Below are positions 1 to 63,694 of a DNA stretch of 63,694 bases, one piece after another; position 1 is the stretch's first letter; every line of letters starts with the position of its first letter. Source of the stretch: a virus (lineage: Duplodnaviria; Caudoviricetes). The notes below the pieces were generated by a model. It was not told where the DNA came from. It did not search any database and saw only the letters and a list, made by a program, of their open reading frames with translations. The DNA lies in IMG/VR virus record IMGVR_UViG_3300047564_001096, positions 1-63,694 of that record. One strand, given 5' to 3'. A program made the translations under genes and the position numbers.

Positions 1-152
1 AAATATATAAAAGTTCCAAAATTCCAATAAAATTTAGGAGGGGATACCGTCTGGTGCGAAAAAGTTGCACTGGGAAAACAAGCCTTGACCTCCTGCTTTT
101 TTCTCAATTACCCCATGTCCCCCTCGTGCAAAAACTGGAACTTTGGAATTTT
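1..152 (+). repeat. Imperfect terminal direct repeat, left copy
   Basis: Ungapped alignment to 63543-63694 with about 19 mismatches in 152 nt (hand count). Confidence 0.9.
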
Positions 153-305
153 CGTTGTAAGTCTATGATTACTAAGTAAAATTAAGTTCCAATTCGTGTT
201 TTTGAAACTGGAACTTTTTGTTCCGACACAGATGCCCCAATCCAAAACTTGGAACTTTTTGTTTTGCTGTGTCAGTTCTTAGAATTCTAAATGATGCAAA
301 GCAAA

Positions 306-333
306 TTCCACTAGACCGTGGAAAGCTAAATAG
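306..333. promoter_or_regulatory. Palindromic site TTCCAC-N6-GTGGAA plus AGCTAAATAG tail
   Basis: TTCCAC TAGACC GTGGAA AGCTAAATAG; one of about 15 copies. Confidence 0.75.
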
Positions 334-408
334 TGACCTTGTGCTGGCAAAGGCATTCCCGCTATCGACGCGCTCGAGGACATATAACTGGTTTCAAAAT
401 TCGGGCAC

Positions 409-441
409 AAAAAAAGGGACAGGGCAATTAAGCCCCGTCCC
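409..441 (-). terminator. Rho-independent terminator
   Basis: GGGAC-GGGC...GCCC-GTCCC hairpin followed by T7 on - strand, just after the stop of 448..1059. Confidence 0.8.
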
Positions 442-447
442 CTAGTC

Positions 448-1059
448 TTACTTGATAGCTTTCACTATCGCATTCACCACAGCATCATCCACTGTGGCAT
501 CCCCTCTAGACTTTGCTGTTTTAGCTCTGTCCTTGATTGTGTCCACAGTGTCCTTCAACCATACGGCAAAGTCCTTAGTGGGCGCACGTTCCCGCTTTTT
601 ACCCGCCAGACTATCTAGATACTGTTTAACGTATCTCTTCAAGTCCTTCAACCGATTGGACTTGTAATCTGACCAATCGTCCCGTAATGCCTTATGAATC
701 CCATGCTTCACAGGGTCATCATTTCTGAAGTTCCCAAAAGCTTGAGAAGAGAAGGACATGACGTGGTAAACGTCAATGCGCTGTGAACCCTCTGTCCCCT
801 CTTCACAGGGAATCCAATCCTGTGTGTAGTATTGGGCGGGTTTTAACTCATTGAAGCGCAACATTTGACCCTCTTCAATCTCCGCCTTGATTTCATCGGG
901 GACTGATTCTAGGAATGTTGCACACTTATTGTGTATGAATCTTCCGATTGATACACCACGCTCAGAACTGATACAACCTTGATAGCTTGCGTCCTTCAAG
1001 CTTACGATTTCGGACGTGAAAGATTTTTTGATAATCTTCTCCTGTGTCTGACACACCAT
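448..1059 (-). CDS. Hypothetical early protein, paralog of 1223..1861; true start possibly ATC at 1032
   Basis: Shares SLKD, LRFNE, SNRL.DLK, RER..T.DFA and K.AK.RGD motifs with its neighbour. Confidence 0.85.
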   Translation of the reverse strand: MVCQTQEKIIKKSFTSEIVSLKDASYQGCISSERGVSIGRFIHNKCATFLESVPDEIKAEIEEGQMLRFNELKPAQYYTQDWIPCEEGTEGSQRIDVYHVMSFSSQAFGNFRNDDPVKHGIHKALRDDWSDYKSNRLKDLKRYVKQYLDSLAGKKRERAPTKDFAVWLKDTVDTIKDRAKTAKSRGDATVDDAVVNAIVKAIK

Positions 1060-1075
1060 TGTGTCATTGGTTATA

Positions 1076-1133
1076 GTTCTACATGATGAAGCCCCTTATG
1101 TAAAGTTTCACGTGTTAGTGGAACTCTATTTAG
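1076..1133 (-). promoter_or_regulatory. Putative promoter TTTACA-N17-TAGAAC with abutting palindromic site at 1106-1123
   Basis: Same architecture repeated at 1925-1972 and 2979-3025. Confidence 0.65.
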
Positions 1134-1187
1134 TAACGCCCTCAAGACGCGCGCGAGAACATATAACTGGTATCCAAAAATTTTGGA

Positions 1188-1217
1188 CAAAAAAAAGCCA
1201 ACCCCGAAGGGTTGGCT
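1188..1217 (-). terminator. Rho-independent terminator
   Basis: AGCCAACCC-TTCG-GGGTTGGCT followed by T8 on - strand. Confidence 0.9.
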
Positions 1218-1222
1218 AGGTG

Positions 1223-1861
1223 TTACTTAGACCAAGCGGTCATAAACGCTTGACGGGCAGTTGCGTACCTACCTTCGTCAGCGGTCTCGTCTCCACGAGC
1301 CTTGGCGTTTTTACACTTGACTGCGAGATCTTTGAAAATCTCATCTAAGCGTTTGGCAAAATCAGCAGTTGCACCACGCTCTCGTTGTTTACCTTCATTC
1401 AGGATAGTACGAGCCTGTTTCTTAAGGTCACCCAAGCGGTTACTGCAGTAGGTGTTGACCTTGTCACGCCACTCTTTGACGATAGCGTGTAGGTAGGGGT
1501 TCTCGTTTTTGAGTTTCCCGTATTGTTGTTGACTGTAAGCAAAACAGTAATCAACACCGATAACGACTTTCTCTCGCTCGTTTTCAAGGGCTGGATTAGA
1601 GCCATCAATGAGTAAGTAATGGTCGTTAACAACAGCGTAGGTTGCAGGCTTGTTAACCTCGTTAAACCGCAAACGATAACCATCATACAGTTGCTCTTTT
1701 ACCTCGTCAGCAACAGTTTCAGGAAAACCCTTTGACTGGTTGATAACATAGCGAGCAACGCTACGCATGCGGTCATTGGCAACCGCTTGTTTATATGCAC
1801 CATCTTTGAGACTGGTGATTTGGTCGTTTACTGCGGGTATTGCTTGGGCTTTAGTAGCCAT
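1223..1861 (-). CDS. Hypothetical early protein, paralog of 448..1059
   Basis: 212-aa ORF with GGAGG SD and its own promoter and terminator. Confidence 0.9.
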   Translation of the reverse strand: MATKAQAIPAVNDQITSLKDGAYKQAVANDRMRSVARYVINQSKGFPETVADEVKEQLYDGYRLRFNEVNKPATYAVVNDHYLLIDGSNPALENEREKVVIGVDYCFAYSQQQYGKLKNENPYLHAIVKEWRDKVNTYCSNRLGDLKKQARTILNEGKQRERGATADFAKRLDEIFKDLAVKCKNAKARGDETADEGRYATARQAFMTAWSK

Positions 1862-1924
1862 GGTAAAACCTCCATAAAATAGAGTACTGCGGTTATGTCG
1901 GGCATAATTGCGTCGACATGTTTA

Positions 1925-1982
1925 GTTATACGCATACAAGCCTCATAAGTAAAGTTTCACGCTATCGTGGAACGCTAAACAA
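1925..1982 (-). promoter_or_regulatory. Putative promoter TTTACT-N17-TATAAC with abutting palindromic site at 1955-1972
   Basis: Repeated promoter/operator architecture. Confidence 0.65.
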
Positions 1983-2030
1983 CCACGCTCTCGATACGCA
2001 CTCGAGAACAATAACTGGTTTCAAAGGGAC

Positions 2031-2061
2031 AAAAAAATAGCCAACCCCGAAGGGCTGGCTA
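2031..2061 (-). terminator. Rho-independent terminator
   Basis: TAGCCAGCCC-TTCG-GGGTTGGCTA followed by T7; near copy of the terminator at 1188. Confidence 0.9.
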
Positions 2062-2077
2062 AGTACTACAAGGAAGA

Positions 2078-2323
2078 CTATAGGTCTAACACCATCTGAG
2101 GCGACCAGTATGTGTCTGCCATTACTTCAGCAGGATAACCTTGGATGCCCTGCATCGACAATCCTAAGATAATCATGAACCGCGTTGCGCGCCCGTGATC
2201 GTTAGCCAGTATCTTGGCTACTTTGTTGAACTGCTTGGTGCCAAGCCATTGCTTAATATCCTTAAGCGCTTTGGCTTCTGCCTTTGACCTGTCAGTAGTG
2301 TCGTACTTGATTTCGTATCCCAT
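2078..2323 (-). CDS. Hypothetical protein (start refined to MGYEIK)
   Basis: GGAGG SD and TGATG coupling with the upstream ORF. Confidence 0.75.
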   Translation of the reverse strand: MGYEIKYDTTDRSKAEAKALKDIKQWLGTKQFNKVAKILANDHGRATRFMIILGLSMQGIQGYPAEVMADTYWSPQMVLDL

Positions 2324-2460
2324 CAGAACTTCCTCCATGTGATTGCAACATAATCGGTATAACTTGTGCCATAGCGTACAAACTCTAGTTTGTAAGGGCT
2401 GACGTGTATCGGCATGAGCGCCAGCAATTTGTACAGTCTTGATTTGTATCTGATTACCAT
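2323..2460 (-). CDS. 45-aa hypothetical protein MVIRYKSRLY...TWRKF (not in ORF track)
   Basis: AAGGAG SD, open frame, TGATG overlap with the next gene. Confidence 0.65.
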   Translation of the reverse strand: MVIRYKSRLYKLLALMPIHVSPYKLEFVRYGTSYTDYVAITWRKF

Positions 2461-2464
2461 TTGT

Positions 2465-2506
2465 TTCTCCTTGTTAGTGGGGGGCTTTCGCCCCCCTGTT
2501 GGTTAC
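2465..2506 (-). repeat. Intergenic repeat: stop, GC hairpin, SD (copy 1)
   Basis: GGGGGGC-GAAA-GCCCCCC then ACTAACAAGGAGAA; second copy at 2731-2773. Confidence 0.85.
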
Positions 2507-2724
2507 TCAACTTCTGCGCCTTGTAACGAATGAACATCCCATGCAATGCCTGCCGCTGTTTCAACTTGAGGCATGATGATCTCGTTGAATATCTTATCCA
2601 TGCTTGCATCGTTGAAGATGTCATAGGCTTGTGATACATGGGCAACCCACTTGGTTACATACTCTGCTCTGCTTAGTTGGATTGGCTTACCGAATGAATT
2701 GCTGAACTGTTTAGTTACTATCAT
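2503..2724 (-). CDS. Hypothetical protein
   Basis: 73-aa ORF with AAGGAG SD. Confidence 0.75.
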   Translation of the reverse strand: MIVTKQFSNSFGKPIQLSRAEYVTKWVAHVSQAYDIFNDASMDKIFNEIIMPQVETAAGIAWDVHSLQGAEVE

Positions 2725-2730
2725 GATTAC

Positions 2731-2773
2731 TTCTCCTTAGTTAGTGGGGGGCTTGCGCCCCCCTGTTGATTAC
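2731..2773 (-). repeat. Intergenic repeat: stop, GC hairpin, SD (copy 2)
   Basis: GGGGGGC-GCAA-GCCCCCC then ACTAACTAAGGAGAA. Confidence 0.85.
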
Positions 2774-2931
2774 CGCTTGTACTTAACTGCTATGGTTTTA
2801 CCGAATAGGTTAGTTACCTTAATGAATACATCATCATTAGGGTATTGATACAACCAACCCAATGCCTTACCTTTAGTCATTGCCTTATGACTTACTGCCT
2901 TACTGCCCCACAGCACAGATACTGTATACAT
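2770..2931 (-). CDS. 53-aa hypothetical protein MYTVSVLWGS...VKYKR (not in ORF track)
   Basis: AAGGAG SD; first ORF downstream of the promoter at 2979-3007. Confidence 0.7.
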   Translation of the reverse strand: MYTVSVLWGSKAVSHKAMTKGKALGWLYQYPNDDVFIKVTNLFGKTIAVKYKR

Positions 2932-2978
2932 ATGCTTCTCCTTGTAGTAGGTATGCTTGATTGCTTACCATGATTTAA

Positions 2979-3007
2979 GTTATACCGATACCTACCCCAT
3001 ATGTAAA
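2979..3007 (-). promoter_or_regulatory. Putative promoter TTTACA-N17-TATAAC
   Basis: Third copy of the promoter consensus; degenerate palindrome directly upstream. Confidence 0.65.
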
Positions 3008-3438
3008 GTTTCAGCGGGCGCGGAAGCACCCCCCACCACCCCGTTTTGCAATCTCGGTACCATCGCGCGTCTATACACAATGATCTGCACAAATAACTCC
3101 ACAAAATTCCCAAATATTCACCACTTAAGTAACAAAACTTAATGCCGATTTCGTCTAACCCTTTGATATACATAGCTTTATTTCTGCAACACATAACCCC
3201 TAATCCATATTTACTTGACATATAAATAGGTGTATACCCTACCCCCCTTACTTTTTTGGCTCTGGCCTAATGTGTTCGAGATATAGAAACACCCCCCGTC
3301 AAGGGGACCCAAAACGCAAAAACGCCGTATACTATTTTTGCTCTTCACGTGAGCAGGGGGAACGTGGGATTTTTTGACCGCTTCGCATGTTTCAACTAGT
3401 ACCCATTAGTACCCCACCCCCGCCCCACTATAAAAACA

Positions 3439-3468
3439 TTTACACATAAAGTAAAAGTCCGATATACT
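3439..3468 (+). promoter_or_regulatory. Putative sigma70-type promoter for the packaging operon (TTTACA-N18-TATACT)
   Basis: Consensus-like hexamers 23 nt upstream of the terminase small subunit start. Confidence 0.55.
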
Positions 3469-3491
3469 TTGTAAAACTGCAAGGGTCAGAC

Positions 3492-4070
3492 ATGGATGTA
3501 TTAATACCCAGTATTGAGGAGAACATTCCCCTCCCTAAGAATGCTCAAGAAGCATTCCCTGACCTAACTCCGACTGAAGAATTAAACATGCGGGCAGCGG
3601 TTGTAGCGCTAATGTCTGATTTGACAGGGCAACCTATCTCTCCAACGCAAGAAAACGCCGCTGAAGCTAAGGTATTAGCTAGAGAAATGCTTACAAATCC
3701 ATCAGTTAGGCCCGATTTCGCTAAATACCCTAACGAGACGCTTGCTATGCTAGCTGGTATGGTGGCTCAGATGAACGTCTCGGTAGTAGACGAGCTAGCG
3801 GAGCTTAAAACATACGTGGTTAACCACCTAGTTCACTCGGTTGAGGCTTCAAAAGACGTAAAAACCAAGATTACAGCCCTCCGTGCCCTTGGAGAAGTCG
3901 ATGGAGTGGACGCATTTAAGAAAAGAACCGAGATTACCCACAAGATTCAGACCATGGAAGAGGTCGAATCCGAGTTATTGGAGCTTTTGGACGAGGTAGA
4001 GAGCAAATATATAGACGTAGAGGCTAGAGAAGTCATTAATAAAGAGCAAGATGACCCAAAACCTGCGTAA
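3492..4070 (+). CDS. Terminase small subunit (putative)
   Basis: Position before terL; ALRALGEVDGVDAF helix motif. Confidence 0.7.
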   Translation: MDVLIPSIEENIPLPKNAQEAFPDLTPTEELNMRAAVVALMSDLTGQPISPTQENAAEAKVLAREMLTNPSVRPDFAKYPNETLAMLAGMVAQMNVSVVDELAELKTYVVNHLVHSVEASKDVKTKITALRALGEVDGVDAFKKRTEITHKIQTMEEVESELLELLDEVESKYIDVEAREVINKEQDDPKPA

Positions 4071-5583
4071 ATTGACGCCAGAACACCTGTTTAAGCTAAG
4101 ACAGATCATCAAAAACAAGCAAATACCTGATGAAACTAAGCGAAAAGCAAAGGATTTATTAGCAAAACATGACGAATTCCTCACACAAGAACGCGGAAAA
4201 ATATCCTTTTTGGACTTTGTTAAACATGTTTATCCAGGATATAAAGTCGGACCGCATCATCTCAAACTGGCTCAAATTTTTGAAGATATTGCGGCAGGTA
4301 AGAAAAAACGAGTCATTGTTAATATCGCTCCGCGCCATGGTAAGTCAGAACTTATATCCTATCTCGCTCCTGCCTGGTTCTTGGGTAAGTATCCACAGAG
4401 GAAGGTTATCATGGCCTCTCATACAGCGGATTTGGCTGTTAACTTTGGACGCCGCGTTAGGAATCTTGTGGGTTCAGAATCGTATAAAGGCATATTTCCG
4501 CAAATAGAGTTGCAAGCTGACAGTAAGTCGGCATCCAGATGGGGAACAAACTTCAATGGGGAATATTTCGCTATCGGTGTGGGAGGCGCACTGGCTGGTC
4601 GTGGTGCTGACCTTTTTATTATTGACGACCCTCACTCTGAGCAAGACGCTAAGACAGGCAGACCCGACGTTTTCCTTCCTGCTTGGGAGTGGTTTCAGTC
4701 TGGTCCTCTACAGCGTCTTATGCCTGGCGGTGCAATTATTGTCGTAATGACCCGCTGGAGTAAACTTGACTTAACAGGGCAAATAGTAAAGCAACAAGAT
4801 AACAATGACGAAGTTGACAAATGGGAAGTAGTCGAGTTTCCAGCAATAAAAGACGATGGGGAGGCGCTTTGGCCCGAATTTTGGCCTGTGGAAGAGCTGC
4901 TAGCAAAGAAAGCTGCACTTGACATAAGGTACTGGAATGCACAGTATATGCAAAACCCAGTCTCCGAAGAAGGAGCGCTAATTAAGAGGGAGTGGTGGAA
5001 CATCTGGGAAAAAGATGACCCGCCTGAGTGTGAGTTTACGATCATGTCGCTAGATGCGGCACAGGAGGCAACCAACCGTGCGGACTACAATGCGCTTACG
5101 ACGTGGGGTGTCTTCTTCAACGACGAGGTCAACAACTACAACATTATCCTACTTAATTCCATTAAAAAACGGTTGGAGTTTCCAGAACTCAAAAAGCTTG
5201 TACTTGAGGAGTACAAAGAATGGCAGCCAGATGCGTTCATGGTTGAGAAAAAGTCCAACGGGGCTGCGCTATACCAAGAGTTGCGCCGTATGGGTATACC
5301 CGTCGGCGAGTTTACACCTGGCAAAGGTCAAGATAAAATTGCTCGCGTTAATGCTGTATCAGACTTGTTCTCAGGCGGGGTAGTCTGGGCGCCAGACCGC
5401 AGGTGGGCGAAGGAAGTAATCGAGGAATGCAACGATTTTCCTAGCGGAACTAATGATGACTTGGTAGACTCTACTACACTAGCTCTGTTAAGATTCAGGC
5501 AGGGGGGCTTTATACGTCTACCAAATGATGAACCCGAAGATGACATGTTGTACAAGTACCGCAAAAAAGCAGCGTACTATTAA
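4051..5583 (+). CDS. terL: Terminase large subunit
   Basis: Walker A APRHGKS, Walker B FIIDD, MTRW motif, RNase H-like SLDAA and DDLVD. Confidence 0.97.
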   Translation: MTQNLRKLTPEHLFKLRQIIKNKQIPDETKRKAKDLLAKHDEFLTQERGKISFLDFVKHVYPGYKVGPHHLKLAQIFEDIAAGKKKRVIVNIAPRHGKSELISYLAPAWFLGKYPQRKVIMASHTADLAVNFGRRVRNLVGSESYKGIFPQIELQADSKSASRWGTNFNGEYFAIGVGGALAGRGADLFIIDDPHSEQDAKTGRPDVFLPAWEWFQSGPLQRLMPGGAIIVVMTRWSKLDLTGQIVKQQDNNDEVDKWEVVEFPAIKDDGEALWPEFWPVEELLAKKAALDIRYWNAQYMQNPVSEEGALIKREWWNIWEKDDPPECEFTIMSLDAAQEATNRADYNALTTWGVFFNDEVNNYNIILLNSIKKRLEFPELKKLVLEEYKEWQPDAFMVEKKSNGAALYQELRRMGIPVGEFTPGKGQDKIARVNAVSDLFSGGVVWAPDRRWAKEVIEECNDFPSGTNDDLVDSTTLALLRFRQGGFIRLPNDEPEDDMLYKYRKKAAYY

Positions 5584-5592
5584 GGATAGATT

Positions 5593-8127
5593 ATGGCAAT
5601 AGATAAGTCGTTATCACAAGCTCCTCTAGGACTTGACCAATTAGACCCAGAAATGATGGGTGATGAGCCAGCTCTAGAGATTACTATTGAAGACCCAGAG
5701 GCGGTAGAGATTGGGATTGACGGCGAACCTATTCTACGTATAGAAGAATCTGAAGAAGACGAAGAAAGTTTTGACGAGAACCTAGCTGATGTTATTAGTG
5801 AGGCATCTCTCCAAACGCTAGCATCAGAATTAACATCTGACTTTGAAGATGACGTTGGCTCTCGCAAAGATTGGATACAAACCTATGTAGACGGCTTAGA
5901 ACTACTAGGTTTAAAGATTGAAGAAAGAAGTGAACCATGGGAAGGTGCTTGCGGTGTATATCACCCACTCTTATCTGAAGCCCTTGTAAAGTTCCAAGCA
6001 GAAACCATGATGGAGACCATGCCTGCGGCGGGTCCTGTTAAAACTCAGATCATTGGTAAAGAGACTCCAGAGAAGAAAGATGCAGCGGAGCGTGTCCAAA
6101 ATGACATGAACTACCAGATTACTGACGTGATGAAAGAATACCGCCCAGAGCATGAGCGCATGCTGTGGGGTTTAGGACTTGCAGGTAATGCGTTTAAGAA
6201 AGTTTACTTTGACCCAAGTTTAGGTCGTCAAGTATCCATGTATGTTCCTGCAGAAGACGTTGTTGTCCCCTATGGGGCTTCTAGCTTAGAGGCAGCTGAA
6301 CGAGTTACGCATGTAATGCGTAAGACAGAGAACGATGTAAGACGTCTCCAGCATGATGGTTTTTACCGAGACGTAGACTTAGGTGACCCTGTTCAAGTAA
6401 TGGACGAGGTAGAAAAGAAGATTGCAGAAAAACTTGGTTTTAGAGCTACTACTGATAATCGCTTTAAGTTATTAGAGATGCATGTGGAGTTAGACCTCCC
6501 AGGTTTTGAACATAAAGATGACGACGGTGAGCCAACAGGGATTGCACTTCCCTACGTTGTAACTATTGAAAAGGGTACTAATACTATCCTAGCTATTCGT
6601 CGTAACTGGAGACCCGAAGATGACACTCATCAGAAGAGAAACCATTTTGTCCATTATCCATACATTCCAGGCTTTGGCTTTTATGCTTTTGGGCTTATTC
6701 ACCTTATCGGTGCTTTTGCTAAGTCTGGTACTAGTATTATTCGGCAGCTCGTGGATGCTGGAACCCTTAGCAACTTGCCAGGCGGCTTTAAGACCCGTGG
6801 CTTGCGAATCAAAGGTGACGACACCCCGATAGCCCCTGGTGAATTTAGAGACGTAGACGTACCTAGTGGGACAATGCGTGACAACTTGTTACCGTTGCCA
6901 TATAAAGAACCAAGTCAAGTTTTATATTCCTTATTAGGAACAATCGTAGAAGAAGGTCGTAGGTTTGCTGGCTCTACCGAGTTGTCAGTATCGGATATGA
7001 GCGCAAATGCGCCAGTTGGAACAACTCTAGCAATCTTAGAGAGAACTCTTAAGACGATGAGTGCGATACAAGCCCGTATCCACTATTCGATGAAGCAAGA
7101 GTTTCAATTATTAAAAGACATCATCCGTGACTACACTCCAGATGAGTATGGCTATGAGCCTGTAGAAGGCAGCCGTATGGCTAAGCAATCAGACTATGAC
7201 ATGGTCTACGTGCTTCCAGTCTCCGATCCCAACGCGGCTACTATGGCGCAAAAAGTAGTGCAGTATCAAGCAGCTCTACAACTCGCTCAGACAGCACCGC
7301 AGCTCTATGATCTACCACTATTACATCGTCAGATGTTAGACGTGTTGGGAATCAAAAATTATCAGAAATTGGTACCGATGGCTGAAGATATGAGGCCAAC
7401 CGATCCAGTTGCTGAGAACCAAAACATCCTAAAGAACAAGCCAGTCAAGGCGTTCATTGAGCAGAATCATAAGGCACACATTGGTGTTCACATGGCAGCA
7501 ATGCAAGACCCAAAGATTCAATCTATTTTAGGAATGAACCCACAGTTAGCTCAGCAGTTACAAGCGGCAATGATGGCTCACGTTAATGAACATATTGGCT
7601 TTGAATATCGCTTACAGATTGAACAAGCTATGGGTATGCAGTTGCCTCCAATGCCTAAAGATGGAGAAGAGCCAAAACAAATGCCTCCAGAAATGGCGGA
7701 TCAAGTGGCGCAGATGGCAGCAGCAGCGTCTCAACAGTTGTTAATGCAGAACCAACAAGAAGCTCAGGCTCAACAGGCACAACAACAGATGCAAGACCCA
7801 ATCATTCAGATGCAACAACAAGAGTTGCAGATTAAAGCAGCTGAGCAGCAACGCAAAGCAGCTAAAGACATGATTGATGCACAACTTAAGCAGGAACAAA
7901 TTGCTGTAGAACGAGAGAGAATCAAAGCTCAACAGCAAACAGCAGGAGCACAAGCAGCTATGAAAGCAGCGACTGATAAAGAAGCTCGCGATGCTGCACA
8001 GAGAGTAGAAGGTAGTAAAGCAAGTCTAGAGATGATAAAACTTCAACAGACACTTGCGAATCAGAGGCAAATTGCCGAAAGGCAAACACAAAAAACTGCA
8101 AAGGAGCAGACAAAGAAAGGTAAATAA
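5593..8127 (+). CDS. Portal protein with long Gln-rich coiled-coil C-terminus (P22-like barrel)
   Basis: Follows terL; 844 aa; Q-rich helical tail. Confidence 0.9.
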   Translation: MAIDKSLSQAPLGLDQLDPEMMGDEPALEITIEDPEAVEIGIDGEPILRIEESEEDEESFDENLADVISEASLQTLASELTSDFEDDVGSRKDWIQTYVDGLELLGLKIEERSEPWEGACGVYHPLLSEALVKFQAETMMETMPAAGPVKTQIIGKETPEKKDAAERVQNDMNYQITDVMKEYRPEHERMLWGLGLAGNAFKKVYFDPSLGRQVSMYVPAEDVVVPYGASSLEAAERVTHVMRKTENDVRRLQHDGFYRDVDLGDPVQVMDEVEKKIAEKLGFRATTDNRFKLLEMHVELDLPGFEHKDDDGEPTGIALPYVVTIEKGTNTILAIRRNWRPEDDTHQKRNHFVHYPYIPGFGFYAFGLIHLIGAFAKSGTSIIRQLVDAGTLSNLPGGFKTRGLRIKGDDTPIAPGEFRDVDVPSGTMRDNLLPLPYKEPSQVLYSLLGTIVEEGRRFAGSTELSVSDMSANAPVGTTLAILERTLKTMSAIQARIHYSMKQEFQLLKDIIRDYTPDEYGYEPVEGSRMAKQSDYDMVYVLPVSDPNAATMAQKVVQYQAALQLAQTAPQLYDLPLLHRQMLDVLGIKNYQKLVPMAEDMRPTDPVAENQNILKNKPVKAFIEQNHKAHIGVHMAAMQDPKIQSILGMNPQLAQQLQAAMMAHVNEHIGFEYRLQIEQAMGMQLPPMPKDGEEPKQMPPEMADQVAQMAAAASQQLLMQNQQEAQAQQAQQQMQDPIIQMQQQELQIKAAEQQRKAAKDMIDAQLKQEQIAVERERIKAQQQTAGAQAAMKAATDKEARDAAQRVEGSKASLEMIKLQQTLANQRQIAERQTQKTAKEQTKKGK

Positions 8128-8324
8128 TGGAAGCTGATAAGGCTTTTGATGTATTAAAACGTCAAATTGACGACAGAGTTTTACAACTCCAGGAAGCTCT
8201 CGCAGATGGTCGCGTAGAGACTTACGACGAGTACAAAAAAGTGTGTGGCGAGGTAAGAGGTCTCCTTACTGCACGTAACTACATAACCGACCTTAATAAA
8301 GCAATGGAGAACTCGAATGAGTGA
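8127..8324 (+). CDS. Small conserved head-region protein
   Basis: Coupled to the portal stop; YDEYKKVCGEVRGL. Confidence 0.8.
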   Translation: MEADKAFDVLKRQIDDRVLQLQEALADGRVETYDEYKKVCGEVRGLLTARNYITDLNKAMENSNE

Positions 8325-8733
8325 CCAACAGGTAGTAGATTTAAGTAGAGCAGTAGATTTAAGTGCAGTTTTAAATAAAGAAGCAGAAGAAAGAGCCAAA
8401 CAACTCCCTATACCTAAAGGCTATAGAATACTTTGCGCTATTCCTGAAGCAGAAGAAGCCTTTGATAGTGGGATTCTTAAATCAGACGAAACCCTACGGT
8501 ACGACGAGCTTTTAACTACAGTACTGTTTGTGGTTGATATGGGTTCTGATTGCTATAAAGACCCAACCCGTTTTCCTAACGGACCTTGGTGCAAAAAAGG
8601 CGATTTTGTTTTAGTAAGACCTAATGCTGGTACCCGTCTGGTAATCCACGACAGGGAATTCCGCATTATTAATGATGACTCCGTAGAGGCTGTAGTTCAA
8701 GACCCACGGGGCATTAAACGCAAATTTATCTAG
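8317..8733 (+). CDS. GroES-like co-chaperonin
   Basis: PKGYRIL...SGI...VVDMG...WCKKGDFVL...FRIINDDSVEAVV pattern of Cpn10. Confidence 0.85.
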   Translation: MSDQQVVDLSRAVDLSAVLNKEAEERAKQLPIPKGYRILCAIPEAEEAFDSGILKSDETLRYDELLTTVLFVVDMGSDCYKDPTRFPNGPWCKKGDFVLVRPNAGTRLVIHDREFRIINDDSVEAVVQDPRGIKRKFI

Positions 8734-8743
8734 GAGATAAAAC

Positions 8744-9721
8744 ATGGCTGAAATGCAAAAAGATGAGTTTAAATTCCCTGACGAAATAGAAGAAGATAAG
8801 GGTAAACCCGTAGATAAACTAGAAGAAGGCTCAATAAACGTTGAGATTGTTGACGACACTCCTGAAGAGGATCAAAACGTAAGACCTTTACCTAGTGACA
8901 TTAAAGACGACTTAGAAACTGCTGATTTGTCCGCAGAATACTCTAAAAACGTAAAGGATAAGTTTACACAATACAAAAAAGCTTGGCATGATGAGCGTAG
9001 AGCAAAAGAAGCAGCTATACGTGAACAACAAGAGGCGTTAACGGCAGCGCAAGCGATCTTGGATGAGAATAGGCGTTTAAAAGAGGTTCTGCAAAGTGGT
9101 GAAAAAGAACTAATTTCTAGCTACCAAACATCTGCTGAGTTAGAAGCGTCGCAAGCAAGAAAAGCCTATAAAGAAGCCTACGATTCTGGGGATTCTGATG
9201 CACTTGCAGAAGCTCAAGAAGAGATGATGCGGGCGCAACTTAAACTTGACAGAGCAAAAAATTTCAAACCTACTGTACAAATTGCTGAAAATGATGTAAA
9301 ACTACAAACTAAGCAGTCTCAGCAGCCTGCACAAATGGATGATAAAGTTGCTGAATGGGTGTCAAACAACCCCTGGTATGTTGATCCAGACAAGAAATCA
9401 ATGAGTAAGTACGCTGTATTTATTCATGAGGAACTTGAAGAAAAGTTTGGTAGAGCATTTATTGGTACGGATGAATATTTCAAACGTATTGATACAGAAG
9501 TAAAACGCAGATTCCCAGAGGAATTTGACGACATTGAAGTAAAAAACGAAGAGGAAGAAAAGCCTCAACGTACATCTAGGTTAAGTACGGTCGTAGCTCC
9601 TGCGAAGCGCAGTACATCTTCAAAAAAGATTGTACTAACCAAAACGCAAGTAGCTTTGGCTAAAAAATTCGGCCTAAGCCCAGAGCAGTATGCCCGTGAA
9701 CTTAATAAATTGGAGGCCTAA
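8744..9721 (+). CDS. Capsid scaffolding protein (putative)
   Basis: Acidic coiled-coil protein upstream of the capsid genes; C-terminal LTKTQVALAKKFGLSPEQYA helix-turn-helix. Confidence 0.75.
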   Translation: MAEMQKDEFKFPDEIEEDKGKPVDKLEEGSINVEIVDDTPEEDQNVRPLPSDIKDDLETADLSAEYSKNVKDKFTQYKKAWHDERRAKEAAIREQQEALTAAQAILDENRRLKEVLQSGEKELISSYQTSAELEASQARKAYKEAYDSGDSDALAEAQEEMMRAQLKLDRAKNFKPTVQIAENDVKLQTKQSQQPAQMDDKVAEWVSNNPWYVDPDKKSMSKYAVFIHEELEEKFGRAFIGTDEYFKRIDTEVKRRFPEEFDDIEVKNEEEEKPQRTSRLSTVVAPAKRSTSSKKIVLTKTQVALAKKFGLSPEQYARELNKLEA

Positions 9722-9723
9722 AA

Positions 9724-10176
9724 ATGGCAACAAACAGATTACAAAGAGAATTAGAAAGTCGTACCCAGTCAGAACGACCAAAGCAGTGGTCGCAACCTGA
9801 GCTTCTCCCTGAACCAGATAAGCAAGCTGGATATGCCTACAGATGGATTCGTATTTCAACGCTTAACACTTCCGATCCTCGCAACCTCTCAGCGAAGTTA
9901 AGAGAAGGGTGGGAACCTGTAAGAATTGAAGAACAACCCAAATTACAACTGTTAGCTGATCCCAATAGTCGTTTTAAAGACAACGTTGAGATTGGTGGAT
10001 TGTTACTTTGCAAAACTCCACTTGAGTTTGTTGACCAGCGTAATAAACATTACTCTGACCAAGCTGATGCTCAAATGAAGGCTGTAGAGAACACTCTTAT
10101 GCGCCAGAATGACCCTCGCATGCCTCTCTTCAATGAAGGGAAAGTTACGATAGGTTCTTTTGGTAAAGGTAATTAA
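9724..10176 (+). CDS. Conserved head-region hypothetical protein
   Basis: YRWIR...LREGWEPV...GGLLLCK motifs. Confidence 0.85.
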   Translation: MATNRLQRELESRTQSERPKQWSQPELLPEPDKQAGYAYRWIRISTLNTSDPRNLSAKLREGWEPVRIEEQPKLQLLADPNSRFKDNVEIGGLLLCKTPLEFVDQRNKHYSDQADAQMKAVENTLMRQNDPRMPLFNEGKVTIGSFGKGN

Positions 10177-10200
10177 TTTTTAATTTTTAGGAGATTTATT

Positions 10201-10827
10201 ATGGCTTATCCAAGCGTAACAGCTCCATACGGCTTAGTTCCGATCAACAGCGTAGATGGCAAACCCTACGCTGGTGCAACCCGTCAATTGCCAATTGCAA
10301 GTACTTATAACACTGCAATTTATAACGGGGATATCGTAGCTCTAGTCGATGGTGGCACTATTGCATTATCAGGCGTTACAAACGACTCTACAACTACCGC
10401 TGCTAATTACACTTATGGTGTATTTATGGGCGTTCAGTATGTAAATAGTCAAGGTCAAACCGTTCAAGCTCAGTACTACCCAGGTAATGCTGCTGCTACT
10501 TCGGCTGTGGCTTACGTTGTTGACGATCCTATGGCTGCTTTTAAAGTAGCTGTTGTATATGCAAATAGCGTTGTAACAACCGTTAACCAAAGCGCTGTAG
10601 GTATTAACATGGCAATTGACCAAGGTACAGGTAGTGCTACTACTGGTAATTCTGGTGCAGGCGTTCTTGTTCCTACCGATAACTTAGGTAATGCAGCAAC
10701 CTTGCCAGTTCGTGTTGTTTCTGTAGTTCCAGAAACTGCTACTGGTACCAACGCCTTCACTGAAGTAGTAGTGAAGTTGAACAATCCGCAGATCCTTCGC
10801 CCAACAGCGATCGATTACGCAGCCTAA
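10201..10827 (+). CDS. Capsid decoration/cement protein (putative)
   Basis: Ala/Thr/Val-rich beta protein directly before the major capsid gene; strong SD. Confidence 0.65.
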   Translation: MAYPSVTAPYGLVPINSVDGKPYAGATRQLPIASTYNTAIYNGDIVALVDGGTIALSGVTNDSTTTAANYTYGVFMGVQYVNSQGQTVQAQYYPGNAAATSAVAYVVDDPMAAFKVAVVYANSVVTTVNQSAVGINMAIDQGTGSATTGNSGAGVLVPTDNLGNAATLPVRVVSVVPETATGTNAFTEVVVKLNNPQILRPTAIDYAA

Positions 10828-10840
10828 TAGGAGCTAAATA

Positions 10841-11746
10841 ATGGCTATTTCACGCGCACAACTACTGAAAGAGTTGCTCCCTGGCTTGAACGCATTGTTC
10901 GGTTTAGAGTATGCTCGCTACGGCGAAGAGCACAAAGAGATCTATGAAACAGAGACCTCTGAGCGTTCTTTTGAAGAAGAGACCAAGTTGTCTGGCTTTA
11001 GTGCTGCCCCCGTCAAGAACGAGGGTTCACCAATTGCTTATGACAATGCACAAGAGGCATTTACTGCTCGCTATACCCACGTAACGATTGCTCAAGGTTT
11101 CTCCCTCACGGAAGAGGCAATTGAGGACAACTTGTATGACAGCCTATCTGGTCGTTATACCAAGGCGTTAGCTCGTTCCATGGCGTATACCAAGCAAGTT
11201 CGTGCTGCTTCTATATTAAATACTGGCTTTACCGCTGCTACTGGCGGTGATGGTCAGCCTTTATTTAGCACTGCACACCCACTGGTTTCTGGCGGTACTA
11301 ACAGCAACGAACCTGCTGTTCCAGCTGACCTTAACGAGACTTCTTTGGAAGCCGCCGTTATTCAAATCAGCTTGTGGACAGACGAGCGTGGACTGTTGAT
11401 CGCTTCTAAACCACGTAAGTTGATCGTTCCACCTGCACTACAGTTCGTTGCAACTCGTTTGCTAGAAACCGAACTCCGTGTTGGTACTAACGACAACGAC
11501 ATCAACGCATTGAAGAACAATGGTTCGATCCCAGAAGGTTACACAATTAACCACTATCTGACCGACACCAATGCATGGTTCTTGTGCACTGATGTACCTA
11601 ACGGCATGAAGCACTTTGTTCGTACACCACTCCAGAATTCTATGGACGGTGATTTCGACACAGGCAACGTACGTTATAAAGCACGTGAGCGTTACTCATT
11701 TGGATTCTCGGATCCATTGGGAATGTTCGGTTCCCCAGGCGCTTAA
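10841..11746 (+). CDS. Major capsid protein (Mu gpT-like family)
   Basis: MAISRAQLLKELLPGLNALFGLEY N-terminus; KLIVPPAL; KARERYSFG; terminator follows. Confidence 0.93.
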   Translation: MAISRAQLLKELLPGLNALFGLEYARYGEEHKEIYETETSERSFEEETKLSGFSAAPVKNEGSPIAYDNAQEAFTARYTHVTIAQGFSLTEEAIEDNLYDSLSGRYTKALARSMAYTKQVRAASILNTGFTAATGGDGQPLFSTAHPLVSGGTNSNEPAVPADLNETSLEAAVIQISLWTDERGLLIASKPRKLIVPPALQFVATRLLETELRVGTNDNDINALKNNGSIPEGYTINHYLTDTNAWFLCTDVPNGMKHFVRTPLQNSMDGDFDTGNVRYKARERYSFGFSDPLGMFGSPGA

Positions 11747-11768
11747 TCAGCACCTAAGTCGTACTAGA

Positions 11769-11794
11769 CCCCGCCTAAACAGCGGGGTTTTTTC
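11769..11794 (+). terminator. Terminator after the capsid gene
   Basis: ACCCCGC-CTAAACA-GCGGGGT followed by T-tract. Confidence 0.85.
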
Positions 11795-12355
11795 TTAGTT
11801 TGGTGGGATTTTTCCTAAAAATGTAACTACAAAAACTAATCTTCTTTCTCCGTAAGCACAAAATTTATGGGCGTGAGGATTACTCGAAAAAAATACAGCT
11901 TTATATTTGGTAGGAGTAATAATTTTTAATTCTGTTAATTTATCTTCACTAAAAAGTATAGTTTCTCCTGCTGTTACGTCATTTAAGTAAAGTAAAAAAT
12001 TATTGTGCTCAAACTCGTGGTCAGTATGCACTTCTGACATTGCTTGTTTTGAATGCTGCGTTGCATTAACTGCTGACCTAAGCACTGTATCAATTTCTAC
12101 TTTGTTGCTTTTTGCTATCTCAAAAAAGATATCTTCCATTGCTTGCATCACTCCAGAATTACTTTCTCCCTCAACTGGCAAACTACCGTCACCATGTCTT
12201 GATCTCAACACGTGGGCATACAACGAATCTTTAGCCTCTTCCAATGGGTTAAGAATTATTTCTTGAAAAAACCATGGGAAATGGCTTGACTCAATATACT
12301 TAAAAATTTGTTTTTGGCTTTCATTAGGTTGAAACAAAACTTCTAAAAAATTCAT
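11795..12355 (-). CDS. 2OG-Fe(II) oxygenase superfamily protein
   Basis: HTD...LLYLND...GET.LF...H...RLV motif (HxD..H..R). Confidence 0.8.
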   Translation of the reverse strand: MNFLEVLFQPNESQKQIFKYIESSHFPWFFQEIILNPLEEAKDSLYAHVLRSRHGDGSLPVEGESNSGVMQAMEDIFFEIAKSNKVEIDTVLRSAVNATQHSKQAMSEVHTDHEFEHNNFLLYLNDVTAGETILFSEDKLTELKIITPTKYKAVFFSSNPHAHKFCAYGERRLVFVVTFLGKIPPN

Positions 12356-12393
12356 GGCATTAGCTCCTTTTTTACATTCTAACTAAAAAGGGG

Positions 12394-12421
12394 TTGCACA
12401 AAGCTAAAATAGTAGTAAGAT
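12394..12421 (+). promoter_or_regulatory. Putative promoter TTGCAC-N16-TAAGAT
   Basis: Immediately upstream of the structured RNA candidate. Confidence 0.45.
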
Positions 12422-12428
12422 AGTGGAA

Positions 12429-12501
12429 ACTGGGTGAATGGTCTATCAAACTGCCCCAGCAGACGCATACACGATTGATAGGCTGAACTTTGTATGAAGG
12501 A
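12429..12501 (+). ncRNA. Pseudoknotted structured RNA, possibly the Mu-gpT-DE motif
   Basis: Three interleaved pairings: CTGGG/CCCAG, GTCTATCAA/TTGATAGGC, CATACA/TGTATG; downstream of a gpT-like capsid gene. Confidence 0.6.
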
Positions 12502-12510
12502 CAATTTATT

Positions 12511-13011
12511 ATGACTTTAGCAACTACCTCAGCCGTATGGCGCTCCACAGGTGGAGATCAAACCCGTACAGCAATCGCTGGCTCCATGCTTATGGTAGCC
12601 CCTTTTTATGTTGCAAATACTGCAGCAACCGCAAACGTAACTAATGTTTCTGGCGGATCAGCTTTAATTCTTCCTGCTAACGCAGTTGTGACTGAAGTTA
12701 TTGTTTCTAGCGGTGGCGGCGGTAATGCTACAGCTAACATAGGGTTTACCCCAATTATTGGTGTTGGTCCTGGTCAAACAACTACTACTGGTACAAACGT
12801 TCCTACTGGTTTTGTTTCTGCTGGTAACGTATCTGCTCGTACAGTATTTACTGTTGGCGGTACAGGCGGCGGCGCTTCTTTAGGTAACGTAGCTAACGCA
12901 ACTAACTTAGTTGTTGTAACTAACGCTCAAGGTGCGACTAACGCTATTGCTGGAGTTATTACTGGCGAAATAGTCTATTACGTAGCTGACACTGGCGCAG
13001 AAAACGTCTAA
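12511..13011 (+). CDS. Virion structural protein (start refined to ATG 12511)
   Basis: AAGGA SD; Gly/Ala/Thr/Val-rich. Confidence 0.8.
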   Translation: MTLATTSAVWRSTGGDQTRTAIAGSMLMVAPFYVANTAATANVTNVSGGSALILPANAVVTEVIVSSGGGGNATANIGFTPIIGVGPGQTTTTGTNVPTGFVSAGNVSARTVFTVGGTGGGASLGNVANATNLVVVTNAQGATNAIAGVITGEIVYYVADTGAENV

Positions 13012-13023
13012 TAGGAGGCTCTT

Positions 13024-13506
13024 ATGGGCATGCAATATGACGTAAAGTCAGAGCACTTAACAAGCTCTGGCGTAGCCGTAAGCTACAGAACTCGTCTTAA
13101 AGGGGCAGTATTGTCCCCTAGTAACGCTTCTGCCAAAAACACTATTTTTGCTAATAACGTAGCTCAAAATGGGACGTATGACATTCCAGGCAGCACTGTA
13201 TGTACGGTAACAATTACTAATCACGGTCTTGCCAATGGTGCTCGTATTTGGGCTGATTTTACTAGCGGCACTGCTGTGGATAACGTTTATGTTGTTGCTA
13301 ATGCTTCAGCCAATACATTTACCATAACAACTGCGTCTCTAACTACTAGTGGAAACGTAAGCGTCTATAGTGATGTGCTAATGGAAGTTGATTGTTTTAA
13401 CGCTGTATCGTTTAATGTCATTATTCCTGGCGAAGGTATTTTGGCTAATAATGGTATTTATGTAGGCGTTCCAGCAAACGTAAGTGCTACGGTGTTTTAT
13501 GGCTAA
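13024..13506 (+). CDS. Virion structural protein with inserted beta domain
   Basis: MQYDVK...IPGEGIL...VFYG termini; VTITNHGL insert. Confidence 0.8.
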   Translation: MGMQYDVKSEHLTSSGVAVSYRTRLKGAVLSPSNASAKNTIFANNVAQNGTYDIPGSTVCTVTITNHGLANGARIWADFTSGTAVDNVYVVANASANTFTITTASLTTSGNVSVYSDVLMEVDCFNAVSFNVIIPGEGILANNGIYVGVPANVSATVFYG

Positions 13507-13756
13507 GAAAAAAGGCCCCTCTCTAGCAATTGGTAGAGGCGAAAAGCTCCCTGTTTCTAAGGGGGCTGGTCTTACTGCCAAAGGTCGTGCTAAGTACAAT
13601 GCGGCTACAGGCTCTAATCTAAAGGCTCCGCAGCCTGAAGGCGGTCCTCGTAAGAAGTCGTTTTGTGCCCGTATGTCTGGTATGCCTGGTCCAATGAAAG
13701 ACGAAAAAGGCCGCCCAACTAGGAAAGCTGCCTCATTAGCGAGGTGGAAATGCTAA
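13499..13756 (+). CDS. Small basic protein
   Basis: GAGLTAKGRAKYN...RKKSFCARM...LARWKC. Confidence 0.8.
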   Translation: MAKKKGPSLAIGRGEKLPVSKGAGLTAKGRAKYNAATGSNLKAPQPEGGPRKKSFCARMSGMPGPMKDEKGRPTRKAASLARWKC

Positions 13757-13998
13757 ATATGATGGAGCTTTGGACAGGTGGGCTAACAATATTTGTAGCC
13801 CTTATTGGATATATCATGCACGAAAAGTTTAATGAACTTAGTCGTATTGGTATTTTGGTAAACAAAACAAGAGAAGAGGTAGCCCGTGATAACGTTACTA
13901 AAGCAGAAGTTGACAAAATTATGGAGCACATTGATTCAAGGTTTAACAAGCTTGAAAACAAAATTGACCAACTTATTCAGAAAGGGTTAACCCAATGA
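13750..13998 (+). CDS. Small protein with N-terminal TM helix and coiled coil
   Basis: Hydrophobic WTGGLTIFVALIGYIM segment and heptad repeat tail. Confidence 0.7.
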   Translation: MLNMMELWTGGLTIFVALIGYIMHEKFNELSRIGILVNKTREEVARDNVTKAEVDKIMEHIDSRFNKLENKIDQLIQKGLTQ

Positions 13999-14183
13999 AA
14001 CATTCAGATATGAAACAAGATATGCCAATGATGAAAAAAGTCGCTGGCGCAGCTGTTAAAGGCCACGAGAAGAAGATGCATGGTATGGCTGGTGGTGGCG
14101 TAACTCGTGCAGACGGTTGCGTATCCAAAGGACATACCAAAGGCAAAATGATTAAGATGATGGGCGGCGGTAAGGCTTGTTAA
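13995..14183 (+). CDS. Small basic protein (RADG/KGxTKG family)
   Basis: Coupled ORF with a motif shared by its neighbours. Confidence 0.75.
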   Translation: MKHSDMKQDMPMMKKVAGAAVKGHEKKMHGMAGGGVTRADGCVSKGHTKGKMIKMMGGGKAC

Positions 14184-14555
14184 ATGCCAATAGAGCCTAT
14201 TGACCCTTCTAAAAAGACTGGCGGTGACGGGCAGGAGAAATATCCAGCCAAGCCAAAGCATGGTCCTGGAAAGTTTGACGAAATTCTAGAGAAAGCTGAG
14301 AAGGCTCAAAAGGCTAGGGATGAAATAAGCAAAATAGCAGGAGAGCAAAAAACAAATGCTGAAGCTACGCGCTCACGTACCTATACCGAAAGACTTCAAG
14401 ATATGGGTAGATTACCTAGCGGTAGTAGTGGTAGCACTGGCATACCAAAGACTAACCGTGACCTAATGAGAAATAACAAAGCTGGCGGTATTATTCGTTC
14501 TTCCGCCTCTAAACGTGCAGACGGAATTGCAATTCGTGGAAAGACAAAGGCTTAA
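14184..14555 (+). CDS. Small protein (RADG/RGKTK family)
   Basis: C-terminal ASKRADGIAIRGKTKA. Confidence 0.8.
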   Translation: MPIEPIDPSKKTGGDGQEKYPAKPKHGPGKFDEILEKAEKAQKARDEISKIAGEQKTNAEATRSRTYTERLQDMGRLPSGSSGSTGIPKTNRDLMRNNKAGGIIRSSASKRADGIAIRGKTKA

Positions 14556-14557
14556 TT

Positions 14558-14740
14558 ATGATGGGTCTTATTGAACAATTAATGAAGCAAATACCTAAAG
14601 AAGATTTAAAGTCTGGCGGTAAATATAGAGACTATTCCGATGTGCAAAATAAAGCTAGAGGCATGAAAGCAGGCGGTACAGCCTCAGCCCGTGCTGACGG
14701 TTGTGCTATTAAAGGCAAGACTAAAGGCAAAATGGTATGA
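14558..14740 (+). CDS. Small basic protein (RADG/KGKTK family)
   Basis: C-terminal ASARADGCAIKGKTKGKMV. Confidence 0.75.
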   Translation: MMGLIEQLMKQIPKEDLKSGGKYRDYSDVQNKARGMKAGGTASARADGCAIKGKTKGKMV

Positions 14741-15024
14741 GATCAAGTCGTGGCATGGGCGCCATTAATCCTTCTAAGATGCCTAAAACAAAAAAGATTA
14801 CCCGTAAGGATAATCCCGATGTTGTTGATATGTATGCCGAAGGCGGTAAGACTTCTAGCGTTAATAAGGCTGGTAACTATACGAAGCCTGGTATGCGCAA
14901 GTCTTTATTTAATAGTATTAAAGCGTCTGCCACGCATGGTACGGGAGCGGGTCAATGGTCGGCTAGGAAAGCACAACTCTTAGCTAAAAAATACAAAGAA
15001 AAAGGTGGAGGTTATCGTGGCTAA
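14737..15024 (+). CDS. Small basic protein
   Basis: GQWSARKAQLLAKKYKEKGGGY. Confidence 0.8.
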   Translation: MRSSRGMGAINPSKMPKTKKITRKDNPDVVDMYAEGGKTSSVNKAGNYTKPGMRKSLFNSIKASATHGTGAGQWSARKAQLLAKKYKEKGGGYRG

Positions 15025-15298
15025 AAAGTTTCCTGACGTAAGCGGTGATGGCGAAGTAACGCAAAAAGATGTCCTTATGGCTAAAGGAGTAATACCTAAA
15101 GGTGATGGTAAGAAAAAGGGCGGTAAGGTTAATTGGATTCAAGACGCAATTAAAAAACCTGGTGCCCTAAAAGCATCTATGGGCGTTAAAAAAGGCGAGA
15201 AGATTCCCGCTAAGAAGCTTGCTGTAGCGGCTAAAAAGCCAGGTAAGATGGGGCAACGTGCAAGATTAGCGCAGACTTTGTCTAAGTTTAAAAAATGA
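15017..15298 (+). CDS. Small basic protein with EF-hand-like loop
   Basis: GGAGG SD and GTG start; DVSGDGEVTQKD; NWIQDAIKKPGAL. Confidence 0.8.
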   Translation: MAKKFPDVSGDGEVTQKDVLMAKGVIPKGDGKKKGGKVNWIQDAIKKPGALKASMGVKKGEKIPAKKLAVAAKKPGKMGQRARLAQTLSKFKK

Positions 15299-15639
15299 AA
15301 TGGTCAGACAAGCGCAAAAAGTCAATCAACTGCGACAGCCCGAAGGGGTTCTCGGAGAAGGCTCATTGCGCCAGCAAAAAGAAGATGGCAGGGGGTGGTT
15401 TAGCAAAATCCCAGCAATCTTTAAAATCTTGGGGCGACCAAGAGTGGACAACCAAGTCAGGGAAGAAGTCGTCCGAGACGGGGGAGCGATATCTACCCAA
15501 GAAAGCAATACAAGCGTTAAGCCCAAGCGAGTACGCAGCAACAACACGAGCAAAACGAGCAGGGAAAGCACAGGGAAAGCAGTTCGTGCCCCAGCCACCA
15601 AAAGTAAAAGCAAAAGTAAAACCGTATAGGAAGATATGA
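15295..15639 (+). CDS. Small basic protein
   Basis: ATGA-coupled at both ends; TGERYLPK motif. Confidence 0.8.
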   Translation: MKWSDKRKKSINCDSPKGFSEKAHCASKKKMAGGGLAKSQQSLKSWGDQEWTTKSGKKSSETGERYLPKKAIQALSPSEYAATTRAKRAGKAQGKQFVPQPPKVKAKVKPYRKI

Positions 15640-16577
15640 CTACTACAGGTATAACCACATTTAACTTGGACATGAATGACCTTGTTGAAGAGGCGTACGA
15701 GCGTTGTGGTTTAGAGCTTCGTTCTGGTTATGACTTTAGGACTGCACGGCGGTCTTTAAACCTATTGACAATCGAGTGGGCTAACCGAGGTATTAACCTT
15801 TGGACACTTGAGCAGGGTCAGATTCTAATGAACACGGGGCAGGCTATTTACCCTATTCCCGTAGATACGATTGACCTTTTAGATACTGTTGTTAGGACTA
15901 ATAACGGGCAAGCTAATAATCAGATTGACATTAATATTAGTCGTATTAGTGAGTCTACTTACATTACTATCCCTAATAAAAATGCTAACGGACGACCTAT
16001 CCAAGTATGGGTTAACCGTCAATCAGGAAATGTAGCTACCATTCCACAGACTACTGTAGCCGCTGGAAACCCTATTACTACTACCGATCAGACAACCATT
16101 ACTCTTACTTCAGTAACTGGTTTACCTACCCAGGGCTTTGTCAATATCGGTAATGAAACTATTGGCTATCAGAATATTGTAGGCAACCAGATTATCAATG
16201 CTTGGCGTGGTCAAAACGGTACTACCGCTACGACTCACTTAGCTGGCGCAGATGTTTATGTAAATAATTTACCGTGTATTAACGTTTGGCCCACCCCTAA
16301 CCCACCTGGAACCCAGTATACGTTTGTGTACTACAGAATGCGTCGAATTCAAGATGCTGGATCAGGCGTAAGAACTGAAGATATTCCGTTTCGTTTTATA
16401 CCCTGTATGGCTGCTGGGCTTGCTTATTATTTAAGCAACAAAATGCCTGAAGTGGATATGAATAGAATAGTTATGTTAAAAGCTGATTATGATTCGCAAT
16501 GGGACTTTGCTTCTTCAGAAGATAGGGAAAAAGCCCCTGTTCGGTTTGTGCCACGCAATATGTTTTACTACAGATAA
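15636..16577 (+). CDS. Head-tail connector/adaptor protein (putative)
   Basis: EEAYERCG...ARRSLNLL..EWANRG; inserted Thr-rich domain; synteny. Confidence 0.65.
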   Translation: MTTTGITTFNLDMNDLVEEAYERCGLELRSGYDFRTARRSLNLLTIEWANRGINLWTLEQGQILMNTGQAIYPIPVDTIDLLDTVVRTNNGQANNQIDINISRISESTYITIPNKNANGRPIQVWVNRQSGNVATIPQTTVAAGNPITTTDQTTITLTSVTGLPTQGFVNIGNETIGYQNIVGNQIINAWRGQNGTTATTHLAGADVYVNNLPCINVWPTPNPPGTQYTFVYYRMRRIQDAGSGVRTEDIPFRFIPCMAAGLAYYLSNKMPEVDMNRIVMLKADYDSQWDFASSEDREKAPVRFVPRNMFYYR

Positions 16578-16582
16578 ATGAC

Positions 16583-17008
16583 ATGCCAAGTAAATATGCT
16601 TCTGGAAAACATTCAATTGCGCAGTGCGATAGGTGCGACCAGCGGTACATGCTTAAAGAATTACAGATACAGATATTAAAGACAAAGCCGTATCAAGTTA
16701 AGGTTTGCCCGTCTTGTTGGGACCCAGATCAGCCTCAGTTGTCGTTAGGCTTGTATCCAGTAAATGATCCACAGGCGGTGCGGGAACCAAGACCAGACGT
16801 AAGTTATTTAGTATCAGGGCAAAGTGGTTTACAGATTAACCAGACGGGTATTGGTCCAAATGGGTTTGGTAGTCCAGAACTAGGTAGTAGGGTGTTTCAG
16901 TGGGGGTGGAATCCAGTCGGGGGCAGTAGGGGTCCTGATGCAGGTTTAACTCCAAATGACTTGGTACAACAAGTAATTCTTGGTACAGTAACGGTAACAA
17001 CAACTTAA
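16583..17008 (+). CDS. Hypothetical protein with CxxC...CxxC
   Basis: CDRC...CPSCWD. Confidence 0.8.
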   Translation: MPSKYASGKHSIAQCDRCDQRYMLKELQIQILKTKPYQVKVCPSCWDPDQPQLSLGLYPVNDPQAVREPRPDVSYLVSGQSGLQINQTGIGPNGFGSPELGSRVFQWGWNPVGGSRGPDAGLTPNDLVQQVILGTVTVTTT

Positions 17009-17018
17009 GGAGTTGAAA

Positions 17019-17213
17019 ATGTACAAAAAAGGCGCAGATGGCGTTACTAAAACGGGTAAAACCGAAGGTAAAAATTTAGGTGACTCTGGTCCATCAGTAG
17101 GTATTGAGAAGGGACCAAAGGCTAGCACAAGTTCTTTAAACAAGAACATGAAGTCTATGGGCAAAAATTTGGCTCGTATTATGAACCAAAAGAAATCAGG
17201 AAGAGGTCGATAA
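17019..17213 (+). CDS. Small basic protein
   Basis: AAGGAG SD; GADG..KTGKTEG motif. Confidence 0.75.
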   Translation: MYKKGADGVTKTGKTEGKNLGDSGPSVGIEKGPKASTSSLNKNMKSMGKNLARIMNQKKSGRGR

Positions 17214-17476
17214 TGGCTAAGTTTTCTATGAAAAAAGGCGGTAAGGAAGTAGGACCTGCTGAGGTTTATGCTGCACCGCACACAATGGATGGTAAGAAAA
17301 TAACTACAGTAAAGTCTGCTGTTACTAAACCAGGCAATGGTGTAGACCAGGTAAATATGTCTGTAGGCGGATATACCAAGAACAACGATCAACCAGTTAA
17401 CAAACATGGTGAGATGAAGCAACGTGGATCAGGCGCAGCAACTAAAGGCTTTACTTCACGTGGACCAATGGCATAA
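17213..17476 (+). CDS. Small basic protein
   Basis: C-terminal RGSGAATKG...GPMA. Confidence 0.8.
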   Translation: MAKFSMKKGGKEVGPAEVYAAPHTMDGKKITTVKSAVTKPGNGVDQVNMSVGGYTKNNDQPVNKHGEMKQRGSGAATKGFTSRGPMA

Positions 17477-18384
17477 TGAACTTCCAGCAGCTATCTGAGG
17501 CTATTCAAAGCTATACGGAATCGACTGAGCAGTTATTTGTTCAGAACATACCGAACTTTGTACAACTTTGCGAAGAGCGTGTTTATAACGCTGTTCAGAT
17601 ACCTGCTATCCGTAAAAACGTCATTGGTAATTTTACAAGCGGAGATACGTATCTTGCCTTGCCTAGTGATTATTTAGCGTCTTTTTCCCTTGCTGTAATT
17701 GATGCAAGTGGTAATTACACATACTTAATTGATAAAGACGTTAACTTTATCCGTGAGGCATATCCTAACCCATCTACTGATACTGGCACCCCTAGGTATT
17801 ACGCTCAGTTTTTACCCTATACCTACATTATTGGGCCTACCCCTAATGCTTCCTATCAGACTGAGTTGAACTATTATTATTACCCTCTTACGATTGTGCA
17901 AGGCGGTATATCTAATTTTGGCACTATTGTTGGGGGTTCTGGCTACACCAACGGTACATATGAAAATGTGCCTTTGACTGGTGGGGATGGCGCAAACGGT
18001 TCAGCCACAATTACTGTATCGGGTGGGTCTGTAACTGCAGTTACTTTAGTAAACCCAGGATATTTATATCTTGTTGGCAACTCTTTAAGCGCCGCTACCT
18101 CTACAATAGGAGGTACTGGAAGTGGATTCTCGGTACCTGTCAGTGTTATTCAAAACGCAGCTGGTACTTCTTGGCTGGGCGATAATTTTGAGAGTGTTTT
18201 GTTATATGGTTCATTGCGTGAAGCCGTTATCTTCCAAAAGGGAGAACAAGATATGGTGAACTATTATGAACAGAAGTACCAAGAATCTTTAGCTTTACTT
18301 GCTATGTTGGGTGAAGGTAAAGATAGAAGAAGTGCATACCGTGACGGGCAACTTAGGCTGCCTGTACCTGGGCCAACAAATTAA
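17476..18384 (+). CDS. Tail adaptor/tubular protein (putative)
   Basis: GTPRYYA...GPTP...LLYGSL; Gly-rich inserted domain. Confidence 0.65.
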   Translation: MNFQQLSEAIQSYTESTEQLFVQNIPNFVQLCEERVYNAVQIPAIRKNVIGNFTSGDTYLALPSDYLASFSLAVIDASGNYTYLIDKDVNFIREAYPNPSTDTGTPRYYAQFLPYTYIIGPTPNASYQTELNYYYYPLTIVQGGISNFGTIVGGSGYTNGTYENVPLTGGDGANGSATITVSGGSVTAVTLVNPGYLYLVGNSLSAATSTIGGTGSGFSVPVSVIQNAAGTSWLGDNFESVLLYGSLREAVIFQKGEQDMVNYYEQKYQESLALLAMLGEGKDRRSAYRDGQLRLPVPGPTN

Positions 18385-18401
18385 TTTTTTAGGAGCAAGA
18401 A

Positions 18402-18833
18402 ATGCCAATTACCCAAGCAATGGCTACATCGTTTAAGGTTCAACTCTTAAATGGTACGCAAAACTTTTCAGCAAACACGTTTAAATTAGCCCTGTATACC
18501 AGCTCGGCTACTATTAACGAGAACACAACCGTTTATTCAACAACCAATGAAGTAGCATCTACTGGCAATTACTCTGCTGGCGGTAATACTTTAGCGGTTA
18601 GCGTAACCCCAACAAATACTGGAAACGTAGCTTTTATCTCGTTTGCTAATACTTCTTGGGCAAATGCAACTATTACTGCAGCTGGGGCTTTAATTTATAA
18701 CGCAAATGCATCAAACGCAGCTGTATGCGTGTTGTCTTTTGGTGGTGATAAAACATCCACTAACGGCACATTTGCAGTGAACTTCCCAACTGCTGACGCA
18801 AGTAACGCAATTATTCGTTTGACCGCTTCGTAA
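18402..18833 (+). CDS. Virion/tail structural protein
   Basis: FKLALYTSSA motif; composition and synteny. Confidence 0.75.
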   Translation: MPITQAMATSFKVQLLNGTQNFSANTFKLALYTSSATINENTTVYSTTNEVASTGNYSAGGNTLAVSVTPTNTGNVAFISFANTSWANATITAAGALIYNANASNAAVCVLSFGGDKTSTNGTFAVNFPTADASNAIIRLTAS

Positions 18834-18846
18834 TTAGGGAGGCCGT

Positions 18847-20787
18847 ATGGCTTTGGTCTTAAAAGATAGAGTTAAGGAAACTAGCTCTAGCTCTGGTACA
18901 GGCAGTATTACGCTTGGTGGCGCATTTCCTGGCTATCAAACGTTTAATGCCGCCATAGCTACTGGTTCTACCGTTTATTACACCATCCATAATTTAACCG
19001 CTGGGGTTGATAACGAGTGGGAGGTGGGTCTTGGTACGTTTACGTCTCCAGCTACATTAGCTAGGACTACGGTTCTTTCTTCGTCTAATTCAGGATCATT
19101 GGTCCCATTTACTGCAGGTGCAAGTGGTCTTGAAGTATTTATTACTCAACCAGCTGAAGAAGCAGTCTATCTAAATCAGGCTACAGGCAAAGTTGAAATT
19201 GGCGGTAATGGCACAAATACCGTGTCGTTTACCAATATCAATGCTTCTAACGTAGTCATGGTGTCTGGAACAATCAGCACCAATGCTGCCAATGCCACGG
19301 ATATTACCAATAAGACCTATGTTGACGGGCTTTTCTCAACAGGCATCACATACCACGACCCTGTTCTTGTTGAGTCCCCAACGGCTTTAATTGCCACGTA
19401 TAACCAACCAGGTGGCGCAGGTAACGGCGTAGGCGCTACGCTGACCAATAGTGGTTCAAACGTAGCCTTAAGTATTGATGGTGTGTCATTATCTAACACA
19501 GCTCGCGTTTTGGTTTATACCCAGTCTAATGCCGCCCATAATGGTGTTTATACGGTTACTAATGCGGGTGCGCCCGATGCTCCTGGTCCTGGGGCTGCCT
19601 GGGTACTTACTCGTGCTACTGATGCTGATACCTTTGGACTTGCTAACCCTAATCAGTTGGGCCAAGGCGACGCATTTTTCGTACAGTCTGGTAATACAGG
19701 CGCTGGTGAAACTTATATTCTCAATACCGTAGGCACAATCACGTTTGGCACTACAAATATTACATTTGCTCAAATTAGTTCTGCTCAGATTTATGCAGCG
19801 GGTACAGGATTAAACCTATCAAACCTAACATTTAGCGTTGCTAATACAGCAGTTACTGCAGCTCAATACGGTAACGATGGGGCTGTTGGACAATTTACAG
19901 TCAATGCCCAAGGTCAGCTAACCAACGCTGCTAACGTATCAATCAACGCTTCTAGTATCTCTGTAGGTACTTTAGCCAACGGTAGAACAACCGCCGCTTC
20001 CGCTAACGGAGCAAGCACAATTGTATTGCGTGATTCTAATGGTGACTTTGCGGCTAATACAATTGCAGCTACAACGGTTAATGCAACTTCTGGCAACTTT
20101 ACCAACATTACTGGTAATGCTGTATCTTTAACAGCTATCAATGCCTCCAACATAACTTCAGGCACCTTAGATAACGCCCGTACTACAGGCAGTACGTCTA
20201 ACAGTGCGAGCACAATAGTTCTTCGGGATGCTTCTGGTAACTTTGGCTCTAATGTAATTAGTGCTTCTTCGTTTAGCGGTGACGGTACAGCTATTACAGC
20301 AATCAATGCTTCTAACATTTCATCGGGCACAATCTCAAACGCTCATACTACAGCTGCTTCTGCTAACGGGGCTTCTACTATTGTTTTGCGTGATTCAGCT
20401 GGTGACTTTAGTGCTGGAATAATTACCGCTAACGGTTCTGCTTTATCAGCTATTAATGCGTCTAATGTTTCTAGTGGGACTATTGACAATGCAAGAACGA
20501 CTGCTTCTTCTAGTAACGGTACTTCTACTATTGTTCTTCGTGGAACTTCTGGTGAATTTGCTGCTGGAGTAATTACCGCAGATGGTTCTGGGTTATCGGC
20601 TATTAATGCTTCTAATGTATCTAGTGGAACTTTAGTAGCAGCTCGTGGGGGTACAGGAATAACATCGCCAGGAACAGCAGGCAACGTACTAACTTCAGAC
20701 GGGTCTGGGTGGGTGAGTTCTACTCCAACGTCTTCTGGCGCTACCAAAGCTACAGCGCTGGCATTTGCAATACTTTTTGGATATTAA
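18847..20787 (+). CDS. Tail fibre protein with internal tandem repeats
   Basis: MALVLKDRVKET N-terminus; 4-5 copies of INASN.SSGT...RTT...STIVLRD..G.F. Confidence 0.8.
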   Translation: MALVLKDRVKETSSSSGTGSITLGGAFPGYQTFNAAIATGSTVYYTIHNLTAGVDNEWEVGLGTFTSPATLARTTVLSSSNSGSLVPFTAGASGLEVFITQPAEEAVYLNQATGKVEIGGNGTNTVSFTNINASNVVMVSGTISTNAANATDITNKTYVDGLFSTGITYHDPVLVESPTALIATYNQPGGAGNGVGATLTNSGSNVALSIDGVSLSNTARVLVYTQSNAAHNGVYTVTNAGAPDAPGPGAAWVLTRATDADTFGLANPNQLGQGDAFFVQSGNTGAGETYILNTVGTITFGTTNITFAQISSAQIYAAGTGLNLSNLTFSVANTAVTAAQYGNDGAVGQFTVNAQGQLTNAANVSINASSISVGTLANGRTTAASANGASTIVLRDSNGDFAANTIAATTVNATSGNFTNITGNAVSLTAINASNITSGTLDNARTTGSTSNSASTIVLRDASGNFGSNVISASSFSGDGTAITAINASNISSGTISNAHTTAASANGASTIVLRDSAGDFSAGIITANGSALSAINASNVSSGTIDNARTTASSSNGTSTIVLRGTSGEFAAGVITADGSGLSAINASNVSSGTLVAARGGTGITSPGTAGNVLTSDGSGWVSSTPTSSGATKATALAFAILFGY

Positions 20788-20796
20788 GGAAAAACA

Positions 20797-21168
20797 ATGG
20801 CAAACCCCAATATACTAAACGCAACATCAATTTATGGTAACGTAACCTATTTAATACCAACTGCAACAAGTGCAACACCTTGGACTTCACTTACTCCAGC
20901 CGTTGGTACGGTAAATAGAATTGATTACATCATGGCAGCAAACGTTACAGGTACAGCCGCTACCATAACTGTTTCTGTTAATAGTGCAACGGGTGGTGGT
21001 GGAACAGCATATCGAATTGCGTTTCAAATCCAAGTACCAGCTAATACTACTTTGATTCTTTCTGACAAATCTACCGCAATTTATCTTGGTGAATCACAGT
21101 CGATTGTAGTAACTTCAGGAACAAGCAACGCCAGTGAACGTACAGCGTCTTATGAAGCAATAACCTAA
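20797..21168 (+). CDS. Tail fibre-associated small protein
   Basis: MANPNI N-terminus; synteny. Confidence 0.75.
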   Translation: MANPNILNATSIYGNVTYLIPTATSATPWTSLTPAVGTVNRIDYIMAANVTGTAATITVSVNSATGGGGTAYRIAFQIQVPANTTLILSDKSTAIYLGESQSIVVTSGTSNASERTASYEAIT

Positions 21169-21179
21169 AGAGATCAGTT

Positions 21180-22319
21180 ATGACTGATAGATTTTATGCG
21201 GGTTTTGTTAATGCGGCATACGTTGGGGCTAGAGCACCCAATGCACCAACTTCTGCGGCTGCTGATAAAGGAAATGGAAATGCGGAAATAAGTTTTACTC
21301 CTCCCTCTAACTTAGGTACAGGCGGCGCAGTAACTTACCGAGCAACATCAACACCAGGAAATTTTACAGGTACGAGCGCTTCTTCACCAATTACAGTAAA
21401 TGGGTTAACTAACGGTGTAACTTATACATTTCAAGTAACTGCTATTAATACTTATGGTGAAAGTCCTGGAAGTAACGTAACAAATGCTGTAACTCCTAGC
21501 GTTGCTGGTCAAAGACTTTATACAGGGGGTACTTTTACTTTTGTAGTCCCAACAGGAACTACTTCTGTTAGCGTAGTTTGCGTAGGCGGTGGTGGGGCTG
21601 GTGGCTATTATGGAACTGGCGCTGGTTCTGGCGGAGGTCTTAGATATAAAAATAATATTACTGTAACTCCTGGACAGTCAATTGCTATAGCTGCCCCTGC
21701 TTTTGCTCAGTTTGGTTCTCCTGGTGGTAATGCAGAGTTTGGCACTAACGGAGTTGATGCTTTTTATTTTTTTGGAGGCGGCGGTGGGTCTGGAGGCGGT
21801 GCTTCTGTTGGTACTGGCTCAACAATTGGTGGCGCTGCAGATGGCGGTGGTAACGGCGGATCAACAGGTTCTTATGCAGGCGGCGGCGGTGCTGGCGGAT
21901 ATTCTGGTAACGGTGGCAATGCAGGTACTTCTCCAGGCGCTTCTGGCTCTGCTGGTGCAGGCGGTGGCGGTGGCGGTGGTTATGGTGTCAGCTTCCCAGG
22001 TACTAATTATTCGGGTAGCGGCGGTGGTGTTGGAGTTTTAGGTGCTGGCGCAAACGGTGCTGGCGGCACGGGGTCAAGTCAAACCGCAGGTTCTGGTGGT
22101 GTTAGTGAACCATCTAAAAATGGTCAAGGTGGTTCTGGCGGCTTAGCTACACCAGGAAATCTATTTGGTATTGGTGGTAACTACGGTGGTGGTGGCGGTG
22201 GTGTTTACGGATATACCGAAAACTACACTGGAGGTGGTGCAGCCGCAGTTAGGATTATTTACCCAGCAACAGGCGCTATAACACGTTCTTTCCCATCAAC
22301 TAATACAGGTGATATTTAA
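21180..22319 (+). CDS. Tail fibre/adhesin with fibronectin type III and glycine-rich domains
   Basis: ITVNGLTNGVTYTFQVTAIN (FN3); VVCVGGGG Gly-rich domain. Confidence 0.8.
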   Translation: MTDRFYAGFVNAAYVGARAPNAPTSAAADKGNGNAEISFTPPSNLGTGGAVTYRATSTPGNFTGTSASSPITVNGLTNGVTYTFQVTAINTYGESPGSNVTNAVTPSVAGQRLYTGGTFTFVVPTGTTSVSVVCVGGGGAGGYYGTGAGSGGGLRYKNNITVTPGQSIAIAAPAFAQFGSPGGNAEFGTNGVDAFYFFGGGGGSGGGASVGTGSTIGGAADGGGNGGSTGSYAGGGGAGGYSGNGGNAGTSPGASGSAGAGGGGGGGYGVSFPGTNYSGSGGGVGVLGAGANGAGGTGSSQTAGSGGVSEPSKNGQGGSGGLATPGNLFGIGGNYGGGGGGVYGYTENYTGGGAAAVRIIYPATGAITRSFPSTNTGDI

Positions 22320-23278
22320 TGCCAACCTATAGTGGAGTTTGGACCCCCGCACAAGTAATGCAACAAGCTGGTTCAGGACTTTGGCCTGGAGTAACTCTAC
22401 CAGGACAACAAGTATATGTAGGCTCATTTTATGGTGGTGGCGGGTCTAATACCTATACTTGGGTTTGTCCTCCAGGAGTTACTCTTGTTAGCGTTTGTTG
22501 TATTGGCTCTGGCGCTACTAGTGGATCTGGAGTTAGTACGGGCACTTATTCAGGTTGTGGGGGCGGTGGATTAGGCTGGAAAAATAATATTGCTGTAATA
22601 CCAGGAAATTCATACACAGTTCTAGCAGGTAATAGTAACTGGGCAACTAGCGTAGCTGTGGATGGCAACATATCTTATTTTAATACTTCTGGGACTGTAA
22701 GTGGTGGAGGGGGAATTAAAGGGGCTGGAGGAAGTGGTGGCGCTGGTGGCACATACACAGGTGATGGTGGTGGTATTGGAGGTGCTGGCGGTTTTGGTTA
22801 TTACGGGTACCCTAGCACTTTTTCAACAGGTGGCGGTGCAGGTGGCGCTGGTGGTTATACAGGTAATGGTGGTAATGGTGGTAATGGGAATTATTCTCCA
22901 GGTGGTGGCTCTCCTGGCGCATCTGGTGCTGGTGGTGGCGGTGGAGGTGGCGGTGGCGGAAATTATTATGGTCCTCCAGGATACAACGGAGGCGGTGGTG
23001 GCGGTGGTGGCGTTGGGATTTTAGGGCAAGGCGCAAACGGTGCAGGTGGTGCCGCTGGTGACCCTCCCTTTGGTGGCGGTGGCGGTTCGGGCGGTAGTGC
23101 GGGTGCAAATGCAACTTCTGGTCCTGTCAATGGCGCGATAGGTGGTTCATATGGTGGCGGTGGCGGCAGCGGGTTTTATAATTATGGCAATGGTGGTGAA
23201 GGCGCAGTAAGAATAATGTGGCAAGGACCAGTCCCTGGAACACCAAGATCATATCCAAGTAATGCTGGCAATCTTTAA
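22319..23278 (+). CDS. Glycine-rich tail fibre protein
   Basis: TWVCPPGVTLVSV...GAVRIMW; paralogous Gly-rich domain. Confidence 0.8.
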   Translation: MPTYSGVWTPAQVMQQAGSGLWPGVTLPGQQVYVGSFYGGGGSNTYTWVCPPGVTLVSVCCIGSGATSGSGVSTGTYSGCGGGGLGWKNNIAVIPGNSYTVLAGNSNWATSVAVDGNISYFNTSGTVSGGGGIKGAGGSGGAGGTYTGDGGGIGGAGGFGYYGYPSTFSTGGGAGGAGGYTGNGGNGGNGNYSPGGGSPGASGAGGGGGGGGGGNYYGPPGYNGGGGGGGGVGILGQGANGAGGAAGDPPFGGGGGSGGSAGANATSGPVNGAIGGSYGGGGGSGFYNYGNGGEGAVRIMWQGPVPGTPRSYPSNAGNL

Positions 23279-23292
23279 TTTAAGGAAATACG

Positions 23293-23712
23293 ATGGAACT
23301 TTTTATTCAAATAGATGAAAACGGGCAAGCAAAAGAACATCCAATTCACGGCGACAACTTTCGCCAAGCGTTTCCACATATTGACACTAACAACTTACCA
23401 AGTAACTTTGCTAGGTTTGAGCGTATACCTCCTCCACTGCCAAGTGTTTATCAAAAAAATCACAGGGTAATTTATCAGAAGCGCCATGATGGCGTTTGGA
23501 TAGACATACACTTATATGACCTAATGACAAGAGAAGAAATAGTTGCGCTTCAAGATCAAGTTAAAGCTAATTTTGCCGCAAGTAATGGTCCTGCTTCTTG
23601 GACATTTAACGAGTTTATTTGCCGATTTGATCCACCCGTGCCATATCCAAATGACGGAAAAAACTATCGGTGGGATGAGCCAACAACTAACTGGGTGGAG
23701 GTAACAGTATGA
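23293..23712 (+). CDS. Tail fibre-associated protein (chaperone-like)
   Basis: PPVPYPNDGKNYRWDE..W C-terminal motif. Confidence 0.7.
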   Translation: MELFIQIDENGQAKEHPIHGDNFRQAFPHIDTNNLPSNFARFERIPPPLPSVYQKNHRVIYQKRHDGVWIDIHLYDLMTREEIVALQDQVKANFAASNGPASWTFNEFICRFDPPVPYPNDGKNYRWDEPTTNWVEVTV

Positions 23713-23822
23713 TTAAGAAATATCCAGGCGGAATAATTTATTTAATAGTTCCAGCTACAAGTAGAGGCGTATTCAATTTAACTACTCAAATGTTTTATAA
23801 AAAACTAGGCATTTGGTCATAA
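23709..23822 (+). CDS. 37-aa peptide MIKKYPGGIIYLIVPATSRGVFNLTTQMFYKKLGIWS (not in ORF track)
   Basis: ATGA-coupled; fills the gap exactly; resembles fibre N-terminal motifs. Confidence 0.7.
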   Translation: MIKKYPGGIIYLIVPATSRGVFNLTTQMFYKKLGIWS

Positions 23823-23823
23823 A

Positions 23824-24333
23824 ATGACTTTTGGTTTTTCACCTTATGCTGGCGCTCCGTTTGCTGATGTAGGCGATACGAGCCAAGGTATTACAGTTCA
23901 ATTAACTGGAGTATCTGCTGTTGGCGTGGTCGGCACAGTTGCTGTAGGTCTTGGATGCACAGTTGATTTAACAGGTGTAAGCGCTGTAGGTCGGATTGGC
24001 AATGTTGATTTAAGCCTTGGATGTACCGTTGATTTAATAGGGGTTAGCGCTGTAGGTCAAGTTGGCAATGTGTCAATAATTGAAAGCGTTACCATTGATT
24101 TAACTGGAGTTTATGCAGTAGGTAGGCTTGGTAATGTTGATGTAGAAGCTGGAGCAAGTACTAATGTAACTGGTTTTGCTGTACCTGTTTTGCTTGGTAC
24201 TGTTAATGCGCAAGCAAATTCTGTAGTTGATGTGACTGGTGTTAGAACTGTAGTTAGGTTAAATACAGTCAATGTTTGGGGTCTTGTTGATACGGCGCAA
24301 AACCCAAATTGGACAGAAGTAATAGCCGCTTAA
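23824..24333 (+). CDS. Tail-associated protein with ~20-aa repeats
   Basis: Repeated VDLTGVSAVG..G.V. Confidence 0.8.
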   Translation: MTFGFSPYAGAPFADVGDTSQGITVQLTGVSAVGVVGTVAVGLGCTVDLTGVSAVGRIGNVDLSLGCTVDLIGVSAVGQVGNVSIIESVTIDLTGVYAVGRLGNVDVEAGASTNVTGFAVPVLLGTVNAQANSVVDVTGVRTVVRLNTVNVWGLVDTAQNPNWTEVIAA

Positions 24334-24342
24334 GGATAAATT

Positions 24343-25566
24343 ATGGCAAGTACATATTCACCAAGTTTAAAACTAACCCTGATGGGGGATGGCGATCAAG
24401 CAGGTCTTTGGGGCCAGACCACCAATACTAACCTAGGCACTTTGCTTGAACAGGCTATTACGGGTGTGCAATCTATTGTTATGGCTGATGCTAACTACAC
24501 CCTTACTAACTTTAACGGTATAACAAACGAAGCTCGTAATGCGGTTTTAGTGGTTACTGGGACAAACAATGCGGTACGAGACCTTATACCTCCTGTCGTA
24601 GAAAAGCTTTATACCATTGTTAATAACACTACAGGTGGCTATGCAATTAGAGTAATTGGTAGTTCTGGTACAGGCGTAAATATACCGAATGGCGTTACTA
24701 CTCTTGTCTACTGTGACGGCACTAACTTTTATGCTGGAAACACAGGCACATCTGGAAACTTTATTGTAAATGGCACCTTAACAGCTACAACTGCTAATGC
24801 CACAACAGTAAACGCAACAACAGTAACTGCTACGACAGTAAACGCTACAAATGCTACATTTAGCGGTGCTATTTCTTCAGTATCCCCAGCTTTTACAGGA
24901 ACCCCTACAGCGCCGACTGCTACTGTTGGAACTAACACAACTCAAATAGCTACTACGGCTTTTGTCTTGGCTAATAACACTCCTGTTGGCGGTGCTGGTG
25001 GGTTTGTTTCCGTTCAGTACTTTACAACTGCTGGGGCAATTACTTGGACTAGACCGTCTGGAATAAAGAAAATATACGTGTACGTTATTGGTGGCGGTGG
25101 TGGTGGGCGTCAATCTGGTACACAAGCTACTTGTGGGGGTGGCGGTGGTGGTTGCGCAATTAAACTAATAGATGTGACATCCATTTCCTCAATTTCTGGA
25201 AACGTTGGTTCAGGTGGCGCAGTTAATGTCGCAGGTTCGCCTTCAATTTTTAACACCACAATAATTGGCGGTGGTGGCGGTGTTGGTAATGAGAGCGGTG
25301 GGTACCCAGTTGGTGGTACGGGCGGTTCTGCAAGCGGTGGAGATTTAAATATCCCTGGCGGAACAGCTAGCGCTAATTCATATTCTTCAGTATCTAGTGG
25401 CACCCCTGGTGGTACTCCTGCATTTTTTGGTCAAGCTGGTCCAGGTGGTGGATATAGTGGTTCTCAAGGCAATGGCTTATACGGCGGTGGCGGTGGCGGC
25501 AATGGTTACAGCAGCAGCGCTGGTGCTGGCGGTGACGGGATTATTGTTGTTTACGAATACAGCTAA
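24343..25566 (+). CDS. Tail fibre protein
   Basis: MASTYS...WGQTTNTN; SPAFTGTPTAPT fibre repeat; Gly-rich C-terminal domain. Confidence 0.85.
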   Translation: MASTYSPSLKLTLMGDGDQAGLWGQTTNTNLGTLLEQAITGVQSIVMADANYTLTNFNGITNEARNAVLVVTGTNNAVRDLIPPVVEKLYTIVNNTTGGYAIRVIGSSGTGVNIPNGVTTLVYCDGTNFYAGNTGTSGNFIVNGTLTATTANATTVNATTVTATTVNATNATFSGAISSVSPAFTGTPTAPTATVGTNTTQIATTAFVLANNTPVGGAGGFVSVQYFTTAGAITWTRPSGIKKIYVYVIGGGGGGRQSGTQATCGGGGGGCAIKLIDVTSISSISGNVGSGGAVNVAGSPSIFNTTIIGGGGGVGNESGGYPVGGTGGSASGGDLNIPGGTASANSYSSVSSGTPGGTPAFFGQAGPGGGYSGSQGNGLYGGGGGGNGYSSSAGAGGDGIIVVYEYS

Positions 25567-25575
25567 GGAAAAATA

Positions 25576-25785
25576 ATGATTAAAGAGATTGCAGACGAAC
25601 TAGTAGGCGATGAGTTTAAGCCACGCCATACTATTGAGATCTATTGCCCTAACTGCGGATACGATGTTTCCGAAGCTGAACTAGCTGCCAAGATGTGCAG
25701 TGACTGTGGGCATAGCCTCGAAGAACCAGAACAGCACGTAGCCATTGTGGTTGCCAATATGTCATTTGGTGGTTCAACACTCTGA
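25576..25785 (+). CDS. Small zinc-ribbon protein
   Basis: CPNC...CSDC. Confidence 0.75.
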   Translation: MIKEIADELVGDEFKPRHTIEIYCPNCGYDVSEAELAAKMCSDCGHSLEEPEQHVAIVVANMSFGGSTL

Positions 25786-25803
25786 GGCAAAGAACAGTGA
25801 GAT

Positions 25804-26256
25804 ATGTCAGACGAACTGGGGTTATCGGCTGGTGCCAAGGGCATTAGCGAAGGGATAAAGACTGGGCGTGAGGCTGGGCGGGAGATTGGCAAGAACATTG
25901 AGGATGTTCAGAAGGAAGCGGTAGATGTAGCCAAGCAGCAAGCAAATGCAAGGATTCGGGAACGCAGGGAAGCGGAGTTAAAGAAAGAACGAGCAATATT
26001 TAAAGCCCTTGAGGAGTACAAACACCGCAAGAAGATTTCGGACGAGGAATACCAATTACGGATTGACTTTATCAAGCAGCATGGCACGAAGGAGTGGCAA
26101 AAGCTAATAGACATCAAGACCGAGATTGAACGGCTAGAGAAGGAAGACCGCAAGTACTTTGATGCGGAGTTAGAAAAGGTTAAGTGGGTGCAGTTCTGGT
26201 GCTTTCTGGCAGCAGGTTGGATTGCTTATTTTATTGTATGGGGGAGTAAAAAATGA
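25804..26256 (+). CDS. Coiled-coil protein with C-terminal TM helix
   Basis: Hydrophobic WCFLAAGWIAYFIVW tail. Confidence 0.75.
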   Translation: MSDELGLSAGAKGISEGIKTGREAGREIGKNIEDVQKEAVDVAKQQANARIRERREAELKKERAIFKALEEYKHRKKISDEEYQLRIDFIKQHGTKEWQKLIDIKTEIERLEKEDRKYFDAELEKVKWVQFWCFLAAGWIAYFIVWGSKK

Positions 26257-26603
26257 ACGAACATGAAACCGCCAAAGAAGTTGCTGGTAAATACATCGGC
26301 AAACAAGGTCTTTTCTACATTACCTTTATTGTCGTTATTGGCGTAGGTGCTTCTATAGTCCTTGAAGAATCTAAGATGGCTGCCGTTATGGGGCTACTTG
26401 GTGCGTCTTTAACCGCCTTAATCTCAATGCTTAACGGTGTCGCTGGTGCTACCCCCAAACAAGACAGACCTGAGTTTGAGATTATGAAAGAACTAATTTC
26501 CCGCCTAGATAAGATGGCTGATCGTGATCCAATGACTGTTGCAGTAGATGGCGATAAAGTTGTTGTTCGCAAAGGCGATAACGAAACCGCTATAGGGAGA
26601 TAA
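26253..26603 (+). CDS. Two-TM membrane protein in the lysis region
   Basis: Two hydrophobic segments. Confidence 0.7.
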   Translation: MNEHETAKEVAGKYIGKQGLFYITFIVVIGVGASIVLEESKMAAVMGLLGASLTALISMLNGVAGATPKQDRPEFEIMKELISRLDKMADRDPMTVAVDGDKVVVRKGDNETAIGR

Positions 26604-26604
26604 T

Positions 26605-27015
26605 ATGTTACCGCTAATGGCATTAGTCGATGTTGGGATGAAAGTCCTAGACAAGTTTATCCCTGACCCTGAAGCTAAAGCCAAGGCTCAAAAAGAACTT
26701 CTACAGATGCAACAAGAAGGCAGGTTGGCTGAACTACAAGCTGACAATATTGAGGCGCAAGAACTTACTAAACGGCATGAAGCAGACATGGGAAGCGACT
26801 CTACGCTATCCAAAAATATCCGACCTATGACTCTTGTGTTTATTCTAATTGTCTACTCTACCTTTGCGATGATGTCCGCTTGGGATATAGAGGTCAATAA
26901 CAACTATGTAGAACTGCTTGGACAGTGGGGTATGTTAATTATGTCCTTCTATTTTGGCGGGCGTACTCTTGAGAAGATCATGGATATGAAGAGGTCAAAA
27001 GATGAGTCTAAGTGA
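26605..27015 (+). CDS. Holin (3TM / GTA-holin-like)
   Basis: LDKFIPD...SKNIRP...SFYFGGR; adjacent to the endolysin. Confidence 0.75.
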   Translation: MLPLMALVDVGMKVLDKFIPDPEAKAKAQKELLQMQQEGRLAELQADNIEAQELTKRHEADMGSDSTLSKNIRPMTLVFILIVYSTFAMMSAWDIEVNNNYVELLGQWGMLIMSFYFGGRTLEKIMDMKRSKDESK

Positions 27016-27430
27016 ACACTTTACCTTTGAAGAACTAACGCACACAGACCATCGGCAGTTTGACAATACTCCTAATGCCTCTGAAATGGCTAACCTTGTA
27101 CGTTTGGCTGCGCTTCTTGAAGAAGTTAAAATAGCCATAGGCGGTAAGCCTGTAATGATTAATTCGGCGTTTCGTTGCAAAGAGGTAAATGATGCCGTAG
27201 GTTCTAAAGATACTAGTCAGCACCGTATTGGATGCGCTGCTGATCTTCGTGTACCAGGCATGACCCCCGATGAAGTTGTTAAAGCGGTGATTGCCTCTGG
27301 TATTGGTTACGACCAAATAATCCGTGAGTTTGACCGCTGGACACATATCTCAGTTCCTAACACAAAAGACATGACACCAAGGCGGCAAGCCCTTATCATT
27401 GACAAATCAGGAACACGTCAATACGTCTAA
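27002..27430 (+). CDS. Endolysin, peptidase M15A family
   Basis: LSEHFTFEEL; SAFRC..VN..VG...SQH..G.AAD; WTHIS. Confidence 0.9.
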   Translation: MSLSEHFTFEELTHTDHRQFDNTPNASEMANLVRLAALLEEVKIAIGGKPVMINSAFRCKEVNDAVGSKDTSQHRIGCAADLRVPGMTPDEVVKAVIASGIGYDQIIREFDRWTHISVPNTKDMTPRRQALIIDKSGTRQYV

Positions 27431-27442
27431 GGGTAAACCCGT

Positions 27443-29650
27443 ATGCCATTACAAAAACTTCAATTTAGACCAGGACTTAACCGAGAAGGTACAGACTACT
27501 CCAACGAGGGTGGTTGGTACGATGCCGACAAAGTGCGCTTTCGTTCTGGTTTTCCTGAGAAGATTGGTGGTTGGAGCCGTATGGCTAATGCTCAATTCTT
27601 AGGGTTGGCGCGGTCTTTATGGAATTGGGTTACGTTAGCAGGATCTAATTATCTAGGTGTTGGTACAACTGTTAAGTACTATGTTGAGCAGGGTGGTACG
27701 TACAACGACATTACCCCCGTGGTAGTTACTTCAGCTAACGTAGCAAATGCTTTTGTAGCAACAAACGGCTCTAACGTAGTTACGGTTATTGACAGCACGT
27801 ATAACCCTGCCGTGGGGGATTACCTTACTATTTCTAGTGCGGCTAGTCTTGGTGGCGCTATAACGGCTACTGTTCTAAATAACGAGTTTGCTGTTAATTC
27901 TCTAGTTAATTCAACTGCTTATACTATTGTTGTCTCGGTTACTGCAGATGCTTCAGATACAGGCAACGGAGGTTCTGGCACCGACATTGCTTACCAACAA
28001 CCTATTGGTCTAAATACATACACTTTAGGTACTGGATGGGGCGCTGGACCTTGGCCCGTTACAGGCGTAACAACTAGCCTAACCGACCCATTTGCCACAA
28101 CCAATGCTAGTAACGTAGTTACAGTAACCCAGACAGCCCATGGTTTAACTAACGGCAAAGCAGTTATTTTTTCCAACGCTGCAAATACAGGTGGGGTTTC
28201 ATCTGTCCTTTTAAATACATTGTTCTACCCCACAGTTGCTAATGCCAACGCATACACTATTACGGTTCAGGCTAATGCAACATCTAACGTAGCTGCAGGT
28301 GGCGGTAACGTCATTGCCTATACCCAAACTGGTGTTCATGGTTGGGGTGATTCGTATCCTGCATCTAGTATTGGAGAACAGCTACGTCTTTGGACTAACG
28401 ACAACTACGGGCAAGACTTATTTATTGCTCCTCGTGGGGGGTCTATTTTTTACTGGATCCCAGCTGGAAGCGTCTATCCTAGTAACGCAGCGGGTGGTTT
28501 AACTACAAGAGCACAATTTCTTTCTGTTGAGTCTACCGCTGCTGGGTATGACGGTACAAGGGTACCAACCGCTACCTTTCAAGTTTTATCTTCAGCAATT
28601 CAACGTTTTGTTATTTGCATGGGTGCCAATCCATACGACCCAACAACAGCCGCTACAACCTTTGACCCAATGTTGGTGCGTTGGTCTGACCAAGAAAACC
28701 CCTATGAGTGGGTACCTGCAGTAACTAACCAATCAGGTGAATTTAGGTTGTCTAACGGCTCATTTATTATGGGTTCCCGTGCAACCCGCCAAGAAATTTT
28801 GGTATGGACAGATTCTGCTATTTACTCCATGCAATACCTAGGACCTCCTTATATTTGGGGCTTTCAGATCCTCATGGACAACATTTCAATTATGTCTCCA
28901 AACGCTATGATTACAGTCAATAACGTAACGTATTGGATGGGTGTTGATAAGTTTTATATGTACTCAGGTCGTGTTGAGACTTTGCCTTGCTCGCTCTGGC
29001 AATACACCTTTGAGGATATTAATAAAGAACAAGCCTTCCAAGTATTTTGTGGTGGCAACGAGAGCTACAATGAAGTATGGTGGTTCTACTGCTCACAGGG
29101 AAGTAACGTCATAAATAAGTACATTATTTACAACTACCTAGAGCGTACTTGGTACTACGGCACAATGGGGCGTACGGCTTGGCTAGACTCTGGCTTACGT
29201 CAATACCCTATGGCTGCTGACTACAACAACAGGATGCTATTCCATGAATCTGTGGTAGATGACGTATCAGGTACAAGCCCAGTGCCAATTAACGCTTATA
29301 TACAGTCTTCTGACTTTGATATTGGGGACGGGCATAACTTTGGGTTTGTCTGGCGCATCTTACCTGACGTAAACTTTAACGGCTCAAACGTCAATAACCC
29401 ATATGTAACAATGAGGGTTAAACCCCGTCAAAACTCTGGAGCGCCTTATGGTACGGCAGATAACCCAGAAGTAATTAGCGGGGATAACTTTTCTACCGCT
29501 TCTGTCTACAACATCCAAGAGTTTACTGGGCAGGTCTATACCCGCTTACGTGGTCGCCAGCTTGCCTTTAGGATTGAGTCGGATTCGCTGGGTGTGGCAT
29601 GGCAGTTAGGTAGCCCACGGATTGATATTCGCAACGACGGGCGTAGGTAA
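27443..29650 (+). CDS. Tail nozzle / DNA stabilisation protein (P22 gp10 / T7 gp12-like)
   Basis: 735-aa beta-rich protein with VRWSD motif, positioned before the ejection genes. Confidence 0.7.
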   Translation: MPLQKLQFRPGLNREGTDYSNEGGWYDADKVRFRSGFPEKIGGWSRMANAQFLGLARSLWNWVTLAGSNYLGVGTTVKYYVEQGGTYNDITPVVVTSANVANAFVATNGSNVVTVIDSTYNPAVGDYLTISSAASLGGAITATVLNNEFAVNSLVNSTAYTIVVSVTADASDTGNGGSGTDIAYQQPIGLNTYTLGTGWGAGPWPVTGVTTSLTDPFATTNASNVVTVTQTAHGLTNGKAVIFSNAANTGGVSSVLLNTLFYPTVANANAYTITVQANATSNVAAGGGNVIAYTQTGVHGWGDSYPASSIGEQLRLWTNDNYGQDLFIAPRGGSIFYWIPAGSVYPSNAAGGLTTRAQFLSVESTAAGYDGTRVPTATFQVLSSAIQRFVICMGANPYDPTTAATTFDPMLVRWSDQENPYEWVPAVTNQSGEFRLSNGSFIMGSRATRQEILVWTDSAIYSMQYLGPPYIWGFQILMDNISIMSPNAMITVNNVTYWMGVDKFYMYSGRVETLPCSLWQYTFEDINKEQAFQVFCGGNESYNEVWWFYCSQGSNVINKYIIYNYLERTWYYGTMGRTAWLDSGLRQYPMAADYNNRMLFHESVVDDVSGTSPVPINAYIQSSDFDIGDGHNFGFVWRILPDVNFNGSNVNNPYVTMRVKPRQNSGAPYGTADNPEVISGDNFSTASVYNIQEFTGQVYTRLRGRQLAFRIESDSLGVAWQLGSPRIDIRNDGRR

Positions 29651-30348
29651 TGGCAGTCAACCCCCAGATTAAGACCCTAGACCTTAGACCGCCAAAAGCG
29701 CCTAACTTACCCATTGCGCCTGTAGATTATCGCCAGCAGTACCAAGATCAGTTATTAAATGCTCTACGCCTATACTTTAACCAGATAGATAACTTTGGGT
29801 TTGGTTTATTAAATACATCAGGCGGAGGTGGAATTAGCTTTCCTTATATTGCTGCGTCTGATAATACCGATCAGCTTGCCACTGCTACAAACACTCCTAC
29901 AATAGTTACATGGAACACGTTAGATAGTGGCAACGGGTTTACTTTAGCTGCTCCTGGAACTGCTACCGCCGAAGTATCTGGGATCTACAAGATTACATAT
30001 AGCCTTCAGCTTGCTAATACAGACAATGCCCAGCATGACGCAGCGGTATGGTTAAAGATAAATAACAGCAATGTAGCCAATTCTACGACTCTATTTACTG
30101 TACCAGCCCGCAAAAGCGCTGGAGTGTTTAGCTATGTCTGTGCCTACTCCGAGGTGGTGTTTTCAATAAATGCTGGGGATGAGATAGAACTGTACTGGGC
30201 AACTAACCAAGCCTACGATACTTCTCCCGCAACGGACGGTATTTATATAGAACATTTAGCCGCACAAAGTAGCCCGTATGTTAGACCAGCCACACCATCT
30301 GCATTAGGCTCAATAACCTTTGTTTCAAGACTACCAACAAACACATAA
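29650..30348 (+). CDS. Tail-associated protein
   Basis: PNLP..P..Y...LRLYFNQ N-terminus and C1q/BclA-like C-terminal domain. Confidence 0.7.
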   Translation: MAVNPQIKTLDLRPPKAPNLPIAPVDYRQQYQDQLLNALRLYFNQIDNFGFGLLNTSGGGGISFPYIAASDNTDQLATATNTPTIVTWNTLDSGNGFTLAAPGTATAEVSGIYKITYSLQLANTDNAQHDAAVWLKINNSNVANSTTLFTVPARKSAGVFSYVCAYSEVVFSINAGDEIELYWATNQAYDTSPATDGIYIEHLAAQSSPYVRPATPSALGSITFVSRLPTNT

Positions 30349-30350
30349 CG

Positions 30351-30857
30351 ATGACAACATCTATACAAAATACTCCAAACAAGGTAAAGTTCAGACAGGA
30401 TGTTTTAGCTGTTGAACAGGGCCTTAAAGATAAGGTTGCGTCAGGAGAAATAGTTCCAGATGATAGCCCTTTAAAGCATTACTTTTCACCAGTAGACGAG
30501 AAATACGGTTGTTGCACTTATGCTAGAGAAATTCTTTTACGAAAAGGAAGTTTAGTTATAGGTAAAATACACAAACATCAGCACTTAAACATTATCTCTA
30601 AAGGTAAAGTTACGGTGTTTACCGAGTTTGGCAAAAAGGAATTAGAGGGGCCTTGTACATTTGTATCAGAAGTAGGTCTAAAACGTGCCGTATATGCACA
30701 CGAAGATACCATCTGGACAACTATACATTTAACTGCCCATGTGGGCGAAGAGAATTTAGACAAAGTTGAAGACGAAGTCATAGCGCCAGATTATGGTGAT
30801 TTGGGTTTGATAGCGTCTGTCAATGACTTAGTTGGGATTGAGGGAGAAAAACTATGA
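30351..30857 (+). CDS. Cupin-fold-like protein
   Basis: GKIHKHQH...G.V.V...KRAVYAHED. Confidence 0.6.
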   Translation: MTTSIQNTPNKVKFRQDVLAVEQGLKDKVASGEIVPDDSPLKHYFSPVDEKYGCCTYAREILLRKGSLVIGKIHKHQHLNIISKGKVTVFTEFGKKELEGPCTFVSEVGLKRAVYAHEDTIWTTIHLTAHVGEENLDKVEDEVIAPDYGDLGLIASVNDLVGIEGEKL

Positions 30858-32632
30858 CTTGGGTAGCCGTCGGTACAGCAGCAGCTATTGGTGCAGGTGT
30901 AGGCGCAGGAAGCGCCGCAATTCAAGGTAAAGATACTGATGAAATTTTAGAAGGTGCTCTTATCGGTGGCGCTACAGGTGCTGTAACAGGAGGCGCTGGT
31001 GCGGCTTTTGGCGGCAGTGCAGCTAGTACTGTTGGTACTGAACTTGGTAAAGAAGCCGTTACCGAAGTTGGAAAAGAAGCAGCTACTCAAGCAGTTCAAG
31101 AAGGGATTAAAGAAGGTGCTACCCAAGTTTTAGCTGAGGCTGCTCCACAAGCTATCCAAGAATCTGCGGTTAATCAAGGTATTTTGCAGGCTGGTGCTAC
31201 CCCTGCTGGTGCTATTCCCCCACCTCCTGCTGGTTCTGTGCCATTAATTCCTGCTGGCACTACCCCTGCTGGTGCTATTCCTCCTCCCGCCGCTGGTTTG
31301 GAACAAGTTGGTCCTAGCCAGGCAGAAATAAACGCAATTAATCAAGGCAATGCTGATTCTATAGCTGCACGAGGTACAGGTACACAAGTAGCTGGTCCTG
31401 CTATGAATATTGAGCCAGCTGGTGTTTCTCCTTCTGCTGCCCAAATGAATTTCTATACTGGAACTTCTGAAGGTCCTCAGACTTTTTCTGAGATGCCAGA
31501 CTTTCGTGAAGCGTATTCGGCAAAAGATTCTGTGGGATTTAAGGACGAGGCAGAATTACTAAACGCTCCAGAAACTAATCCATTCTTGCAAGGTGTTAAA
31601 GATGTAGGAAGCTGGATGAACGCTAATAAAGGCTATACAGCTGCTGGCGCTTATTTAGGTTTACAGTCTATGGGCGCTTTTAACCAAAATTCAGCTAGTA
31701 GACCGCCAGAAAAAAGACAGTTTAATAACCCATATAGACTTTCGCCTGATTTTAAAGGTGGTCCATATAGCGAACCTAATGTTTATAAGCCTAAAACTTA
31801 TAACTACGCTTCGGGCGGAATTACTTCCTTGCAAGGCGGTGGTGGTCCTGTAGAGCGTATGAGCCAAATGAACACGGCTATGAACCCTCAAGGTGGTATG
31901 TACCCTATGGGAATGATTGATAAGACTCAATATGCTACCCCAACCCAGCGCCCAGTAAGCGCTGAAATGGTTTCTGCAGCTCCTGCTTATGAACGGTCTA
32001 ACCCCATGCTTATGGCTTCTGGCGGGATTGCTAGATATGCTGAAGGTGAAGAAGTTGAAGAACGTCCTACCCGTCGTTATCGTGGCGATTTAATGGGTAC
32101 TTTAGATAAGTACAACGAGATGATTGGAGGCAGTAAAAAAATGTCTGGGCCTCCCGCAACTGATGTTGGTATTGTTAGTGATACTGACCCAGATACAAGA
32201 CTTCAAGACGCTTACACTGCGGCGTTAACTAGACTAAAGAAAACTGGTAAACGAGCTAATGTTGGTATTGCTGCTCTTCCCGCTGGCGTTCAAGCTGGCG
32301 CTTTAAACATGTCAACACAACAAGCCGCTGGCGGTGGGATCATGCAAGCTAACCTAGGTAGCTACGCCGCAGGTGGTAATCCCCGTCTATTGCGTGGACC
32401 TGGTGATGGCATGAGCGATAACATCCCAGCTACTATTGGTGGTAAACAGCCAGCTAGACTTGCGGACGGTGAGTTTGTAGTTCCTGCTGACGTGGTTTCC
32501 CATCTAGGTAATGGCTCTACGGATGCTGGCGCTAAGAAGTTACATGCCATGATGGATAAAGTACGTATGGACAGAACAGGTAAGAAGAAGCAAGCTCCAG
32601 CCGTTAAAGCAAAAAAGTACATACCTAAATGA
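30854..32632 (+). CDS. Internal virion/ejection protein
   Basis: Ala/Gly N-terminal helices; GPGDGMSD.IPA...LADGEFV motif. Confidence 0.65.
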   Translation: MTWVAVGTAAAIGAGVGAGSAAIQGKDTDEILEGALIGGATGAVTGGAGAAFGGSAASTVGTELGKEAVTEVGKEAATQAVQEGIKEGATQVLAEAAPQAIQESAVNQGILQAGATPAGAIPPPPAGSVPLIPAGTTPAGAIPPPAAGLEQVGPSQAEINAINQGNADSIAARGTGTQVAGPAMNIEPAGVSPSAAQMNFYTGTSEGPQTFSEMPDFREAYSAKDSVGFKDEAELLNAPETNPFLQGVKDVGSWMNANKGYTAAGAYLGLQSMGAFNQNSASRPPEKRQFNNPYRLSPDFKGGPYSEPNVYKPKTYNYASGGITSLQGGGGPVERMSQMNTAMNPQGGMYPMGMIDKTQYATPTQRPVSAEMVSAAPAYERSNPMLMASGGIARYAEGEEVEERPTRRYRGDLMGTLDKYNEMIGGSKKMSGPPATDVGIVSDTDPDTRLQDAYTAALTRLKKTGKRANVGIAALPAGVQAGALNMSTQQAAGGGIMQANLGSYAAGGNPRLLRGPGDGMSDNIPATIGGKQPARLADGEFVVPADVVSHLGNGSTDAGAKKLHAMMDKVRMDRTGKKKQAPAVKAKKYIPK

Positions 32633-33045
32633 CATATAAAGTTCAGCCTGTACCGACTCAGTTAGTTAACCAACTTTGGTCTAAGGTTGAGCCGTTTATT
32701 AAAAGTGCTGAAGAAAAGTTTGGCGGTTCAGAGTACACAACCGAACAGATAAAAGTATATTTAGTGACAGGACAGATGATGTTATTAGTGGCAACAGATG
32801 ACAACTCGGAAATACACGGTGCCGCTACGGTATCATTTATTAACTATCCTAACGACAGAGTTGCGTTTGTTACCTCAATAGGTGGAAAATTAGTAACAAG
32901 CCCAGAGACTTTTACGCAGATGTCTGAAGTATTTAAAGCTAATGGGGCTACTAAGATTCAAGGGGCTGCCAAAGAAGCAGTGGCAAGATTATGGAAACGT
33001 TTTGGCTTTGAAGAGAAAGCCATTTTAGTGGAAGTTAAATTATGA
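32629..33045 (+). CDS. GNAT-like small protein in the ejection region
   Basis: VARLWKRFGF motif; synteny. Confidence 0.55.
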   Translation: MTYKVQPVPTQLVNQLWSKVEPFIKSAEEKFGGSEYTTEQIKVYLVTGQMMLLVATDDNSEIHGAATVSFINYPNDRVAFVTSIGGKLVTSPETFTQMSEVFKANGATKIQGAAKEAVARLWKRFGFEEKAILVEVKL

Positions 33046-35783
33046 ATATTATTAAGTTCTTCAAGTGGTTGTTACTTGACCAGTTTATGCTCGGCTTCGG
33101 TGGCGGAGGTGGTGGCGGGCAACAACAACCATCAACTACATATTCTCAAACTTCTAACATTCCAGAATACGCTCAGCCTTATGTTGAGACAATGCTTGGC
33201 GCTACCCAAAGACAGTTGTTTAATATGGGCGGTGAAGGTGGCAAAGATATTACGGGCTTTAAACCATACCAACCATATAGTACTAACGTAAATGATTATG
33301 TAGCAGGATTCCAACCGCTTCAGCAACAAGCTATGGCAGCTACTGGGCAATTACAAGTTCCAGGTCAGTACGGTCAAGCTTCTCAAATGACTGAAACCGC
33401 TGGCTTAGGTTCATTAGGTTTAGCAAGTCAAATGGCTGGTGCAGGTTCTGACTATGCCAGAATGGCTACAGATCCTACCGCTATGCAAGGTTACATGTCT
33501 CCTTATATGCAAAGCGTTGTTGATTACCAAAAGTCTCAAGCATTGCGTGATTACAACCTTGGTACAGGAGTACGTAAAGCCCAAGCTGTAGGCTCTAACG
33601 CGTTTGGTGGTAATCGTCAAGCTTTGATGGAAGCAGAAGCTCAACGTTCTTTAGGTAATCAATTACAAGGAATTACCGCTACAGGTTCACAAAAAGCATT
33701 TGAAGATGCTCAGCGCCAGCAACAGTTTGGTGCTCAGTTAGGTATGCAAGGGCGACAAGCTGCATTGCAAGGCGTTGGTCAATATGGTCAGATGGCTGGT
33801 CAGTTAGGTCAATTAGGTGGTCAAGAACTTGCTGCTAGACAAGGCATTATTCAGACACAGTATGGTATGGGTCAGCAACAGCAAGCTATGGAACAACAGA
33901 AGATTAACCAAGCTATGCAAGACTGGGCTAATACCCAACAGTACCCACTTATGCAGTTGGGTGTTATGTCTAACATGCTTCGTGGTCTTCCAATGCAGTC
34001 GTCTACCACTAACCAATATCAAGCTGCTCCTAATGCGCTTACGCAAGGTATTGGCGCTGCTGGTGCTGGTGCGTCTTTATATAATGCGCTTAGAGGCAAA
34101 GAAGGTGGTCTTCCCAGTGAGTTTGAATCTTCTAAAACTGGTATCAAGTCTTACTATGAGGGTGATGTTGTTGAGAGCACCAAGGCTGACTTGTACGACC
34201 TACCATTAGATGAGTTAGATAAACGCGCTAAAAATTCTACTAGCCCTACTATTAAACGCTTGGCTACTGCAATTGCTAAAGAAAAACGCATGGGCTTAGC
34301 TGGCGGTGGCATTATTGCGTTTTCTAACCCTAATGAAGCTAATAATCAAGGCGTTGTTAAAGAAGACCCAGAGTTAGTACGCCAAGCGTATATTGACGCT
34401 GCAAACTTACAAGCTGCTGATTTGCCCCCTGCTCCAACTGCAGCGCCAGATGCAGGTATTGGTCGTGGTCGTGGATCAGGTATGGGTCCAGGCACTTCTA
34501 GATTTAAAACTTCTGAGCAAAACGTACAAGATATAAGAATTGGTAGAGGCGGCATTAAACCTGAAGTAAGCCCACGCGTTGCTGCTGCAAGAGCATATGA
34601 GGCAAACCAATCACGCGTAATAGGCGCAGATCAGTTAAACGCAGAAACAAGACAATCTGAGGCTGATTACGAAGCCGCTAGACCCAAACCTCCCGTTGCT
34701 CCAGCTGCTCCTCCTGCTGGTATTAAAGCCGCTGCACCTGCTCCTGCTCCTGCTGGTATTAAACCCGCCGCTGCTCCTGGTGCTGCACCCGCTGCCGTTG
34801 TTTCTACTGGTAATAAAATTTCAGGCAGTTCAATAGCAGCAGAATATGGTTTAGAGCCTCCTGCCGATGACCCACGGGCTAAGATGTCTACAGCGGAATT
34901 AGCTAAAGAAAAATTGGCATTTTTAGGTCCAGATGTTAGAAAAGAAGAACGTGCAGGATTAATGGCAGAACGTGCTAGTGCTAAAGACGAAGCTCGCCGC
35001 GCACAATCATTACGTTTTGCTGAGTTTTTTGCTGATTGGGGTTCAAAACCTGGCGGCACTATTAAAGCTGGTTTAGATGCGCTTAAAGAAAAAGTTCCTA
35101 GTCTTGTTACTGATGCAAGAAAAGCATCTGAAATTCGCAGAGCCATTAACAAAGACATAGCTGGATTAGATAAAGCTGACCGTTTAGAAAAAGCTGGCGC
35201 TTGGGACGAAGCCGCTAAACTTAAGAGTGAATTAGGTAAAGACGGAAGAAAAACTTACGGTGACCAATTAAATTTCTTATCTGCTCGTTTGACTGATCGG
35301 TCTAGAGAAAAAACTTCTTTAGCATCTGACCAGTCTAGAGAAACAGTTGCTCGAATTGGTCAAACTAGTAAAGAAAACGCTGCTGATACTAAAGACATAA
35401 GATTTTATGAAGCAGAAATAGGTAAAGAAGACAAAAAATATAATGAGTTGACAGCAGGTAAAAATACTCCTTATGTAATAGATCAAAGACTTATTGATCG
35501 TAATAAAGAAAAAGCTGCAAAAGGTGAACTATCACCAGCTATGAAAACTCAATATGATGCAGCTGTAATACGAAACGCTACTATAGATAATGAATATAAA
35601 ACTCGTAGAGCAGAATTAGTAGCAGCGCGTGATAAAGCTAAAGGTACTTCTGCTGCCCCTGCACCTACTAAAACTGAATTACCGCCAGGTGCTATACCAG
35701 GATCTAAAATAGTAGGAACAGCTAAAGGTACTGGAGAGCAAGTCTACGAAGCACCAGACGGTAAAAGATACACGCTTAAATAA
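33042..35783 (+). CDS. Internal virion/DNA ejection protein
   Basis: Gln/Gly-rich; YMSPYMQSV..AFGG.R motif. Confidence 0.7.
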   Translation: MNIIKFFKWLLLDQFMLGFGGGGGGGQQQPSTTYSQTSNIPEYAQPYVETMLGATQRQLFNMGGEGGKDITGFKPYQPYSTNVNDYVAGFQPLQQQAMAATGQLQVPGQYGQASQMTETAGLGSLGLASQMAGAGSDYARMATDPTAMQGYMSPYMQSVVDYQKSQALRDYNLGTGVRKAQAVGSNAFGGNRQALMEAEAQRSLGNQLQGITATGSQKAFEDAQRQQQFGAQLGMQGRQAALQGVGQYGQMAGQLGQLGGQELAARQGIIQTQYGMGQQQQAMEQQKINQAMQDWANTQQYPLMQLGVMSNMLRGLPMQSSTTNQYQAAPNALTQGIGAAGAGASLYNALRGKEGGLPSEFESSKTGIKSYYEGDVVESTKADLYDLPLDELDKRAKNSTSPTIKRLATAIAKEKRMGLAGGGIIAFSNPNEANNQGVVKEDPELVRQAYIDAANLQAADLPPAPTAAPDAGIGRGRGSGMGPGTSRFKTSEQNVQDIRIGRGGIKPEVSPRVAAARAYEANQSRVIGADQLNAETRQSEADYEAARPKPPVAPAAPPAGIKAAAPAPAPAGIKPAAAPGAAPAAVVSTGNKISGSSIAAEYGLEPPADDPRAKMSTAELAKEKLAFLGPDVRKEERAGLMAERASAKDEARRAQSLRFAEFFADWGSKPGGTIKAGLDALKEKVPSLVTDARKASEIRRAINKDIAGLDKADRLEKAGAWDEAAKLKSELGKDGRKTYGDQLNFLSARLTDRSREKTSLASDQSRETVARIGQTSKENAADTKDIRFYEAEIGKEDKKYNELTAGKNTPYVIDQRLIDRNKEKAAKGELSPAMKTQYDAAVIRNATIDNEYKTRRAELVAARDKAKGTSAAPAPTKTELPPGAIPGSKIVGTAKGTGEQVYEAPDGKRYTLK

Positions 35784-35792
35784 GGACTGACT

Positions 35793-38700
35793 GTGGCTAT
35801 AAAAGAATTTACTGGCGAATTAGAACCAGTTAAACCTAGCAGGTTAGTTGAATTTACTGGAGAGTTAGAAAAACCAGAAGAAGTTAAACCTGTAAAACCT
35901 GCGAGTTTTTCTGCTAAAGATACCGCTATTGCTTTAGGGCAAGGTATTGTTGGTGCTGGTAAATCTTTAACCGATGTGTTTGGTGCTGAGAACGTAGCTT
36001 CTAGAAAGCTAGGTGAGGTATCTAAAACGCTAGGGGAACAAATCTCTCCAGAGCGCCAAGCAGAAATGCAACGGCGCCAAGTTCTACAAGAAAAAGCTTC
36101 TAAAGGTACTTTAACTGAAGAAATTAGCGCTTACTTAGGTGGCGTAACTGAAGCCCCAGTCCAAGCTCTTGCACAAGGTTTAGGTTCAATCGTGCCATAC
36201 ATTGGCACAGGAATTATTGGCGGAATTGCTAAATTAGGTGGAGCAACAATCACGGCTTTAAATACTGTGGTAGGTGCGGCTCAAGGCGCTGGTTCTATTA
36301 AGGGTTCTTTATACGACAGCGTTAAACAAGAATTAGAGAAGTCAGGAATGAGTCCCAAAGAAGCTGCAGCTAAAGCTTCTAAAGCCCAAGAGTATCTTGG
36401 AGAAAACTTCTTAGACATAGCTGGTGGCTCTGCATTAGGTGGCGTAGGCGCTAGGTTTGGTGTTGAGAAACTATTGCAAAGAGGCGCTGCTGATAAGTTA
36501 AGCCCTAGTTTAATACCCCGTGTTGGTAAGGCAGCGTTGGCTGAAGCCCCATTAGAAGGAGCACAAGGTGCTCAAGAACAGTTAGCAATTAACCGTGCCC
36601 TACAAAAACAAGGTTTTGATGTTGATACATTCCAAGGCGTAGCAGGTGCTGCTGCTCGTGACGCAGCTGTTGGTGCTTTAACTGGCGCCGCAGTAGGTGT
36701 TCGTGGACCAAGCTCAGTTGCAGAAACACCGCCGCCTCCTACTACAGAACCTGGCAAAGAAACTACAACTGCGCCTCCCCCTGTACCGCCAGTAACACCG
36801 CCTACTACAGATGCTGCTACTGAAGCTCTTTTGGCTTCTACTATTGACCCCGTTACTGGACAGTTTGTACAACAGTTTGCTACTCCATCAGCAACAGAAA
36901 CGCCTGTTATAGCCGAAGCAGATAAGCAAGCCGCTATTAAAAAGGTTTCTGAACTAGAAATTGATAATGCTAGGATTCAAGCTAAATTAGCTGCTGGCGA
37001 ATACAAAGCGCCACAAGCAAAAGCTGCTGCACAAAACAAATTAGCAAAACAACAAGCACTCATTGATGAACTTAAAACACAAATAGGAGGTCAAGATGCT
37101 TTTCAACAGACTAACGCTGGAACAAGTGGAGTTGGCGCTGGAATACCTGGAGGATCCGCAACAACTGGAGCCGCCGCAGGAGCTACAGATACTGGACTTG
37201 GACGACCTGGAGTGGACAGCGATCAGGGTCTTGAATCAGCACCTCAAGACGGAGAGAGCGCACAGCAGCCTACATTAGATATAAATCAACTAGATGAAAT
37301 AGAGCTAGCTCGGTTACAAGAGTTAGCAGATGCTAGAGAAGCTGGTTATAACATTGATGCAGAGTTAGTTAATTTAGGCAATCAAGTTCAAGAAAGATTA
37401 GCTACTACAACAGAAGTAATTGACGAACAAGCATTAGCCGACCAAGAAGCTAAAGCCGCTGCCGCAGCAGAAGCATCACGCCTAGCTGAAGAACAAAGAT
37501 TAGCTACAGAAGCTCAAGCCCAAGCCGCAGAACAAGCACGCTTAGCTGAAGAACAGAGATTAGCCGCAGAACAACAAGCTGCGTTAGAAGCAGAGCAAGC
37601 TGCATTAAATGAAGAAGCTGCCGCTGAGTTAGCTGGTGAAGTAACACCTCCTACCGTTACACCCTCTACCGTTACACCCTCTACCGTTACACCCCCTACC
37701 GTTACACCCCCTACCGTTACACCCCCTACCGTTACACCTACCAAACCTCCTGTAGTTGAAGAGTTTACTGGTGAGTTAGACGAAGAAACACCACAGGGTG
37801 CAATAGAAACTAAAGTAAAAGCCTTTGAAGACATCCGTAAGCTATTGGCGTTTCCTGAAAAATTAGGCACTTTAGATAAAAAAGCAAAAACACCTGGCGT
37901 ACAGGGCGAAGTAATTAAGGAAGAGAAAGTAGCCAAACCAATTAAATGGCGTGGCAAGAAGGGTACTAAAACCGAAAACCCATCGCCTTATAACTTCTTA
38001 AACGAAAACGGCTACTACTCTGATAAGTCCCCAGAACAAATTGCAGAGCAAAGCACGGCTATTGCAGCTAAAGACAAAAAAGCTACCGTTAAAAATGCCG
38101 TAGAAGCTGGCGTTGAATCCGCTGCCTTTGATGAGGCTTACGACTTGTATGACAGCATTGCTTACGACGAAAAGGTATTGCCAGAAATCAAACAAGTAAT
38201 GGCTCAGCGTCAAGCTGCTAAAGATGCAGAAGTAGATGCGCTTAACGAAGAACGTAAAGCTAATCGTGAAGCTAAACGGGCGCAAATGACTCGTGATGGC
38301 AAGAGCGAAAAAGTCATTAAAGAAGCTTTATCTGTAATTAAGAACGTACGAAAAGTTAAATACCAAGAGACTAAGCCGCTTGAGTTTATGTCTGAGCAAG
38401 AAGTATTAGATCTGTTTAAAAAGAATATTGGTACTAAGACTGAAAAACAGATGGCAAAAGAAGGCGGTCAGGCTAGGATAGATGCTGCTAAAAATAGAAA
38501 CGCTTTTGTAGACGTACTAAACCCTAACGATAAAATTAAGTTCAGCATGATGGCTGAATCCATACTTGATATGGAGATTATCTCGGCTGTCCAGGACAAT
38601 AAGGTTACTACTGCTGGCGACAGGCGCACTGAAAATTACAGAAAGAAACAAGAAAAGAAAGTCATTAGCGAAGTTGAACAGCAACTTAAAGACGCTGAGA

Positions 38701-41700
38701 TAACTGCTAAGCAAATAGAACAGAAAGCTGAACGCATTGCCAAACGTGCTGAGGAAAAGAAACAGGAAAGAGCACAAGTAACAAAAGAAGTTGAAACTGA
38801 AGAGGCAGAAGCCAAGTCTAAACTTGTTGTTAGCATAGAAAAAAGTATTGTTGCAGGTAGCCTTGATACTGTTCTAGAAGTTATTGCAGATAAAAAGAAA
38901 GAAGTAAACGAGTCAACTACCAGAAACATTGCTCAGTCGTTTATAGACCTTGTTAGTGATTTTGGAAACATCACTATTCAGTTTGGTAATGTGCCAAAAG
39001 GCAAAGACGGTCAGTTTGACCCAAGCAACAATACTATTACTATTAAGGGTGAAAACGGCGTATATACGGGTGAACGTGCGTTAGATGAAACTGTTCTACA
39101 CGAGGTAGGGCACTACCTAACCGATCATATATTTGATAGCAAAGAAAATCAAAAAGCGTATTTAAATGGTATTAAAGACCCTGCTAAGCGTAAAGCAGCG
39201 CAAGATGCTATCAATCGCCTAAATAACAACTACCGTCTTGTAAAGAGCAAGCTTGGTAATAAGTTTAATATTCCGACAATTAAAGAATTCATTGCTGAGA
39301 TTTACTCAAACCCTAGATTCCAAGAAGCTGTAGCAGCGCTTGATACTGGCGAATTAGGTATTGATTACAAAAAGTTTGTTGAAACTAAACCCGAAACAGA
39401 GACCGAAGAAGCAGAAGGCTATGTAACTGGAACAGGTAAAGAAATTCCAGGTCCAGTTAAACAGTATGTGCCAGCTAAAGAAAGTCTGTTCCAGAAGATT
39501 GTTAAAAACATAGCAAACGTTCTTGGTTTTAATATCAAAGAAAAAGAAGGGTTTGTAAACGATCCAGCTAGAGGCGTAACTCTAAAACAAGCAATTGAAG
39601 ATATTGCTCGAATCATATCGTTGCCTACCGCAAATATACGTGGTACAGAAGTCTCTTATTCTACGGCTCCCGCCGCCGCTGCAAAGCCAGGTGACAAAAT
39701 ACCTAAGTATTTGCACGTAACAGATCCAGATTCTACTGACCCTAACGAAAACAAAGACTTTAATTTGCCAGCAAGACCTGTTCCTAGGTTACGTATGATG
39801 ATTAAAGAACTGTTTACAACAGTTAAGCCTTGGCGTGAGCTAGTAAGATTGTTCCAAGACAGAGCCTATTGGGGTAACGTTTTACAAAATCAATTAAATG
39901 CGTCTGGTCTAATTAACTTTGTAAATACTCCTGGTGAACCAAGCAAGGGCATAAATAATTTTATGACTCAAATTAACTTGGCTACTTCAAAAGGTCGTAA
40001 CATATACATGGAAAAAATATCAGGTCTGTATACAGACTTGAATTTAGCGGTTAATGGTTTTATGGATGCCACCAATAAAACAGTTGACGAAGCGCTTAAA
40101 ACTCTTCAGATATATTTGCAGGCTTTGCACGATTCAGAACGTAGAGATGTAAAGTACATATTTACTGTACCGCTTTCTAATAAAGAAAATATACCTCAAA
40201 AAGGCAGTAAGACTGGAATGATTAGCGCTTCTTTGCGTAGACAGCAAATTGTAGGCGACCCAGAAAAAGGTATTAAGGGTTTACTAGATAACCCAAACAT
40301 TACTGAAGCTCAGTCAAAAGCGCTGCGCAAAGAGTTAGACACTTATATCTTTGAAAAAGATGCCAAAGGCGAGTTTGTATTAGATGCTAACGGCTACAAA
40401 AAACCTAATACTAAATACGTAGATCCTTTGGGTTACAGCCCTACTGGCAATAAAGACATAAACGTAGCTAATCCTGCTTTTATACCTAGTGGTATGGAGC
40501 CGATAGAAGTAAAAACTATTGTTAAAAAATACGAAAGTCACCCACAAAAAGCTGAAATAGATGCTGTTATTAAACAGTTACAGGCTCTCCATAAAGTAAC
40601 TATAGAGCTAAATAAAGACGCTTATTACTGGGCACAGCCTGTAAGTAATAGGGTTGCGTTCTATGGATTTGAAAATTATGTACCGCTTAAAGCCAACAAA
40701 AACCACAAGATGCTTGACGAAGAATTGTCTTTAAATTTTGACGGTGTAGGCGAAGACGCAAGACGAGGTAAACAATTTCAAGACATAGCTCAAGCGTTTG
40801 TTGGACACATAGCTCCTTCTAATAACCCTGTACTGCAAAGTTTGTCAGAAGCTATTATCGCTGCTAATCGTGCTGGTAATGGCACTGATTTGACGTTGTC
40901 AATAAGAAATGCTTTAGAAAAAAGTGACTTAAATCCTGACGGTCAAGGTCTAATTAAAGGAACAGTAGTGCAACACATTCCGTTTAGTGAGCGTTCTAAG
41001 TCTGTTATTGACGCTATTAAACGAGAAAACACTGTATTTCACTACAACAAGGATGGCAGTATTGACGTGTTAGAGATCCGTGAGAAAAAAATCCGTGAGT
41101 CTATCCGTCGTACTTATGAGACTGCCAATCAGTTAACTCAGTTTGCTAACACAGTAACTAGCACGTTGGGTCAATTACACACTAGATATAACTTTAACTT
41201 TGCTCCGCTAAACTTTGTTCGTGACGCATTAACCAACGCTTGGGCTATTGGCGCTGGAATGGGTCCTAAAAAATCCGTAGAATTTATTACGCAGATAGCT
41301 GGAGTTGTAGCAAAAACTGGTTTCACAGGCAAAGCTTTTAAAGTAGCTGCCATGTACGAAAGTAAAAACGTTAATCAGTTAGAAGCCCTAGCAAAGAAAG
41401 ACCCTGATATTAGGGACATGTACGAGCTAATAAAAGAAGGCGGCATGGTGGAGTACATGGAAGGCTTGTCTATTAAGTCCAACCTAAACAAGCTTCGTAA
41501 AGAAGTAGGTCGTTCTGGAATAATGACTAAGTTAGACCAATTTAACAGAGTAATTGATATTTGGACTAACGTATTTGAAATTGCAAGCCGTTCCGCCGCC
41601 TACAGTGTTACTAAGAAAAGTTTCCATACTAAGAATATTGCTAAGGGAATGGATGACAAACCAGGTCCTAACGGCGAACCTTCTCCAGCGTTAAAAGCAG

Positions 41701-42971
41701 CGATGGTAGAAGCAGCTGACTTTACTAAAAACTTAGCTAACTTCCAAAAAGTTGGTGAATATGGTCGTGGTATGGGAGCAGCATTTATGTTCTTCCGCCC
41801 ATCTGCAACGGGCGCTGTTCGTGCTATCGAAGCTGTTGCTCCAGCGTTTAGAGATATAGAAGCTGCAGTTGCTGAGCTGCCCCCAATAATTAGAGATAAC
41901 AAAGAAGCTTTAGCTAAGTTTAGAAAAGACTACGCAAGCAAAAAGAAATCAGCCCAACAAATGATGACGGCTTTAATGTCTATGGGTATGCTTGCGTATT
42001 TAATTTCTTTCATGATGTCTGAAGAAGATGACATGGGCAGGAACAAAGCTGCAACAGATGACATGGGTCAATGGAATCGTTTCTGGCGCATTCATATTCC
42101 TGGCGTTGATACCCCGTTTCAAATGCCGTGGGGCTTTGGTTTAGGTTCTTTTATGGCAGCTGGCGCTCAAATGATGGCAGCGTTTATGGGTAAACAGTCG
42201 TTTGGCTCAGCGTTGACTAACGTAAGCACTCAGATTGCGCTTGATTCGTTTGTTCCAATTCCTGTATCCCGCATGAGCGCTGTCGAGAATCCTGGTATGT
42301 GGTTTATAGATTCTATTACGCCAAGCACATTGCGTCCTATAGTTGAGTTAGTAGTTAATAAAAACGGTTTAGGACAGGATATTAGAAACGTAGCTAGCAG
42401 CCGCCGTATGGGCGATGCTTTCTTGGGCGGCGACAATATCCCAGAGTCTTATAAAGATATGGCAGAGTACTTTAACGTAGCTACTGGCGGTTTTGTAGAT
42501 GTAAGTCCTAACGTTATGTACTTCTTATTTAATAGTTATATGGATGGACCTGCTAAATTAGGTGATTTAATTTATAACTCTATGTATTTAGTAACAGGCG
42601 AAAAAGAATTTAAAGCCAAGACTGACGTGCCGTTTATTGGTTCGTTCATCGGTGCTGCACCTAACGTTGATAGTAGAGAGTGGACATCTACCGAGAAACA
42701 AATTTTAGAAATGAAACGTCGGTTAAATGCTCCTAATCCAGATGCAGTAGATAAATTTTTAGACAACAACCCGCTTGCAGAAATAGTCACTAATTTGTAC
42801 GATCAAAATTTAGTTGAACTTAATCGACTTCGTAAAGAAGGTAACGATATTCGCGCAGGTGGGTATACGCCTAAAGAACGTGTTGAGCTTTTAGAAATGA
42901 ATAAGATGGAGCAAAACATGGTGAAGGCTAATCTAGTTGAGATGTTTAAGGACTACGACATTAAACCCTAA
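35793..42971 (+). CDS. Giant polyvalent/ejection protein with HExxH metallopeptidase-like and C-terminal LPD38-like regions
   Basis: 2392 aa; LHEVGH at 39096-39113; NFVRD...FMFF...PWGFG C-terminal region. Confidence 0.7.
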   Translation: MAIKEFTGELEPVKPSRLVEFTGELEKPEEVKPVKPASFSAKDTAIALGQGIVGAGKSLTDVFGAENVASRKLGEVSKTLGEQISPERQAEMQRRQVLQEKASKGTLTEEISAYLGGVTEAPVQALAQGLGSIVPYIGTGIIGGIAKLGGATITALNTVVGAAQGAGSIKGSLYDSVKQELEKSGMSPKEAAAKASKAQEYLGENFLDIAGGSALGGVGARFGVEKLLQRGAADKLSPSLIPRVGKAALAEAPLEGAQGAQEQLAINRALQKQGFDVDTFQGVAGAAARDAAVGALTGAAVGVRGPSSVAETPPPPTTEPGKETTTAPPPVPPVTPPTTDAATEALLASTIDPVTGQFVQQFATPSATETPVIAEADKQAAIKKVSELEIDNARIQAKLAAGEYKAPQAKAAAQNKLAKQQALIDELKTQIGGQDAFQQTNAGTSGVGAGIPGGSATTGAAAGATDTGLGRPGVDSDQGLESAPQDGESAQQPTLDINQLDEIELARLQELADAREAGYNIDAELVNLGNQVQERLATTTEVIDEQALADQEAKAAAAAEASRLAEEQRLATEAQAQAAEQARLAEEQRLAAEQQAALEAEQAALNEEAAAELAGEVTPPTVTPSTVTPSTVTPPTVTPPTVTPPTVTPTKPPVVEEFTGELDEETPQGAIETKVKAFEDIRKLLAFPEKLGTLDKKAKTPGVQGEVIKEEKVAKPIKWRGKKGTKTENPSPYNFLNENGYYSDKSPEQIAEQSTAIAAKDKKATVKNAVEAGVESAAFDEAYDLYDSIAYDEKVLPEIKQVMAQRQAAKDAEVDALNEERKANREAKRAQMTRDGKSEKVIKEALSVIKNVRKVKYQETKPLEFMSEQEVLDLFKKNIGTKTEKQMAKEGGQARIDAAKNRNAFVDVLNPNDKIKFSMMAESILDMEIISAVQDNKVTTAGDRRTENYRKKQEKKVISEVEQQLKDAEITAKQIEQKAERIAKRAEEKKQERAQVTKEVETEEAEAKSKLVVSIEKSIVAGSLDTVLEVIADKKKEVNESTTRNIAQSFIDLVSDFGNITIQFGNVPKGKDGQFDPSNNTITIKGENGVYTGERALDETVLHEVGHYLTDHIFDSKENQKAYLNGIKDPAKRKAAQDAINRLNNNYRLVKSKLGNKFNIPTIKEFIAEIYSNPRFQEAVAALDTGELGIDYKKFVETKPETETEEAEGYVTGTGKEIPGPVKQYVPAKESLFQKIVKNIANVLGFNIKEKEGFVNDPARGVTLKQAIEDIARIISLPTANIRGTEVSYSTAPAAAAKPGDKIPKYLHVTDPDSTDPNENKDFNLPARPVPRLRMMIKELFTTVKPWRELVRLFQDRAYWGNVLQNQLNASGLINFVNTPGEPSKGINNFMTQINLATSKGRNIYMEKISGLYTDLNLAVNGFMDATNKTVDEALKTLQIYLQALHDSERRDVKYIFTVPLSNKENIPQKGSKTGMISASLRRQQIVGDPEKGIKGLLDNPNITEAQSKALRKELDTYIFEKDAKGEFVLDANGYKKPNTKYVDPLGYSPTGNKDINVANPAFIPSGMEPIEVKTIVKKYESHPQKAEIDAVIKQLQALHKVTIELNKDAYYWAQPVSNRVAFYGFENYVPLKANKNHKMLDEELSLNFDGVGEDARRGKQFQDIAQAFVGHIAPSNNPVLQSLSEAIIAANRAGNGTDLTLSIRNALEKSDLNPDGQGLIKGTVVQHIPFSERSKSVIDAIKRENTVFHYNKDGSIDVLEIREKKIRESIRRTYETANQLTQFANTVTSTLGQLHTRYNFNFAPLNFVRDALTNAWAIGAGMGPKKSVEFITQIAGVVAKTGFTGKAFKVAAMYESKNVNQLEALAKKDPDIRDMYELIKEGGMVEYMEGLSIKSNLNKLRKEVGRSGIMTKLDQFNRVIDIWTNVFEIASRSAAYSVTKKSFHTKNIAKGMDDKPGPNGEPSPALKAAMVEAADFTKNLANFQKVGEYGRGMGAAFMFFRPSATGAVRAIEAVAPAFRDIEAAVAELPPIIRDNKEALAKFRKDYASKKKSAQQMMTALMSMGMLAYLISFMMSEEDDMGRNKAATDDMGQWNRFWRIHIPGVDTPFQMPWGFGLGSFMAAGAQMMAAFMGKQSFGSALTNVSTQIALDSFVPIPVSRMSAVENPGMWFIDSITPSTLRPIVELVVNKNGLGQDIRNVASSRRMGDAFLGGDNIPESYKDMAEYFNVATGGFVDVSPNVMYFLFNSYMDGPAKLGDLIYNSMYLVTGEKEFKAKTDVPFIGSFIGAAPNVDSREWTSTEKQILEMKRRLNAPNPDAVDKFLDNNPLAEIVTNLYDQNLVELNRLRKEGNDIRAGGYTPKERVELLEMNKMEQNMVKANLVEMFKDYDIKP
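37096..37278 (+). CDS. Overprinted 60-aa gene in the +1 frame of the giant gene
   Basis: AGGAGGT SD at 37085-37091; amphipathic helical product; host frame is low-complexity here. Confidence 0.65.
   Translation: MLFNRLTLEQVELALEYLEDPQQLEPPQELQILDLDDLEWTAIRVLNQHLKTERAHSSLH
37641..37742 (+). repeat. 15-bp tandem repeat (6 full + 1 partial) encoding VTP(P/S)T
   Basis: GTTACACCCYCTACC units. Confidence 0.95.
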
Positions 42972-43177
42972 GCGGTGCGCCAGCAACGCACCCCTAGGTA
43001 GCCTTCTTTAGTTGTAACGTATGACTTTACACGCACTCCAGCGCGCTTTGACCCACAGTCTATTGAATAGATAAGTTCTGCTGGACGGAGTGTAGGAATA
43101 AAAAAACTATTCCCCACCTCCATGCCTTCAAACGGAAGCAGCCATTCTGGCTCAATTATCTGAGTTGGATTCAACAT
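42968..43177 (-). CDS. Small hypothetical protein
   Basis: PF..MEVG.SFFIP...GVRCWR motif. Confidence 0.7.
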   Translation of the reverse strand: MLNPTQIIEPEWLLPFEGMEVGNSFFIPTLRPAELIYSIDCGSKRAGVRVKSYVTTKEGYLGVRCWRTA

Positions 43178-46037
43178 CTAGAAATGAACTCTTAAATAAA
43201 TATACACGTGCGCCGTCAATAGTAGTAGTAGCTTTCCAGCCAGTCTCAAGGTGTTTTCTAGCACTCTTGCTAAGCATCTCGCCAGACTCTATAAGCGCCT
43301 TTTCAAACTCGCGTGGTGTAATCTTCTTCTTGCCTAAGTATTCTTTTAAAGCGTCCTTAGATACACGAGTCGGTTCATCAGTGGCTACCCTTGCTACCAG
43401 CTTACCACGTGGTTCATCAATCACTTTACCGTCTTTTATGCGTAAAGTGTTACCCATATTCTCGTACATAAAGTCAGCAAGAATTGCAGTAAAGTCGGTG
43501 TTATTAACCTTGACCACGTTCATCTTAATGTTGTTAAGCTCAGAAATTACCTTAGCGTAAATACGCTCTAAGTCGTAGTTAACAATGCCAGCATCTATAG
43601 CAATCTCACCAGCAGTAAAGACAGCCGCTACAAAGTTCTGATGAAAACGATAAGCTGAATCACCACCTGTGTCAGTTAGGTATCTATCAATCCAAAAATC
43701 AATACGTTTCTTAATGTGAATGTCCCCAGCCTCTAACACTGCAACAATAAACTTAGGACCAGCATGACCGTAGTTATGCTTGAACGCATCAAAGATATGA
43801 ACACCTAGCTTAGCGCCGTCAGCCCCTTTTAGGTCATTAGGTTGTTCCATCAAGAACTCAATTACACGAGCTACCTCTCCGTCAGGGCTTCCCTTATGAA
43901 GTTCAAACTTGTTGTAGACAGACTCGTTGGTAGTTAGTATTGCTATCAATGAAGCTGACATCTCTGTAACACGTTCAGCGTTGACCGATGCTTGCATACG
44001 AATCTTGGCTTTACCGTTAGAGATGTTATGTACCAACTGAGACAGGGGCTTAGGGTCTTTGTTACCAATCTCGTCAACCCCGAACATAAGGTTCTTCAAG
44101 CCAAGCATACGACCAGTCAAACCGTTGTCTGTACTCTCAAACACGCTGAGTGCGTCAGGGTCTCCAAAGGTACTAATGCCAGCATACATAGCTCCAGTCT
44201 TAGCGCAACCTGACCGACCAAGCAAAGATATAACAACGCCTGGGGTAGACATGTAGGGCATGAGTGTTGTACCAAAACCAGCTAGGCAAGTCATAGCATG
44301 CACTTCAAACCCTGGGCGGTTAAGCTCGTTAGCAGACTCTTGCCAGCGCTCATACGTACCTACAGGCTTAAAGTGTTTAACTACACCCTTAATGTAAGGG
44401 GAAACAGGAGACTCTACTGTTTCTTTATTAATCGTAATCTCACGTTCACCAATAACAAAGCTTCTTGTCTTCCATTCTTCTGTGTTGTTTGCTGCTGTCC
44501 AACCTAACTGCATACGCATCATTTGCGCTTTTCCTACATTAATCATGTACTGACTCCATTTCACAAGATATTCTTGTATGTTATTGATATATTTAGGGGT
44601 ATAGATTACTTGGTGAAACGATAGTGTCTTCTTTAATTCTTCTAGCGCATACACTGACTTCATCGGCAGTAAAAACTCTTTGAGTCCATCATTAGGAAGA
44701 ATCAGATGCATGGTCATACACTCACCGTCTAGCGGGCTAAACAAACGACGTACTGGAAATAGTAGGTGGGCTAGTATTTCTACAGGGTCTTCGTGACGCA
44801 CTTGACCTTTTTTATCAGCCTTTGGGGGCGGGTTGTAATAGACACCGCCAGTTTGTCCACGGCTATATGGGCTTAAAAATTCTGGGAATTTTGGAATTTT
44901 TTGGGTATCCGATGTCTCCCGAATTGATTCCGCTTCATAGGTTTGAGTTCCGAGGAGGGCGTTGATTTCTGCGGCGCTTGGTTCTCCTGCGGTTGGTTCT
45001 GGGTCAACTTCTTTGAGTACTTTTCCCAATACGATGGGGGTATGGATTTTTCCACGGTGTTTGCATCCTTGACATCTGTCTGGGTGTTGGTTGGCTAAAT
45101 ACTCGCAAGTCTGTGGCTTGCCACGCTTGATGAATTCAAGTTTCTTTTCTTCTACGGCTTTGGCTGTATAGTCTGGGTGCTCATTAGATACCTCATGAAT
45201 CATCTTCTCACCGTCTTTGCAGAAGTAAGCGATGTTCATGCTGGAGAACCAGTCGTCGTAGCCTAGTGTAGTTGCGTTCTCTAACCAATACTTAACTTGG
45301 TTACAGCCATCTCCAGCCAACGAACGCTCAGCAATTTTGTAGAAATCCCACTCAAAGTTATCGAGCTTTTTCATTGCCATTGTGTCTTCGTCTAACCCCT
45401 TGCGTACATTTGCCAGCGGGTTAGTTGGCGCTACGTCTGCGCCTAGAAACTCTTTAAACTCATCCCAGTTATAGACAGAAATCTCATCGCCGATAACAGA
45501 CGCAGGTTCTGGCGGATTAAACTTATAGTTAAACGTGTCTGGGCAACGCATGATGCGAGCCGCATCTGCCATTACTGACGGGTCGGCAGCTATCTTTCCG
45601 AGTACAAATGCCTTGAACTTTTGGGCATAAACAAGGTACTCATCAATAGGTATATCCCTATCCATAATCCAATAGGCATGCATACCACCACCAGAATCAA
45701 TGCAAACAGGATCAGGCAAACCTGTTTCACCAAGGAACTTCCATAAGGCTGTTTGCGCCTCGCCTTTGTCGGCATAAGCTTTGCCCTCCCCAACGTCAAG
45801 GTCAATGAATAATGAACGGAAGAATAGGCAGTTGTCAGCTTTTCTGCTGAACCCATCATAACTACCTGGTGCTACGAATACATTTAACTTCTGTCCTTTG
45901 AATTTATCTACTAATTTAAATACATCTTCAAGTGTTTCAGCAAAGCGGTTAGTTGTTTTCTTTGTCTCTTGATCTATACCGCTTACACAATAAACACCCT
46001 GCGATGGCAATGCTTTCTCATAAAATTGTTTTAACAT
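43152..46037 (-). CDS. Primase-helicase (AEP/RepB-like primase, Zn finger, DUF927-type helicase)
   Basis: FIDLD, SGGGMHAYW, ARIMRCPDTFN, C..C..C..H, Walker A GRSGCAKT, Walker B GVDE. Confidence 0.85.
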   Translation of the reverse strand: MLKQFYEKALPSQGVYCVSGIDQETKKTTNRFAETLEDVFKLVDKFKGQKLNVFVAPGSYDGFSRKADNCLFFRSLFIDLDVGEGKAYADKGEAQTALWKFLGETGLPDPVCIDSGGGMHAYWIMDRDIPIDEYLVYAQKFKAFVLGKIAADPSVMADAARIMRCPDTFNYKFNPPEPASVIGDEISVYNWDEFKEFLGADVAPTNPLANVRKGLDEDTMAMKKLDNFEWDFYKIAERSLAGDGCNQVKYWLENATTLGYDDWFSSMNIAYFCKDGEKMIHEVSNEHPDYTAKAVEEKKLEFIKRGKPQTCEYLANQHPDRCQGCKHRGKIHTPIVLGKVLKEVDPEPTAGEPSAAEINALLGTQTYEAESIRETSDTQKIPKFPEFLSPYSRGQTGGVYYNPPPKADKKGQVRHEDPVEILAHLLFPVRRLFSPLDGECMTMHLILPNDGLKEFLLPMKSVYALEELKKTLSFHQVIYTPKYINNIQEYLVKWSQYMINVGKAQMMRMQLGWTAANNTEEWKTRSFVIGEREITINKETVESPVSPYIKGVVKHFKPVGTYERWQESANELNRPGFEVHAMTCLAGFGTTLMPYMSTPGVVISLLGRSGCAKTGAMYAGISTFGDPDALSVFESTDNGLTGRMLGLKNLMFGVDEIGNKDPKPLSQLVHNISNGKAKIRMQASVNAERVTEMSASLIAILTTNESVYNKFELHKGSPDGEVARVIEFLMEQPNDLKGADGAKLGVHIFDAFKHNYGHAGPKFIVAVLEAGDIHIKKRIDFWIDRYLTDTGGDSAYRFHQNFVAAVFTAGEIAIDAGIVNYDLERIYAKVISELNNIKMNVVKVNNTDFTAILADFMYENMGNTLRIKDGKVIDEPRGKLVARVATDEPTRVSKDALKEYLGKKKITPREFEKALIESGEMLSKSARKHLETGWKATTTIDGARVYLFKSSFLDVESNSDN

Positions 46038-46050
46038 ATGCGCAGAGTCT

Positions 46051-46072
46051 AAAAAGGCGGATTGCTCCGCCT
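46051..46072 (-). terminator. Terminator-like hairpin
   Basis: AGGCGGA-GCAA-TCCGCCT followed by T-tract. Confidence 0.65.
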
Positions 46073-46103
46073 AGGTTATTGGGTAGGGATTGCTCCCCGT
46101 TTT

Positions 46104-46415
46104 TTAAATCTTCTCGCCGATCATGTCCTCTAAGTATGCCTTAGCGTGAGTGGTGTTTTTAGCTGGGAGTAACCCTTTAGCCGTATCACTTTCTACTAAG
46201 TCTGTAAACACTTCAACAAGTTGTTGATTCTTAAAGCGAATAGGTTTGCCACGGAACCAGCTATAGAGCGTCATCCTAGTTACCTTTAACGCAACAGCTA
46301 CATACTTAGAGGGTAGATTTGCTTGTATGCATGCTTTAGCTAAAGCCACCCCAGGGTAGTTGGGGTTAGCCTTACTAACTGCGTTGATTAGTTCTTGACT
46401 GTATGTCCGTGGCAT
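46104..46415 (-). CDS. Cro/XRE-like HTH DNA-binding protein
   Basis: VAVALKVTRMTLYSWFRG. Confidence 0.75.
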   Translation of the reverse strand: MPRTYSQELINAVSKANPNYPGVALAKACIQANLPSKYVAVALKVTRMTLYSWFRGKPIRFKNQQLVEVFTDLVESDTAKGLLPAKNTTHAKAYLEDMIGEKI

Positions 46416-46418
46416 TTT

Positions 46419-47291
46419 TTATCCTTGCTTCTTAGACCATTTTTTAACAATATCCGATACGTCGGATGCTTTCTCACCTGCGGCAGCTTTTGACTCTCGC
46501 TTCTTTGGCTCTTCAACTTCTACTTCAGTCGACACTGACGTTACTGCAACTTCTACGTCACCCGTGCTATCAGCTTGAAACACGCTTAACTTGATAGCTG
46601 CTTCGGCTGCTGGGCTTTTGGCTTGGCGGGCAATAATTTCTAAATCAGCATCAGGTATAGCGCCGACTGGAGCAAACAAAACCTTTGGTGTAGGAGATTT
46701 TGTATCGAAGGCTATCTTAGTTACCACGCGGCCCGCTGACACATTGTGTGACGCTAGATGCTGGATGTAAGGACGGAAAGGCCAACGACCATTATCTTCT
46801 TTACCGAAAGCTGAAGTTGCTGGAAGAACAAACTGCATTACATCGCCACCTGGATCATTAGGTAGAACTACCGCAGTGCGCCATGACAACTTGCACTTAG
46901 CACCCATACCATTATCGCCAGAACCCTTTACGCTATTAGGGCAAGAGTTGCAGCTAGAAGATGGTGGGTTTTTTACTTCAGCATCGGGAGTCTCTGAGTC
47001 AGATGACCAGCAAGCTGGGCTAACCTTTTCGCCTTCTCTGTAGCCTTTGTCGTAGTATGTACGAGAAGCTTTGTGTGCCATCTTAACAATGATGACGTTC
47101 ATAAAACGGTCTTCAATAGCACCGATTTCTTTACCACCCGCATACTTACGGAATACGCTACCTTTAATAGATAAACGCTTAGTACCTTGACGACCACCAC
47201 CAGCGCCAGCTACCGCTAATGTGTCTTCGTCCAAACCACCTACTGTTGCCAATGCGCCGATAGCGCTTAAATTCACTAGATCTGTACTCAT
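46419..47291 (-). CDS. ssDNA-binding/recombination protein (putative)
   Basis: Cys cluster, acidic flexible tail, replication-module position. Confidence 0.55.
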   Translation of the reverse strand: MSTDLVNLSAIGALATVGGLDEDTLAVAGAGGGRQGTKRLSIKGSVFRKYAGGKEIGAIEDRFMNVIIVKMAHKASRTYYDKGYREGEKVSPACWSSDSETPDAEVKNPPSSSCNSCPNSVKGSGDNGMGAKCKLSWRTAVVLPNDPGGDVMQFVLPATSAFGKEDNGRWPFRPYIQHLASHNVSAGRVVTKIAFDTKSPTPKVLFAPVGAIPDADLEIIARQAKSPAAEAAIKLSVFQADSTGDVEVAVTSVSTEVEVEEPKKRESKAAAGEKASDVSDIVKKWSKKQG

Positions 47292-47319
47292 GTAAAACTC
47301 CTTATTTAACTAAATTTAA

Positions 47320-47724
47320 CTAATCCGAGGTTGGCTTATAAACAACAGCCGTAAATTCCCTCATTACATTCACGCCAGGCGGCAAGCCATCACTTGCATG
47401 CTCAGCCATGAATTCCTTAAAGTTTGTCTGGTGAATCCGTGTCTCAAATAGTTCGGGCATTTCATTCTCCATAACAAACTTACGAAAGCTATCTCCATCT
47501 GATACTGTGTAGCGCTCGTTTAATTTCTTAACTACTCTTCCTTCGTTAGTCTTAATACTTGTTGCATTTGTTTCGTTGCAGATAGCTAGCATCTGTTGAC
47601 CAAGAACTGCCAAGTCATTTTCAAAAGCCTTATCTTTTACTTTCCACTCACCTGCAATTCTTTCACGTTCATTTCTTATTGTCAAGTAAGTTTTTACTAA
47701 TTCATCTAAATTATTTTCACTCAT
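47320..47724 (-). CDS. Conserved hypothetical replication-region protein
   Basis: Coiled coil; LPPGVN motif. Confidence 0.8.
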   Translation of the reverse strand: MSENNLDELVKTYLTIRNERERIAGEWKVKDKAFENDLAVLGQQMLAICNETNATSIKTNEGRVVKKLNERYTVSDGDSFRKFVMENEMPELFETRIHQTNFKEFMAEHASDGLPPGVNVMREFTAVVYKPTSD

Positions 47725-49285
47725 CTTTTATTCCTAACTCTTCTTTGTACAGGTCAACCAGCTTCTCGTGACTAGCAACTTTTCCTTGTAGCATCTGATA
47801 CATCTTGCGTTCTACTTCTGAACCTTGTAGATGCACAACGGTCATGCTATTCACTTGCCCAACACGATCTATGCGGGCTATGCACTGCAAGTATGTTTCC
47901 ACACTCATGACTGGAGACCAAAACACTACTGTATTGGCGGCAGTTAGAGTCACACCATGCGATGCAGCTTGAGGTTGAATAATTAGAACTCGTGGAAATT
48001 CTGAGGTTTGGAAACGATTGATTAGATCGCCTCGCTCTTTTGCTCCTACGTCTCCACTAATAATCTCACTAGTGATACCTTCTCCTTGTAAATGTCTAGA
48101 AACTAACTCAATGGTGTGACGATAAGGAACAAACACAATGACTTTATGTTCCGTCTCATCTAGCACCTCCATTAGGGCACTTAGTCGTGGAGACACATCA
48201 AACTCCACAACTTCACGGGTGTCTGAATAAACAGCCCCTCCCGAAATCTGTAACAACTTTGTTAACTTTGCCGCCGCATTGACTGCACTAATCTTTTCCC
48301 CTGCCGCCTCAATAAGCATCTGATCTTTGATTGCTCTGTAATAACGGATAACTTGGGGTGTTAATGGTACTTCACGGGTCTGATACATTACAGGCGGTAA
48401 GTCTAAGCATTGGGCTTTTTCAAACCGAATGGCAGGTTGCAAGGCATTGTAAACATCCTGTCTTGAAGTAGGCTTGGGCACGTACTTAAAGCGGGTAATC
48501 TGGTGCATAACCTTATCCCGCCAAGCGGTGAAGTATTTAGGTATACCCCCTGGATTTACAAGCTTAGCCAGCCCAAACGCATCTAGCGGGGACTGAGAAG
48601 CTGGTGTGCCAGTAAGCATCCAAAGCTTTGTAGAAGGGTCTATTAATTTTGCCAATGTTTTAAATCTTTTAGTCGTAGCTGTTTTATACGCGTTTGCTTC
48701 ATCAACCACAATTAGGTCAAACCCTAGTTTACTTATTTCTTCGGAAACAATCCCTACCCCATCGTAGTTAATGATGACAAACTCATAGATTCCGTTAATT
48801 ACTTTCTTGCGTTTATTGGCATCGCCGTAGGCTACGGCAACGCTTCGGTGCATGGCAGTTTTAAAAATGTCGGCTTGCCAAGCAGAGTACATAATAGATA
48901 GTGGGCAGATGATTAAAACACGCTTTACCAAGCCTTGAGTCATCAGGTAGTCGGCAGCCCAGATTACTGACGAAGTCTTGCCTGTGCCAGCCTCATTGAA
49001 GCAGAAAGCCCTGTCATGTAGGGATAGAAACGCAGCCGTGGTTTCTTGGTGTTTGAAGGGAGTGTACATCCCAGGCCACTTGTAATCCTTTTGTATCGGT
49101 GAAGGAACTTTATTCCCATAGACCTTGGCTACCCTTTGCATTTCTTCAATGCCCCAGTAAACGAGTAGCTCTGCATTTTTGCCATCATCCTTTAGGATTT
49201 GGCTTTTTTCTAGGTAGTTTGTTATTAGGCTAGCTTTATCCGAAGGGACGCTAAATTTAACAACTTCATTTTCAACTATTTCCAC
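47717..49285 (-). CDS. SNF2-family helicase
   Basis: EAGTGKT, VVDEA, LTGTP, HGVTLT, QCIARIDRVGQ. Confidence 0.92.
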   Translation of the reverse strand: MEIVENEVVKFSVPSDKASLITNYLEKSQILKDDGKNAELLVYWGIEEMQRVAKVYGNKVPSPIQKDYKWPGMYTPFKHQETTAAFLSLHDRAFCFNEAGTGKTSSVIWAADYLMTQGLVKRVLIICPLSIMYSAWQADIFKTAMHRSVAVAYGDANKRKKVINGIYEFVIINYDGVGIVSEEISKLGFDLIVVDEANAYKTATTKRFKTLAKLIDPSTKLWMLTGTPASQSPLDAFGLAKLVNPGGIPKYFTAWRDKVMHQITRFKYVPKPTSRQDVYNALQPAIRFEKAQCLDLPPVMYQTREVPLTPQVIRYYRAIKDQMLIEAAGEKISAVNAAAKLTKLLQISGGAVYSDTREVVEFDVSPRLSALMEVLDETEHKVIVFVPYRHTIELVSRHLQGEGITSEIISGDVGAKERGDLINRFQTSEFPRVLIIQPQAASHGVTLTAANTVVFWSPVMSVETYLQCIARIDRVGQVNSMTVVHLQGSEVERKMYQMLQGKVASHEKLVDLYKEELGIKDE

Positions 49286-49307
49286 GACTGTCCTTTAACT
49301 AAATTTA

Positions 49308-49460
49308 ACGGCGCCCCTTACGGGGGCTAGTCGGTCGAGCCTGTCACGCCAAGGAGAAGTAGCTAGAACCATCAGTACTAGACTTCAAAAACGTCGCTCA
49401 ACAGACATGGTTACGGAGTATGATTCAAACCCCACTGCCCACTCATGCCTTACAGCAGGT
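49308..49460 (-). ncRNA. Candidate structured RNA in the helicase leader
   Basis: Stems GGCATG/CATGTC, GTTGAGC/GCTCGAC, GAAGT.CTAG/CTAG.ACTTC and CCCC-GTAA-GGGG. Confidence 0.45.
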
Positions 49461-49461
49461 A

Positions 49462-49776
49462 TTACTTTTTCTTACGTTCTTTCTTACTTGTTTCTGATAC
49501 TAAGTTACCTTTTGAATCACGCTTAAAGCTACGGTTTTTGGCGGCAGTCGTAATGTACGTACCGTGACCATTACTACCTCCTTTGTCCAGCGCTTTGCGG
49601 TGGGCTACGTCTTTACCCTCCCGTGCATCTGCCTTGCCGTTGCCATTACCATCAGGAAGTTTCTTATCTATTGCGCGACGGGCACGTTGGCGTTCCATAC
49701 GACGAGGATGTTCCCCACGTTCTTTTTCTTGCTGATATTCTTTTGCATACGGTCTTGGTTTAGTTACGTAGGGCAT
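49462..49776 (-). CDS. HNH-like small nuclease
   Basis: GKDVAHRKALDKGGSN...KNRS. Confidence 0.6.
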   Translation of the reverse strand: MPYVTKPRPYAKEYQQEKERGEHPRRMERQRARRAIDKKLPDGNGNGKADAREGKDVAHRKALDKGGSNGHGTYITTAAKNRSFKRDSKGNLVSETSKKERKKK

Positions 49777-50432
49777 TATCTTTCCTTATGAAATTCGCAA
49801 GATTTAACAGGACACCACCCACACAAGGGGGTAGGGTTAGCTTGCCATACATCATTTTCGTACGAATGGTTCAACCTTTCAAGGTCATTTTCAAAATAAG
49901 ACCATAGCTTTGGAATCTGATCTCGTGTGTATTCCTCATCCATAAAACTCTCATGCATCACAAACAACAACCCAGCCTTAATCTTGTTGACTTCGGGAAA
50001 GTGGGCAAAGGTCATCAGCGCCATTAGCTTTAACTGCTTTGGGTCAGGATAGCGGTTAGAGCCAGTCTTGTAGTCAATGATGAACGCATAGTCGCCGTCT
50101 ACAATAAGCAAGTCCACAATACCCCGTACCCATCTGCCGTTATCACGGAACGCACACGGTTGCTTATCAGGTGTGAGTGCCATCTCATGCTCAGGATATT
50201 TAGTTCCAGGGATTGCAACTAAAGAGTCAAGTACAGGTTTAAAACGCTGATAGTTTTTCTCTAAGGGTTTACCCGTAGATACATAGTCTTCACAAGCCTT
50301 ATGCACAACAGTCCCATAAAGCATCTGTTCCGTAGGTTGCTTCTCGTAGCGTTTTAATATCTTTAACTCTTGGTATTGCTTAGGACAGTTAACGTATTCT
50401 TTGAGAGCAGAAAACGACCAAGTAAAGTTCAT
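49776..50432 (-). CDS. PD-(D/E)xK exonuclease (RecB/Cas4-like)
   Basis: WSFS...CP; GIVD...IDYKTG; QL; C..CP...C. Confidence 0.88.
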   Translation of the reverse strand: MNFTWSFSALKEYVNCPKQYQELKILKRYEKQPTEQMLYGTVVHKACEDYVSTGKPLEKNYQRFKPVLDSLVAIPGTKYPEHEMALTPDKQPCAFRDNGRWVRGIVDLLIVDGDYAFIIDYKTGSNRYPDPKQLKLMALMTFAHFPEVNKIKAGLLFVMHESFMDEEYTRDQIPKLWSYFENDLERLNHSYENDVWQANPTPLCGWCPVKSCEFHKER

Positions 50433-51163
50433 TTTGACATATTACCATGTTTAGGATGCCGTGCTAAGTTGTTTAGTCCTAGTTGTTGTATATCATAGCC
50501 GTGACCTTCTAAATATTCAAACAACGCTTTACGCTTAGGCTCAAACCATGGCTTCCATGTCCATGCCTCAAAGATAATCGGCGGATAGTTGTTCTTTTTG
50601 ATGGTTTCAATACCGCCCTTAATGACCTCAAGCTCGTGCCCTTCTACGTCAATCTTAATTAGCCGTACGTTTTGGTGTGTGCCTGAGTCCAAAGTAAATA
50701 CTACTAATGGTTCTTTTGCGCCTTCGGTTTTGCACTCGTAATCATTTTCACGAGCTTCTTTGTCCATGCTAAATGCACCGATGTTGACCTCGTTAGCGTA
50801 GTCAGGCATGGTAAGCACTAGCCGTTTTTCTTTATCAGACATCCCAAAATTATGACAATGAACGTTGTCTAATCCGTTAATAAACGTATTGGCACATAGC
50901 TGGTAATAGACTATCCGTTGTGGCTCAAAGGCATGGTAGGTATGCTTTGATACTTTCTTAGCCAGAGGCACACAAAACGTACCTAAGTTAGCGCCGATGT
51001 CTAGCACTTCGCCCGCAGGTTCGTTTATTAAAAGCTTAAGGCTTATTTGATGTACGTCGTCTTCGTACAGTTCTTGTTTCAAATGGTTTGAGATTAAGTC
51101 TTGCCCTTTAAATACTAGGAACTGCGTGTCGTCTGCTTTTACTAATTCACAATTTGGTAACAT
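50429..51163 (-). CDS. FkbM-family methyltransferase
   Basis: VLDIGANLG, AFEP, IKIDVEGHE. Confidence 0.92.
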   Translation of the reverse strand: MLPNCELVKADDTQFLVFKGQDLISNHLKQELYEDDVHQISLKLLINEPAGEVLDIGANLGTFCVPLAKKVSKHTYHAFEPQRIVYYQLCANTFINGLDNVHCHNFGMSDKEKRLVLTMPDYANEVNIGAFSMDKEARENDYECKTEGAKEPLVVFTLDSGTHQNVRLIKIDVEGHELEVIKGGIETIKKNNYPPIIFEAWTWKPWFEPKRKALFEYLEGHGYDIQQLGLNNLARHPKHGNMSK

Positions 51164-51164
51164 A

Positions 51165-51938
51165 TTATTTCCTTGGTAAAGTACCGCTAAAGTTGTAAGT
51201 ACCGCTATGGGTTAGGTTTGCCCAAGGTGCGGCATATACTTTGAATCCTGCTTTGCGAGCAATCTTGCAGAAGTGGTAGTCCTCTGACAACAAACGATTG
51301 CCTGATTCTTCATCGATGCTAGTAGTAAAGAACTCATCAACAATCTTCTTTTTTGGGTTCTTGTCAGTAATGTGAATCATATCGTTGGTGTACTTAGGCA
51401 CTGTGGGTTGTAGAGTTTCAAATACATTACGCTTGATTAGCATGAAGCCTGTACCGCCGTTGTCAATTTCCATGGGATTGTTAATGTTGCCTTCAGTTTC
51501 TAACGCACCACCCACTAAGTTCACTACAAAAGAACCTGTGTAATTACCTAAGTCTTTGTAGTCAACACCTTGCTTAACAGCATCATGCACTAACTTCCAG
51601 TTAATTTCTTTCTTGGGATAAAGACCGCAAATAATATCCTTGTCGGCTTTTACCATACGTACAATATCTTTTGGATTAAAACTAATGTCCGCATCAATAA
51701 ACATTAGGTGACTTGCGTCTGATTGTAAAAAGTCATATGCCATGCCATTACGGGCACGAGTAATTAAAGATTCATTCATCATGTACGAGTAGTACATTTG
51801 AATTTTGTGCGGCATAAACGTCTGCACACACTCTAAGATACCCATGGTGTAACCACCTGTGCATAGCCCGCCATACATCGGTGTAGCTACAAATAATTTG
51901 ACGGGCTTTGGTGCTTGTATTTCATCTAGTTCTAACAT
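51165..51938 (-). CDS. GT-A fold glycosyltransferase
   Basis: ATPMY, SLITRARN, FIDAD (DxD), GTGFMLI, SEDYHFC. Confidence 0.85.
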   Translation of the reverse strand: MLELDEIQAPKPVKLFVATPMYGGLCTGGYTMGILECVQTFMPHKIQMYYSYMMNESLITRARNGMAYDFLQSDASHLMFIDADISFNPKDIVRMVKADKDIICGLYPKKEINWKLVHDAVKQGVDYKDLGNYTGSFVVNLVGGALETEGNINNPMEIDNGGTGFMLIKRNVFETLQPTVPKYTNDMIHITDKNPKKKIVDEFFTTSIDEESGNRLLSEDYHFCKIARKAGFKVYAAPWANLTHSGTYNFSGTLPRK

Positions 51939-51953
51939 TTAATTTCCTTTTAG

Positions 51954-52262
51954 TTATCTGTACTTCGGTAAGCATTGTATGTCGACTACTACATCAGAAG
52001 TCTGACCTGTAATTCTACGACGAGCAAAAGTAGGTGAAGCTCTTAATCCTGAGTCTTCGCATAAGCGAGTAGCCTCTACCACTTGAGTCCTACTCATAGC
52101 TGTAACCTCTGTCTCATAAACATAAGCTACGGCTGGTATGTTAGTTGTATTAGTGATAGGTATATTCTGAACATTAAGTGGGGGTGTAAATACTATTGAC
52201 TCAGGCTTTTTGCTTGCACAAGCTCCTAGCAATACGGTTAAGACTACTATTAGTTTTTTCAT
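51954..52262 (-). CDS. Lipoprotein
   Basis: MKK + hydrophobic stretch + LGAC lipobox. Confidence 0.8.
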   Translation of the reverse strand: MKKLIVVLTVLLGACASKKPESIVFTPPLNVQNIPITNTTNIPAVAYVYETEVTAMSRTQVVEATRLCEDSGLRASPTFARRRITGQTSDVVVDIQCLPKYR

Positions 52263-52272
52263 TTACTTCTCC

Positions 52273-52743
52273 TTATTCACGAACGTCAATGTAATTTGCA
52301 AACTTAAACAACGATGATGCCTTATTAAAATTTAATATTAGCCCTGCTTGGCGAGCATCCGCTTCCATATCATCAAAGTTATGGGTTTTTCTATTGTTTG
52401 TTAACCACTCATCCTCCTCATAAGTTTCAATAGTTTTGTTAATCTTGTTAATGTAAGTAACCTTTGTCCACGAATTTGCCTTGCCATTATTAAACATACC
52501 TCTAACAATCTTGATGTGATTACTGTGATTCCATGCCTGTATATATCCAGCAATGCCATATAAACCGTTCCAACCGCACTTGCCTGTATACATAACAACT
52601 GACCCAGCACGGTACTCAGACATAACCAACTTGCAAGTCGAGCCTGTTGGGTTGTCTAGTGGCATAGCATTGATAGCCATTTCTTGAGCATTAGCGCTCG
52701 AACACAGCAGGCCAATGCAGAAAACAAACGCTTTCATTTCCAT
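52273..52743 (-). CDS. Putative secreted protein
   Basis: Signal-peptide-like N-terminus ending ANA-QE. Confidence 0.6.
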   Translation of the reverse strand: MEMKAFVFCIGLLCSSANAQEMAINAMPLDNPTGSTCKLVMSEYRAGSVVMYTGKCGWNGLYGIAGYIQAWNHSNHIKIVRGMFNNGKANSWTKVTYINKINKTIETYEEDEWLTNNRKTHNFDDMEADARQAGLILNFNKASSLFKFANYIDVRE

Positions 52744-54614
52744 TCTTCCATCTCCCCATAGTTTTTACCAACTTGAGCTTCACATGCCACAGGCAATCCT
52801 TTAGCCCAGTCTGGTGGTGTTGACATGACCTCGACAATCCATGCACAAGCCTCGTTTACTTCATCTTCGGGAACTACGCACACCGCCGCATCATGTACGG
52901 TTAGCACAGGGCGATAGCGCTCAGTGAGTTTTAACATCTGCTCGCCCACGATGATCCGTGCAAGAGCTTGAACTACGTTTTCCACAATAGACCCGCCCCA
53001 TAGAGACACGGGGCCTTTGCGTGACTTGTATTCGTATCCGCTTTTAGTTTCATCAGTGTTGAGTTTTAGGTCGGGGTAGCGGATGTACAACCCGTTTGGC
53101 AATTTAAAGCCTTCCTTGGTAACAGCCACGCACTTATGCTTGCCATAGTAGAAAGACTTGCTAGTCGGTTGCCAGTCAGCCATAGCCTTTAGAGCTTTGT
53201 CGCCTTCTCTCCAAAGCTTAACAATCATATCGTTGGTGTCTCTGTACAATTTAACTATCTCGTCACACTTATCTTTAGTGAGGTCAGCGCCAGGCGGGCT
53301 AGTCTTTAGTGTGTGCTGTAACTTTAACGACCCAGTACCATATCCCAGTCCGAGGATGCAGGTCTTACCCACGAACCTTTCAACGGGATTCTTTTTTGTG
53401 ATTTCAATGTCATATATCTTCGACGCAAAAATGGAGTAAACATCGTCCCCGTTGGCAAACTCTTTAACCAAGTCTTCCTGACCCGAAAGCCACGCAAGTA
53501 CACGTGCTTCAATTTGAGACGAATCGCAGTTGATAACCATGTAACCTTCGGGCGCAACAACCGCATTCTTAAGGGCTTTTTTCTTTTTGTCACGGCTCGG
53601 AAGGTTTTGGAAATTGACCTTATCCGACCCTGCCCAACGACCCGTATGCGCTCCATAGTATTTAAGGGGGATTGGTAATCGTCCTTTGTTTCTTGCTCCA
53701 ACGTCAATGAAACGTTCAATGCGACTCTCCTCAATAGTTGATTTAGTCCCCAAACGCACGGCGGCGAGTTGTTGGATAAACGGGTCTTCGTGTTCAGTTA
53801 GTGCAATGAACCCTGTGTCGTTCTTTGCCAACGCATAGGTTAGCTTGCCAGTAGTCTTGCTTTCCTTCATTGGCACTTCAACACCAAAATCCTCTAGCAC
53901 TTGAGCAAATTGTTTATTACTAGCTAACTTCTTACGTACTGACTCTTCGTCTTCGCATTCAAGCTTTTCTTTAAGCGTCCCCAATAACTGTAACTTCTCA
54001 TGTTTTAGTTCTTCCAGTCGGTCAACCAAAAGAGCATCGTCTACCTCCAGCACAGGATTAATAAACATCCGCAAAGTTAAATCTATCAGTTGTAATTCGT
54101 CTGCTGGGAACGCACTCGACAATACTTGGAAGAGCTTAAAAGTTAGCTCCACATCGTTCTTACAGTATTCGCCGTATTGCGCAAGCTCGCTATTTGAGAA
54201 ACCAGTTATCTGTTTGCCTTTAGCGTCAACGACCTCTGTACCCTTCTTGCCTAAGTTATAACGCTCAGATAGGTACGCTAAAGAGCCTCCGACATCCACA
54301 CCATTGGTCGCCCTACCCATGCAAAGCGTATCGAGATATAACTTGGGTTTAATGCCAAATCGCCATGCAAGGATTGCACCATCAAACATCGTGTTATGAC
54401 AAAGGAGAGCAGAATCGTTCCACGGGTACGTGGAAAGGTATTTTTGGATGTCAAGGTGTGAGCCAGAGAACCATTCAGTGATGCCCTCGCCAACCTTGAC
54501 ACCAACACCAATCACTTCAAAGCGTTTGTCCCTGATGTATTCCTCAGTTGTTAGCTTAGTTAGTGAGTAGTCTTGAGCGTAGTAAGTCTCAAAGTCTAGA
54601 GTAATGAGGTTCAT
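52734..54614 (-). CDS. polA: DNA polymerase family A (3'-5' exonuclease + polymerase)
   Basis: Exo I LDFET; motif A DSSQIEAR; motif B R...KTCILGLGYG; motif C VHD. Confidence 0.95.
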   Translation of the reverse strand: MNLITLDFETYYAQDYSLTKLTTEEYIRDKRFEVIGVGVKVGEGITEWFSGSHLDIQKYLSTYPWNDSALLCHNTMFDGAILAWRFGIKPKLYLDTLCMGRATNGVDVGGSLAYLSERYNLGKKGTEVVDAKGKQITGFSNSELAQYGEYCKNDVELTFKLFQVLSSAFPADELQLIDLTLRMFINPVLEVDDALLVDRLEELKHEKLQLLGTLKEKLECEDEESVRKKLASNKQFAQVLEDFGVEVPMKESKTTGKLTYALAKNDTGFIALTEHEDPFIQQLAAVRLGTKSTIEESRIERFIDVGARNKGRLPIPLKYYGAHTGRWAGSDKVNFQNLPSRDKKKKALKNAVVAPEGYMVINCDSSQIEARVLAWLSGQEDLVKEFANGDDVYSIFASKIYDIEITKKNPVERFVGKTCILGLGYGTGSLKLQHTLKTSPPGADLTKDKCDEIVKLYRDTNDMIVKLWREGDKALKAMADWQPTSKSFYYGKHKCVAVTKEGFKLPNGLYIRYPDLKLNTDETKSGYEYKSRKGPVSLWGGSIVENVVQALARIIVGEQMLKLTERYRPVLTVHDAAVCVVPEDEVNEACAWIVEVMSTPPDWAKGLPVACEAQVGKNYGEMEEWK

Positions 54615-54775
54615 TCGCTATCTTTTTCTTTTCTCTCGTCTAGCTCAACTTTTGCTAACTCTACTAAGTAATCTTTTTCATCTATACCAAGCTTCTTAGC
54701 TAACTCTAATTGAACATCGGTCACTATAAATTGGTGAAATGTTTTACCGTCTTTTTTTATTTTGATGGTCTTCAC
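54611..54775 (-). CDS. 54-aa protein resembling the scaffold C-terminus (not in ORF track)
   Basis: AAGGA SD, GTG start, ATGA overlap with polA; MKTIKIKKDGKTFHQFIVTDVQLELAKKLGIDEKDYLVELAKVELDERKEKDSE. Confidence 0.75.
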   Translation of the reverse strand: MKTIKIKKDGKTFHQFIVTDVQLELAKKLGIDEKDYLVELAKVELDERKEKDSE

Positions 54776-54807
54776 TTAAATCCTTAAATAACAAATTCAA
54801 TAGATAC

Positions 54808-54842
54808 AAAAATAGGGAGCAGAGCATAAGCCCGACTCCCTA
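54808..54842 (-). terminator. Terminator-like hairpin
   Basis: TAGGGAG...CTCCCTA followed by T5 on - strand. Confidence 0.6.
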
Positions 54843-54846
54843 GGGG

Positions 54847-55263
54847 TTACTTGCTTAGATTATTAAGTTCTCTAGCGAGATACCATTGCGCCTTCTGCAA
54901 ATCTTCTAACTTACTTCCTTTGTGGTCAGCACGTGTGATGTACTTGACTACATTGCCAAGGTTATAGTTAAGAGACTTTGCCTCGATGAAATCAATAGTC
55001 TCAATCCCGCCCGCCTTGTAGTGTGGAGGGTGGTTGACGTTATCAACACCTTGCATCCTTAGCTTTCCACGCTGGGGTGGAACTCTATTTACTGGTGCAA
55101 GAGCCGTCATTGGTAATGACTTAGCTTTCTTCTTAGCATTGTATTTAGTTTGATACACAGTATTGATACTCACTCCAACGGCTTTAGCTACTTCACTTGC
55201 AAGAGCCTTTGGATGACTACGGATATAGCGTAACACTTTGGTGGCTTTGGTTAACTTCTTCAT
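54847..55263 (-). CDS. HTH + DUF3310 (T7 gp1.7-like) protein
   Basis: DNVNHPPHY..GGIETID...GNVVKY..R..HK...EDL.KA.WY; N-terminal EVAKAVGVS HTH. Confidence 0.85.
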   Translation of the reverse strand: MKKLTKATKVLRYIRSHPKALASEVAKAVGVSINTVYQTKYNAKKKAKSLPMTALAPVNRVPPQRGKLRMQGVDNVNHPPHYKAGGIETIDFIEAKSLNYNLGNVVKYITRADHKGSKLEDLQKAQWYLARELNNLSK

Positions 55264-55458
55264 TTACTTCTCCTTTTTAGTTGAACTACGTTTTACTGCG
55301 ACAATTCCTGTTTCATCTTTAGCGTTGCGAGCCTTAAGCATTGCATCTGCGTAGGTATATGCCACTTTTGCTACATCGTTAATAAGAAGTTCGTTTTGTT
55401 GAATTAAGCCCATTAATGCAAACATGGCAAAACAATCTCTTAGGTCTTGCTCATTCAT
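55264..55458 (-). CDS. Hypothetical protein
   Basis: LRDCFA...AY..ADAML.AR motif. Confidence 0.8.
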   Translation of the reverse strand: MNEQDLRDCFAMFALMGLIQQNELLINDVAKVAYTYADAMLKARNAKDETGIVAVKRSSTKKEK

Positions 55459-55597
55459 CTTGTTTGTCCTTTAAAAATTCTTCCATTAACTCAATCGCCC
55501 GATTGAAACCAGTTGTATAAGCCTCCTCAAGTCCGCCATCAGAAGTTATAAACTTCTCGTCTTCAATCCAGTCTTCAAACTCTTTCTTTGCTCTCAT
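55451..55597 (-). CDS. 48-aa hypothetical protein MRAKKEFEDW... (not in ORF track)
   Basis: GGAGG SD; overlaps both neighbours. Confidence 0.65.
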   Translation of the reverse strand: MRAKKEFEDWIEDEKFITSDGGLEEAYTTGFNRAIELMEEFLKDKQDE

Positions 55598-55881
55598 GAG
55601 AAATGCACCTCCATATATTGATTAACATTAGATTCATTGATGACAAAAGCATAGCCACCATTCTTTTCAATCCGATCAAGGTTATCCATTTGCAATGCCG
55701 TAGGTTTGTTAGCACCCGACTTAATCTCTAAGCCGTAGAACTTTCCTTTGTGACACACGACAATGTCAGGCGCACCGCTACTTCCGTATCCACCTGTGGC
55801 TGGCATGATGTAATAGATTCCTTTTTCTTTAAGATATTTCTTAACTACGTCTTTAACTTTTCCTTCGGGTGTCATCGCCAT
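55594..55881 (-). CDS. VRR-NUC domain nuclease (start at MAMTPE; ORF extends to 55968)
   Basis: TPEGKVK...SGAPD...GLEIK...PTALQ. Confidence 0.88.
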   Translation of the reverse strand: MAMTPEGKVKDVVKKYLKEKGIYYIMPATGGYGSSGAPDIVVCHKGKFYGLEIKSGANKPTALQMDNLDRIEKNGGYAFVINESNVNQYMEVHFS

Positions 55882-55957
55882 ATCAATTTCTTCCTGTTCT
55901 TGTTGTTGAAGGGTAGTCTGTCTCTTCCAAAACCTACCCCAATAAAGTCTTTCTTCT

Positions 55958-56305
55958 TTATTCACCACGCAATGCCATTAAAGATTTATAGGAGAGGATG
56001 ATGCAAAACCAACTGTCACTTGCTCGCCATCCTATATCTCTGAAATTACTATCAACTGTCGTAGTCATCAGATGTAATTTAGTTACGTCATGGTCGCTTA
56101 CAATCTGCTTCGCATTTGCCAGCACCATCGCCATCTTGGTCTTAACTTCATCAGGCAATGTGTGTTCATCAAATACCCGATTAAAGTCATCACCAACATA
56201 TATGGTGTAGGAGTTTCCTTCCCTATGCAAAGGGACACGATAGAGGTTGAAGTCATACTGGTGAACTACTGGGCTTAAATCCCTGAGCATGGAATCAATG
56301 TCCAA
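55958..56305 (-). CDS. Hypothetical protein
   Basis: 115-aa ORF in operon. Confidence 0.75.
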   Translation of the reverse strand: MDIDSMLRDLSPVVHQYDFNLYRVPLHREGNSYTIYVGDDFNRVFDEHTLPDEVKTKMAMVLANAKQIVSDHDVTKLHLMTTTVDSNFRDIGWRASDSWFCIILSYKSLMALRGE

Positions 56306-57210
56306 TGTAGGTTGAACTCATTTACTGGGCGAGTAGAAATATTTATCAGGTCAAGGTCAGGGTTGTATCCACTCTTGGCTGGAACGATATTTGCGTAGAA
56401 CTCGGTAACATTCTTACCCTCTGCATGAACCTTGTTCATAAGCATGACTGCCTTGAACTCGTCAGGCAATTCCTTTACACGCTTGAACGGCTTGACTTCA
56501 TGGAAGTAATACTCGTCGTGACCTTGTCTTGGCATCGCTTTAACTGAACCTATAACTAAATGATTTAACTTATCTGCACCGATTGCATAGAACTCATTGA
56601 GGAAAAATCTTTCAATATCTTTTCGCTTCTCTACCTTGATTCTATCTTGCCCATTCCATTTGTCAAGTACTTCTTTACAATTATTTAGATTTAAATTACT
56701 AGGACTTTCCCCTAGTAAGATTACCTTGAGCATTGTATGAATTTCGTCGGCAGAAAAATTAGTTTGCTTCCAATCTCGACCATGATGAGAGTCCATCTGA
56801 TTAATACCAGCATTAAAAGATTCTTTACAGACTGTCATTAGTGTTCCACCGATGGGTGGAACGACATTTTGTCGCTTAAGTGTAGCCATCAGCGTTGAGA
56901 GTTTTTTACTATGCAAAGTCTCTCGGTCAGCAGAGTCAGAGCCACGCTCTTTCTTGTAGAAAGGCGAGCGATAGTTATACACGTCATGCCCATCTTCCTT
57001 GTCTACCCACACCTTTGCCACCATGAAACCGCTAGATTCAGCGAGTAAAAAGCTAGTAGGACTACTACGGCTTAGAGCATGAGGATCAACTTTGTCTACA
57101 ACCTTCAGACCATACTTAAAGTTTAGTTCCTGTATGAGTCTTTTAGCTGACGAGTCATTAATAAGATGCTCGAGATGCTCACTTTCAAATCCTTCGTATA
57201 TGAGTTTCAT
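56275..57210 (-). CDS. Hypothetical protein (start refined to MKLIYE)
   Basis: AAGGAG SD before 57210. Confidence 0.8.
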   Translation of the reverse strand: MKLIYEGFESEHLEHLINDSSAKRLIQELNFKYGLKVVDKVDPHALSRSSPTSFLLAESSGFMVAKVWVDKEDGHDVYNYRSPFYKKERGSDSADRETLHSKKLSTLMATLKRQNVVPPIGGTLMTVCKESFNAGINQMDSHHGRDWKQTNFSADEIHTMLKVILLGESPSNLNLNNCKEVLDKWNGQDRIKVEKRKDIERFFLNEFYAIGADKLNHLVIGSVKAMPRQGHDEYYFHEVKPFKRVKELPDEFKAVMLMNKVHAEGKNVTEFYANIVPAKSGYNPDLDLINISTRPVNEFNLHWTLIPCSGI

Positions 57211-57221
57211 ATTACTTCTCC

Positions 57222-58238
57222 TTATAGTTGTTCTACTTCTTTGCCATTGACAAACACATCCACGCCCCACTCACTTGGAGGGTATGCTTCGTTAGGTACA
57301 TACTCTGTGAGTTTCATAACTGATGGATTACTCTTGTACAACTCCTTGTTCAGCTTACGTTTGAGATTACTGAACACTACGTCTAACTCCACCTCTCGCC
57401 TGTAACTACTGCCATTGGGTTCAGCGAACGCACGATGTTTTGAATACAAACTCTGAACGTCGTACGCAAGTGCGTACGCAATGCCAGCATCTAGTGATGC
57501 AGTATTTAGATTCTCCTCGGCAAACTTAATAAGTTTCTCTTGCTCTGCGCTATGCAAAGACCAATTTTCTGTTGTTATGCCCAATGACTTTAATACATCA
57601 GCCATCGCTTCCATGTAGCCTTTCCAGTCCATCGCCTTGAGCATGACTTCGTTGATTTTGTAGAAGTCTGTGTATCGGCTAAGAAAGTACTTGGCATCCT
57701 TACGACTAACACGCTTGCCAACAACTTTGTAAACGCTACTCTCATGGGGCATCATCGTCTCGCAGTTAAGTCTCATACCTTTAAAGATTGGATGAAAGAT
57801 TGAACTCACGTAGTTTGACTTATATATCATTCCACCATGACGTGAACTCCTAAGAAACCACCCACTCGCCCAGTTAGACATAATCATGTTGTCGCCCTGT
57901 CCGTAATATTTAGCAGTAAATTCAAACGTATTGTCTGAACGCACTATGCCCAACTCACTAGGAACTGAACTATAACTTTCATAGACGGTGTTTCCTTCCC
58001 AGTCTTCTCTCTCGTGAATAGTGCCTTGGTTGGCTTGCCACTCTTCTTTCGTATGCTCATTACGCTTATGGGTATAACCATACCGCACCACATACACTTG
58101 CTCGCCGTTACGCTCTTCGCTTACAAAGTCTTTAGTGTTGTGTCGTCTGTCACCAATGGGAAACCGATTGGTTGTCCCTCGGTATGGCTTTTGAGTTTTA
58201 GTAATGTCGGTAAGTCTGTCCCACGTCAATGCTTTCAT
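57222..58238 (-). CDS. Hypothetical protein
   Basis: 338-aa ORF with SD. Confidence 0.85.
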   Translation of the reverse strand: MKALTWDRLTDITKTQKPYRGTTNRFPIGDRRHNTKDFVSEERNGEQVYVVRYGYTHKRNEHTKEEWQANQGTIHEREDWEGNTVYESYSSVPSELGIVRSDNTFEFTAKYYGQGDNMIMSNWASGWFLRSSRHGGMIYKSNYVSSIFHPIFKGMRLNCETMMPHESSVYKVVGKRVSRKDAKYFLSRYTDFYKINEVMLKAMDWKGYMEAMADVLKSLGITTENWSLHSAEQEKLIKFAEENLNTASLDAGIAYALAYDVQSLYSKHRAFAEPNGSSYRREVELDVVFSNLKRKLNKELYKSNPSVMKLTEYVPNEAYPPSEWGVDVFVNGKEVEQL

Positions 58239-58423
58239 TGTCCTTCTCCTTTAAAGTGTTTATCTATATCGTTTAGTATGTCTTTCCAAATCTTTACACT
58301 AAACTCATCGCCTTCGTGTGTTGCTATCCTTCCTAATGCTATCGTGTATGCTCCTTCTCCATGACGTTTTATCAAGTCTTCTACAAGCCCATGTTTGATT
58401 CGTGCATATCCGCCGTCGCCCAT
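58235..58423 (-). CDS. Hypothetical protein
   Basis: Tightly packed ORF. Confidence 0.65.
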   Translation of the reverse strand: MGDGGYARIKHGLVEDLIKRHGEGAYTIALGRIATHEGDEFSVKIWKDILNDIDKHFKGEGQ

Positions 58424-58425
58424 GC

Positions 58426-59742
58426 TTACTCCCTTTCAAAGATAACTTTCTTACCGCATGGAATTTCTAAGCCACGGTTCTGAGTAATCATCCACAGGGT
58501 AGGTGGAACGATATTCCACTCGATGTCATGCTCGACGTAGCCATCGGTGAACACAATCACACACTCTGCGTTAAGTTTCTTCTCATTGATGTAAGTCGCA
58601 ACAGACCCCACGTGAGTACCACCACCGCCTAATGGTTTTAGTAATGATGCAATGTTGTTAAACGATTCGGGCTTGAAGACTTGTTCGCCATGCACCATGG
58701 TGTCCCACCACAAAACACGTACCGTTTCGGGTTGCACAAGGTCACAGATGGATGCCAGTTCTGAGGCAAACTCGGTAAGTTCAGCACCGCCGATAGAGCC
58801 TGACGTATCAATGGCTACGATAACCTCGCCGATAGTTTCGTTCTCCATGCTTGGCATATAAATATCATTTGCCATCTGACGCTTGTTCATCTTGCGCCAA
58901 GTGAACTCATCCTTGCCTTTCATCGCTGATGAAACAAAGTCACGTAGTGCATCTCGCCAATCAATCTTGGGTTCAAGTAACTCTCCGATAGCACGTGGCA
59001 TCTTTGCACCCATACGACCAGCGAGCATACCGCCCTCACGCAAAGCCTTATCAATCCCATCCGATAGTTCTTTGAGTTCTTCGGGAGTTATGTCCTTAAA
59101 TGATTCCCAGTCATGCTCATCGAAACCATCGCCACCCATGTCATACTCTTTGCCATTGGCTTTGATTTTGTTATCTTGCTTTCCACCCTGTGATGGAGAA
59201 CTATTCTGCGAATCATCATTGCCATCGCCTTGTTCGTCATCATCACTAGGTGAGCCTGATGAGCTACCCTTACCTTTACCTCGCTGAGGATTCTCTTTAC
59301 GGATATAGTTGTAGACCTCACGCATATTCCAGTTGTGAAAGAATGGGTCATACAACGCACCTTCGGGCAACGCAACAATAGCCTCGTTACCTCCGCTAAT
59401 AGTTCCTTTGATGTTGAAGATGATGTCGTTGACTACAAAATCCGCCGCCATGTTTGCAATCTTAGAATCTTCCTTGAACATATCCTTGCCACGTGGGATT
59501 TGTTTCAATGCCACATGAAGATTCTCATGGAGGACAAGACCACGCAACTTGGGTTCACAGTCGATAGTCTCTAAGAATGGCTTAGAGTATCTCTTGTTGA
59601 CACCATCGGTGTATGCCGTAAACATATCATCGCTCACCTCTGACTTACCCATCAGCATGACACCGCTATACAACGCAGTCTCAGGATGTTTCATTAGTGC
59701 GATGTGCGCTTTCTTCAAGCGAACTTCTTGTTTGTTATTCAT
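58426..59742 (-). CDS. DUF2201-type metallopeptidase + vWA domain protein
   Basis: TAYTDG, HENLH (HExxH), MIDAS DTSGS, GGGGT, FTDG. Confidence 0.9.
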   Translation of the reverse strand: MNNKQEVRLKKAHIALMKHPETALYSGVMLMGKSEVSDDMFTAYTDGVNKRYSKPFLETIDCEPKLRGLVLHENLHVALKQIPRGKDMFKEDSKIANMAADFVVNDIIFNIKGTISGGNEAIVALPEGALYDPFFHNWNMREVYNYIRKENPQRGKGKGSSSGSPSDDDEQGDGNDDSQNSSPSQGGKQDNKIKANGKEYDMGGDGFDEHDWESFKDITPEELKELSDGIDKALREGGMLAGRMGAKMPRAIGELLEPKIDWRDALRDFVSSAMKGKDEFTWRKMNKRQMANDIYMPSMENETIGEVIVAIDTSGSIGGAELTEFASELASICDLVQPETVRVLWWDTMVHGEQVFKPESFNNIASLLKPLGGGGTHVGSVATYINEKKLNAECVIVFTDGYVEHDIEWNIVPPTLWMITQNRGLEIPCGKKVIFERE

Positions 59743-59745
59743 TTG

Positions 59746-59841
59746 TTACTCCTTGTTAATTAGACAATATAAAAATCCTGTAATCACACCCAAACCGTAC
59801 ATGATTAAAGACCACATAAATATTCCGATTCCGACATCCAT
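59746..59841 (-). CDS. 31-aa single-TM peptide MDVGIGIFMWSLIMYGLGVITGFLYCLINKE (not in ORF track)
   Basis: GAGGAGG SD; hydrophobic; fills the gap. Confidence 0.6.
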   Translation of the reverse strand: MDVGIGIFMWSLIMYGLGVITGFLYCLINKE

Positions 59842-59869
59842 AGCTTTCCACCTCCTCGTGGTTAGTTAA

Positions 59870-60943
59870 TTAGAACAACTCGTGATTGTTTTTAGCCCAC
59901 TCTGCAATCTGCATATTGTGGCGAGCCAACTTGGTTGCCTTGGTGTTACGCATCATCATGGTAAAGAACACCGCTTGCACCTCTGAACTAGGAATCTTAT
60001 TAACGAACTTCATGAACTTGTTCAACTCGTCTTGAGTCTCTAGCACGTCGACTGCTTGGAACATAATCATTAACTGCGCTGATACCTCGTCGGGAACTTT
60101 AACTCCGTCTGGATCTTTGACGATGTCTTTTACATCCATCAGAGTCTTCTCTAGCGATAGAAACGCTGACATATCACCAGCACCAGCAAGACCGATAGTG
60201 CCAGCCAATGCGACCATCGTTGCGTTCTCACCCAATGTATCCCGATTACGCACAATCACGTCGCACTTAGCTAGAGACCTTGGCGAACAGAATGATAGTT
60301 GAGTCTTCTTGGGGTTGAACACGTATGGGTTGTCATCTTGGTTGCCATCACGATACGATGCCAATGTCCTTGGGAACAACGCAACGAACGCACGAACAAC
60401 ACGAGAGATACCTCTAGATGATGCCCACTCTAGCCAGTCATTGACTGATGGTTTGCTCATCTCCATGATGCACACACGATTACCAGCATGGGCGAGCATT
60501 GTGTCGCCGACCCCGTCGCTTGCATTATTCGACGTGCCGAAAACTATGCTTCCACTTGGTAGTGGAACGTCACCTACCATTCTCTCCAACATTAGTCGGG
60601 TAAAGATAACTTGCAATAGCTTTGGTGCTTTCATGAACTCGTCGAGCAAGATGACCTTTGGCTTAGGAGAGTCAAGCTTGAAGAGAGACGAAACATAATA
60701 CTCAAGAGACTTACTAGCATGATTGGGTATCGTCATACCTACGTCGGACATATCCTTGACAGGACAGTCCACATAGATATAGTCGTACTTGTCGCCATGG
60801 TCTGCTTCCATCATGGACAATATAGAAGTCTTACCACACCCAGGCTCAGAGACTATGATTGGTGTGATTTCTGAACCTATTAGGGGAATGACTTTGCGTA
60901 ACTCGTTGATGGTTACGGTTGCATTGAAGTTAAGTTTGCTCAT
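59870..60943 (-). CDS. MoxR/AAA_5-like AAA+ ATPase
   Basis: SEPGCGKTS, LLDE, GTSN, NR, SPRS. Confidence 0.9.
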   Translation of the reverse strand: MSKLNFNATVTINELRKVIPLIGSEITPIIVSEPGCGKTSILSMMEADHGDKYDYIYVDCPVKDMSDVGMTIPNHASKSLEYYVSSLFKLDSPKPKVILLDEFMKAPKLLQVIFTRLMLERMVGDVPLPSGSIVFGTSNNASDGVGDTMLAHAGNRVCIMEMSKPSVNDWLEWASSRGISRVVRAFVALFPRTLASYRDGNQDDNPYVFNPKKTQLSFCSPRSLAKCDVIVRNRDTLGENATMVALAGTIGLAGAGDMSAFLSLEKTLMDVKDIVKDPDGVKVPDEVSAQLMIMFQAVDVLETQDELNKFMKFVNKIPSSEVQAVFFTMMMRNTKATKLARHNMQIAEWAKNNHELF

Positions 60944-60959
60944 TTGTATTTCTCCTTGA

Positions 60960-61871
60960 TTAGATTGAATTGAAACTACCGAACTTGGAAAGAATATCGT
61001 CTATGCCTTCCTTAACATGATGGCGAACTGCATCGGAATCTCGAATGTCCTCTGCCTTCACACCACGTAATACTTCTTCTAGCGATGCACGTGCCTGTTC
61101 CAATCCTGAATCATTCTTAAGATTGAATCGCTTAAAACTTTCGCACATTTCTAGGGCTTTTTGTATCGTTGTGTCGTAAATCTTGCGACGCTTGGTGCGA
61201 ATCTCGCCGTTGACCTCTGACTCATCGACACCGCAACAATGCGAGATGGACTCCATAACCTCGACCATGCGTTCTGATTGTTCTTGCGCAATGGATTCGA
61301 TAATGCCGTGAGCCTGCTTTTTGTATGTATTAAACAAGTCATCAGCGATGTCCTCTGCTATCCCACAGCGAAAGTCGTTCATTGGCACTTCGGACACATA
61401 CAGGTTCAAGCTGAACTTGGAGTGAACTTGTTCTTTAGTTGGGTAGTCATCTCGGTTGAACATAGTACCTTGCTTGAAAGCCATGTCGGACACGATTGAA
61501 TCGTAGTCGCTTGTTAATGAATCCACTAACGCATGGAAAGCTATTTGATGTTCGTGATACTCTTGCTTGAACTTAGGCACGTCAACGCTTGGCAACAAAT
61601 TCTGCGATTGATTCCAGCGATAGGTGCGACGTTGAAGCCAGTTGTATACGGTCTGCCGATAATTCACCACCGCCTTGTGCTTGGGATGATTAGCCAACAG
61701 ATTCTTAACATACCTGCCCGCGGACTTATCCGCATTCTTTGCCGTAGTAACTTCATCACTGATGCCACGGTCTTGCTTGGTTGCTGACCACACGCTGATG
61801 TCTACGCTTACTAGGACTGCTGAACTAGCAAGGCTAATCAGGTGATCGGGTTTGGTTAATTCCATATTCAT
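60960..61871 (-). CDS. DUF3150-like protein
   Basis: Typical partner upstream of AAA/vWA; YPT...KF motif. Confidence 0.55.
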   Translation of the reverse strand: MNMELTKPDHLISLASSAVLVSVDISVWSATKQDRGISDEVTTAKNADKSAGRYVKNLLANHPKHKAVVNYRQTVYNWLQRRTYRWNQSQNLLPSVDVPKFKQEYHEHQIAFHALVDSLTSDYDSIVSDMAFKQGTMFNRDDYPTKEQVHSKFSLNLYVSEVPMNDFRCGIAEDIADDLFNTYKKQAHGIIESIAQEQSERMVEVMESISHCCGVDESEVNGEIRTKRRKIYDTTIQKALEMCESFKRFNLKNDSGLEQARASLEEVLRGVKAEDIRDSDAVRHHVKEGIDDILSKFGSFNSI

Positions 61872-62007
61872 ACACTTCTCCTTGGTTTGATTGAACTACG
61901 CTAAAAGTAAATCCACTATCACGTGGTAAGCTAAATAGCCCACCGCTACAACAACTAATAACTTCCCCCAAAAGTCTTCCATAAAAGTATCCTCCTCCAG
62001 TTTCATA

Positions 62008-62036
62008 AGTATACCATAACTTTACATTTGAGTCAA
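62008..62036 (-). promoter_or_regulatory. Strong sigma70 promoter TTGACT-N17-TATACT (copy 1)
   Basis: 29 nt identical to 63345-63373. Confidence 0.85.
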
Positions 62037-62059
62037 TGGTGATGTATGACTTTTTTATC

Positions 62060-62473
62060 TCACTCCCAGTCCACATACACCGACCGATTGACTCCTACCC
62101 AGTCATGTTCGCCGTTACCCCACACTTCCTCGACATTGTCATTAGTGTCCTCACCCACACGAGCAAACGCACCACCTATATATAAGTCATTCGTGTTGCC
62201 CTCGTCAGCCCACTCTCGTGCCAATCCCATCAAGCACTCGTGACATTGGACATCGGGGTAAGACTCATACCACTTGACTTCTTCGGCAAAGAACCTAATC
62301 TCCAGCTTGTCTTCAAGAACCTTAAAGACTTCATCCTCTTGTTCTGAAAAGCACAATGCCGTTGTCTCCTTTGACTTCGCTTCCGCTATGAATGTATAGA
62401 ACGAATGCTTGGCTTTAGTGTCATCCTCGCCCCCGAATCGTATGGTGTATGCAACAGTTGACCTATACCCCAT
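62060..62473 (-). CDS. Hypothetical acidic protein
   Basis: MGYRS...KWYESY...FARVGE. Confidence 0.85.
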   Translation of the reverse strand: MGYRSTVAYTIRFGGEDDTKAKHSFYTFIAEAKSKETTALCFSEQEDEVFKVLEDKLEIRFFAEEVKWYESYPDVQCHECLMGLAREWADEGNTNDLYIGGAFARVGEDTNDNVEEVWGNGEHDWVGVNRSVYVDWE

Positions 62474-62657
62474 GTTCTTCTCCTATGAATGTTCTAACCC
62501 AGTCTACGTATATCTCGTCTGCGTAGAGCCACCTTGCCATTCGCTTACTGTTTGGCACGTCTATCGGGTAATTAACCAATAGAGCATGGTTGTCGCACCG
62601 CACCAGCTTGTAGAACTCAGGCTTGTCGGGCTTGCGATATAACTTAATGACTTTCAT
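62463..62657 (-). CDS. Hypothetical protein
   Basis: Coupled small ORF. Confidence 0.7.
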   Translation of the reverse strand: MKVIKLYRKPDKPEFYKLVRCDNHALLVNYPIDVPNSKRMARWLYADEIYVDWVRTFIGEEHGV

Positions 62658-62835
62658 ACACCACCTCTTTCAGTTTGACCAACTCTCGGTCAAGGGCTTC
62701 CTCGCCCACCTCGTTGCGGATACGCAAAATCCTGTCTACGTTTCCACCATCTAGTAGAAACCTAGCCATCTCGTTACCGCCTGACCGAACCGCATTGATA
62801 ACTTGGAGTAGAAATATCTTATCTTCGCCTTTCAT
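62644..62835 (-). CDS. Hypothetical protein
   Basis: Coupled small ORF. Confidence 0.7.
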   Translation of the reverse strand: MKGEDKIFLLQVINAVRSGGNEMARFLLDGGNVDRILRIRNEVGEEALDRELVKLKEVVYESH

Positions 62836-63050
62836 TTGATTAGCCCTCCCTTGTTGTTGAGTCCCTTCAAGTCCTCTCTGTTGGTAATCATCATGTAGTT
62901 TGACTTGTGCATTGGTGCAACTGTGCGAACCACCTTCGTTGCTAGGTCATCACCGCATGGCATACAAATCGCATAGCCGATGGCTAACCGTTCCGCAGCG
63001 TAGGTCATACCGCATAGCTTACATTGTGGATTAAAAGTCTCATCAATCAT
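62832..63050 (-). CDS. Small Zn-finger protein
   Basis: CKLCG...R...GY..CMPCG...PMHKSNY. Confidence 0.75.
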   Translation of the reverse strand: MIDETFNPQCKLCGMTYAAERLAIGYAICMPCGDDLATKVVRTVAPMHKSNYMMITNREDLKGLNNKGGLIK

Positions 63051-63238
63051 GGTAGGTATCCTCTGTCGTCACCGAACGATGCTTCGTACTTGTCCAACCA
63101 GTCGTTGAACTCTGCTTCGTATATCGCCCATGCTTCGTCGCTATCTTCCATTCCACGATATCGTGGGTCGAGAATTGGCTTTTGTTTGCTAGCACGATGT
63201 TCTTCAAATTGAATCAAAGCATTTTTAAGTTTGCCCAT
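63047..63238 (-). CDS. Hypothetical protein (start refined to MGKLKN)
   Basis: AAGGAG SD; first gene after the promoter. Confidence 0.7.
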   Translation of the reverse strand: MGKLKNALIQFEEHRASKQKPILDPRYRGMEDSDEAWAIYEAEFNDWLDKYEASFGDDRGYLP

Positions 63239-63267
63239 GTCCTTCTCCTTCATTAGAGTTGAATGAT

Positions 63268-63295
63268 TTCCACTACCTCGTGGAAAGCTAAATAG
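63268..63295. promoter_or_regulatory. Palindromic site TTCCAC-N6-GTGGAA plus AGCTAAATAG tail
   Basis: Perfect copy in the leader downstream of promoter 63345-63373. Confidence 0.75.
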
Positions 63296-63344
63296 CGTTG
63301 AAGGGTTCGTCTTGCTTGGTAATAACTTGCCCATCAACATTATT

Positions 63345-63373
63345 AGTATACCATAACTTTACATTTGAGTCAA
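63345..63373 (-). promoter_or_regulatory. Strong sigma70 promoter TTGACT-N17-TATACT (copy 2)
   Basis: 29 nt identical to 62008-62036. Confidence 0.85.
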
Positions 63374-63542
63374 CCTCTTGTATGACTTTTTTTCGTGATG
63401 GGTAGCCAAAAAAATTCCAAGTTTGAGAAAAAGTTCCAGCGAAGTTCCAGTTTTAAAAAGCGAATTGGAATTTTTTTAGACTTAGTAGAAATGGGCTGAG
63501 AGCCTTATAAAATAAGGATGTAGTAGTAGTAGTATTCTTAAT

Positions 63543-63694
63543 AAATATATAAAAATTCCAAAATTCCAAGAAAATTTAAGAGGGGATACCGTCTGGTGCT
63601 AAATAGTTGCACTGGCTGAGCAAGCCTTGCTCTCCCTCTTTTTTCTCAATTACCCCCTGTCCCCTTCGTGCAAAACTTGGAATTTTGGAATTTC
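63543..63694 (+). repeat. Imperfect terminal direct repeat, right copy
   Basis: Matches 1-152 at about 87% identity. Confidence 0.9.

What the first reader, a model, noticed from the sequence alone, without database searches (positions are those of the whole stretch)
37085..37278. Overprinted gene hidden inside the giant ejection-protein gene
Seen: a near-ideal SD (AGGAGGT) lies 4 nt before an ATG opening a 60-aa +1-frame ORF with a natural-looking amphipathic helical product (LTLEQVELALEYLEDP...LEWTAIRVL). Over exactly this span the host frame becomes a disordered G/A/T/D linker rich in GGA codons, as expected when the overlapping frame is the constrained one. Inference: a chaperone, inhibitor or antitoxin for the giant protein (for example its HExxH domain), genetically inseparable from it.
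Basis: partly seen in the sequence, partly recalled or inferred. Interest (0 to 1): 0.7.

Follow-up and report, generated by a model that had tools for sequence, protein, structure and literature searches.

The report
Hidden gene inside giant phage gene
A 60-codon gene read in a shifted frame inside a freshwater phage's giant virion-protein gene is real and is kept in more than a hundred related phage genomes, but what its small acidic protein does is still unknown.

Summary
AGGAGGT (37085-37091) lies 4 nt before an ATG that opens a 60-codon ORF (37096-37278) in the +1 frame of a 2392-aa LPD38 "polyvalent" virion-protein gene (35793-42971).

The ORF is not a by-product of linker composition. 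A homologous ORF was found in 109 fetched loci from uncultured phages, and all 110 (window included) are nested in a giant gene in the same relative frame. A start codon sits at the same place in 107 of 110, and 104 of those 107 have an SD-like core.

Selection acts mainly on the nested frame:
- Its protein is more conserved than the host frame in 171 of 171 pairs.
- Changes silent in the ORF but not in the host outnumber the reverse 697 to 173.
- Host third-position variability collapses only over the ORF (3 of 87 windows).
- All 5 natural variants inside the ORF are ORF-silent and host-altering.

The product is an acidic three-helix protein of about 57 aa with no Pfam, PHROG or fold relatives. 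A profile search found 312 metagenomic clusters.

The gene is well supported.

The parts
35793..42971 (+). Host gene: 2392-aa giant 'polyvalent' virion (probable ejection) protein. HEVGH zincin-type motif at residues 1103-1107 (nt 39099-39113), one strongly hydrophobic segment at residues 2057-2075, LPD38 domain at residues 2095-2281.
   Evidence: ORF. Pfam PF18857 LPD38, E 4.3e-16. Motif and hydrophobic window. It sits after virion structural, tail-fibre and 'DNA ejection protein' PHROG matches. 337 relatives at E<=0.001 among the 7999 candidates scored.
37085..37091 (+). Shine-Dalgarno sequence AGGAGGT of the nested gene. In the host frame it is encoded by the Gly-Gly codons of ...IGGQD.
   Evidence: An SD-like core lies in the 13 bases from -16 to -4 before the start in 104 of 107 loci that have a start at the expected place. 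The phage's own genes use such cores: 34 of 57 long ORFs.
37096..37278 (+). Nested +1-frame gene: 60 codons plus TAG. The product, P0001, is acidic (pI 4.5, net charge about -8) and is predicted to form three helices (8-19, 28-31, 37-56).
   Evidence: Conservation and selection tests.
37095..37277 (+). Host-frame codons 435-495: a low-complexity linker that carries the nested gene. This is the weakly constrained frame here.

Best explanation
37096-37278 is a genuine protein-coding gene, wholly nested in the +1 frame of the giant LPD38 virion-protein gene. It is translated on its own from an internal Shine-Dalgarno sequence and ATG on the late mRNA of the giant gene. Its product is an acidic three-helix protein of about 57-60 aa.

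Over these 183 bases the nested frame carries most of the selective constraint. The host frame is a tolerant, disordered linker whose codons (for example GGA for Gly) are dictated by the nested gene.

Shown: the ORF, its start, SD and stop are conserved, it is always nested, and purifying selection acts on its frame.

Inferred (about 0.35): the protein works with the giant ejection protein that is made from the same message. It could be an assembly or packaging chaperone, or a brake on the protein's activity in the producing cell. The nested arrangement would then give co-expression and co-inheritance with the N-terminal module that always precedes it.
For: 1. Conservation. tblastn with the window's 60-aa product found one full-length match in each of 19 of the 29 loci fetched through the giant protein (E 1e-30 to 6e-5). 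L029 carries a divergent copy. Further copies came from 9 loci fetched with alignment A3 and 80 fetched with A4. All 110 of 110 (window plus 109 loci) lie inside a large ORF in the same relative frame. In the set of 80, the host ORF is at least 1000 aa in 75 and is cut by the contig end in 5.

2. Start, SD and stop. At 55-62 codons before the stop there is an ATG in 94, GTG in 10 and TTG in 3 of 110; the other 3 start further upstream. An SD-like core is present in 104 of 107. The length is 57 aa in 80 of those 107. The stop is TAG in 69, TAA in 36 and TGA in 2, at the same aligned place. The host residues that encode the ATG vary (D or N, followed by A, V or D) while the ATG is kept.

3. Selection.
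- ORF-frame identity exceeds host-frame identity in 171 of 171 pairs of 19 distinct sequences (means 49% and 30%).
- Entropy at ORF codon positions 1/2/3 is 0.99/0.71/1.17, so the host's third position is the least variable.
- On an alignment built from the HOST proteins of 22 loci, host third-position entropy falls below the mean of positions 1 and 2 in only 3 of 87 windows. Those three are consecutive and cover residues ~425-490 of P0002, almost all of the overlap at 435-495.
- Along 57 close-pair edges, 697 changes are ORF-synonymous and host-nonsynonymous, against 173 of the reverse kind. The expected share of the first kind is 0.44.
- The host-frame linker is less conserved than the rest of the protein in 14 of 14 close relatives.

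4. Not a composition artefact. P(+1 frame open | host protein, codon usage) is 0.006-0.20 per locus.

5. Natural populations. In contigs from 4 freshwater runs, 5 of 5 variants inside the ORF are ORF-synonymous and host-nonsynonymous. Upstream of the ORF, 11 of 16 variants are host-synonymous.

6. Initiation context. The mRNA within 25 nt either side of the start is less folded than the gene average in 68 of 76 loci.

7. A profile of the product finds 312 small proteins (E<=1e-3) among 1.84 billion cluster representatives. In the 150 listed, the match runs to the C-terminus. AlphaFold2 with 101 sequences gives pLDDT 83.
Against: There is no direct evidence of translation: no Ribo-seq or proteomics, and no cultured relative (no tblastn match among 50,697 GenBank phage records).

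Five of 25 informative giant-gene homologs (L006, L015, L017, L018, L022) lack the ORF, so it is not universal.

89 of the 109 loci were fetched by similarity to the ORF itself. They test nestedness, not prevalence. Many loci are close kin: 89 distinct nucleotide sequences and 84 distinct proteins among the 107 with a start at the expected place. The p-value therefore overstates independence.

16 of 110 lack an ATG at the expected place.

The functional part rests on position alone. No family, fold or fusion partner gives a hint.
Confidence: 0.88

Rival explanations
1. The gene is real, but its product does not act on the giant protein. It acts on the host cell or on a competitor, for example as a small acidic inhibitor, DNA mimic or anti-defence factor, and merely uses the tolerant linker as coding space.
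For: The product is small, acidic (median pI 4.5) and helical, like many phage-encoded inhibitors (recalled generalisation). Giant genes with homologous N- and C-terminal parts exist without it (L015, L006), so the giant protein does not strictly need it.
Against: It sits in a late structural block and always 425-535 codons into the giant gene. It was never found free-standing in 110 loci. That pattern fits a linked function better than a movable accessory gene. No match in PADLOC-type or anti-defence terms was sought, so this rival is not tested.
Confidence: 0.3
2. The frame is read by a programmed +1 ribosomal frameshift from the giant gene. This would give a truncated isoform (about 434 N-terminal residues plus about 60 alternative C-terminal residues) rather than a free small protein.
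For: A strong SD-like element inside a coding region can stimulate +1 shifting, as in prfB (recalled). Selection on the +1 frame would also be expected for a frameshift product.
Against: A start codon stands at the same aligned place in 107 of 110 loci, which a frameshift product does not need. In the first 20 loci examined, the +1 frame is closed by a stop only 3-16 codons upstream of the chosen start. The window has TAG at 37084-37086, leaving 9 nt for a shift. There is no 0-frame stop or run of identical bases there. The SD-to-ATG spacing matches that of the phage's ordinary genes.
Confidence: 0.05
3. There is no second gene. The open +1 frame and the apparent SD are side effects of a Gly/Ala/Thr-rich linker, or of a nucleotide-level signal such as RNA structure or a packaging or regulatory site.
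For: A linker poor in hydrophobic residues has few T at codon position 2 and so few +1-frame stops (reasoning from the code). The product's Leu/Glu richness follows partly from host codons of the type xCT GGA.
Against: Resampling host codons keeps the frame open in only 0.6-20% of trials per locus. Substitutions are mostly silent in the +1 frame and amino-acid-changing in the host frame (697 vs 173; 5 of 5 natural variants). That is the signature of a protein, not of an RNA or DNA signal. The host frame diverges to 13-30% identity while the ORF product keeps 35-45%.
Confidence: 0.02

Closest known systems
Rz/Rz1 spanin gene pair of phage lambda (recalled from general knowledge; no paper read here)
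   Same: A small gene lies wholly nested in the +1 frame of a larger phage gene, with its own ribosome-binding site and start. Both products are made from one late message.
   Different: Rz1 is an outer-membrane lipoprotein with a signal peptide and lipobox Cys, nested in a gene of about 150 codons in the lysis cassette. Here the product is acidic and soluble-looking, has no Cys in the window's copy, and shows no sequence similarity to any Pfam or PHROG family. The host gene is a 2392-aa virion protein in the structural block.
Overprinted genes of Microviridae (phiX174 B in A, E in D, K). Recalled; the review PMC8227390 was seen only as a search listing and abstract start.
   Same: Out-of-frame overlap created or maintained by overprinting, with two proteins from one stretch of DNA.
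   Different: Those occur in tiny ssDNA genomes under strong size limits. This one is in a 63.7-kb dsDNA tailed-phage genome. The nested frame is the more constrained one, and the host frame is the disordered one.
Programmed-frameshift products of phage structural genes (tail assembly chaperone G/GT type; recalled)
   Same: A conserved alternative reading frame within the structural module.
   Different: Those need a slippery site and give a fusion protein. Here there is a conserved start codon and SD, with an upstream +1-frame stop.
Giant LPD38-bearing polyvalent/ejection proteins, for example phi24B gp47 (2811 aa). Passages read in bioRxiv 10.64898/2026.04.10.717836 and in Iyer et al. 2017, PMC5512222.
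   Same: The host gene has an LPD38 domain and a zincin-type HExxH motif. gp47 was detected in virions by proteomics, and its authors propose it is a capsid-packaged ejection protein.
   Different: tblastn of the window's giant protein finds only weak C-terminal matches in cultured phages (identity 24-25% in the listed rows, at most 27% of the query covered). Neither paper's searched text mentions an overlapping or frameshifted gene: 'overlapping' and 'frameshift' occur 0 times in PMC5512222.

Membership tests
Out-of-frame nested (overprinted) protein-coding gene | The ORF is kept open, with start and stop at the same aligned place, across diverged homologs | tested here: met
   110 of 110 loci are nested in the same relative frame. 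A start codon stands at the expected place in 107 of 110, and the stop is at the same place. 20 of 25 informative loci fetched through the giant protein have the ORF.
Out-of-frame nested (overprinted) protein-coding gene | Purifying selection on the nested frame, with suppressed synonymous variation in the host frame confined to the overlap | tested here: met
   171 of 171 pairs; 3 of 87 windows, all within the overlap; 697 vs 173 substitutions; 5 of 5 natural variants.
Out-of-frame nested (overprinted) protein-coding gene | Own translation-initiation signal | tested here: met
   AGGAGGT lies 4 nt before the ATG. SD-like core in 104 of 107 loci. Weaker local mRNA folding in 68 of 76 loci.
Out-of-frame nested (overprinted) protein-coding gene | The product is detected (Ribo-seq, MS, tagging) | not testable with these tools
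   No cultured relative and no expression data to hand.
Embedded spanin (Rz1-type o-spanin) | Lipoprotein signal peptide with lipobox Cys; nested in an i-spanin gene of a lysis cassette | tested here: not met
   The window's product has no Cys and no hydrophobic N-terminus. Only 10 of 84 distinct family proteins contain any Cys. The host gene is an LPD38 giant protein in the structural block.
Programmed ribosomal frameshift product | A shift site (slippery run, or a 0-frame stop or hungry codon) and no need for a start codon | tested here: not met
   Nothing of that kind lies in the 9 nt between the upstream +1-frame stop and the ATG. A start codon is conserved in 107 of 110 loci.
Toxin-antitoxin / immunity pair with the giant protein's zincin domain | Direct binding and neutralisation of the partner domain | not testable with these tools
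   No family or fold link for the small protein. Needs a binding or activity assay.
Polyvalent protein of phages (host gene; Iyer et al. 2017) | A very large multidomain protein carrying LPD-type domains and a zincin-like metallopeptidase motif | tested here: met
   2392 aa. PF18857 LPD38 scores 60 bits against a cut-off of 27. HEVGH at 1103-1107, with H1103, E1104 and H1107 invariant in 19 sequences. No metallopeptidase Pfam model matched, so the peptidase assignment rests on the motif alone.

The most novel reading that the evidence does not exclude
The small gene is the senior partner. A free-standing gene for a small acidic protein was run over when two virion-protein genes fused by read-through, so the giant protein's disordered linker is the overprinted frame, not the small gene. 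On this reading the small protein is a dedicated, non-exchangeable chaperone or brake. It would hold the giant ejection protein's N-terminal module in a packageable, unprocessed state until the protein is inside the capsid. This would be a new class of cis-encoded helper for giant injected proteins, hidden from every annotation pipeline in hundreds of freshwater phages.
Probability: 0.2. Interest if true: 0.85.

Novelty: new variant of a known kind. Interest (0 to 1): 0.74.

Why it matters
Fully nested out-of-frame genes are textbook in tiny phages and in the Rz/Rz1 lysis pair. They are rarely documented, with comparative evidence this strong, in large dsDNA tailed phages.

This gene family has no Pfam or PHROG model. 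A profile search finds 312 clusters in metagenomic protein sets, and a single peptide pattern finds 224 IMG/VR stretches. In every locus examined it lies inside a giant virion-protein gene, a place where an annotation that allows no gene inside another would not list it. I did not check how these loci are annotated.

It shows that:
- the disordered linkers of giant 'polyvalent' proteins can hide genes;
- in such overlaps the nested frame can dominate selection;
- apparent conservation of a low-complexity linker can be a shadow of another frame.

It also gives a concrete candidate helper for the little-understood handling of giant ejection proteins. A host-synonymous start-codon knockout would test this once a host is found or a reporter system is built.

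Four literature searches found no description of it. The library is limited to open-access papers and bioRxiv, and supplements were not available.

Tried and rejected
- DNA search of GenBank phages with window 36700-37700: no match. tblastn of the giant protein: 102 records with only weak C-terminal matches.
- The search for related loci with P0002 alone in viral contigs: nothing.
DNA of the close relatives P0003-P0016 (74-94% aa identity) was therefore never obtained; only their proteins were used.
- Genome-contig scan with A1: no relative, so no prophage or host clue.
- Alignment A2 was too diverse for a scan, so sub-alignments A3 and A4 were used.
- Small protein against Pfam, PHROGs, ESM Atlas, a PDB sequence profile, and Foldseek PDB (twice) and BFVD: nothing. 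Best Foldseek E was 1.6-1.9 and best PDB profile E was 0.12.
- Complex prediction of the small protein with giant residues 1-434 and 1000-1200: no verdict, score 0.00, controls not run. This is not evidence either way.
- Search for free-standing or fused forms. The only two long hits with real-looking N-terminal parts are chimeric joins. The first 92 residues of P0209 are 100% identical to 197-225-aa HTH_Tnp_1_2 proteins. The first 251 residues of P0286 belong to a protein whose reading frame is open for 319-343 codons in four of the relatives' loci. None of the 80 kept loci (of 172 found) has the small ORF, and in those four relatives the protein continues differently after the join.
- Codon-usage test of which frame is older: both frames in the overlap are equally atypical (-0.13 and -0.11, against +0.12 elsewhere; ORF score higher in 35 of 81). 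Inconclusive.
- Expression: no RNA holder is listed among 20 runs.
- Considered and dropped: a tree to decide gain versus loss of the ORF (no root available), and a mirror-tree test of co-evolution (confounded by physical linkage).

Full report
WHAT IS THERE. The window is a complete 63,694-base uncultured virus record. Its + strand carries a structural block: portal, virion structural proteins, tail-fibre-like proteins and a 913-aa protein matching a 'DNA ejection protein' PHROG. The block ends in a 2392-aa ORF at 35793..42971. That ORF has a Pfam LPD38 domain at residues 2095-2281 (E 4.3e-16), an HEVGH motif at 1103-1107 and one strongly hydrophobic segment at 2057-2075. It is therefore a phage-type 'polyvalent' giant protein in the sense of Iyer et al. 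2017 (passages read). A protein with the same domain, phi24B gp47, was found in virions by proteomics, and its authors propose it is a packaged ejection protein (passages read).

Inside this gene, AGGAGGT (37085-37091) lies 4 nt before an ATG that opens a 60-codon ORF, 37096..37278, in the +1 frame. It is the longest same-strand alternative-frame ORF in the gene; the next is 38 aa.

IS IT MORE THAN CHANCE? A linker poor in hydrophobic residues has few +1-frame stops, so I tested that explanation directly. I kept each host protein and resampled its codons from the same gene's usage. The +1 frame stayed open in only 0.6-20% of 5000 trials per locus over 28 loci, and in 4.6% for the window.

The giant protein has many relatives: 337 at E<=0.001 among the 7999 candidates scored, running from 94% identity downward. 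Of 29 loci with DNA fetched through the giant protein:
- 20 carry a homolog of the small ORF, once each. tblastn with the window's product alone found 19 of them, E 1e-30 to 6e-5. L029 is a divergent copy.
- 5 have the N-terminal part of a giant gene but no ORF (L006, L015, L017, L018, L022).
- 4 are uninformative: three are cut at the 5' end and one stops at codon 482.

Two further scans with alignments of the small protein itself gave 9 and 80 new loci. The second scan had 224 confirmed stretches, of which the best 80 were kept. In all 110 of 110 (window plus 109 loci) the ORF lies inside a large ORF in the same relative frame. It was never free-standing. In the loci examined for this it begins 425-535 codons into the giant reading frame.

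START, STOP, RBS. At 55-62 codons before the stop there is an ATG in 94 of the 110 loci, GTG in 10 and TTG in 3; the other 3 have upstream ATGs. An SD-like core precedes 104 of the 107. The length is 57 aa in 80. The stop is TAG, TAA or TGA (69, 36 and 2) at the same aligned position. The host amino acids that encode the ATG change (Asp or Asn, followed by Ala, Val or Asp) while the ATG stays.

The phage's ordinary genes use the same kind of SD at the same spacing: 34 of 57 long ORFs. In the first 20 loci the +1 frame is closed only 3-16 codons upstream of the chosen start. The mRNA around the start is less folded than other windows of the same gene in 68 of 76 distinct loci.

WHICH FRAME IS UNDER SELECTION? 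Four independent tests gave the same answer.
- On an alignment guided by the small protein, its identity exceeds that of the host frame over the same bases in 171 of 171 pairs (49% vs 30%). The least variable codon position is the host's third.
- Because that alignment could favour the ORF, I repeated the test on an alignment built from the host proteins of 22 loci. Of 87 windows along the 2392 codons, host third-position entropy drops below that of positions 1 and 2 in only three. They are consecutive and cover residues ~425-490 of P0002, almost all of the overlap at 435-495.
- Along 57 close-pair edges, 697 changes are silent in the ORF but change the host protein, and 173 do the reverse. 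The expected share of the first kind is 0.44. The edges are not fully independent, so the p-value is nominal.
- Among 14 close relatives for which only proteins were available, the host-frame linker is the fastest-evolving part in 14 of 14.

Natural populations agree. The phage occurs in freshwater, lake and drinking-water metagenomes (20 runs, 12 studies). In contigs of four of these runs, all 5 variants inside the ORF are ORF-synonymous and host-nonsynonymous. Upstream of the ORF, 11 of 16 variants are host-synonymous.

Together these results exclude a composition artefact and a purely nucleotide-level signal. They make a frameshift isoform unlikely, because a conserved start codon and SD would then be unnecessary.

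WHAT IS THE PRODUCT? It is a protein of about 57-60 aa, rich in Leu and Glu, with a median pI of 4.5. Nearly invariant residues are L6, A14, L18, P27, L30, L35, W40, L50 and E53, and the consensus C-terminal residue is His. AlphaFold2 with 101 sequences predicts three helices (8-19, 28-31, 37-56) at pLDDT 83.

It has no Pfam or PHROG match, no Atlas look-alike, no PDB sequence match and no Foldseek match below E = 1. A profile search of 1.84 billion cluster representatives finds 312 small proteins at E<=1e-3. The 150 listed are 48-162 aa, and the match runs to their C-terminus. Many have junk-like N-terminal extensions, as expected from alternative upstream starts in the +1 frame. The few I looked up are unnamed or 'hypothetical'.

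Two apparent fusions, P0209 and P0286, are chimeric joins. No cultured phage has the small gene.

HOW IT MOST LIKELY WORKS. Shown: a second gene is maintained in the linker, with its own start signals, and selection acts mainly on it.

Inferred: ribosomes initiate internally on the late giant-gene message, so the small protein is made together with the giant protein. I put the most weight (about 0.35) on a role tied to the giant protein. That role could be a chaperone or packaging adaptor for its N-terminal module, or a brake on its activity in the producing cell. The reasons are that the gene is never free-standing, always follows that module, and sits in the structural block.

A host-directed role as a small acidic inhibitor is nearly as likely (about 0.3), especially since some homologous giant genes do without the ORF. 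One complex prediction gave no verdict and carries no weight. A codon-usage test could not say which frame is older.

COMPARISON AND NOVELTY. In architecture this is closest to lambda Rz/Rz1 (a +1-frame nested gene; recalled) and to microvirus overprinting. It fails the defining features of an embedded spanin: no lipobox, and not in a lysis cassette. It also fails those of a frameshift product.

Four literature searches and term searches within the polyvalent-protein paper found no description of a nested gene in LPD38 or polyvalent genes. The library holds only open-access papers and bioRxiv, and supplements were closed.

I rate it a new variant of a known kind. The gene is well supported (0.88) and the function is open.

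Noticed in passing
window 35805-35822, 35850-35867, 37761-37778: The hexapeptide EFTGEL occurs three times in the giant protein: residues 5-10, 20-25 and 657-662. The copies stand at the very N-terminus and just after the Pro/Thr repeat. They could be a docking or processing motif.
   Followed up: no
window 37528-37790: The region holding the TVTP-type Pro/Thr repeat (mapped at residues 630-650, nt 37680-37742) differs in length between natural populations. Contigs of two runs skip or replace 100-226 bases here, and coverage breaks (tables 2, 5, 8). Close relatives also differ in length here.
   Followed up: partly
L006, L015, L017, L018, L022: These giant-gene homologs have no copy of the nested gene. 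L015 aligns over residues 1-2392 at 38% identity, with a Pro/Thr-type repeat in place of the linker. L017 and L018 share only the N-terminal ~370 residues at 67-68% identity. Whether this reflects loss or never having gained the gene is undecided.
   Followed up: partly
P0209 (526-nt contig) and P0286 (1756-nt contig): Two database 'proteins' join the start of an unrelated phage gene to the small ORF. One is an HTH_Tnp_1_2 protein. The other is a Lys/Glu-rich protein whose reading frame is open for 319-343 codons, found in 172 IMG/VR stretches, several on contigs of 36-39 kb. Both are most likely assembly chimeras.
   Followed up: yes
window 36889: One run's contig lacks 6 bases here, an in-frame loss of two codons of the giant gene in the Ala/Thr/Pro-rich stretch upstream of the coiled-coil segment (table 4).
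   Followed up: no
whole window: The phage has no close cultured relative. The best GenBank phage matches to the giant protein are Vibrio and Pasteurella phages at about 24-25% identity over the C-terminal fifth to quarter. The stretch laid (36600-37800) recurs in freshwater, lake and drinking-water metagenomes of 12 studies.
   Followed up: partly
window 21180-22319 and 22319-23278: Two adjacent genes match the same PHROG of unknown function (phrog_4474, E about 1e-35 each). This is a tandem duplicate in the structural block.
   Followed up: no

Follow-up and report, generated by a model that had tools for sequence, protein, structure and literature searches.

A dispersed, lineage-specific interrupted palindrome in the early arc of a freshwater phage: putative operator sites for an early regulator

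In phages phiC31 (conserved inverted repeats) and P1 (C1 operators), both temperate and with identified repressors, one repressor acts at many intergenic operators, which to our knowledge have not been reported as selected within coding sequence or as built with a two-part arm, conserved in one portion and variable in the other. ParB-parS and KorB-OB of plasmid RK2 distribute palindromic sites across the replicon, near promoters as well as at distant or intragenic places, from which the dimer silences at a distance; parS half-sites are contiguous. The virion RNA polymerase of phage N4, a giant enzyme, uses a few hairpin promoters at one genome end, each with a 3-nt loop and a required base. 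According to the available text of PMC6550527, Cluster A mycobacteriophages (L5 gp71, Bxb1 gp69) carry 20-30 repressor sites genome-wide, oriented with transcription, some in promoters and the majority elsewhere, many at or in genes, and the stoperator consensus is lineage-specific and varies together with the repressor. The extended start-associated sequences (ESAS) of Cluster K mycobacteriophages, as far as described in the available text of PMC3203893, lie just before gene starts in the non-structural half only, differ between subclusters at a few repeat positions and are of unknown function.

The array reported here resembles the Cluster A stoperators in its approximately 17 copies, its bias toward the gene strand (15 of 16) and its lineage-specific cores. 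The stoperators, however, are asymmetric 13-bp sites, present on the two genome arms of phages that are temperate and have a known repressor. The present site is composite, an interrupted palindrome restricted to the early arc, and gene and domain searches turned up no integrase, ParAB or recognisable repressor, which leaves an immunity role without lifestyle support. Prophage relatives were looked for and none was found; the phage looks lytic. An initial annotation of this DNA had drawn the analogy with L5 stoperators, and this agrees with how the copies are dispersed, with their presence inside genes, with their bias in orientation and with the variation of the motif by lineage. Arms of about 15 bp, a 6-bp spacer, a stronger upstream arm, early-arc confinement and a lineage-specific inner arm liken the array to the Cluster K ESAS, but those accompany an asymmetric 13-bp start-associated sequence absent here and are not reported, in the available text of PMC3203893, as intragenic or beside -35 boxes; since the Cluster K host and phage lineage are unrelated, the likeness is one of architecture and not homology. 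Multiple dispersed sites also recall phiC31 and P1, from which the present array differs in intragenic selection and in the conserved and variable parts of its arm. With ParB-parS and KorB-OB it has in common dispersed palindromic sites, some near promoters and some distant or intragenic, but its half-sites lie 6 bp apart, its core varies between close relatives, and a scan of 64 proteins revealed no ParB, ParA or KorB-like domain. The split-parS centromere suggested by the initial annotation is unsupported on these grounds, and variation of the core by lineage counts against a host ParB site, which would not vary. The short inverted repeats of the early region and the distant N4-like relatives of the DUF2201 and AAA proteins are reminiscent of N4, unlike which the array has about 17 copies and a free spacer, with no polymerase found.

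The window analysed is the entire 63.7-kb virus record. TTCCAC-N6-GTGGAA occurs in it in 6 perfect copies (0 expected; none of 100 dinucleotide-preserving shuffles gave one) and, with up to 2 mismatches, in 17 copies against 2.46 expected and a shuffle maximum of 6. All but one of the 17 fall inside a 12.3-kb leftward early arc (54418-63694 plus 1-3026; Table 1), the single match outside it being at 29240, with 2 mismatches. A weight matrix trained on 98 distinct copies from 26 relatives only (window excluded) recovered 16 places, all within 306-1955 or 54418-63268 and nothing between 3 and 54.4 kb; simulated genomes (n = 20) gave 0-1 hits apiece. The gene strand scores higher at 15 of the 16 matrix places, 57830 (+) being the exception to this orientation bias.

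These scans bear out the initial annotation in its main claims, a copy number above chance and a distribution confined to the early arc. The 6 perfect copies that it listed (306, 54418, 55065, 56844, 60550 and 63268) and the 9 with 1-2 mismatches (1106, 1955, 56367, 57830, 59846, 61521, 61911, 62742 and 63151) were all recovered, and the mismatch scan added one that it had missed, 59181. Its N7 variant at 58490 and degenerate copy at 3009 are visible in the sequence but fall under the scan thresholds, and where it saw none by eye, in 3.5-54 kb, the matrix has no hit and the mismatch scan one, 29240. The genes that it named as carrying copies were correctly assigned (polA, the DUF3310 gene, the hypothetical gene 56275-57270 and the AAA gene), while 63268 and 61911 are intergenic, in 5'UTRs, and not intragenic.

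Table 1. Copies of the palindrome and neighbouring strong promoters in the early arc of the window
Feature	Position	Strand	Basis and context
Degenerate copy, CTTCCG-N6-CTGAAA in gene orientation	3009..3026	-	Read from sequence; adjoins, upstream, promoter-like TTTACA (3007-3002)-N17-TATAAC (2984-2979), which heads the leftward early arc; direct repeat family D14 ties it to 1921-1959 and 1072-1110
Copy, 1 mismatch, outer arm	1955..1972	-	Mismatch scan; matrix score 32.3; terminator 2061-2038 on one side, promoter-like TTTACT (1953-1948)-N17-TATAAC (1930-1925) on the other; precedes gene 1223-1861
Copy, 1 mismatch, outer arm	1106..1123	-	Mismatch scan; matrix score 32.5; between terminator 1217-1196 and promoter-like TTTACA (1104-1099)-N17-TAGAAC (1081-1076); precedes gene 448-1059
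Perfect copy, full outer arm (to 333)	306..323	-	Follows terminator 443-414, upstream edge of iteron-rich non-coding stretch; orthologous copies in L006, L009, L010, L019, L022, L024
Strong sigma70-type promoter TTGACT-17-TGnTATACT	63345..63373	-	10/12 matches, extended -10; drives operon behind copy 63268
Perfect copy, full outer arm (to 63295)	63268..63285	-	5'UTR of gene 63047-63238, about 50 nt below promoter 63373-63345, 29 nt ahead of ATG; same arrangement in G001, G011
Copy, 2 mismatches	63151..63168	-	Within gene 63047-63238; orthologous in L006, L009, L015
Copy, 1 mismatch	62742..62759	-	Within gene 62644-62835; orthologous in L006, L022, L024
Second strong sigma70-type promoter	62008..62036	-	Hexamers identical to 63373 twin; upstream of copy 61911
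Copy, 2 mismatches, full outer arm (to 61938)	61911..61928	-	5'UTR of gene 60960-61871, below promoter 62036-62008; ATG 39 nt on
Copy, 2 mismatches	61521..61538	-	Within gene 60960-61871; orthologous in L009, L010, L018
Perfect copy	60550..60567	-	Within MoxR-like AAA gene (59870-60943); orthologous place has CCCAG-type right arm in L027 and L025
Copy, 2 mismatches	59846..59863	-	Between AAA and DUF2201 genes; spacer and right arm contain ribosome site GAGGAGG of unannotated hydrophobic 31-aa ORF (59841-59746)
Copy, 2 mismatches	59181..59198	-	Mismatch scan, matrix; within DUF2201 gene (58426-59742)
Weak 7-bp-spacer variant	58490..58508	-	Read from sequence, below thresholds; within DUF2201 gene
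Copy, 2 mismatches, doubtful member	57830..57847	-	Within gene 57222-58238
Perfect copy	56844..56861	-	Within fast-evolving gene 56275-57270; 0-1 mismatch in L005, L006, L007, L008, L009, L010, L019, gone in remoter relatives
Copy, 2 mismatches	56367..56384	-	Mismatch scan, matrix; within gene 56275-57270
Perfect copy, outer arm	55065..55082	-	Within wHTH-DUF3310 gene (54847-55263)
Perfect copy, last of the arc	54418..54435	-	Near 5' end of polA (52734-54614)

TTCCAC-N6-GTGGAA forms the centre of a larger, composite site some 36 bp long, made of an outer arm TAwwTAGCk, the inner arm TTCCAC, a variable 6-bp spacer and a weaker mirror image. The shared flank noted in the initial annotation does exist, as the outer arm of this larger imperfect palindrome, and is common to several lineages. 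Mismatches are balanced between the left (69) and right (72) arms. Relatives with spacers of N0-N2 carry the classes CCTAACA-N-TGTTAGG, TCTGACA-N-TGTCAGA, GTTATAC-N-GTATAAC and ATTAAAC-NN-GTTTAAT, in which the symmetry continues through bases unable to pair in a hairpin, and the central base of the N1 classes is free. Such symmetry is typical of a site for a dimer on duplex DNA.

Inside genes, selection acts on the DNA and not on the protein. When synonymous codons were shuffled in 23 early genes (11,916 nt, 300 shuffles), perfect copies numbered 0.05, those with up to 1 mismatch 0.63 and those with up to 2 mismatches 2.6. The observed counts are 4, 5 and 10, reached by none of the 300 and in keeping with the intragenic occurrence emphasised by the initial annotation. 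Orthologous intragenic copies are present in some relatives, but conservation of the arms at single sites is unexceptional (rank 124 of 351 in AAA, 460 of 620 in polA, 373 and 527 of 975 in gene 56275-57270). The copy at 57830, whose arms rank 3 of 996 windows, may be driven by the protein, as the underlying peptide SSRHGGM is strongly conserved, down to 34% identity.

A dispersed palindrome is present within the same arc in nearly all of 80 related loci, its inner arm depending on the lineage, and the family as a whole has at least 15 different palindromes; in 9 further relatives, whole or partial, the cognate motif keeps to a single arc, about 3 to 20 kb long. Specificity changes in concert between close relatives. 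In the backbone tree L026, a TTCCAC genome, nests with the CCCAG genomes L025 and L027 (SH-aLRT 100 and 95), with nucleotide identities per aligned block of 79.6-91.3% to L027 (83% over all aligned columns) and 70.5-87.0% to L025. The two types of core occupy orthologous sites in these close relatives, where identical symmetric substitutions convert 4 of 6 sites between L026 and L027 and 6 of 8 between L026 and L025, some of them intragenic and with amino-acid changes. Between L026 and L027 no switched site is exceptional taken singly, at least as many arm differences being seen in 11-19% of all windows, and the pooled excess is modest (21/72 against a rate of 0.166, P = 0.0055). That different palindromes stand at matching places in the relatives points to a DNA-binding regulator of early expression that evolves fast.

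The copies are also placed non-uniformly with respect to expression signals. In 11 genomes 40 of 79 copies are intergenic, though the arcs are 68-90% coding. In the window, three sigma70-like promoters have a copy next to or across their -35, two strong promoters have one downstream in the 5'UTR, and other copies stand ahead of ribosome sites or are intragenic; promoter-like -35 hexamers lie 1-3 nt past the core, both here and in L006, L014, L019, L022, L026, L031, L043, L051 and G011, and the order strong promoter, site, SD is retained in G001, G011 and L076. The reading preferred here, with about an even chance of being right, is that the copies are operators or roadblocks on dsDNA at which a regulator encoded by the phage would repress transcription of the early genes. 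The regulator would be a symmetric, sequence-specific protein, dimeric or higher, that lowers transcription of the early arc, with the inner arm (TTCCAC here) setting specificity and the 6-bp spacer left free. Protein bound at P3009, P1955 and P1106 would occlude the promoter, since the -35 hexamer there is overlapped by the downstream outer arm; below promoters 63373 and 62036 the site, lying in the transcribed leader, would act as a roadblock, and could loop with copy 306 on the far side of promoter 63373. Intragenic copies may provide extra roadblocks or cooperative anchor points. Position is what suggests repression rather than activation. The region-wide protein envisaged in the initial annotation is thereby retained as a probable symmetric, presumably dimeric dsDNA binder across the early arc, its centromere version excepted, while the carrier state and the protection of first-injected DNA that were offered with it are conjectural.

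No binder of the palindrome was identified among the candidate proteins tested for covariation. Neither of the two HTH proteins put forward in the initial annotation (46104 and 54847) qualifies as the reader of the variable arm: two TTCCAC genomes lack the wHTH of the DUF3310 protein, and the window and G003 have different recognition helices in it, while for the protein 46104-46415 the TTCCAC genome L043 matches TTCAG genomes and the same helix occurs in G018 (TTCTGG-N7) and G012 (TCTGACA). Conserved early and replication proteins have 0-3 class-concordant columns at most. The early paralogs 448-1059 and 1223-1861 show a weak link to palindrome class, and the structure predicted for them with confidence includes none of the known DNA-binding folds. 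For the AAA protein, matches are confined to MoxR-type models of PHROG and Pfam.

A start codon follows many of the intergenic copies at 13-50 nt, and in G014 7 of 9 stand 3-4 nt before the SD. A spacing fixed in this way speaks more for a role in RNA or as a cassette than for one in transcription. The copies could thus form hairpins in early mRNA, 5' of ribosome sites, through which a phage RNA-binding protein or endoribonuclease controls translation, processing or stability. In agreement with this, the spacer of 59846, where the initial annotation had noticed an overlap, contains an SD, and perfect copies fold as 6-8-bp hairpins (-9 to -15.7 kcal/mol, z-scores -1 to -3.9); a translational role is proposed for the Cluster K start-associated repeats in the available text of PMC3203893. 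We nevertheless consider an RNA signal unlikely. Four of the best copies (3009, 1955, 1106 and 306) come after terminators and before promoters and therefore lie outside the main transcripts, 1955 has no hairpin fold (z = -0.56), and no Rfam family matches the palindrome. Among single-mismatch copies 90 of 141 break pairing on both strands, G-U-compatible changes show no sense-strand excess (20 versus 31 antisense), variable outer-arm positions are not complementary (28 and 23 of 105), and the symmetry of the N0-N2 classes covers unpairable bases. Rather unlikely, too, is a promoter element at which a phage-specific transcription factor or polymerase starts or activates transcription, as a class II-type activator site or an N4-style hairpin promoter. 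Phage-polymerase promoters in T7-like phages are dispersed, orientation-biased and lineage-specific, at about 1 per kb and often just upstream of genes, a pattern that the array resembles, and activation could be the reason why copies stand next to the -35 at P3009, P1955 and P1106, where the -10 boxes (TATAAC/TAGAAC) are weak. As in N4 early promoters, a stem of 6 bp and a loop of 3 nt would form in the N1 classes, the nearest isolate relatives of the DUF2201 protein are N4-like phages (26-29% identity), and a 2392-aa virion-type protein is encoded. That giant protein, however, matches LPD38 only, with no PHROG family and no PDB polymerase, the searches gave neither an RNA polymerase nor a sigma-like protein, and genes 57222-58238 and 56275-57270 gave no matches; moreover, two copies lie in the leader downstream of strong sigma70 promoters, the N1 centre base is free and the site, taken whole, is palindromic on two sides.

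A non-coding, origin-like stretch rich in iterons is flanked by copies 306 and 63268, an arrangement also present in G001 and G011, and dispersed, partly intragenic centromere or operator sites are familiar from RK2 KorB and N15. A dispersed centromere or loading array (ParB/KorB- or N15 SopB-like), or an origin-organising array, with secondary effects on transcription, is quite unlikely all the same: the protein scan found no domain of that kind, the enrichment beside promoters and ribosome sites would be left unexplained, and the iterons (TTCCAR) are unchanged in lineages with a different palindrome and therefore belong to another system. The notion that the copies are gene-boundary repeats serving mainly as short homologies for module shuffling, in the manner of the promoter-stem-loop cassettes of T4, could draw on the changing gene content between copies and on a copy-to-copy joint in one contig, but appears very improbable, given that codon choice maintains the intragenic copies and that homology requires neither a palindromic form, a free spacer nor a concerted switch of specificity.

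Gene content between copies varies among the relatives. One contig in run X5 joins position 63295 to sequence like that of the window from 334 onward, copy to copy, possibly through an assembly effect.

The bipartite palindrome TTCCAC-N6-GTGGAA occurs in six perfect copies in the window (each named here by its first coordinate, all on the minus strand) and in none of 100 shuffled sequences. At up to two mismatches 17 copies were detected against 2.46 expected, the largest shuffle value being 6, and 16 of them lie within 54418-63285 or 306-1972. A weight matrix derived from 98 distinct copies of 26 relatives, with the window excluded from training, matched 16 places, all in the leftward early arc (54418-63694 plus 1-3026), compared with 0 or 1 match in each of 20 simulated genomes. 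The dispersed early-arc array proposed in the initial annotation is thus beyond chance. Overall it comprises 16-18 copies, 10-11 of them inside genes. The copy-bearing arc spans 12.3 kb (19% of the genome), with the 5' end of polA as its limit; no copy occurs in the replication genes beyond (43-54 kb), and in whole records of relatives the cognate motif is likewise limited to one arc.

The intragenic copies were evaluated with 300 gene-by-gene shuffles of the synonymous codons of 23 early genes, which leave the proteins unchanged. There were 4 perfect copies, 5 at up to one mismatch and 10 at up to two, for expectations of 0.05, 0.63 and 2.6, and no shuffle attained these counts. Since synonymous shuffles fall so far below these counts, codon choice builds the intragenic copies, and their excess survives a codon-preserving control. 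Conservation among related phages counts against this: at single sites it is unexceptional within genes, and copies are lost as divergence grows. Copy 57830, which sits on a conserved peptide, is a doubtful member. Four of the five intragenic copies examined (60550, 56844, 56367 and 57830) are read in the same codon phase, xTT CCA Cxx xxx xGT GGA Axx, encoding V/I-P-x-x-S/G-G; the polA copy 54418 differs.

Features of the window by position, with strand and principal observations
Feature	Coordinates	Strand	Observation
First and last 151 bases	1-151; 63543-63693		88% identity; tandem duplication when read across the record end
Non-coding stretch over the record end (~730 bp)	1-300; 63400-63694		TTCCAR/YTGGAA half-site-like iterons and A-tracts
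Two ~200-aa paralogs	448-1059; 1223-1861	-	own site, promoter and terminator each; N6/N7 lineages only
Promoter-adjacent copies	3009; 1955; 1106	-	terminator on one side, weak sigma70-like promoter on the other (TTTACA/TTTACT, 17 nt, TATAAC/TAGAAC)
192-aa ORF	3492-4070		no packaging family matched in profile search
Late genes with GGY repeats	21590-23180; 25080-25160	+	long glycine-rich GGY repeats
2392-aa protein	35793-42971	+	LPD38 domain near C-terminus; HEVGH metallopeptidase-like motif; Pro/Thr and Ala/Glu-rich repeats
15-nt tandem units in 2392-aa protein	37626-37745
HTH protein	46104-46415		present in 18 of 20 records searched; weak match to phrog_409 'transcriptional regulator'
54-aa ORF	54611-54775		RHH-like by eye; no homolog in any related locus
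wHTH-DUF3310 protein	54847-55263
DUF2201 protein (locus)	58426-60943	-	nearest isolate relatives N4-like podophages (26-29% identity)
31-aa ORF	59746-59841	-	hydrophobic (MDVGIGIF...), unannotated; between AAA and DUF2201 genes; its ribosome site lies in the spacer of copy 59846
Leader copies	63268; 61911	-	~50-65 nt below twin strong promoters TTGACT-17-TGnTATACT; 29 and 39 nt before start codons
ORF read by eye as TraR/DksA-like	62832-63050		reading not supported by Pfam, PHROGs or NCBIfam

The window is one complete virus record (CheckV 100%, 63,694 bp) with ends classed as 'linear'. As the 151 bases at its start recur at its end, the record probably begins within a tandem or terminal repeat, and the sequence is probably interrupted there by an assembly break rather than by a true genome end. 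The plus strand carries packaging and virion genes from 3.5 to 43 kb, among which a 510-aa and an 844-aa ORF are read as large terminase and portal from position and size only. Minus-strand genes fill the record beyond 43 kb and, past the record end, positions 1 to ~3.0 kb, forming a single leftward arc that starts near 3000. This arc encodes unmatched small proteins, the two paralogs, a MoxR-like AAA protein (matching phrog_1297 'ATPase' plus weak AAA models), a DUF2201 VWA/metallopeptidase protein, the wHTH-DUF3310 protein, polA, a PD-(D/E)XK nuclease, a SNF2 helicase and a DUF927 primase-helicase. The PHROGs name for the DUF2201 family, 'HNH endonuclease', is unsupported by its Pfam domains. 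Among the 64 proteins scanned there was no sign of an integrase, of ParA/ParB or of a recognisable repressor; no prophage relative turned up in 24 loci from a genome-contig scan, and the phage is apparently lytic. That scan returned mis-binned MAG contigs and one isolate locus with the AAA and DUF2201 pair alone, and is uninformative on host or lifestyle. Isolate phages gave no match in a nucleotide search, and the closest ones by polA are the Pseudomonas phages phiR18 and KPP25 (35% identity). The family is uncultured and was seen in 10 or more studies of freshwater and drinking water; an RNA run provided only 12 short contigs of 90-95% likeness, which cannot show transcript ends and in which gaps in RNA coverage are not meaningful.

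A scan with the DUF2201 protein recovered 80 related loci. The window motif at up to one mismatch is present in at least two copies in 25 of them and absent from 52. Nearly all other loci carry a different dispersed palindrome, amounting to at least 15 motif classes in total, and MAG contigs contribute further classes; nine of the 80 loci had no obvious motif. Classes with an N6 or N7 spacer include CCCAG-N6-CTGGG, CTTCAG-N6-CTGAAG, CTTCCG-N6-CGGAAG, GTTTCAC-N6, TTCAT-N6 and TTCTGG-N7, and those with a short centre TCTGACA-N-TGTCAGA, CGAATCA-NN, CTGACA-NN, GTTATAC-N, TATTAAAC-NN and the spacerless TTCTAAC/GTTAGAA; CCTAACA-N-TGTTAGG (up to 19 copies in 21 kb), CTAACA-N2 and -N3, and GTTAGTC-N4 were also found. 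Pattern scans for complete CCCAG-class genomes returned 3 contigs, or at least 120 unrelated single matches. Genomes G010 and G015 lack the first 5 kb of the early region.

Read in gene direction, 113 distinct copies give the logo T-A-w-w-T-A-G-C-k / TTCCAC / N6 / GTGGAA, followed by a weaker downstream mirror (T-A at +21/+22 and at +25/+26); the upstream outer arm holds 0.4-0.9 bit per position and the mirror 0.2-0.5. Lineages with other cores retain the outer arm, namely TATTTAACG before CTTCAG in genome G011, ACTTAACG before CTTCCG in G013, and TAATTAACG before ACCCAG...CTGGGT and then CGTTAA in G010. Each site is thus composite, an imperfect palindrome of ~36 bp whose outer arm is conserved and whose inner arm varies. 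The orientation bias arises because the arm on the upstream side is the stronger one; with the matrix, the gene strand scores higher at 15 of 16 places.

A change of class was captured among close relatives. In a backbone tree of the AAA, DUF2201 and 303-aa proteins, the TTCCAC-class locus L026 nests with the CCCAG-class loci L025 and L027 (SH-aLRT 100 for the trio, 95 for L026 + L027). BLAST blocks between L026 and L027 are 79.6-91.3% identical, five of six within 83-91%, with 83% over all aligned columns. The cores of L026 differ from their orthologs in L025/L027 by the same symmetric changes: TTCCAC..GTGGAG against CCCCAG..CTGGGC in the zinc-ribbon gene (where amino acids change too), TTCCAC..GTGGAT against GGCCAG..CTGGGT ahead of the 303-aa gene, GTCCAC..GTGGAA against GGCCAC..CTGGGT inside the AAA gene, AACCAC..GTGGAA against ACCCAG..CTGGGT inside the DUF2201 gene, and CTCCAC..GTGGAA against CCCCAG..CTGGGT by the DUF3310 gene. 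Identical substitutions recur at four of six sites relative to L027 and at six of eight relative to L025. Arm differences are moderately above background (21/72 against a rate of 0.166, P = 0.0055; 34/96 against 0.240, P = 0.0079), and no single switched site is extreme in its count; it is the recurrence of the substitutions that carries weight. L026 carries two site types at once, since this TTCCAC-class genome retains two perfect CCCAG-type sites (11627 and 12657 in its own coordinates), ahead of the homologs of window genes 57222-58238 and 56275-57270.

The most economical account of the array is that of operators and roadblocks through which a regulator encoded by the phage switches off the early arc, a reading to which we give about an even chance. 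Such a regulator would occlude the -35 element at three promoters and would create leader and intragenic roadblocks or loops at the remaining copies. At 3009, 1955 and 1106 the -35 hexamer starts 1 nt past the core, within the downstream outer arm, and the same adjacency occurs in relatives; the order strong promoter then copy, seen at the leader copies, is kept in G001, G011 and L076. Among 11 genomes 40 of 79 copies are intergenic, despite arcs that are 68-90% coding. That the palindrome is itself a promoter element is improbable, the leader copies standing downstream of strong promoters; the position of three copies next to a -35 hexamer could mean activation. The N4-type hairpin promoter requires a virion RNA polymerase, and none was recognised in the giant ORF 35793-42971. 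A terminator scan flagged five copies on the plus strand (antisense to the genes) and two on the minus strand; intrinsic termination, which calls for a G+C-rich stem and a U run on the transcribed strand, was rejected, the 'tails' being the A/T-rich outer arm, which reads TAAATA or TATTTA.

Action as an RNA signal is rather unlikely. Perfect copies fold as short hairpins, and in G014 seven of nine copies stand 3-4 nt before the SD sequence. However, among 141 distinct single-mismatch copies of eight classes 90 variants break pairing on both strands, and there is no sense-strand G-U excess, a G-U pair being kept in sense RNA in 20 and only in antisense RNA in 31. Mismatches fall evenly on the left (69) and right (72) arms, symmetry in classes with a 0-2-base centre extends through bases that cannot pair in a hairpin, variable positions of the outer arms lack complementarity (28 and 23 of 105), and the best copies fall outside the principal transcripts. 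Together these features favour recognition of duplex DNA by a symmetric protein. A role in chromosome handling is distinctly unlikely. The earlier suggestion of a split-parS centromere fails the defining tests: parS is a contiguous 16-bp palindrome, the half-sites here are 6 free bases apart in all 17 copies, and no phage-encoded ParBc or ParA-type match was obtained among the 64 proteins scanned. Copies 306 and 63268 bracket the non-coding stretch over the record end, in which iterons number 7-8 per 600 bp, the genome mean being 0.9; G001, G002 and G011 hold up to 19 iterons per 600 bp at the same place, irrespective of palindrome class. This stretch is probably an origin or another protein-binding region. 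Less probable than any of these is that the copies serve as recombination cassettes, a role that would call for no palindrome, no free spacer and no concerted switch.

In one contig of sequencing run X5 the outer arm of copy 63268 (at 63295) runs directly into the sequence that follows copy 306 (like window 334 onward), a joint that would delete the iteron stretch and promoter 63373 and that may be due to recombination between the two copies or to an assembly effect.

Regarding the binder of the operator array, screens for class-concordant columns in 11 and in 24 protein families gave nothing convincing; columns in the portal and capsid region follow clade among three comparison genomes, not motif class. 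The two HTH proteins put forward in the initial annotation were discarded as readers of the variable arm, covariation failing for both: the wHTH-DUF3310 domain is absent from G001 and G002, two TTCCAC genomes, and the recognition helix of the 46104-46415 protein, which has no PDB relative, does not follow motif class. The 54-aa ORF 54611-54775 was likewise rejected; 12 other letters replace it (window 54599-54773) in contigs of runs X5 and X8 and, as it also lacks homologs, it is a strain-specific insertion immediately ahead of polA. The ~200-aa paralogs match only hypothetical viral clusters in the Atlas (at 0.86), and their AlphaFold model (pLDDT 86) has no fold match among solved structures (best PDB E = 2.6) and no known DNA-binding fold. 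The family comprises two old subfamilies, both in TTCCAC genomes, and its tree is not decisive; the copy in locus L043 is 40% identical to that of the window against 29-34% to its backbone sisters, one weak class-linked reversal.

To our knowledge, dispersed repressor sites with lineage-specific sequences have so far been a hallmark of temperate phages and the basis of superinfection immunity. The comparison with the stoperators of mycobacteriophage L5 holds for dispersal, intragenic copies and a lineage-specific motif, and breaks down on site symmetry and temperate genes. As in Cluster A, many copies occur beyond promoters, at or in genes, and the motif varies by lineage in step with specificity (at least 15 classes, with the L026 sites converted). 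Cluster A stoperators, however, are asymmetric, 13-14 bp long and in one orientation, whereas here the core is palindromic and the bias derives from the upstream arm alone; Cluster A phages are temperate with integrase or parABS, whereas none of these was recognised in the 64 proteins scanned. Those proteins also yielded no recognisable cognate repressor. Among described architectures the Cluster K ESAS repeat is the nearest analogue, in the available part of its description (PMC3203893), with imperfect inverted repeats (~17 bp in ESAS), a free spacer and a better kept left/upstream repeat. ESAS is coupled to a 13-bp start-associated sequence at the start codon, whereas only ordinary SD sequences occur here. 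The same part gives the function of ESAS as unknown as of 2011, and the array may also explain these repeats. A narrow literature search on palindrome half-sites in phages found nothing relevant.

Fast concerted change of specificity is a feature of immunity systems, as far as the available text of PMC6550527 goes, and in a phage with no lysogeny genes seen it hints at cross-regulation between related phages. A wider proposal, possible though doubtful, is that this large, integrase-less, apparently lytic freshwater family has an immunity-like specificity, in which the conserved outer arm would dock a conserved module and the swappable inner arm would be read by a fast-evolving determinant of a new DNA-binding family, possibly the ~200-aa early paralogs. 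On this view a dozen sites would be converted in concert within ~10-20% nucleotide divergence, the pressure for the switch coming from cross-regulation among relatives that co-infect or are resident. Temperate-type logic, that is, dispersed lineage-specific sites, appears here in an uncultured family in which no lysogeny genes were seen. A switch caught between genomes 83% identical offers a direct handle on how a dozen scattered targets change in step with their regulator, and addresses a second question, namely what favours novel specificities in a phage whose only apparent course is to kill. Once binders are found, the classes would provide a ready set of orthogonal operator sequences.

Outside the arc, the 2392-aa protein matched no PHROG family and, in Pfam, LPD38 alone, its best PDB match being a primase (E = 0.2); it is probably an injected polyvalent protein. 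The late proteins with GGY repeats look like fibre or collagen-like structural proteins.

Follow-up and report, generated by a model that had tools for sequence, protein, structure and literature searches.

The 54-codon open reading frame directly ahead of the DNA polymerase gene in this tailed phage raises a question of both origin and role: why should a mini-protein encoded among replication genes resemble the C-terminal end of a much longer protein encoded among the head genes of the same phage, and what might it do there? We followed this question through the window, by which we mean the whole 63,694-nucleotide stretch of DNA analyzed here, and through related phage genomes and metagenomic contigs.

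The small gene is real and conserved. A sequence-only reading of the window had credited it with a Shine-Dalgarno sequence, initiation at GTG, and a stop that overlaps polA as ATGA, and all three are present (Table 1); the GTG is the earliest start codon past the preceding stop in the ORF listing, and the stop-start overlap bears out the coupling to polA that had been proposed. Twenty homologues of 53 to 59 aa share 56 to 94% identity with the product and conserve its start, a further 13, more distant, small representatives share 41 to 62% identity, and the AlphaFold2 model of the protein is confident. The contigs that carry members of the family are 60.9 to 66.6 kb long. Less fortunate was the description of the gene as unannotated: a public protein collection lists the identical protein together with 14 members of its cluster, evidently as gene-caller predictions that bear either no name or the label "hypothetical protein," and one 54-aa member lies on a contig of 63,694 bases, as long as the window. 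GenBank phages gave no match to the ORF by tblastn or to the region by megablast, and locus searches with the small families found none in IMG/VR, JGI metagenome contigs, or prokaryote genomes. No longer protein matched the small-family profile at an E value of ≤0.01, which is weak evidence by the tool's own rating. Judged by its sequence, the 54-aa gene is a member of a diverged small-protein family rather than a recent copy of the phage's own scaffold tail.

Table 1. Positions in the window of the small gene, its translation signals, and the genes to which it is compared
Feature	Position	Strand	Description	Basis
Small gene	54611..54775	(-)	54 aa, GTG start, TGA stop	ORF listing
Shine-Dalgarno sequence AAGGA	54781..54785	(-)	5 nt ahead of GTG 54773-54775	
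ATGA overlap	54611..54614	(-)	small-gene stop TGA and polA ATG	
161-nt tract	54612..54772	(-)	in window, missing from close relatives	DNA alignment with L001-L007
Helix-turn-helix module of small protein	54647..54733	(-)	residues 15-43	hhalign; reverse HMM
Family A DNA polymerase (polA)	52734..54614	(-)	626 aa	Pfam DNA_pol_A 7.7e-36, phrog_17 3.5e-91
Terminator-like hairpin and U-run	54806..54842	(-)	after DUF3310 gene, just upstream of Shine-Dalgarno sequence	
Scaffold-like protein	8744..9721	(+)	325 aa	conserved gene order, AlphaFold2 model
Conserved C-terminal helix-turn-helix of scaffold-like protein	9626..9712	(+)	residues 295-323; helices 300-308, 313-324	hhalign and AlphaFold2
Major capsid protein, Mu gpT / Phage_capsid_4 type	10841..11746	(+)		PF25209 1.5e-14, PF10124 1.4e-10, phrog_371

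Alignment with relatives places the 161-nt tract exactly between a shared GTG and the second codon of polA. In L001, whose polA is 99% identical, and in L002, L003, and L005, the same terminator, Shine-Dalgarno sequence, and GTG lead straight into polA. All 79 of the 79 informative relatives from IMG/VR lack the window ORF ahead of polA, although the set may omit records very close to the window and the count may be biased for that reason; in 9 of these 79, polA is started directly by the same Shine-Dalgarno sequence and GTG. The small-family HMM, run on 80 polA loci, likewise found no copy upstream of polA. Among metagenome contigs, some skip from 54609 to 54771 (161 nt, with 4 nt that fit both sides), and in others positions 54598-54773 are replaced. 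Insert-bearing and insert-free forms are both present in run X5, one contig of X2 shows no difference from the window over the length of the ORF, and X6 and X9 hold the insert-free form only, among the pieces listed. The small gene is an optional accessory gene with a presence/absence polymorphism, dispensable and missing from most of the relatives examined, and the insertion captured polA's own Shine-Dalgarno sequence and GTG. Given this position of the cassette, the small protein is translated from the signals of polA, and polA now starts at the ATG within the overlap. The terminator-like hairpin upstream of these signals folds as RNA at -22.4 kcal/mol (z, -3.8; equaled by 0 of 200 shuffles) and is conserved in L001-L003, L005, and L006. 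A consensus scan did not pick it up, and a consensus promoter scan over positions 54300-56400 returned 0 sites.

Such an arrangement could mean that the cassette is mainly cis-acting, altering the expression of polA as a leader ORF through termination-reinitiation or simply spreading by recombination, with a peptide of little consequence. The exact placement of the insert between the translation start signals and codon 2 would suit this explanation, as would a new polA ATG that lacks a clear Shine-Dalgarno sequence within the 15 nt before it, the polymorphism itself, with insert-free contigs deeper in X5 (13.5 and 10.8 versus 3), and the low GC content of the insert (32.7% versus 45.8% in polA). 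The initial codons of polA are also unlike those of L001 and the remainder matches it, with 94 to 100% identity per 100-nt bin in the sequence flanking the insert, which fits import by recombination. Nevertheless, we regard a mainly cis-acting cassette as improbable: the protein is conserved to 41 to 57% identity with its length, start, and hydrophobic pattern kept, and its predicted fold is compact and confident, both of which would be unexpected if the act of translation alone mattered.

AlphaFold2 predicts, with a pLDDT of 91.6, a beta-hairpin at residues 2-18, a helix at residues 20-28, a turn, and a second helix at residues 33-53, and the hairpin is rich in Lys. Searches with this model returned nothing at an E value of ≤0.001 in the PDB or BFVD, and a PDB sequence search with the small-family profile returned nothing under an E value of 0.6. 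A ribbon-helix-helix (RHH) identity finds no support in Pfam, as 0 of the 26 family members match any Pfam RHH family (PF01402 and relatives) at an E value of ≤10. The window protein matches no Pfam helix-turn-helix family above its cut-off either, and other members show only isolated, sub-threshold matches. A protein atlas placed one RHH-bearing cluster at rank 12 with a score of 0.89, a lead only by the tool's rating.

The resemblance to the scaffold-like protein was first proposed from a 27-residue ungapped alignment to the C terminus of that protein with 12 identities, and this alignment is correct. Pairwise comparison extends it: BLASTP, in a single comparison, gives 13 identities over 41 residues with an E value of 1e-5, and when the small protein was shuffled 5000 times, one shuffle reached the Smith-Waterman score of 61. 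Of the 603 stop-to-stop segments in the window, the scaffold-like protein gives the small protein its best match other than itself, and the runner-up scores 48. With profiles, hhalign compared the small family to seven scaffolds and pairs the two modules of Table 1 over 29 columns (93.7%; E value, 2e-7). The small-family HMM matches only the ORF itself and the scaffold C terminus (9632-9748; E value, 2.1e-6) in the window's genome; in six-frame translations it finds the scaffold C terminus in 8 of 9 complete phage records and otherwise only the ORF. Across 240 structural-module loci (25,588 segments), all 154 of its domain matches fall inside the scaffold ORF, 107 of them at the extreme C terminus. 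The same HMM missed 58 of 155 full-length scaffolds at an E value of ≤10 and one (G007) of two further complete relatives. The converse search, an HMM of 120 scaffold C termini against 12,432 segments, was one that the sequence-only reading had called for; it retrieved only the window's scaffold, a small ORF in L029, and 54611..54775, the last with an E value of 1.1e-3.

The predicted structures tell a similar story. The two helices of the small protein share a register with those of the scaffold-like protein at an offset of 280 residues, and in both proteins they are predicted to be joined by a 4-residue turn at Gly. What precedes the module differs, in that the small protein lacks the long helical scaffold and the basic linker and has an N-terminal beta-hairpin instead. 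The small protein and the scaffold tail of the same genome also appear by eye to co-vary in G008, G009, and G010, a suggestive observation from three independent pairs only.

The module recurs in a second family, A8 (14 loci), which comprises small proteins in the replication modules of relatives. Compared with the scaffolds by hhalign, A8 scores 96.2% (E value, 2.6e-9), its HMM places 189 of 199 domain matches at the extreme scaffold C terminus, and the three profiles (the window's small family, A8, and the scaffold tails) are mutually similar at 94 to 96%. Short helix-turn-helix segments can come to look alike through composition and generic constraints of the motif, and the sequence-only reading had allowed for a generic helix-turn-helix. 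Only about 29 residues are aligned, the profiles are of low diversity (Neff, 2.1 to 2.7), and a single-sequence search of 1.8 billion representatives brought up no scaffold at an E value of ≤0.001, nor did the search for longer proteins. We consider such convergence highly unlikely all the same. The matches are reciprocal and position specific, lying for both small families mostly at the extreme scaffold C terminus, and the predicted helices are in register. Kinship beyond a generic motif is further borne out by some 38,000 six-frame segments, in which the HMMs match only scaffold C termini and small ORFs, and by the lack of any Pfam helix-turn-helix or RHH match at threshold. By profile comparison, then, the helix-turn-helix of the small protein is homologous to the C-terminal helix-turn-helix of the scaffold-like protein.

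What is known of this longer protein sets the frame for any functional proposal. From its position and architecture only, we presume it to be the head scaffold. The gene order of portal, GroES-like protein, the 8744..9721 gene, a 150-aa protein, a 208-aa protein, and capsid is conserved in three named phages, and the AlphaFold2 model shows a disordered acidic N terminus, long helices, a flexible basic linker, and the C-terminal helix-turn-helix. The protein matches phrog_28737 (function unknown) and is named "kinesin-like" or "hypothetical" in records; the label scaffold appears in no record, family, or paper passage that we found. A BFVD fold search with its model returned uncharacterized phage proteins only, and Pfam and phrog profile searches found no protease domain in it. 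Whole proteins of this kind diverge down to 23% identity, and in an alignment of 46 sequences the 25-residue windows with the highest conservation coincide with the C-terminal helix-turn-helix, which on this alignment is the best conserved part of an otherwise fast-evolving protein. Its presumed target is the major capsid protein, which is 61 to 93% identical among relatives; that the scaffold tail would bind this protein is proposed only by analogy to P22 and 80alpha, in which the end of the scaffold docks onto the capsid protein. The head-gene order and the scaffold-like protein are common to the window phage and HTVC023P-type pelagiphages, which a preprint describes as more abundant than any other known group of marine viruses (10.1101/2019.12.14.876532).

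The reading that we favor, tentatively and by analogy, is that the small protein is a free scaffold-tail module that acts on the capsid protein in the manner of CpmB of the satellite SaPI1. The gene is a genuine accessory gene of a freshwater tailed phage, carried in a 161-nt AT-rich cassette, and its 54-aa product is predicted to have a helix-turn-helix after an N-terminal beta-hairpin rich in Lys. On the capsid protein, which is of the Mu gpT type, this module in its free form would sit at the site where the scaffold docks or would contend with the scaffold for it. Made together with the replication genes, the small protein would appear before or alongside the head proteins and could thereby modulate or delay the assembly of procapsids, whether those of the phage itself or those of relatives infecting the same cell. 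The identity of the scaffold, the binding to capsid, and the effect on assembly are the parts of this proposal that we infer. Structure prediction for the capsid protein (A5) in complex with the small protein (A2) gave a median score of 0.31, with the mark set at 0.32 and 0.00 for each of three controls, and we do not weigh this result for or against binding. The 27-residue core has a mean net charge of -0.15 in the small family (-3 to +3; n = 26) and of +2.2 in scaffolds (0 to +5; n = 119), and this less basic core counts against binding at the same site, if docking is electrostatic as in P22. Further points against the proposal are that the small gene is dispensable and that it is expressed with the replication genes and not with the head genes.

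A competing explanation is that the module of the small proteins was taken from the scaffold tail, or descends with it from one ancestor, and now does another job, on DNA or RNA as a small early or middle regulator or on a replication or host protein, with no role in head assembly. Both small families sit in replication modules, and the small-family cores are less basic than those of scaffolds. In our reading of the sequences, the spacing of Ala, Gly, and hydrophobic residues is like that of classical DNA-binding helix-turn-helix motifs. The A8 proteins have a basic-aromatic tail that is invariant, and their net charge of +8 to +13 suits nucleic-acid binding; the Lys-rich hairpin of the window protein and the RHH-bearing atlas cluster could be read in the same direction. 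On the other side stand the Pfam results given above for RHH and helix-turn-helix families, the PDB, which offers neither a sequence nor a fold match, and the HMMs, which ignore the ordinary helix-turn-helix proteins of these genomes and take scaffold tails only. We consider this explanation only slightly less likely than the one that we favor.

A broader extension of the free-tail proposal, for which we see quite a small chance, is that exchangeable mini-genes of at least two families, lying in the replication modules of phages from this abundant aquatic group, encode free scaffold tails that serve as weapons or as decoys when phages contend with one another or with their host. As weapons, free tails made early would poison the procapsid assembly of co-infecting relatives or satellites; as decoys, they would soak up a host factor that senses scaffold or capsid. 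If so, the small gene would be the first case of scaffold mimicry in a phage rather than a satellite.

To our knowledge, only satellites that pirate the capsids of phages are known to mimic scaffold tails, with CpmB as the example. If our favored reading is true, a free scaffold tail encoded by a phage, expressed with its replication genes and polymorphic in natural populations, would represent a novel means by which head assembly is controlled or sabotaged. Regardless of function, the analysis defines a conserved C-terminal module for an unannotated scaffold-like family, identifies two small-protein families that share this module, and provides a clean example of a cassette that captured the translation signals of an essential gene.

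Among known small proteins and genes, two types resemble the 54-aa protein in outline. Like RHH proteins of the Arc/CopG/MetJ type, it is small, and its beta element leads into a pair of helices whose turn reads Gly-x-Ser/Asp. RHH proteins are obligate dimers through an intermolecular two-stranded ribbon, whereas the small protein has a predicted intramolecular hairpin in place of a single strand, a shorter helix A, and no fold match. Like a moron, the gene is small and AT-rich, lies between conserved genes in some genomes, and is missing from near-identical relatives. Classical morons carry their own promoter and terminator; the 161-nt cassette has neither and borrows the Shine-Dalgarno sequence and start codon of an essential gene.

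Phage Mu provides a comparison through the capsid protein, which in the window is of the Mu gpT type. By eye, the tail of the Mu protease/scaffold gpI/gpZ has the same pattern of hydrophobic-Leu-Ser/Thr, Ala/Lys-Gly-hydrophobic-Thr/Ser, and Glu-Tyr. Profile matches in this direction are below significance: one of 10 A8 members matches positions 302-329 of the 330 of PF10123 (Mu-like_Pro) with an E value of 0.061, the scaffold tails match the C-terminal end of phrog_328 ("head maturation protease") with an E value of about 0.2, and the three HMMs give E values of 0.19 to 1.6 on phage Mu, where two of them rank gpI first and the remaining one ranks it third. None of the 26 members of the window's family matches PF10123. 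Unlike Mu gpI/gpZ, the 325-aa protein of the window has no protease domain.

With the scaffold of P22, gp8, the scaffold-like protein has in common a two-helix C-terminal module that follows a flexible region and ends a long helical scaffold. The helix-turn-helix of the P22 scaffold is essential for coat binding (10.1101/2022.12.13.520362). The comparison is one of functional analogy only, and the coat protein of P22 does not belong to the Mu gpT type.

[quoted passage not shown] CpmB and the 54-aa protein have no sequence relation. CpmB is encoded by a satellite, whereas the 54-aa gene lies in the phage's own replication operon, and no member was found in a prokaryote genome. The segment that CpmB shares with its scaffold is a helix and hook with RIIK at the extreme C terminus, as opposed to a helix-turn-helix here, after which the protein runs on for about 11 residues, and its N terminus is a dimerization domain in place of the beta-hairpin. 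Binding to capsid is demonstrated for CpmB and, by analogy, proposed for the 54-aa protein. What joins the two is their design: each is a small protein, of 72 aa in CpmB and 54 aa here, part of which is homologous to the C terminus of a scaffold, an end that has been shown to bind capsid in the case of CpmB and that we assume would do so in the scaffold-like protein of the window.

Our data confirmed that the small ORF directly upstream of polA is a real gene. An SD (AAGGA, 5 nt 5' of the start), the GTG start, and an ATGA overlap between its TGA stop and the ATG of polA are all present, as the sequence-only reading had described. A word-indexed search recovered 20 homologues of 53 to 59 aa (56 to 94% identity) that have this start in common, and when 1.84 billion representatives were searched exhaustively, 14 matches were returned, 12 of which are small proteins (54 to 77 aa, 41 to 59% identity) and one a 104-aa protein with the matching part at its end. 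A further match, of 1,291 aa and with four short matched stretches only, was left aside as probably spurious. The family representative P0030 (104 aa) has a 60-residue N-terminal extension devoid of internal Met; its start may have been miscalled, or it may be a fusion. Whether the gene deserved to be called unannotated is doubtful, since a public collection already contains the exact protein; cluster mates, on contigs reaching 63.7, 62.6, 60.9, and 66.6 kb, are named "hypothetical protein" or not at all. A Pfam search with the small protein gave no match, and a PHROGs search gave one weak match (E 0.009) to a family of unknown function. The AlphaFold2 model (26-sequence alignment, pLDDT 91.6) predicts a hairpin of strands 2-8 and 11-18, followed by helix 20-28, a turn, and helix 33-53.

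Features of the window and loci of the second small-protein family
Feature	Position	Strand	Remarks
Head module	5593-11746		order: portal, 65 aa, GroES-like (138 aa), scaffold-like (325 aa), 150 aa, 208 aa, capsid protein
Scaffold-like protein	8744-9721	+	325 aa
Capsid protein	10841-11746	+	Mu gpT type
156-aa ORF	52273-52743	-	signal-like hydrophobic N-terminus; 10-nt overlap with polA 3' end
polA	52734-54614	-	family A DNA polymerase
Small ORF	54611-54775	-	54 aa; no start codon between the preceding stop and the GTG
Terminator-like hairpin and U-run	54806-54842	-	between DUF3310 gene and small-gene SD
DUF3310 protein	54847-55263	-	HTH-like segment at N-terminus
Second-family loci	L334-L347, e.g., L334:4001-4183		relatives of L029:5273-5455

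The small gene is an insertion that took over the translation signals of polA. The hairpin, SD, and GTG of the window also occur in four related IMG/VR loci, L001 (99% polA identity), L002, L003, and L005, where polA itself begins at that GTG; relative to these, the window has 161 additional nt between the GTG and polA codon 2. The insert has a GC content of 32.7%, compared with 45.8% in polA and 43.6% across the window, and its flanks are 94 to 100% identical to L001 per 100-nt bin. Among 80 IMG/VR loci encoding polA at 63 to 99% identity, the small-family HMM found no copy upstream of polA, a count (0/79, as the polA 5' end is covered in 79) that may overstate the rarity of the gene, loci very close to the window possibly being missing from the set. 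One distant member lies downstream of polA in locus L029, and the SD/GTG context is common to 9 of the 79 informative relatives. The hairpin (-22.4 kcal/mol, z -3.8), with the U-run coming next, is kept with base changes in L001 to L003, L005, and L006; a consensus terminator scan did not detect it. The middle part of the DUF3310 protein differs in length among the window, L002, and L003.

Public metagenome runs contain contigs both with and without the insert. A contig from run X2, which belongs to a study other than the one the window may come from, equals the window exactly over 54537-54853. In run X5, an ORF-bearing contig (depth 3) occurs alongside one joining 54609 to 54771 (161 nt omitted, with 4 nt matching either side; depth 10.8) and one with 13 nt in place of 54598-54773 (depth 13.5), and X6 and X9 have insert-free joins only, among the pieces listed. 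Natural populations are therefore polymorphic for the presence or absence of the small gene. A mainly cis-acting or selfish cassette is an explanation that we consider unlikely. Runs containing the window sequence carry freshwater or drinking-water metagenome labels.

Between the small protein and the tail of the scaffold-like protein, the similarity is specific and holds in both search directions. The ungapped 27-residue match claimed earlier is correct (12/27 identities); BLASTP gave 13/41 identities (E 1e-5, single pair), and the Smith-Waterman score of 61 was equalled in 1 of 5,000 shuffles. Self-match aside, no other of the window's 603 stop-to-stop segments scored above 48. By hhalign, the small family matched seven scaffold-like proteins, including those of phage 023Pt_psg01, Pelagibacter phage HTVC027P, and phage DSL-LC04 (93.7%, E 2e-7), with small-protein residues 15-43 corresponding to scaffold residues 295-323. 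In six-frame searches of nine complete phage records, the small-family profile matched the scaffold C-terminus in eight, each time as the sole match besides the small ORF itself; in record G007 it found no match. When 240 structural-module loci were translated in six frames (25,588 segments), all 154 domain hits (124 segments) fell inside the scaffold-position ORF, 107 of them at the end of segments of at least 200 aa; the others lay in scaffolds that were truncated or were secondary hits within the coiled coil. Of 155 full-length scaffolds, the profile detects 97 and leaves 58 undetected. The converse search proposed in the sequence-only reading, with a profile of 120 distinct scaffold C-termini against 12,432 segments, matched only the window scaffold (5e-21), the L029 small ORF (2.6e-5), and the window small ORF (1.1e-3). 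Neither profile matched ordinary HTH proteins of the searched genomes, and the resemblance thus goes beyond a generic HTH. Convergence, in which small protein and scaffold tail would be alike without common origin, appears very unlikely.

The 325-aa protein itself looks like a scaffold. The gene order from portal through small ORFs and the GroES-like, scaffold-like, 150-aa, and 208-aa genes to the capsid gene is kept in HTVC027P, 023Pt_psg01, and DSL-LC04, whose records label the scaffold-like gene "kinesin-like" or "hypothetical"; in the passages searched, two papers on the HTVC023P-type group mention no scaffold for this protein. Its AlphaFold2 model (46 sequences, pLDDT 77.8) predicts a disordered N terminus, helices 68-148 and 151-172, a small helical region at 200-264, a low-confidence linker, and a confident C-terminal helix-turn-helix (300-308 and 313-324) in the same register as the small protein. 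Whole scaffolds fall to 23% identity, capsid proteins being 61 to 93% identical, and the most conserved 25-residue scaffold windows begin at residues 282-294. Against Mu gpI/gpZ and "head maturation protease" families, the position of the tail motif fits and significance is not reached. At the end of phage Mu gene I/Z (L348), the protease/scaffold C-terminus has a motif pattern like that of scaffold tails, with nonsignificant scores.

The L029 ORF defines a second family, with 13 IMG/VR relatives at 47 to 62% identity (55 to 60 aa as trimmed for alignment; listed ORFs reach 58 to 95 aa), found among replication genes wherever the context is recognizable. Its members combine a scaffold-tail-like helix-turn-helix with an invariant basic-aromatic tail, IAKQRRWKWF/Y, and a net charge of +8 to +13. 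By hhalign, this family matches scaffolds (96.2%, E 2.6e-9) and the window small family (94.3%, E 1e-7); its HMM gave 199 domain hits in 190 structural-module segments, 189 of them no more than 12 residues from the end of the segment, and with the full scaffold profile its ORFs are the sole secondary matches in genomes G010, G011, G012, G015, and G016. By eye, and in too few independent pairs for statistics, second-family proteins resemble their own genome's scaffold tail after the turn in G008 (L335/L350, EQ-F/Y), G009 (L338/L349, LE-S/T-Y), and G010 (L342/L352, S-x-E-x-x-AQ).

By analogy, we tentatively favor, as the best reading, a free scaffold-tail module that would act on the capsid protein. 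Several points argue against such capsid docking: the small-family core is less basic than the scaffold core (net charge -0.15 versus +2.2), the module spacing is HTH-like, the second family is very basic, and the gene is dispensable and expressed with replication genes. Re-purposing of the module as a binder of DNA or of another protein is possible, if doubtful. In the literature searched, scaffold mimicry is confined to satellites; the analogues for capsid docking are CpmB of SaPI1 (PMC5644958) and the helix-turn-helix of the P22 scaffold (10.1101/2022.12.13.520362).
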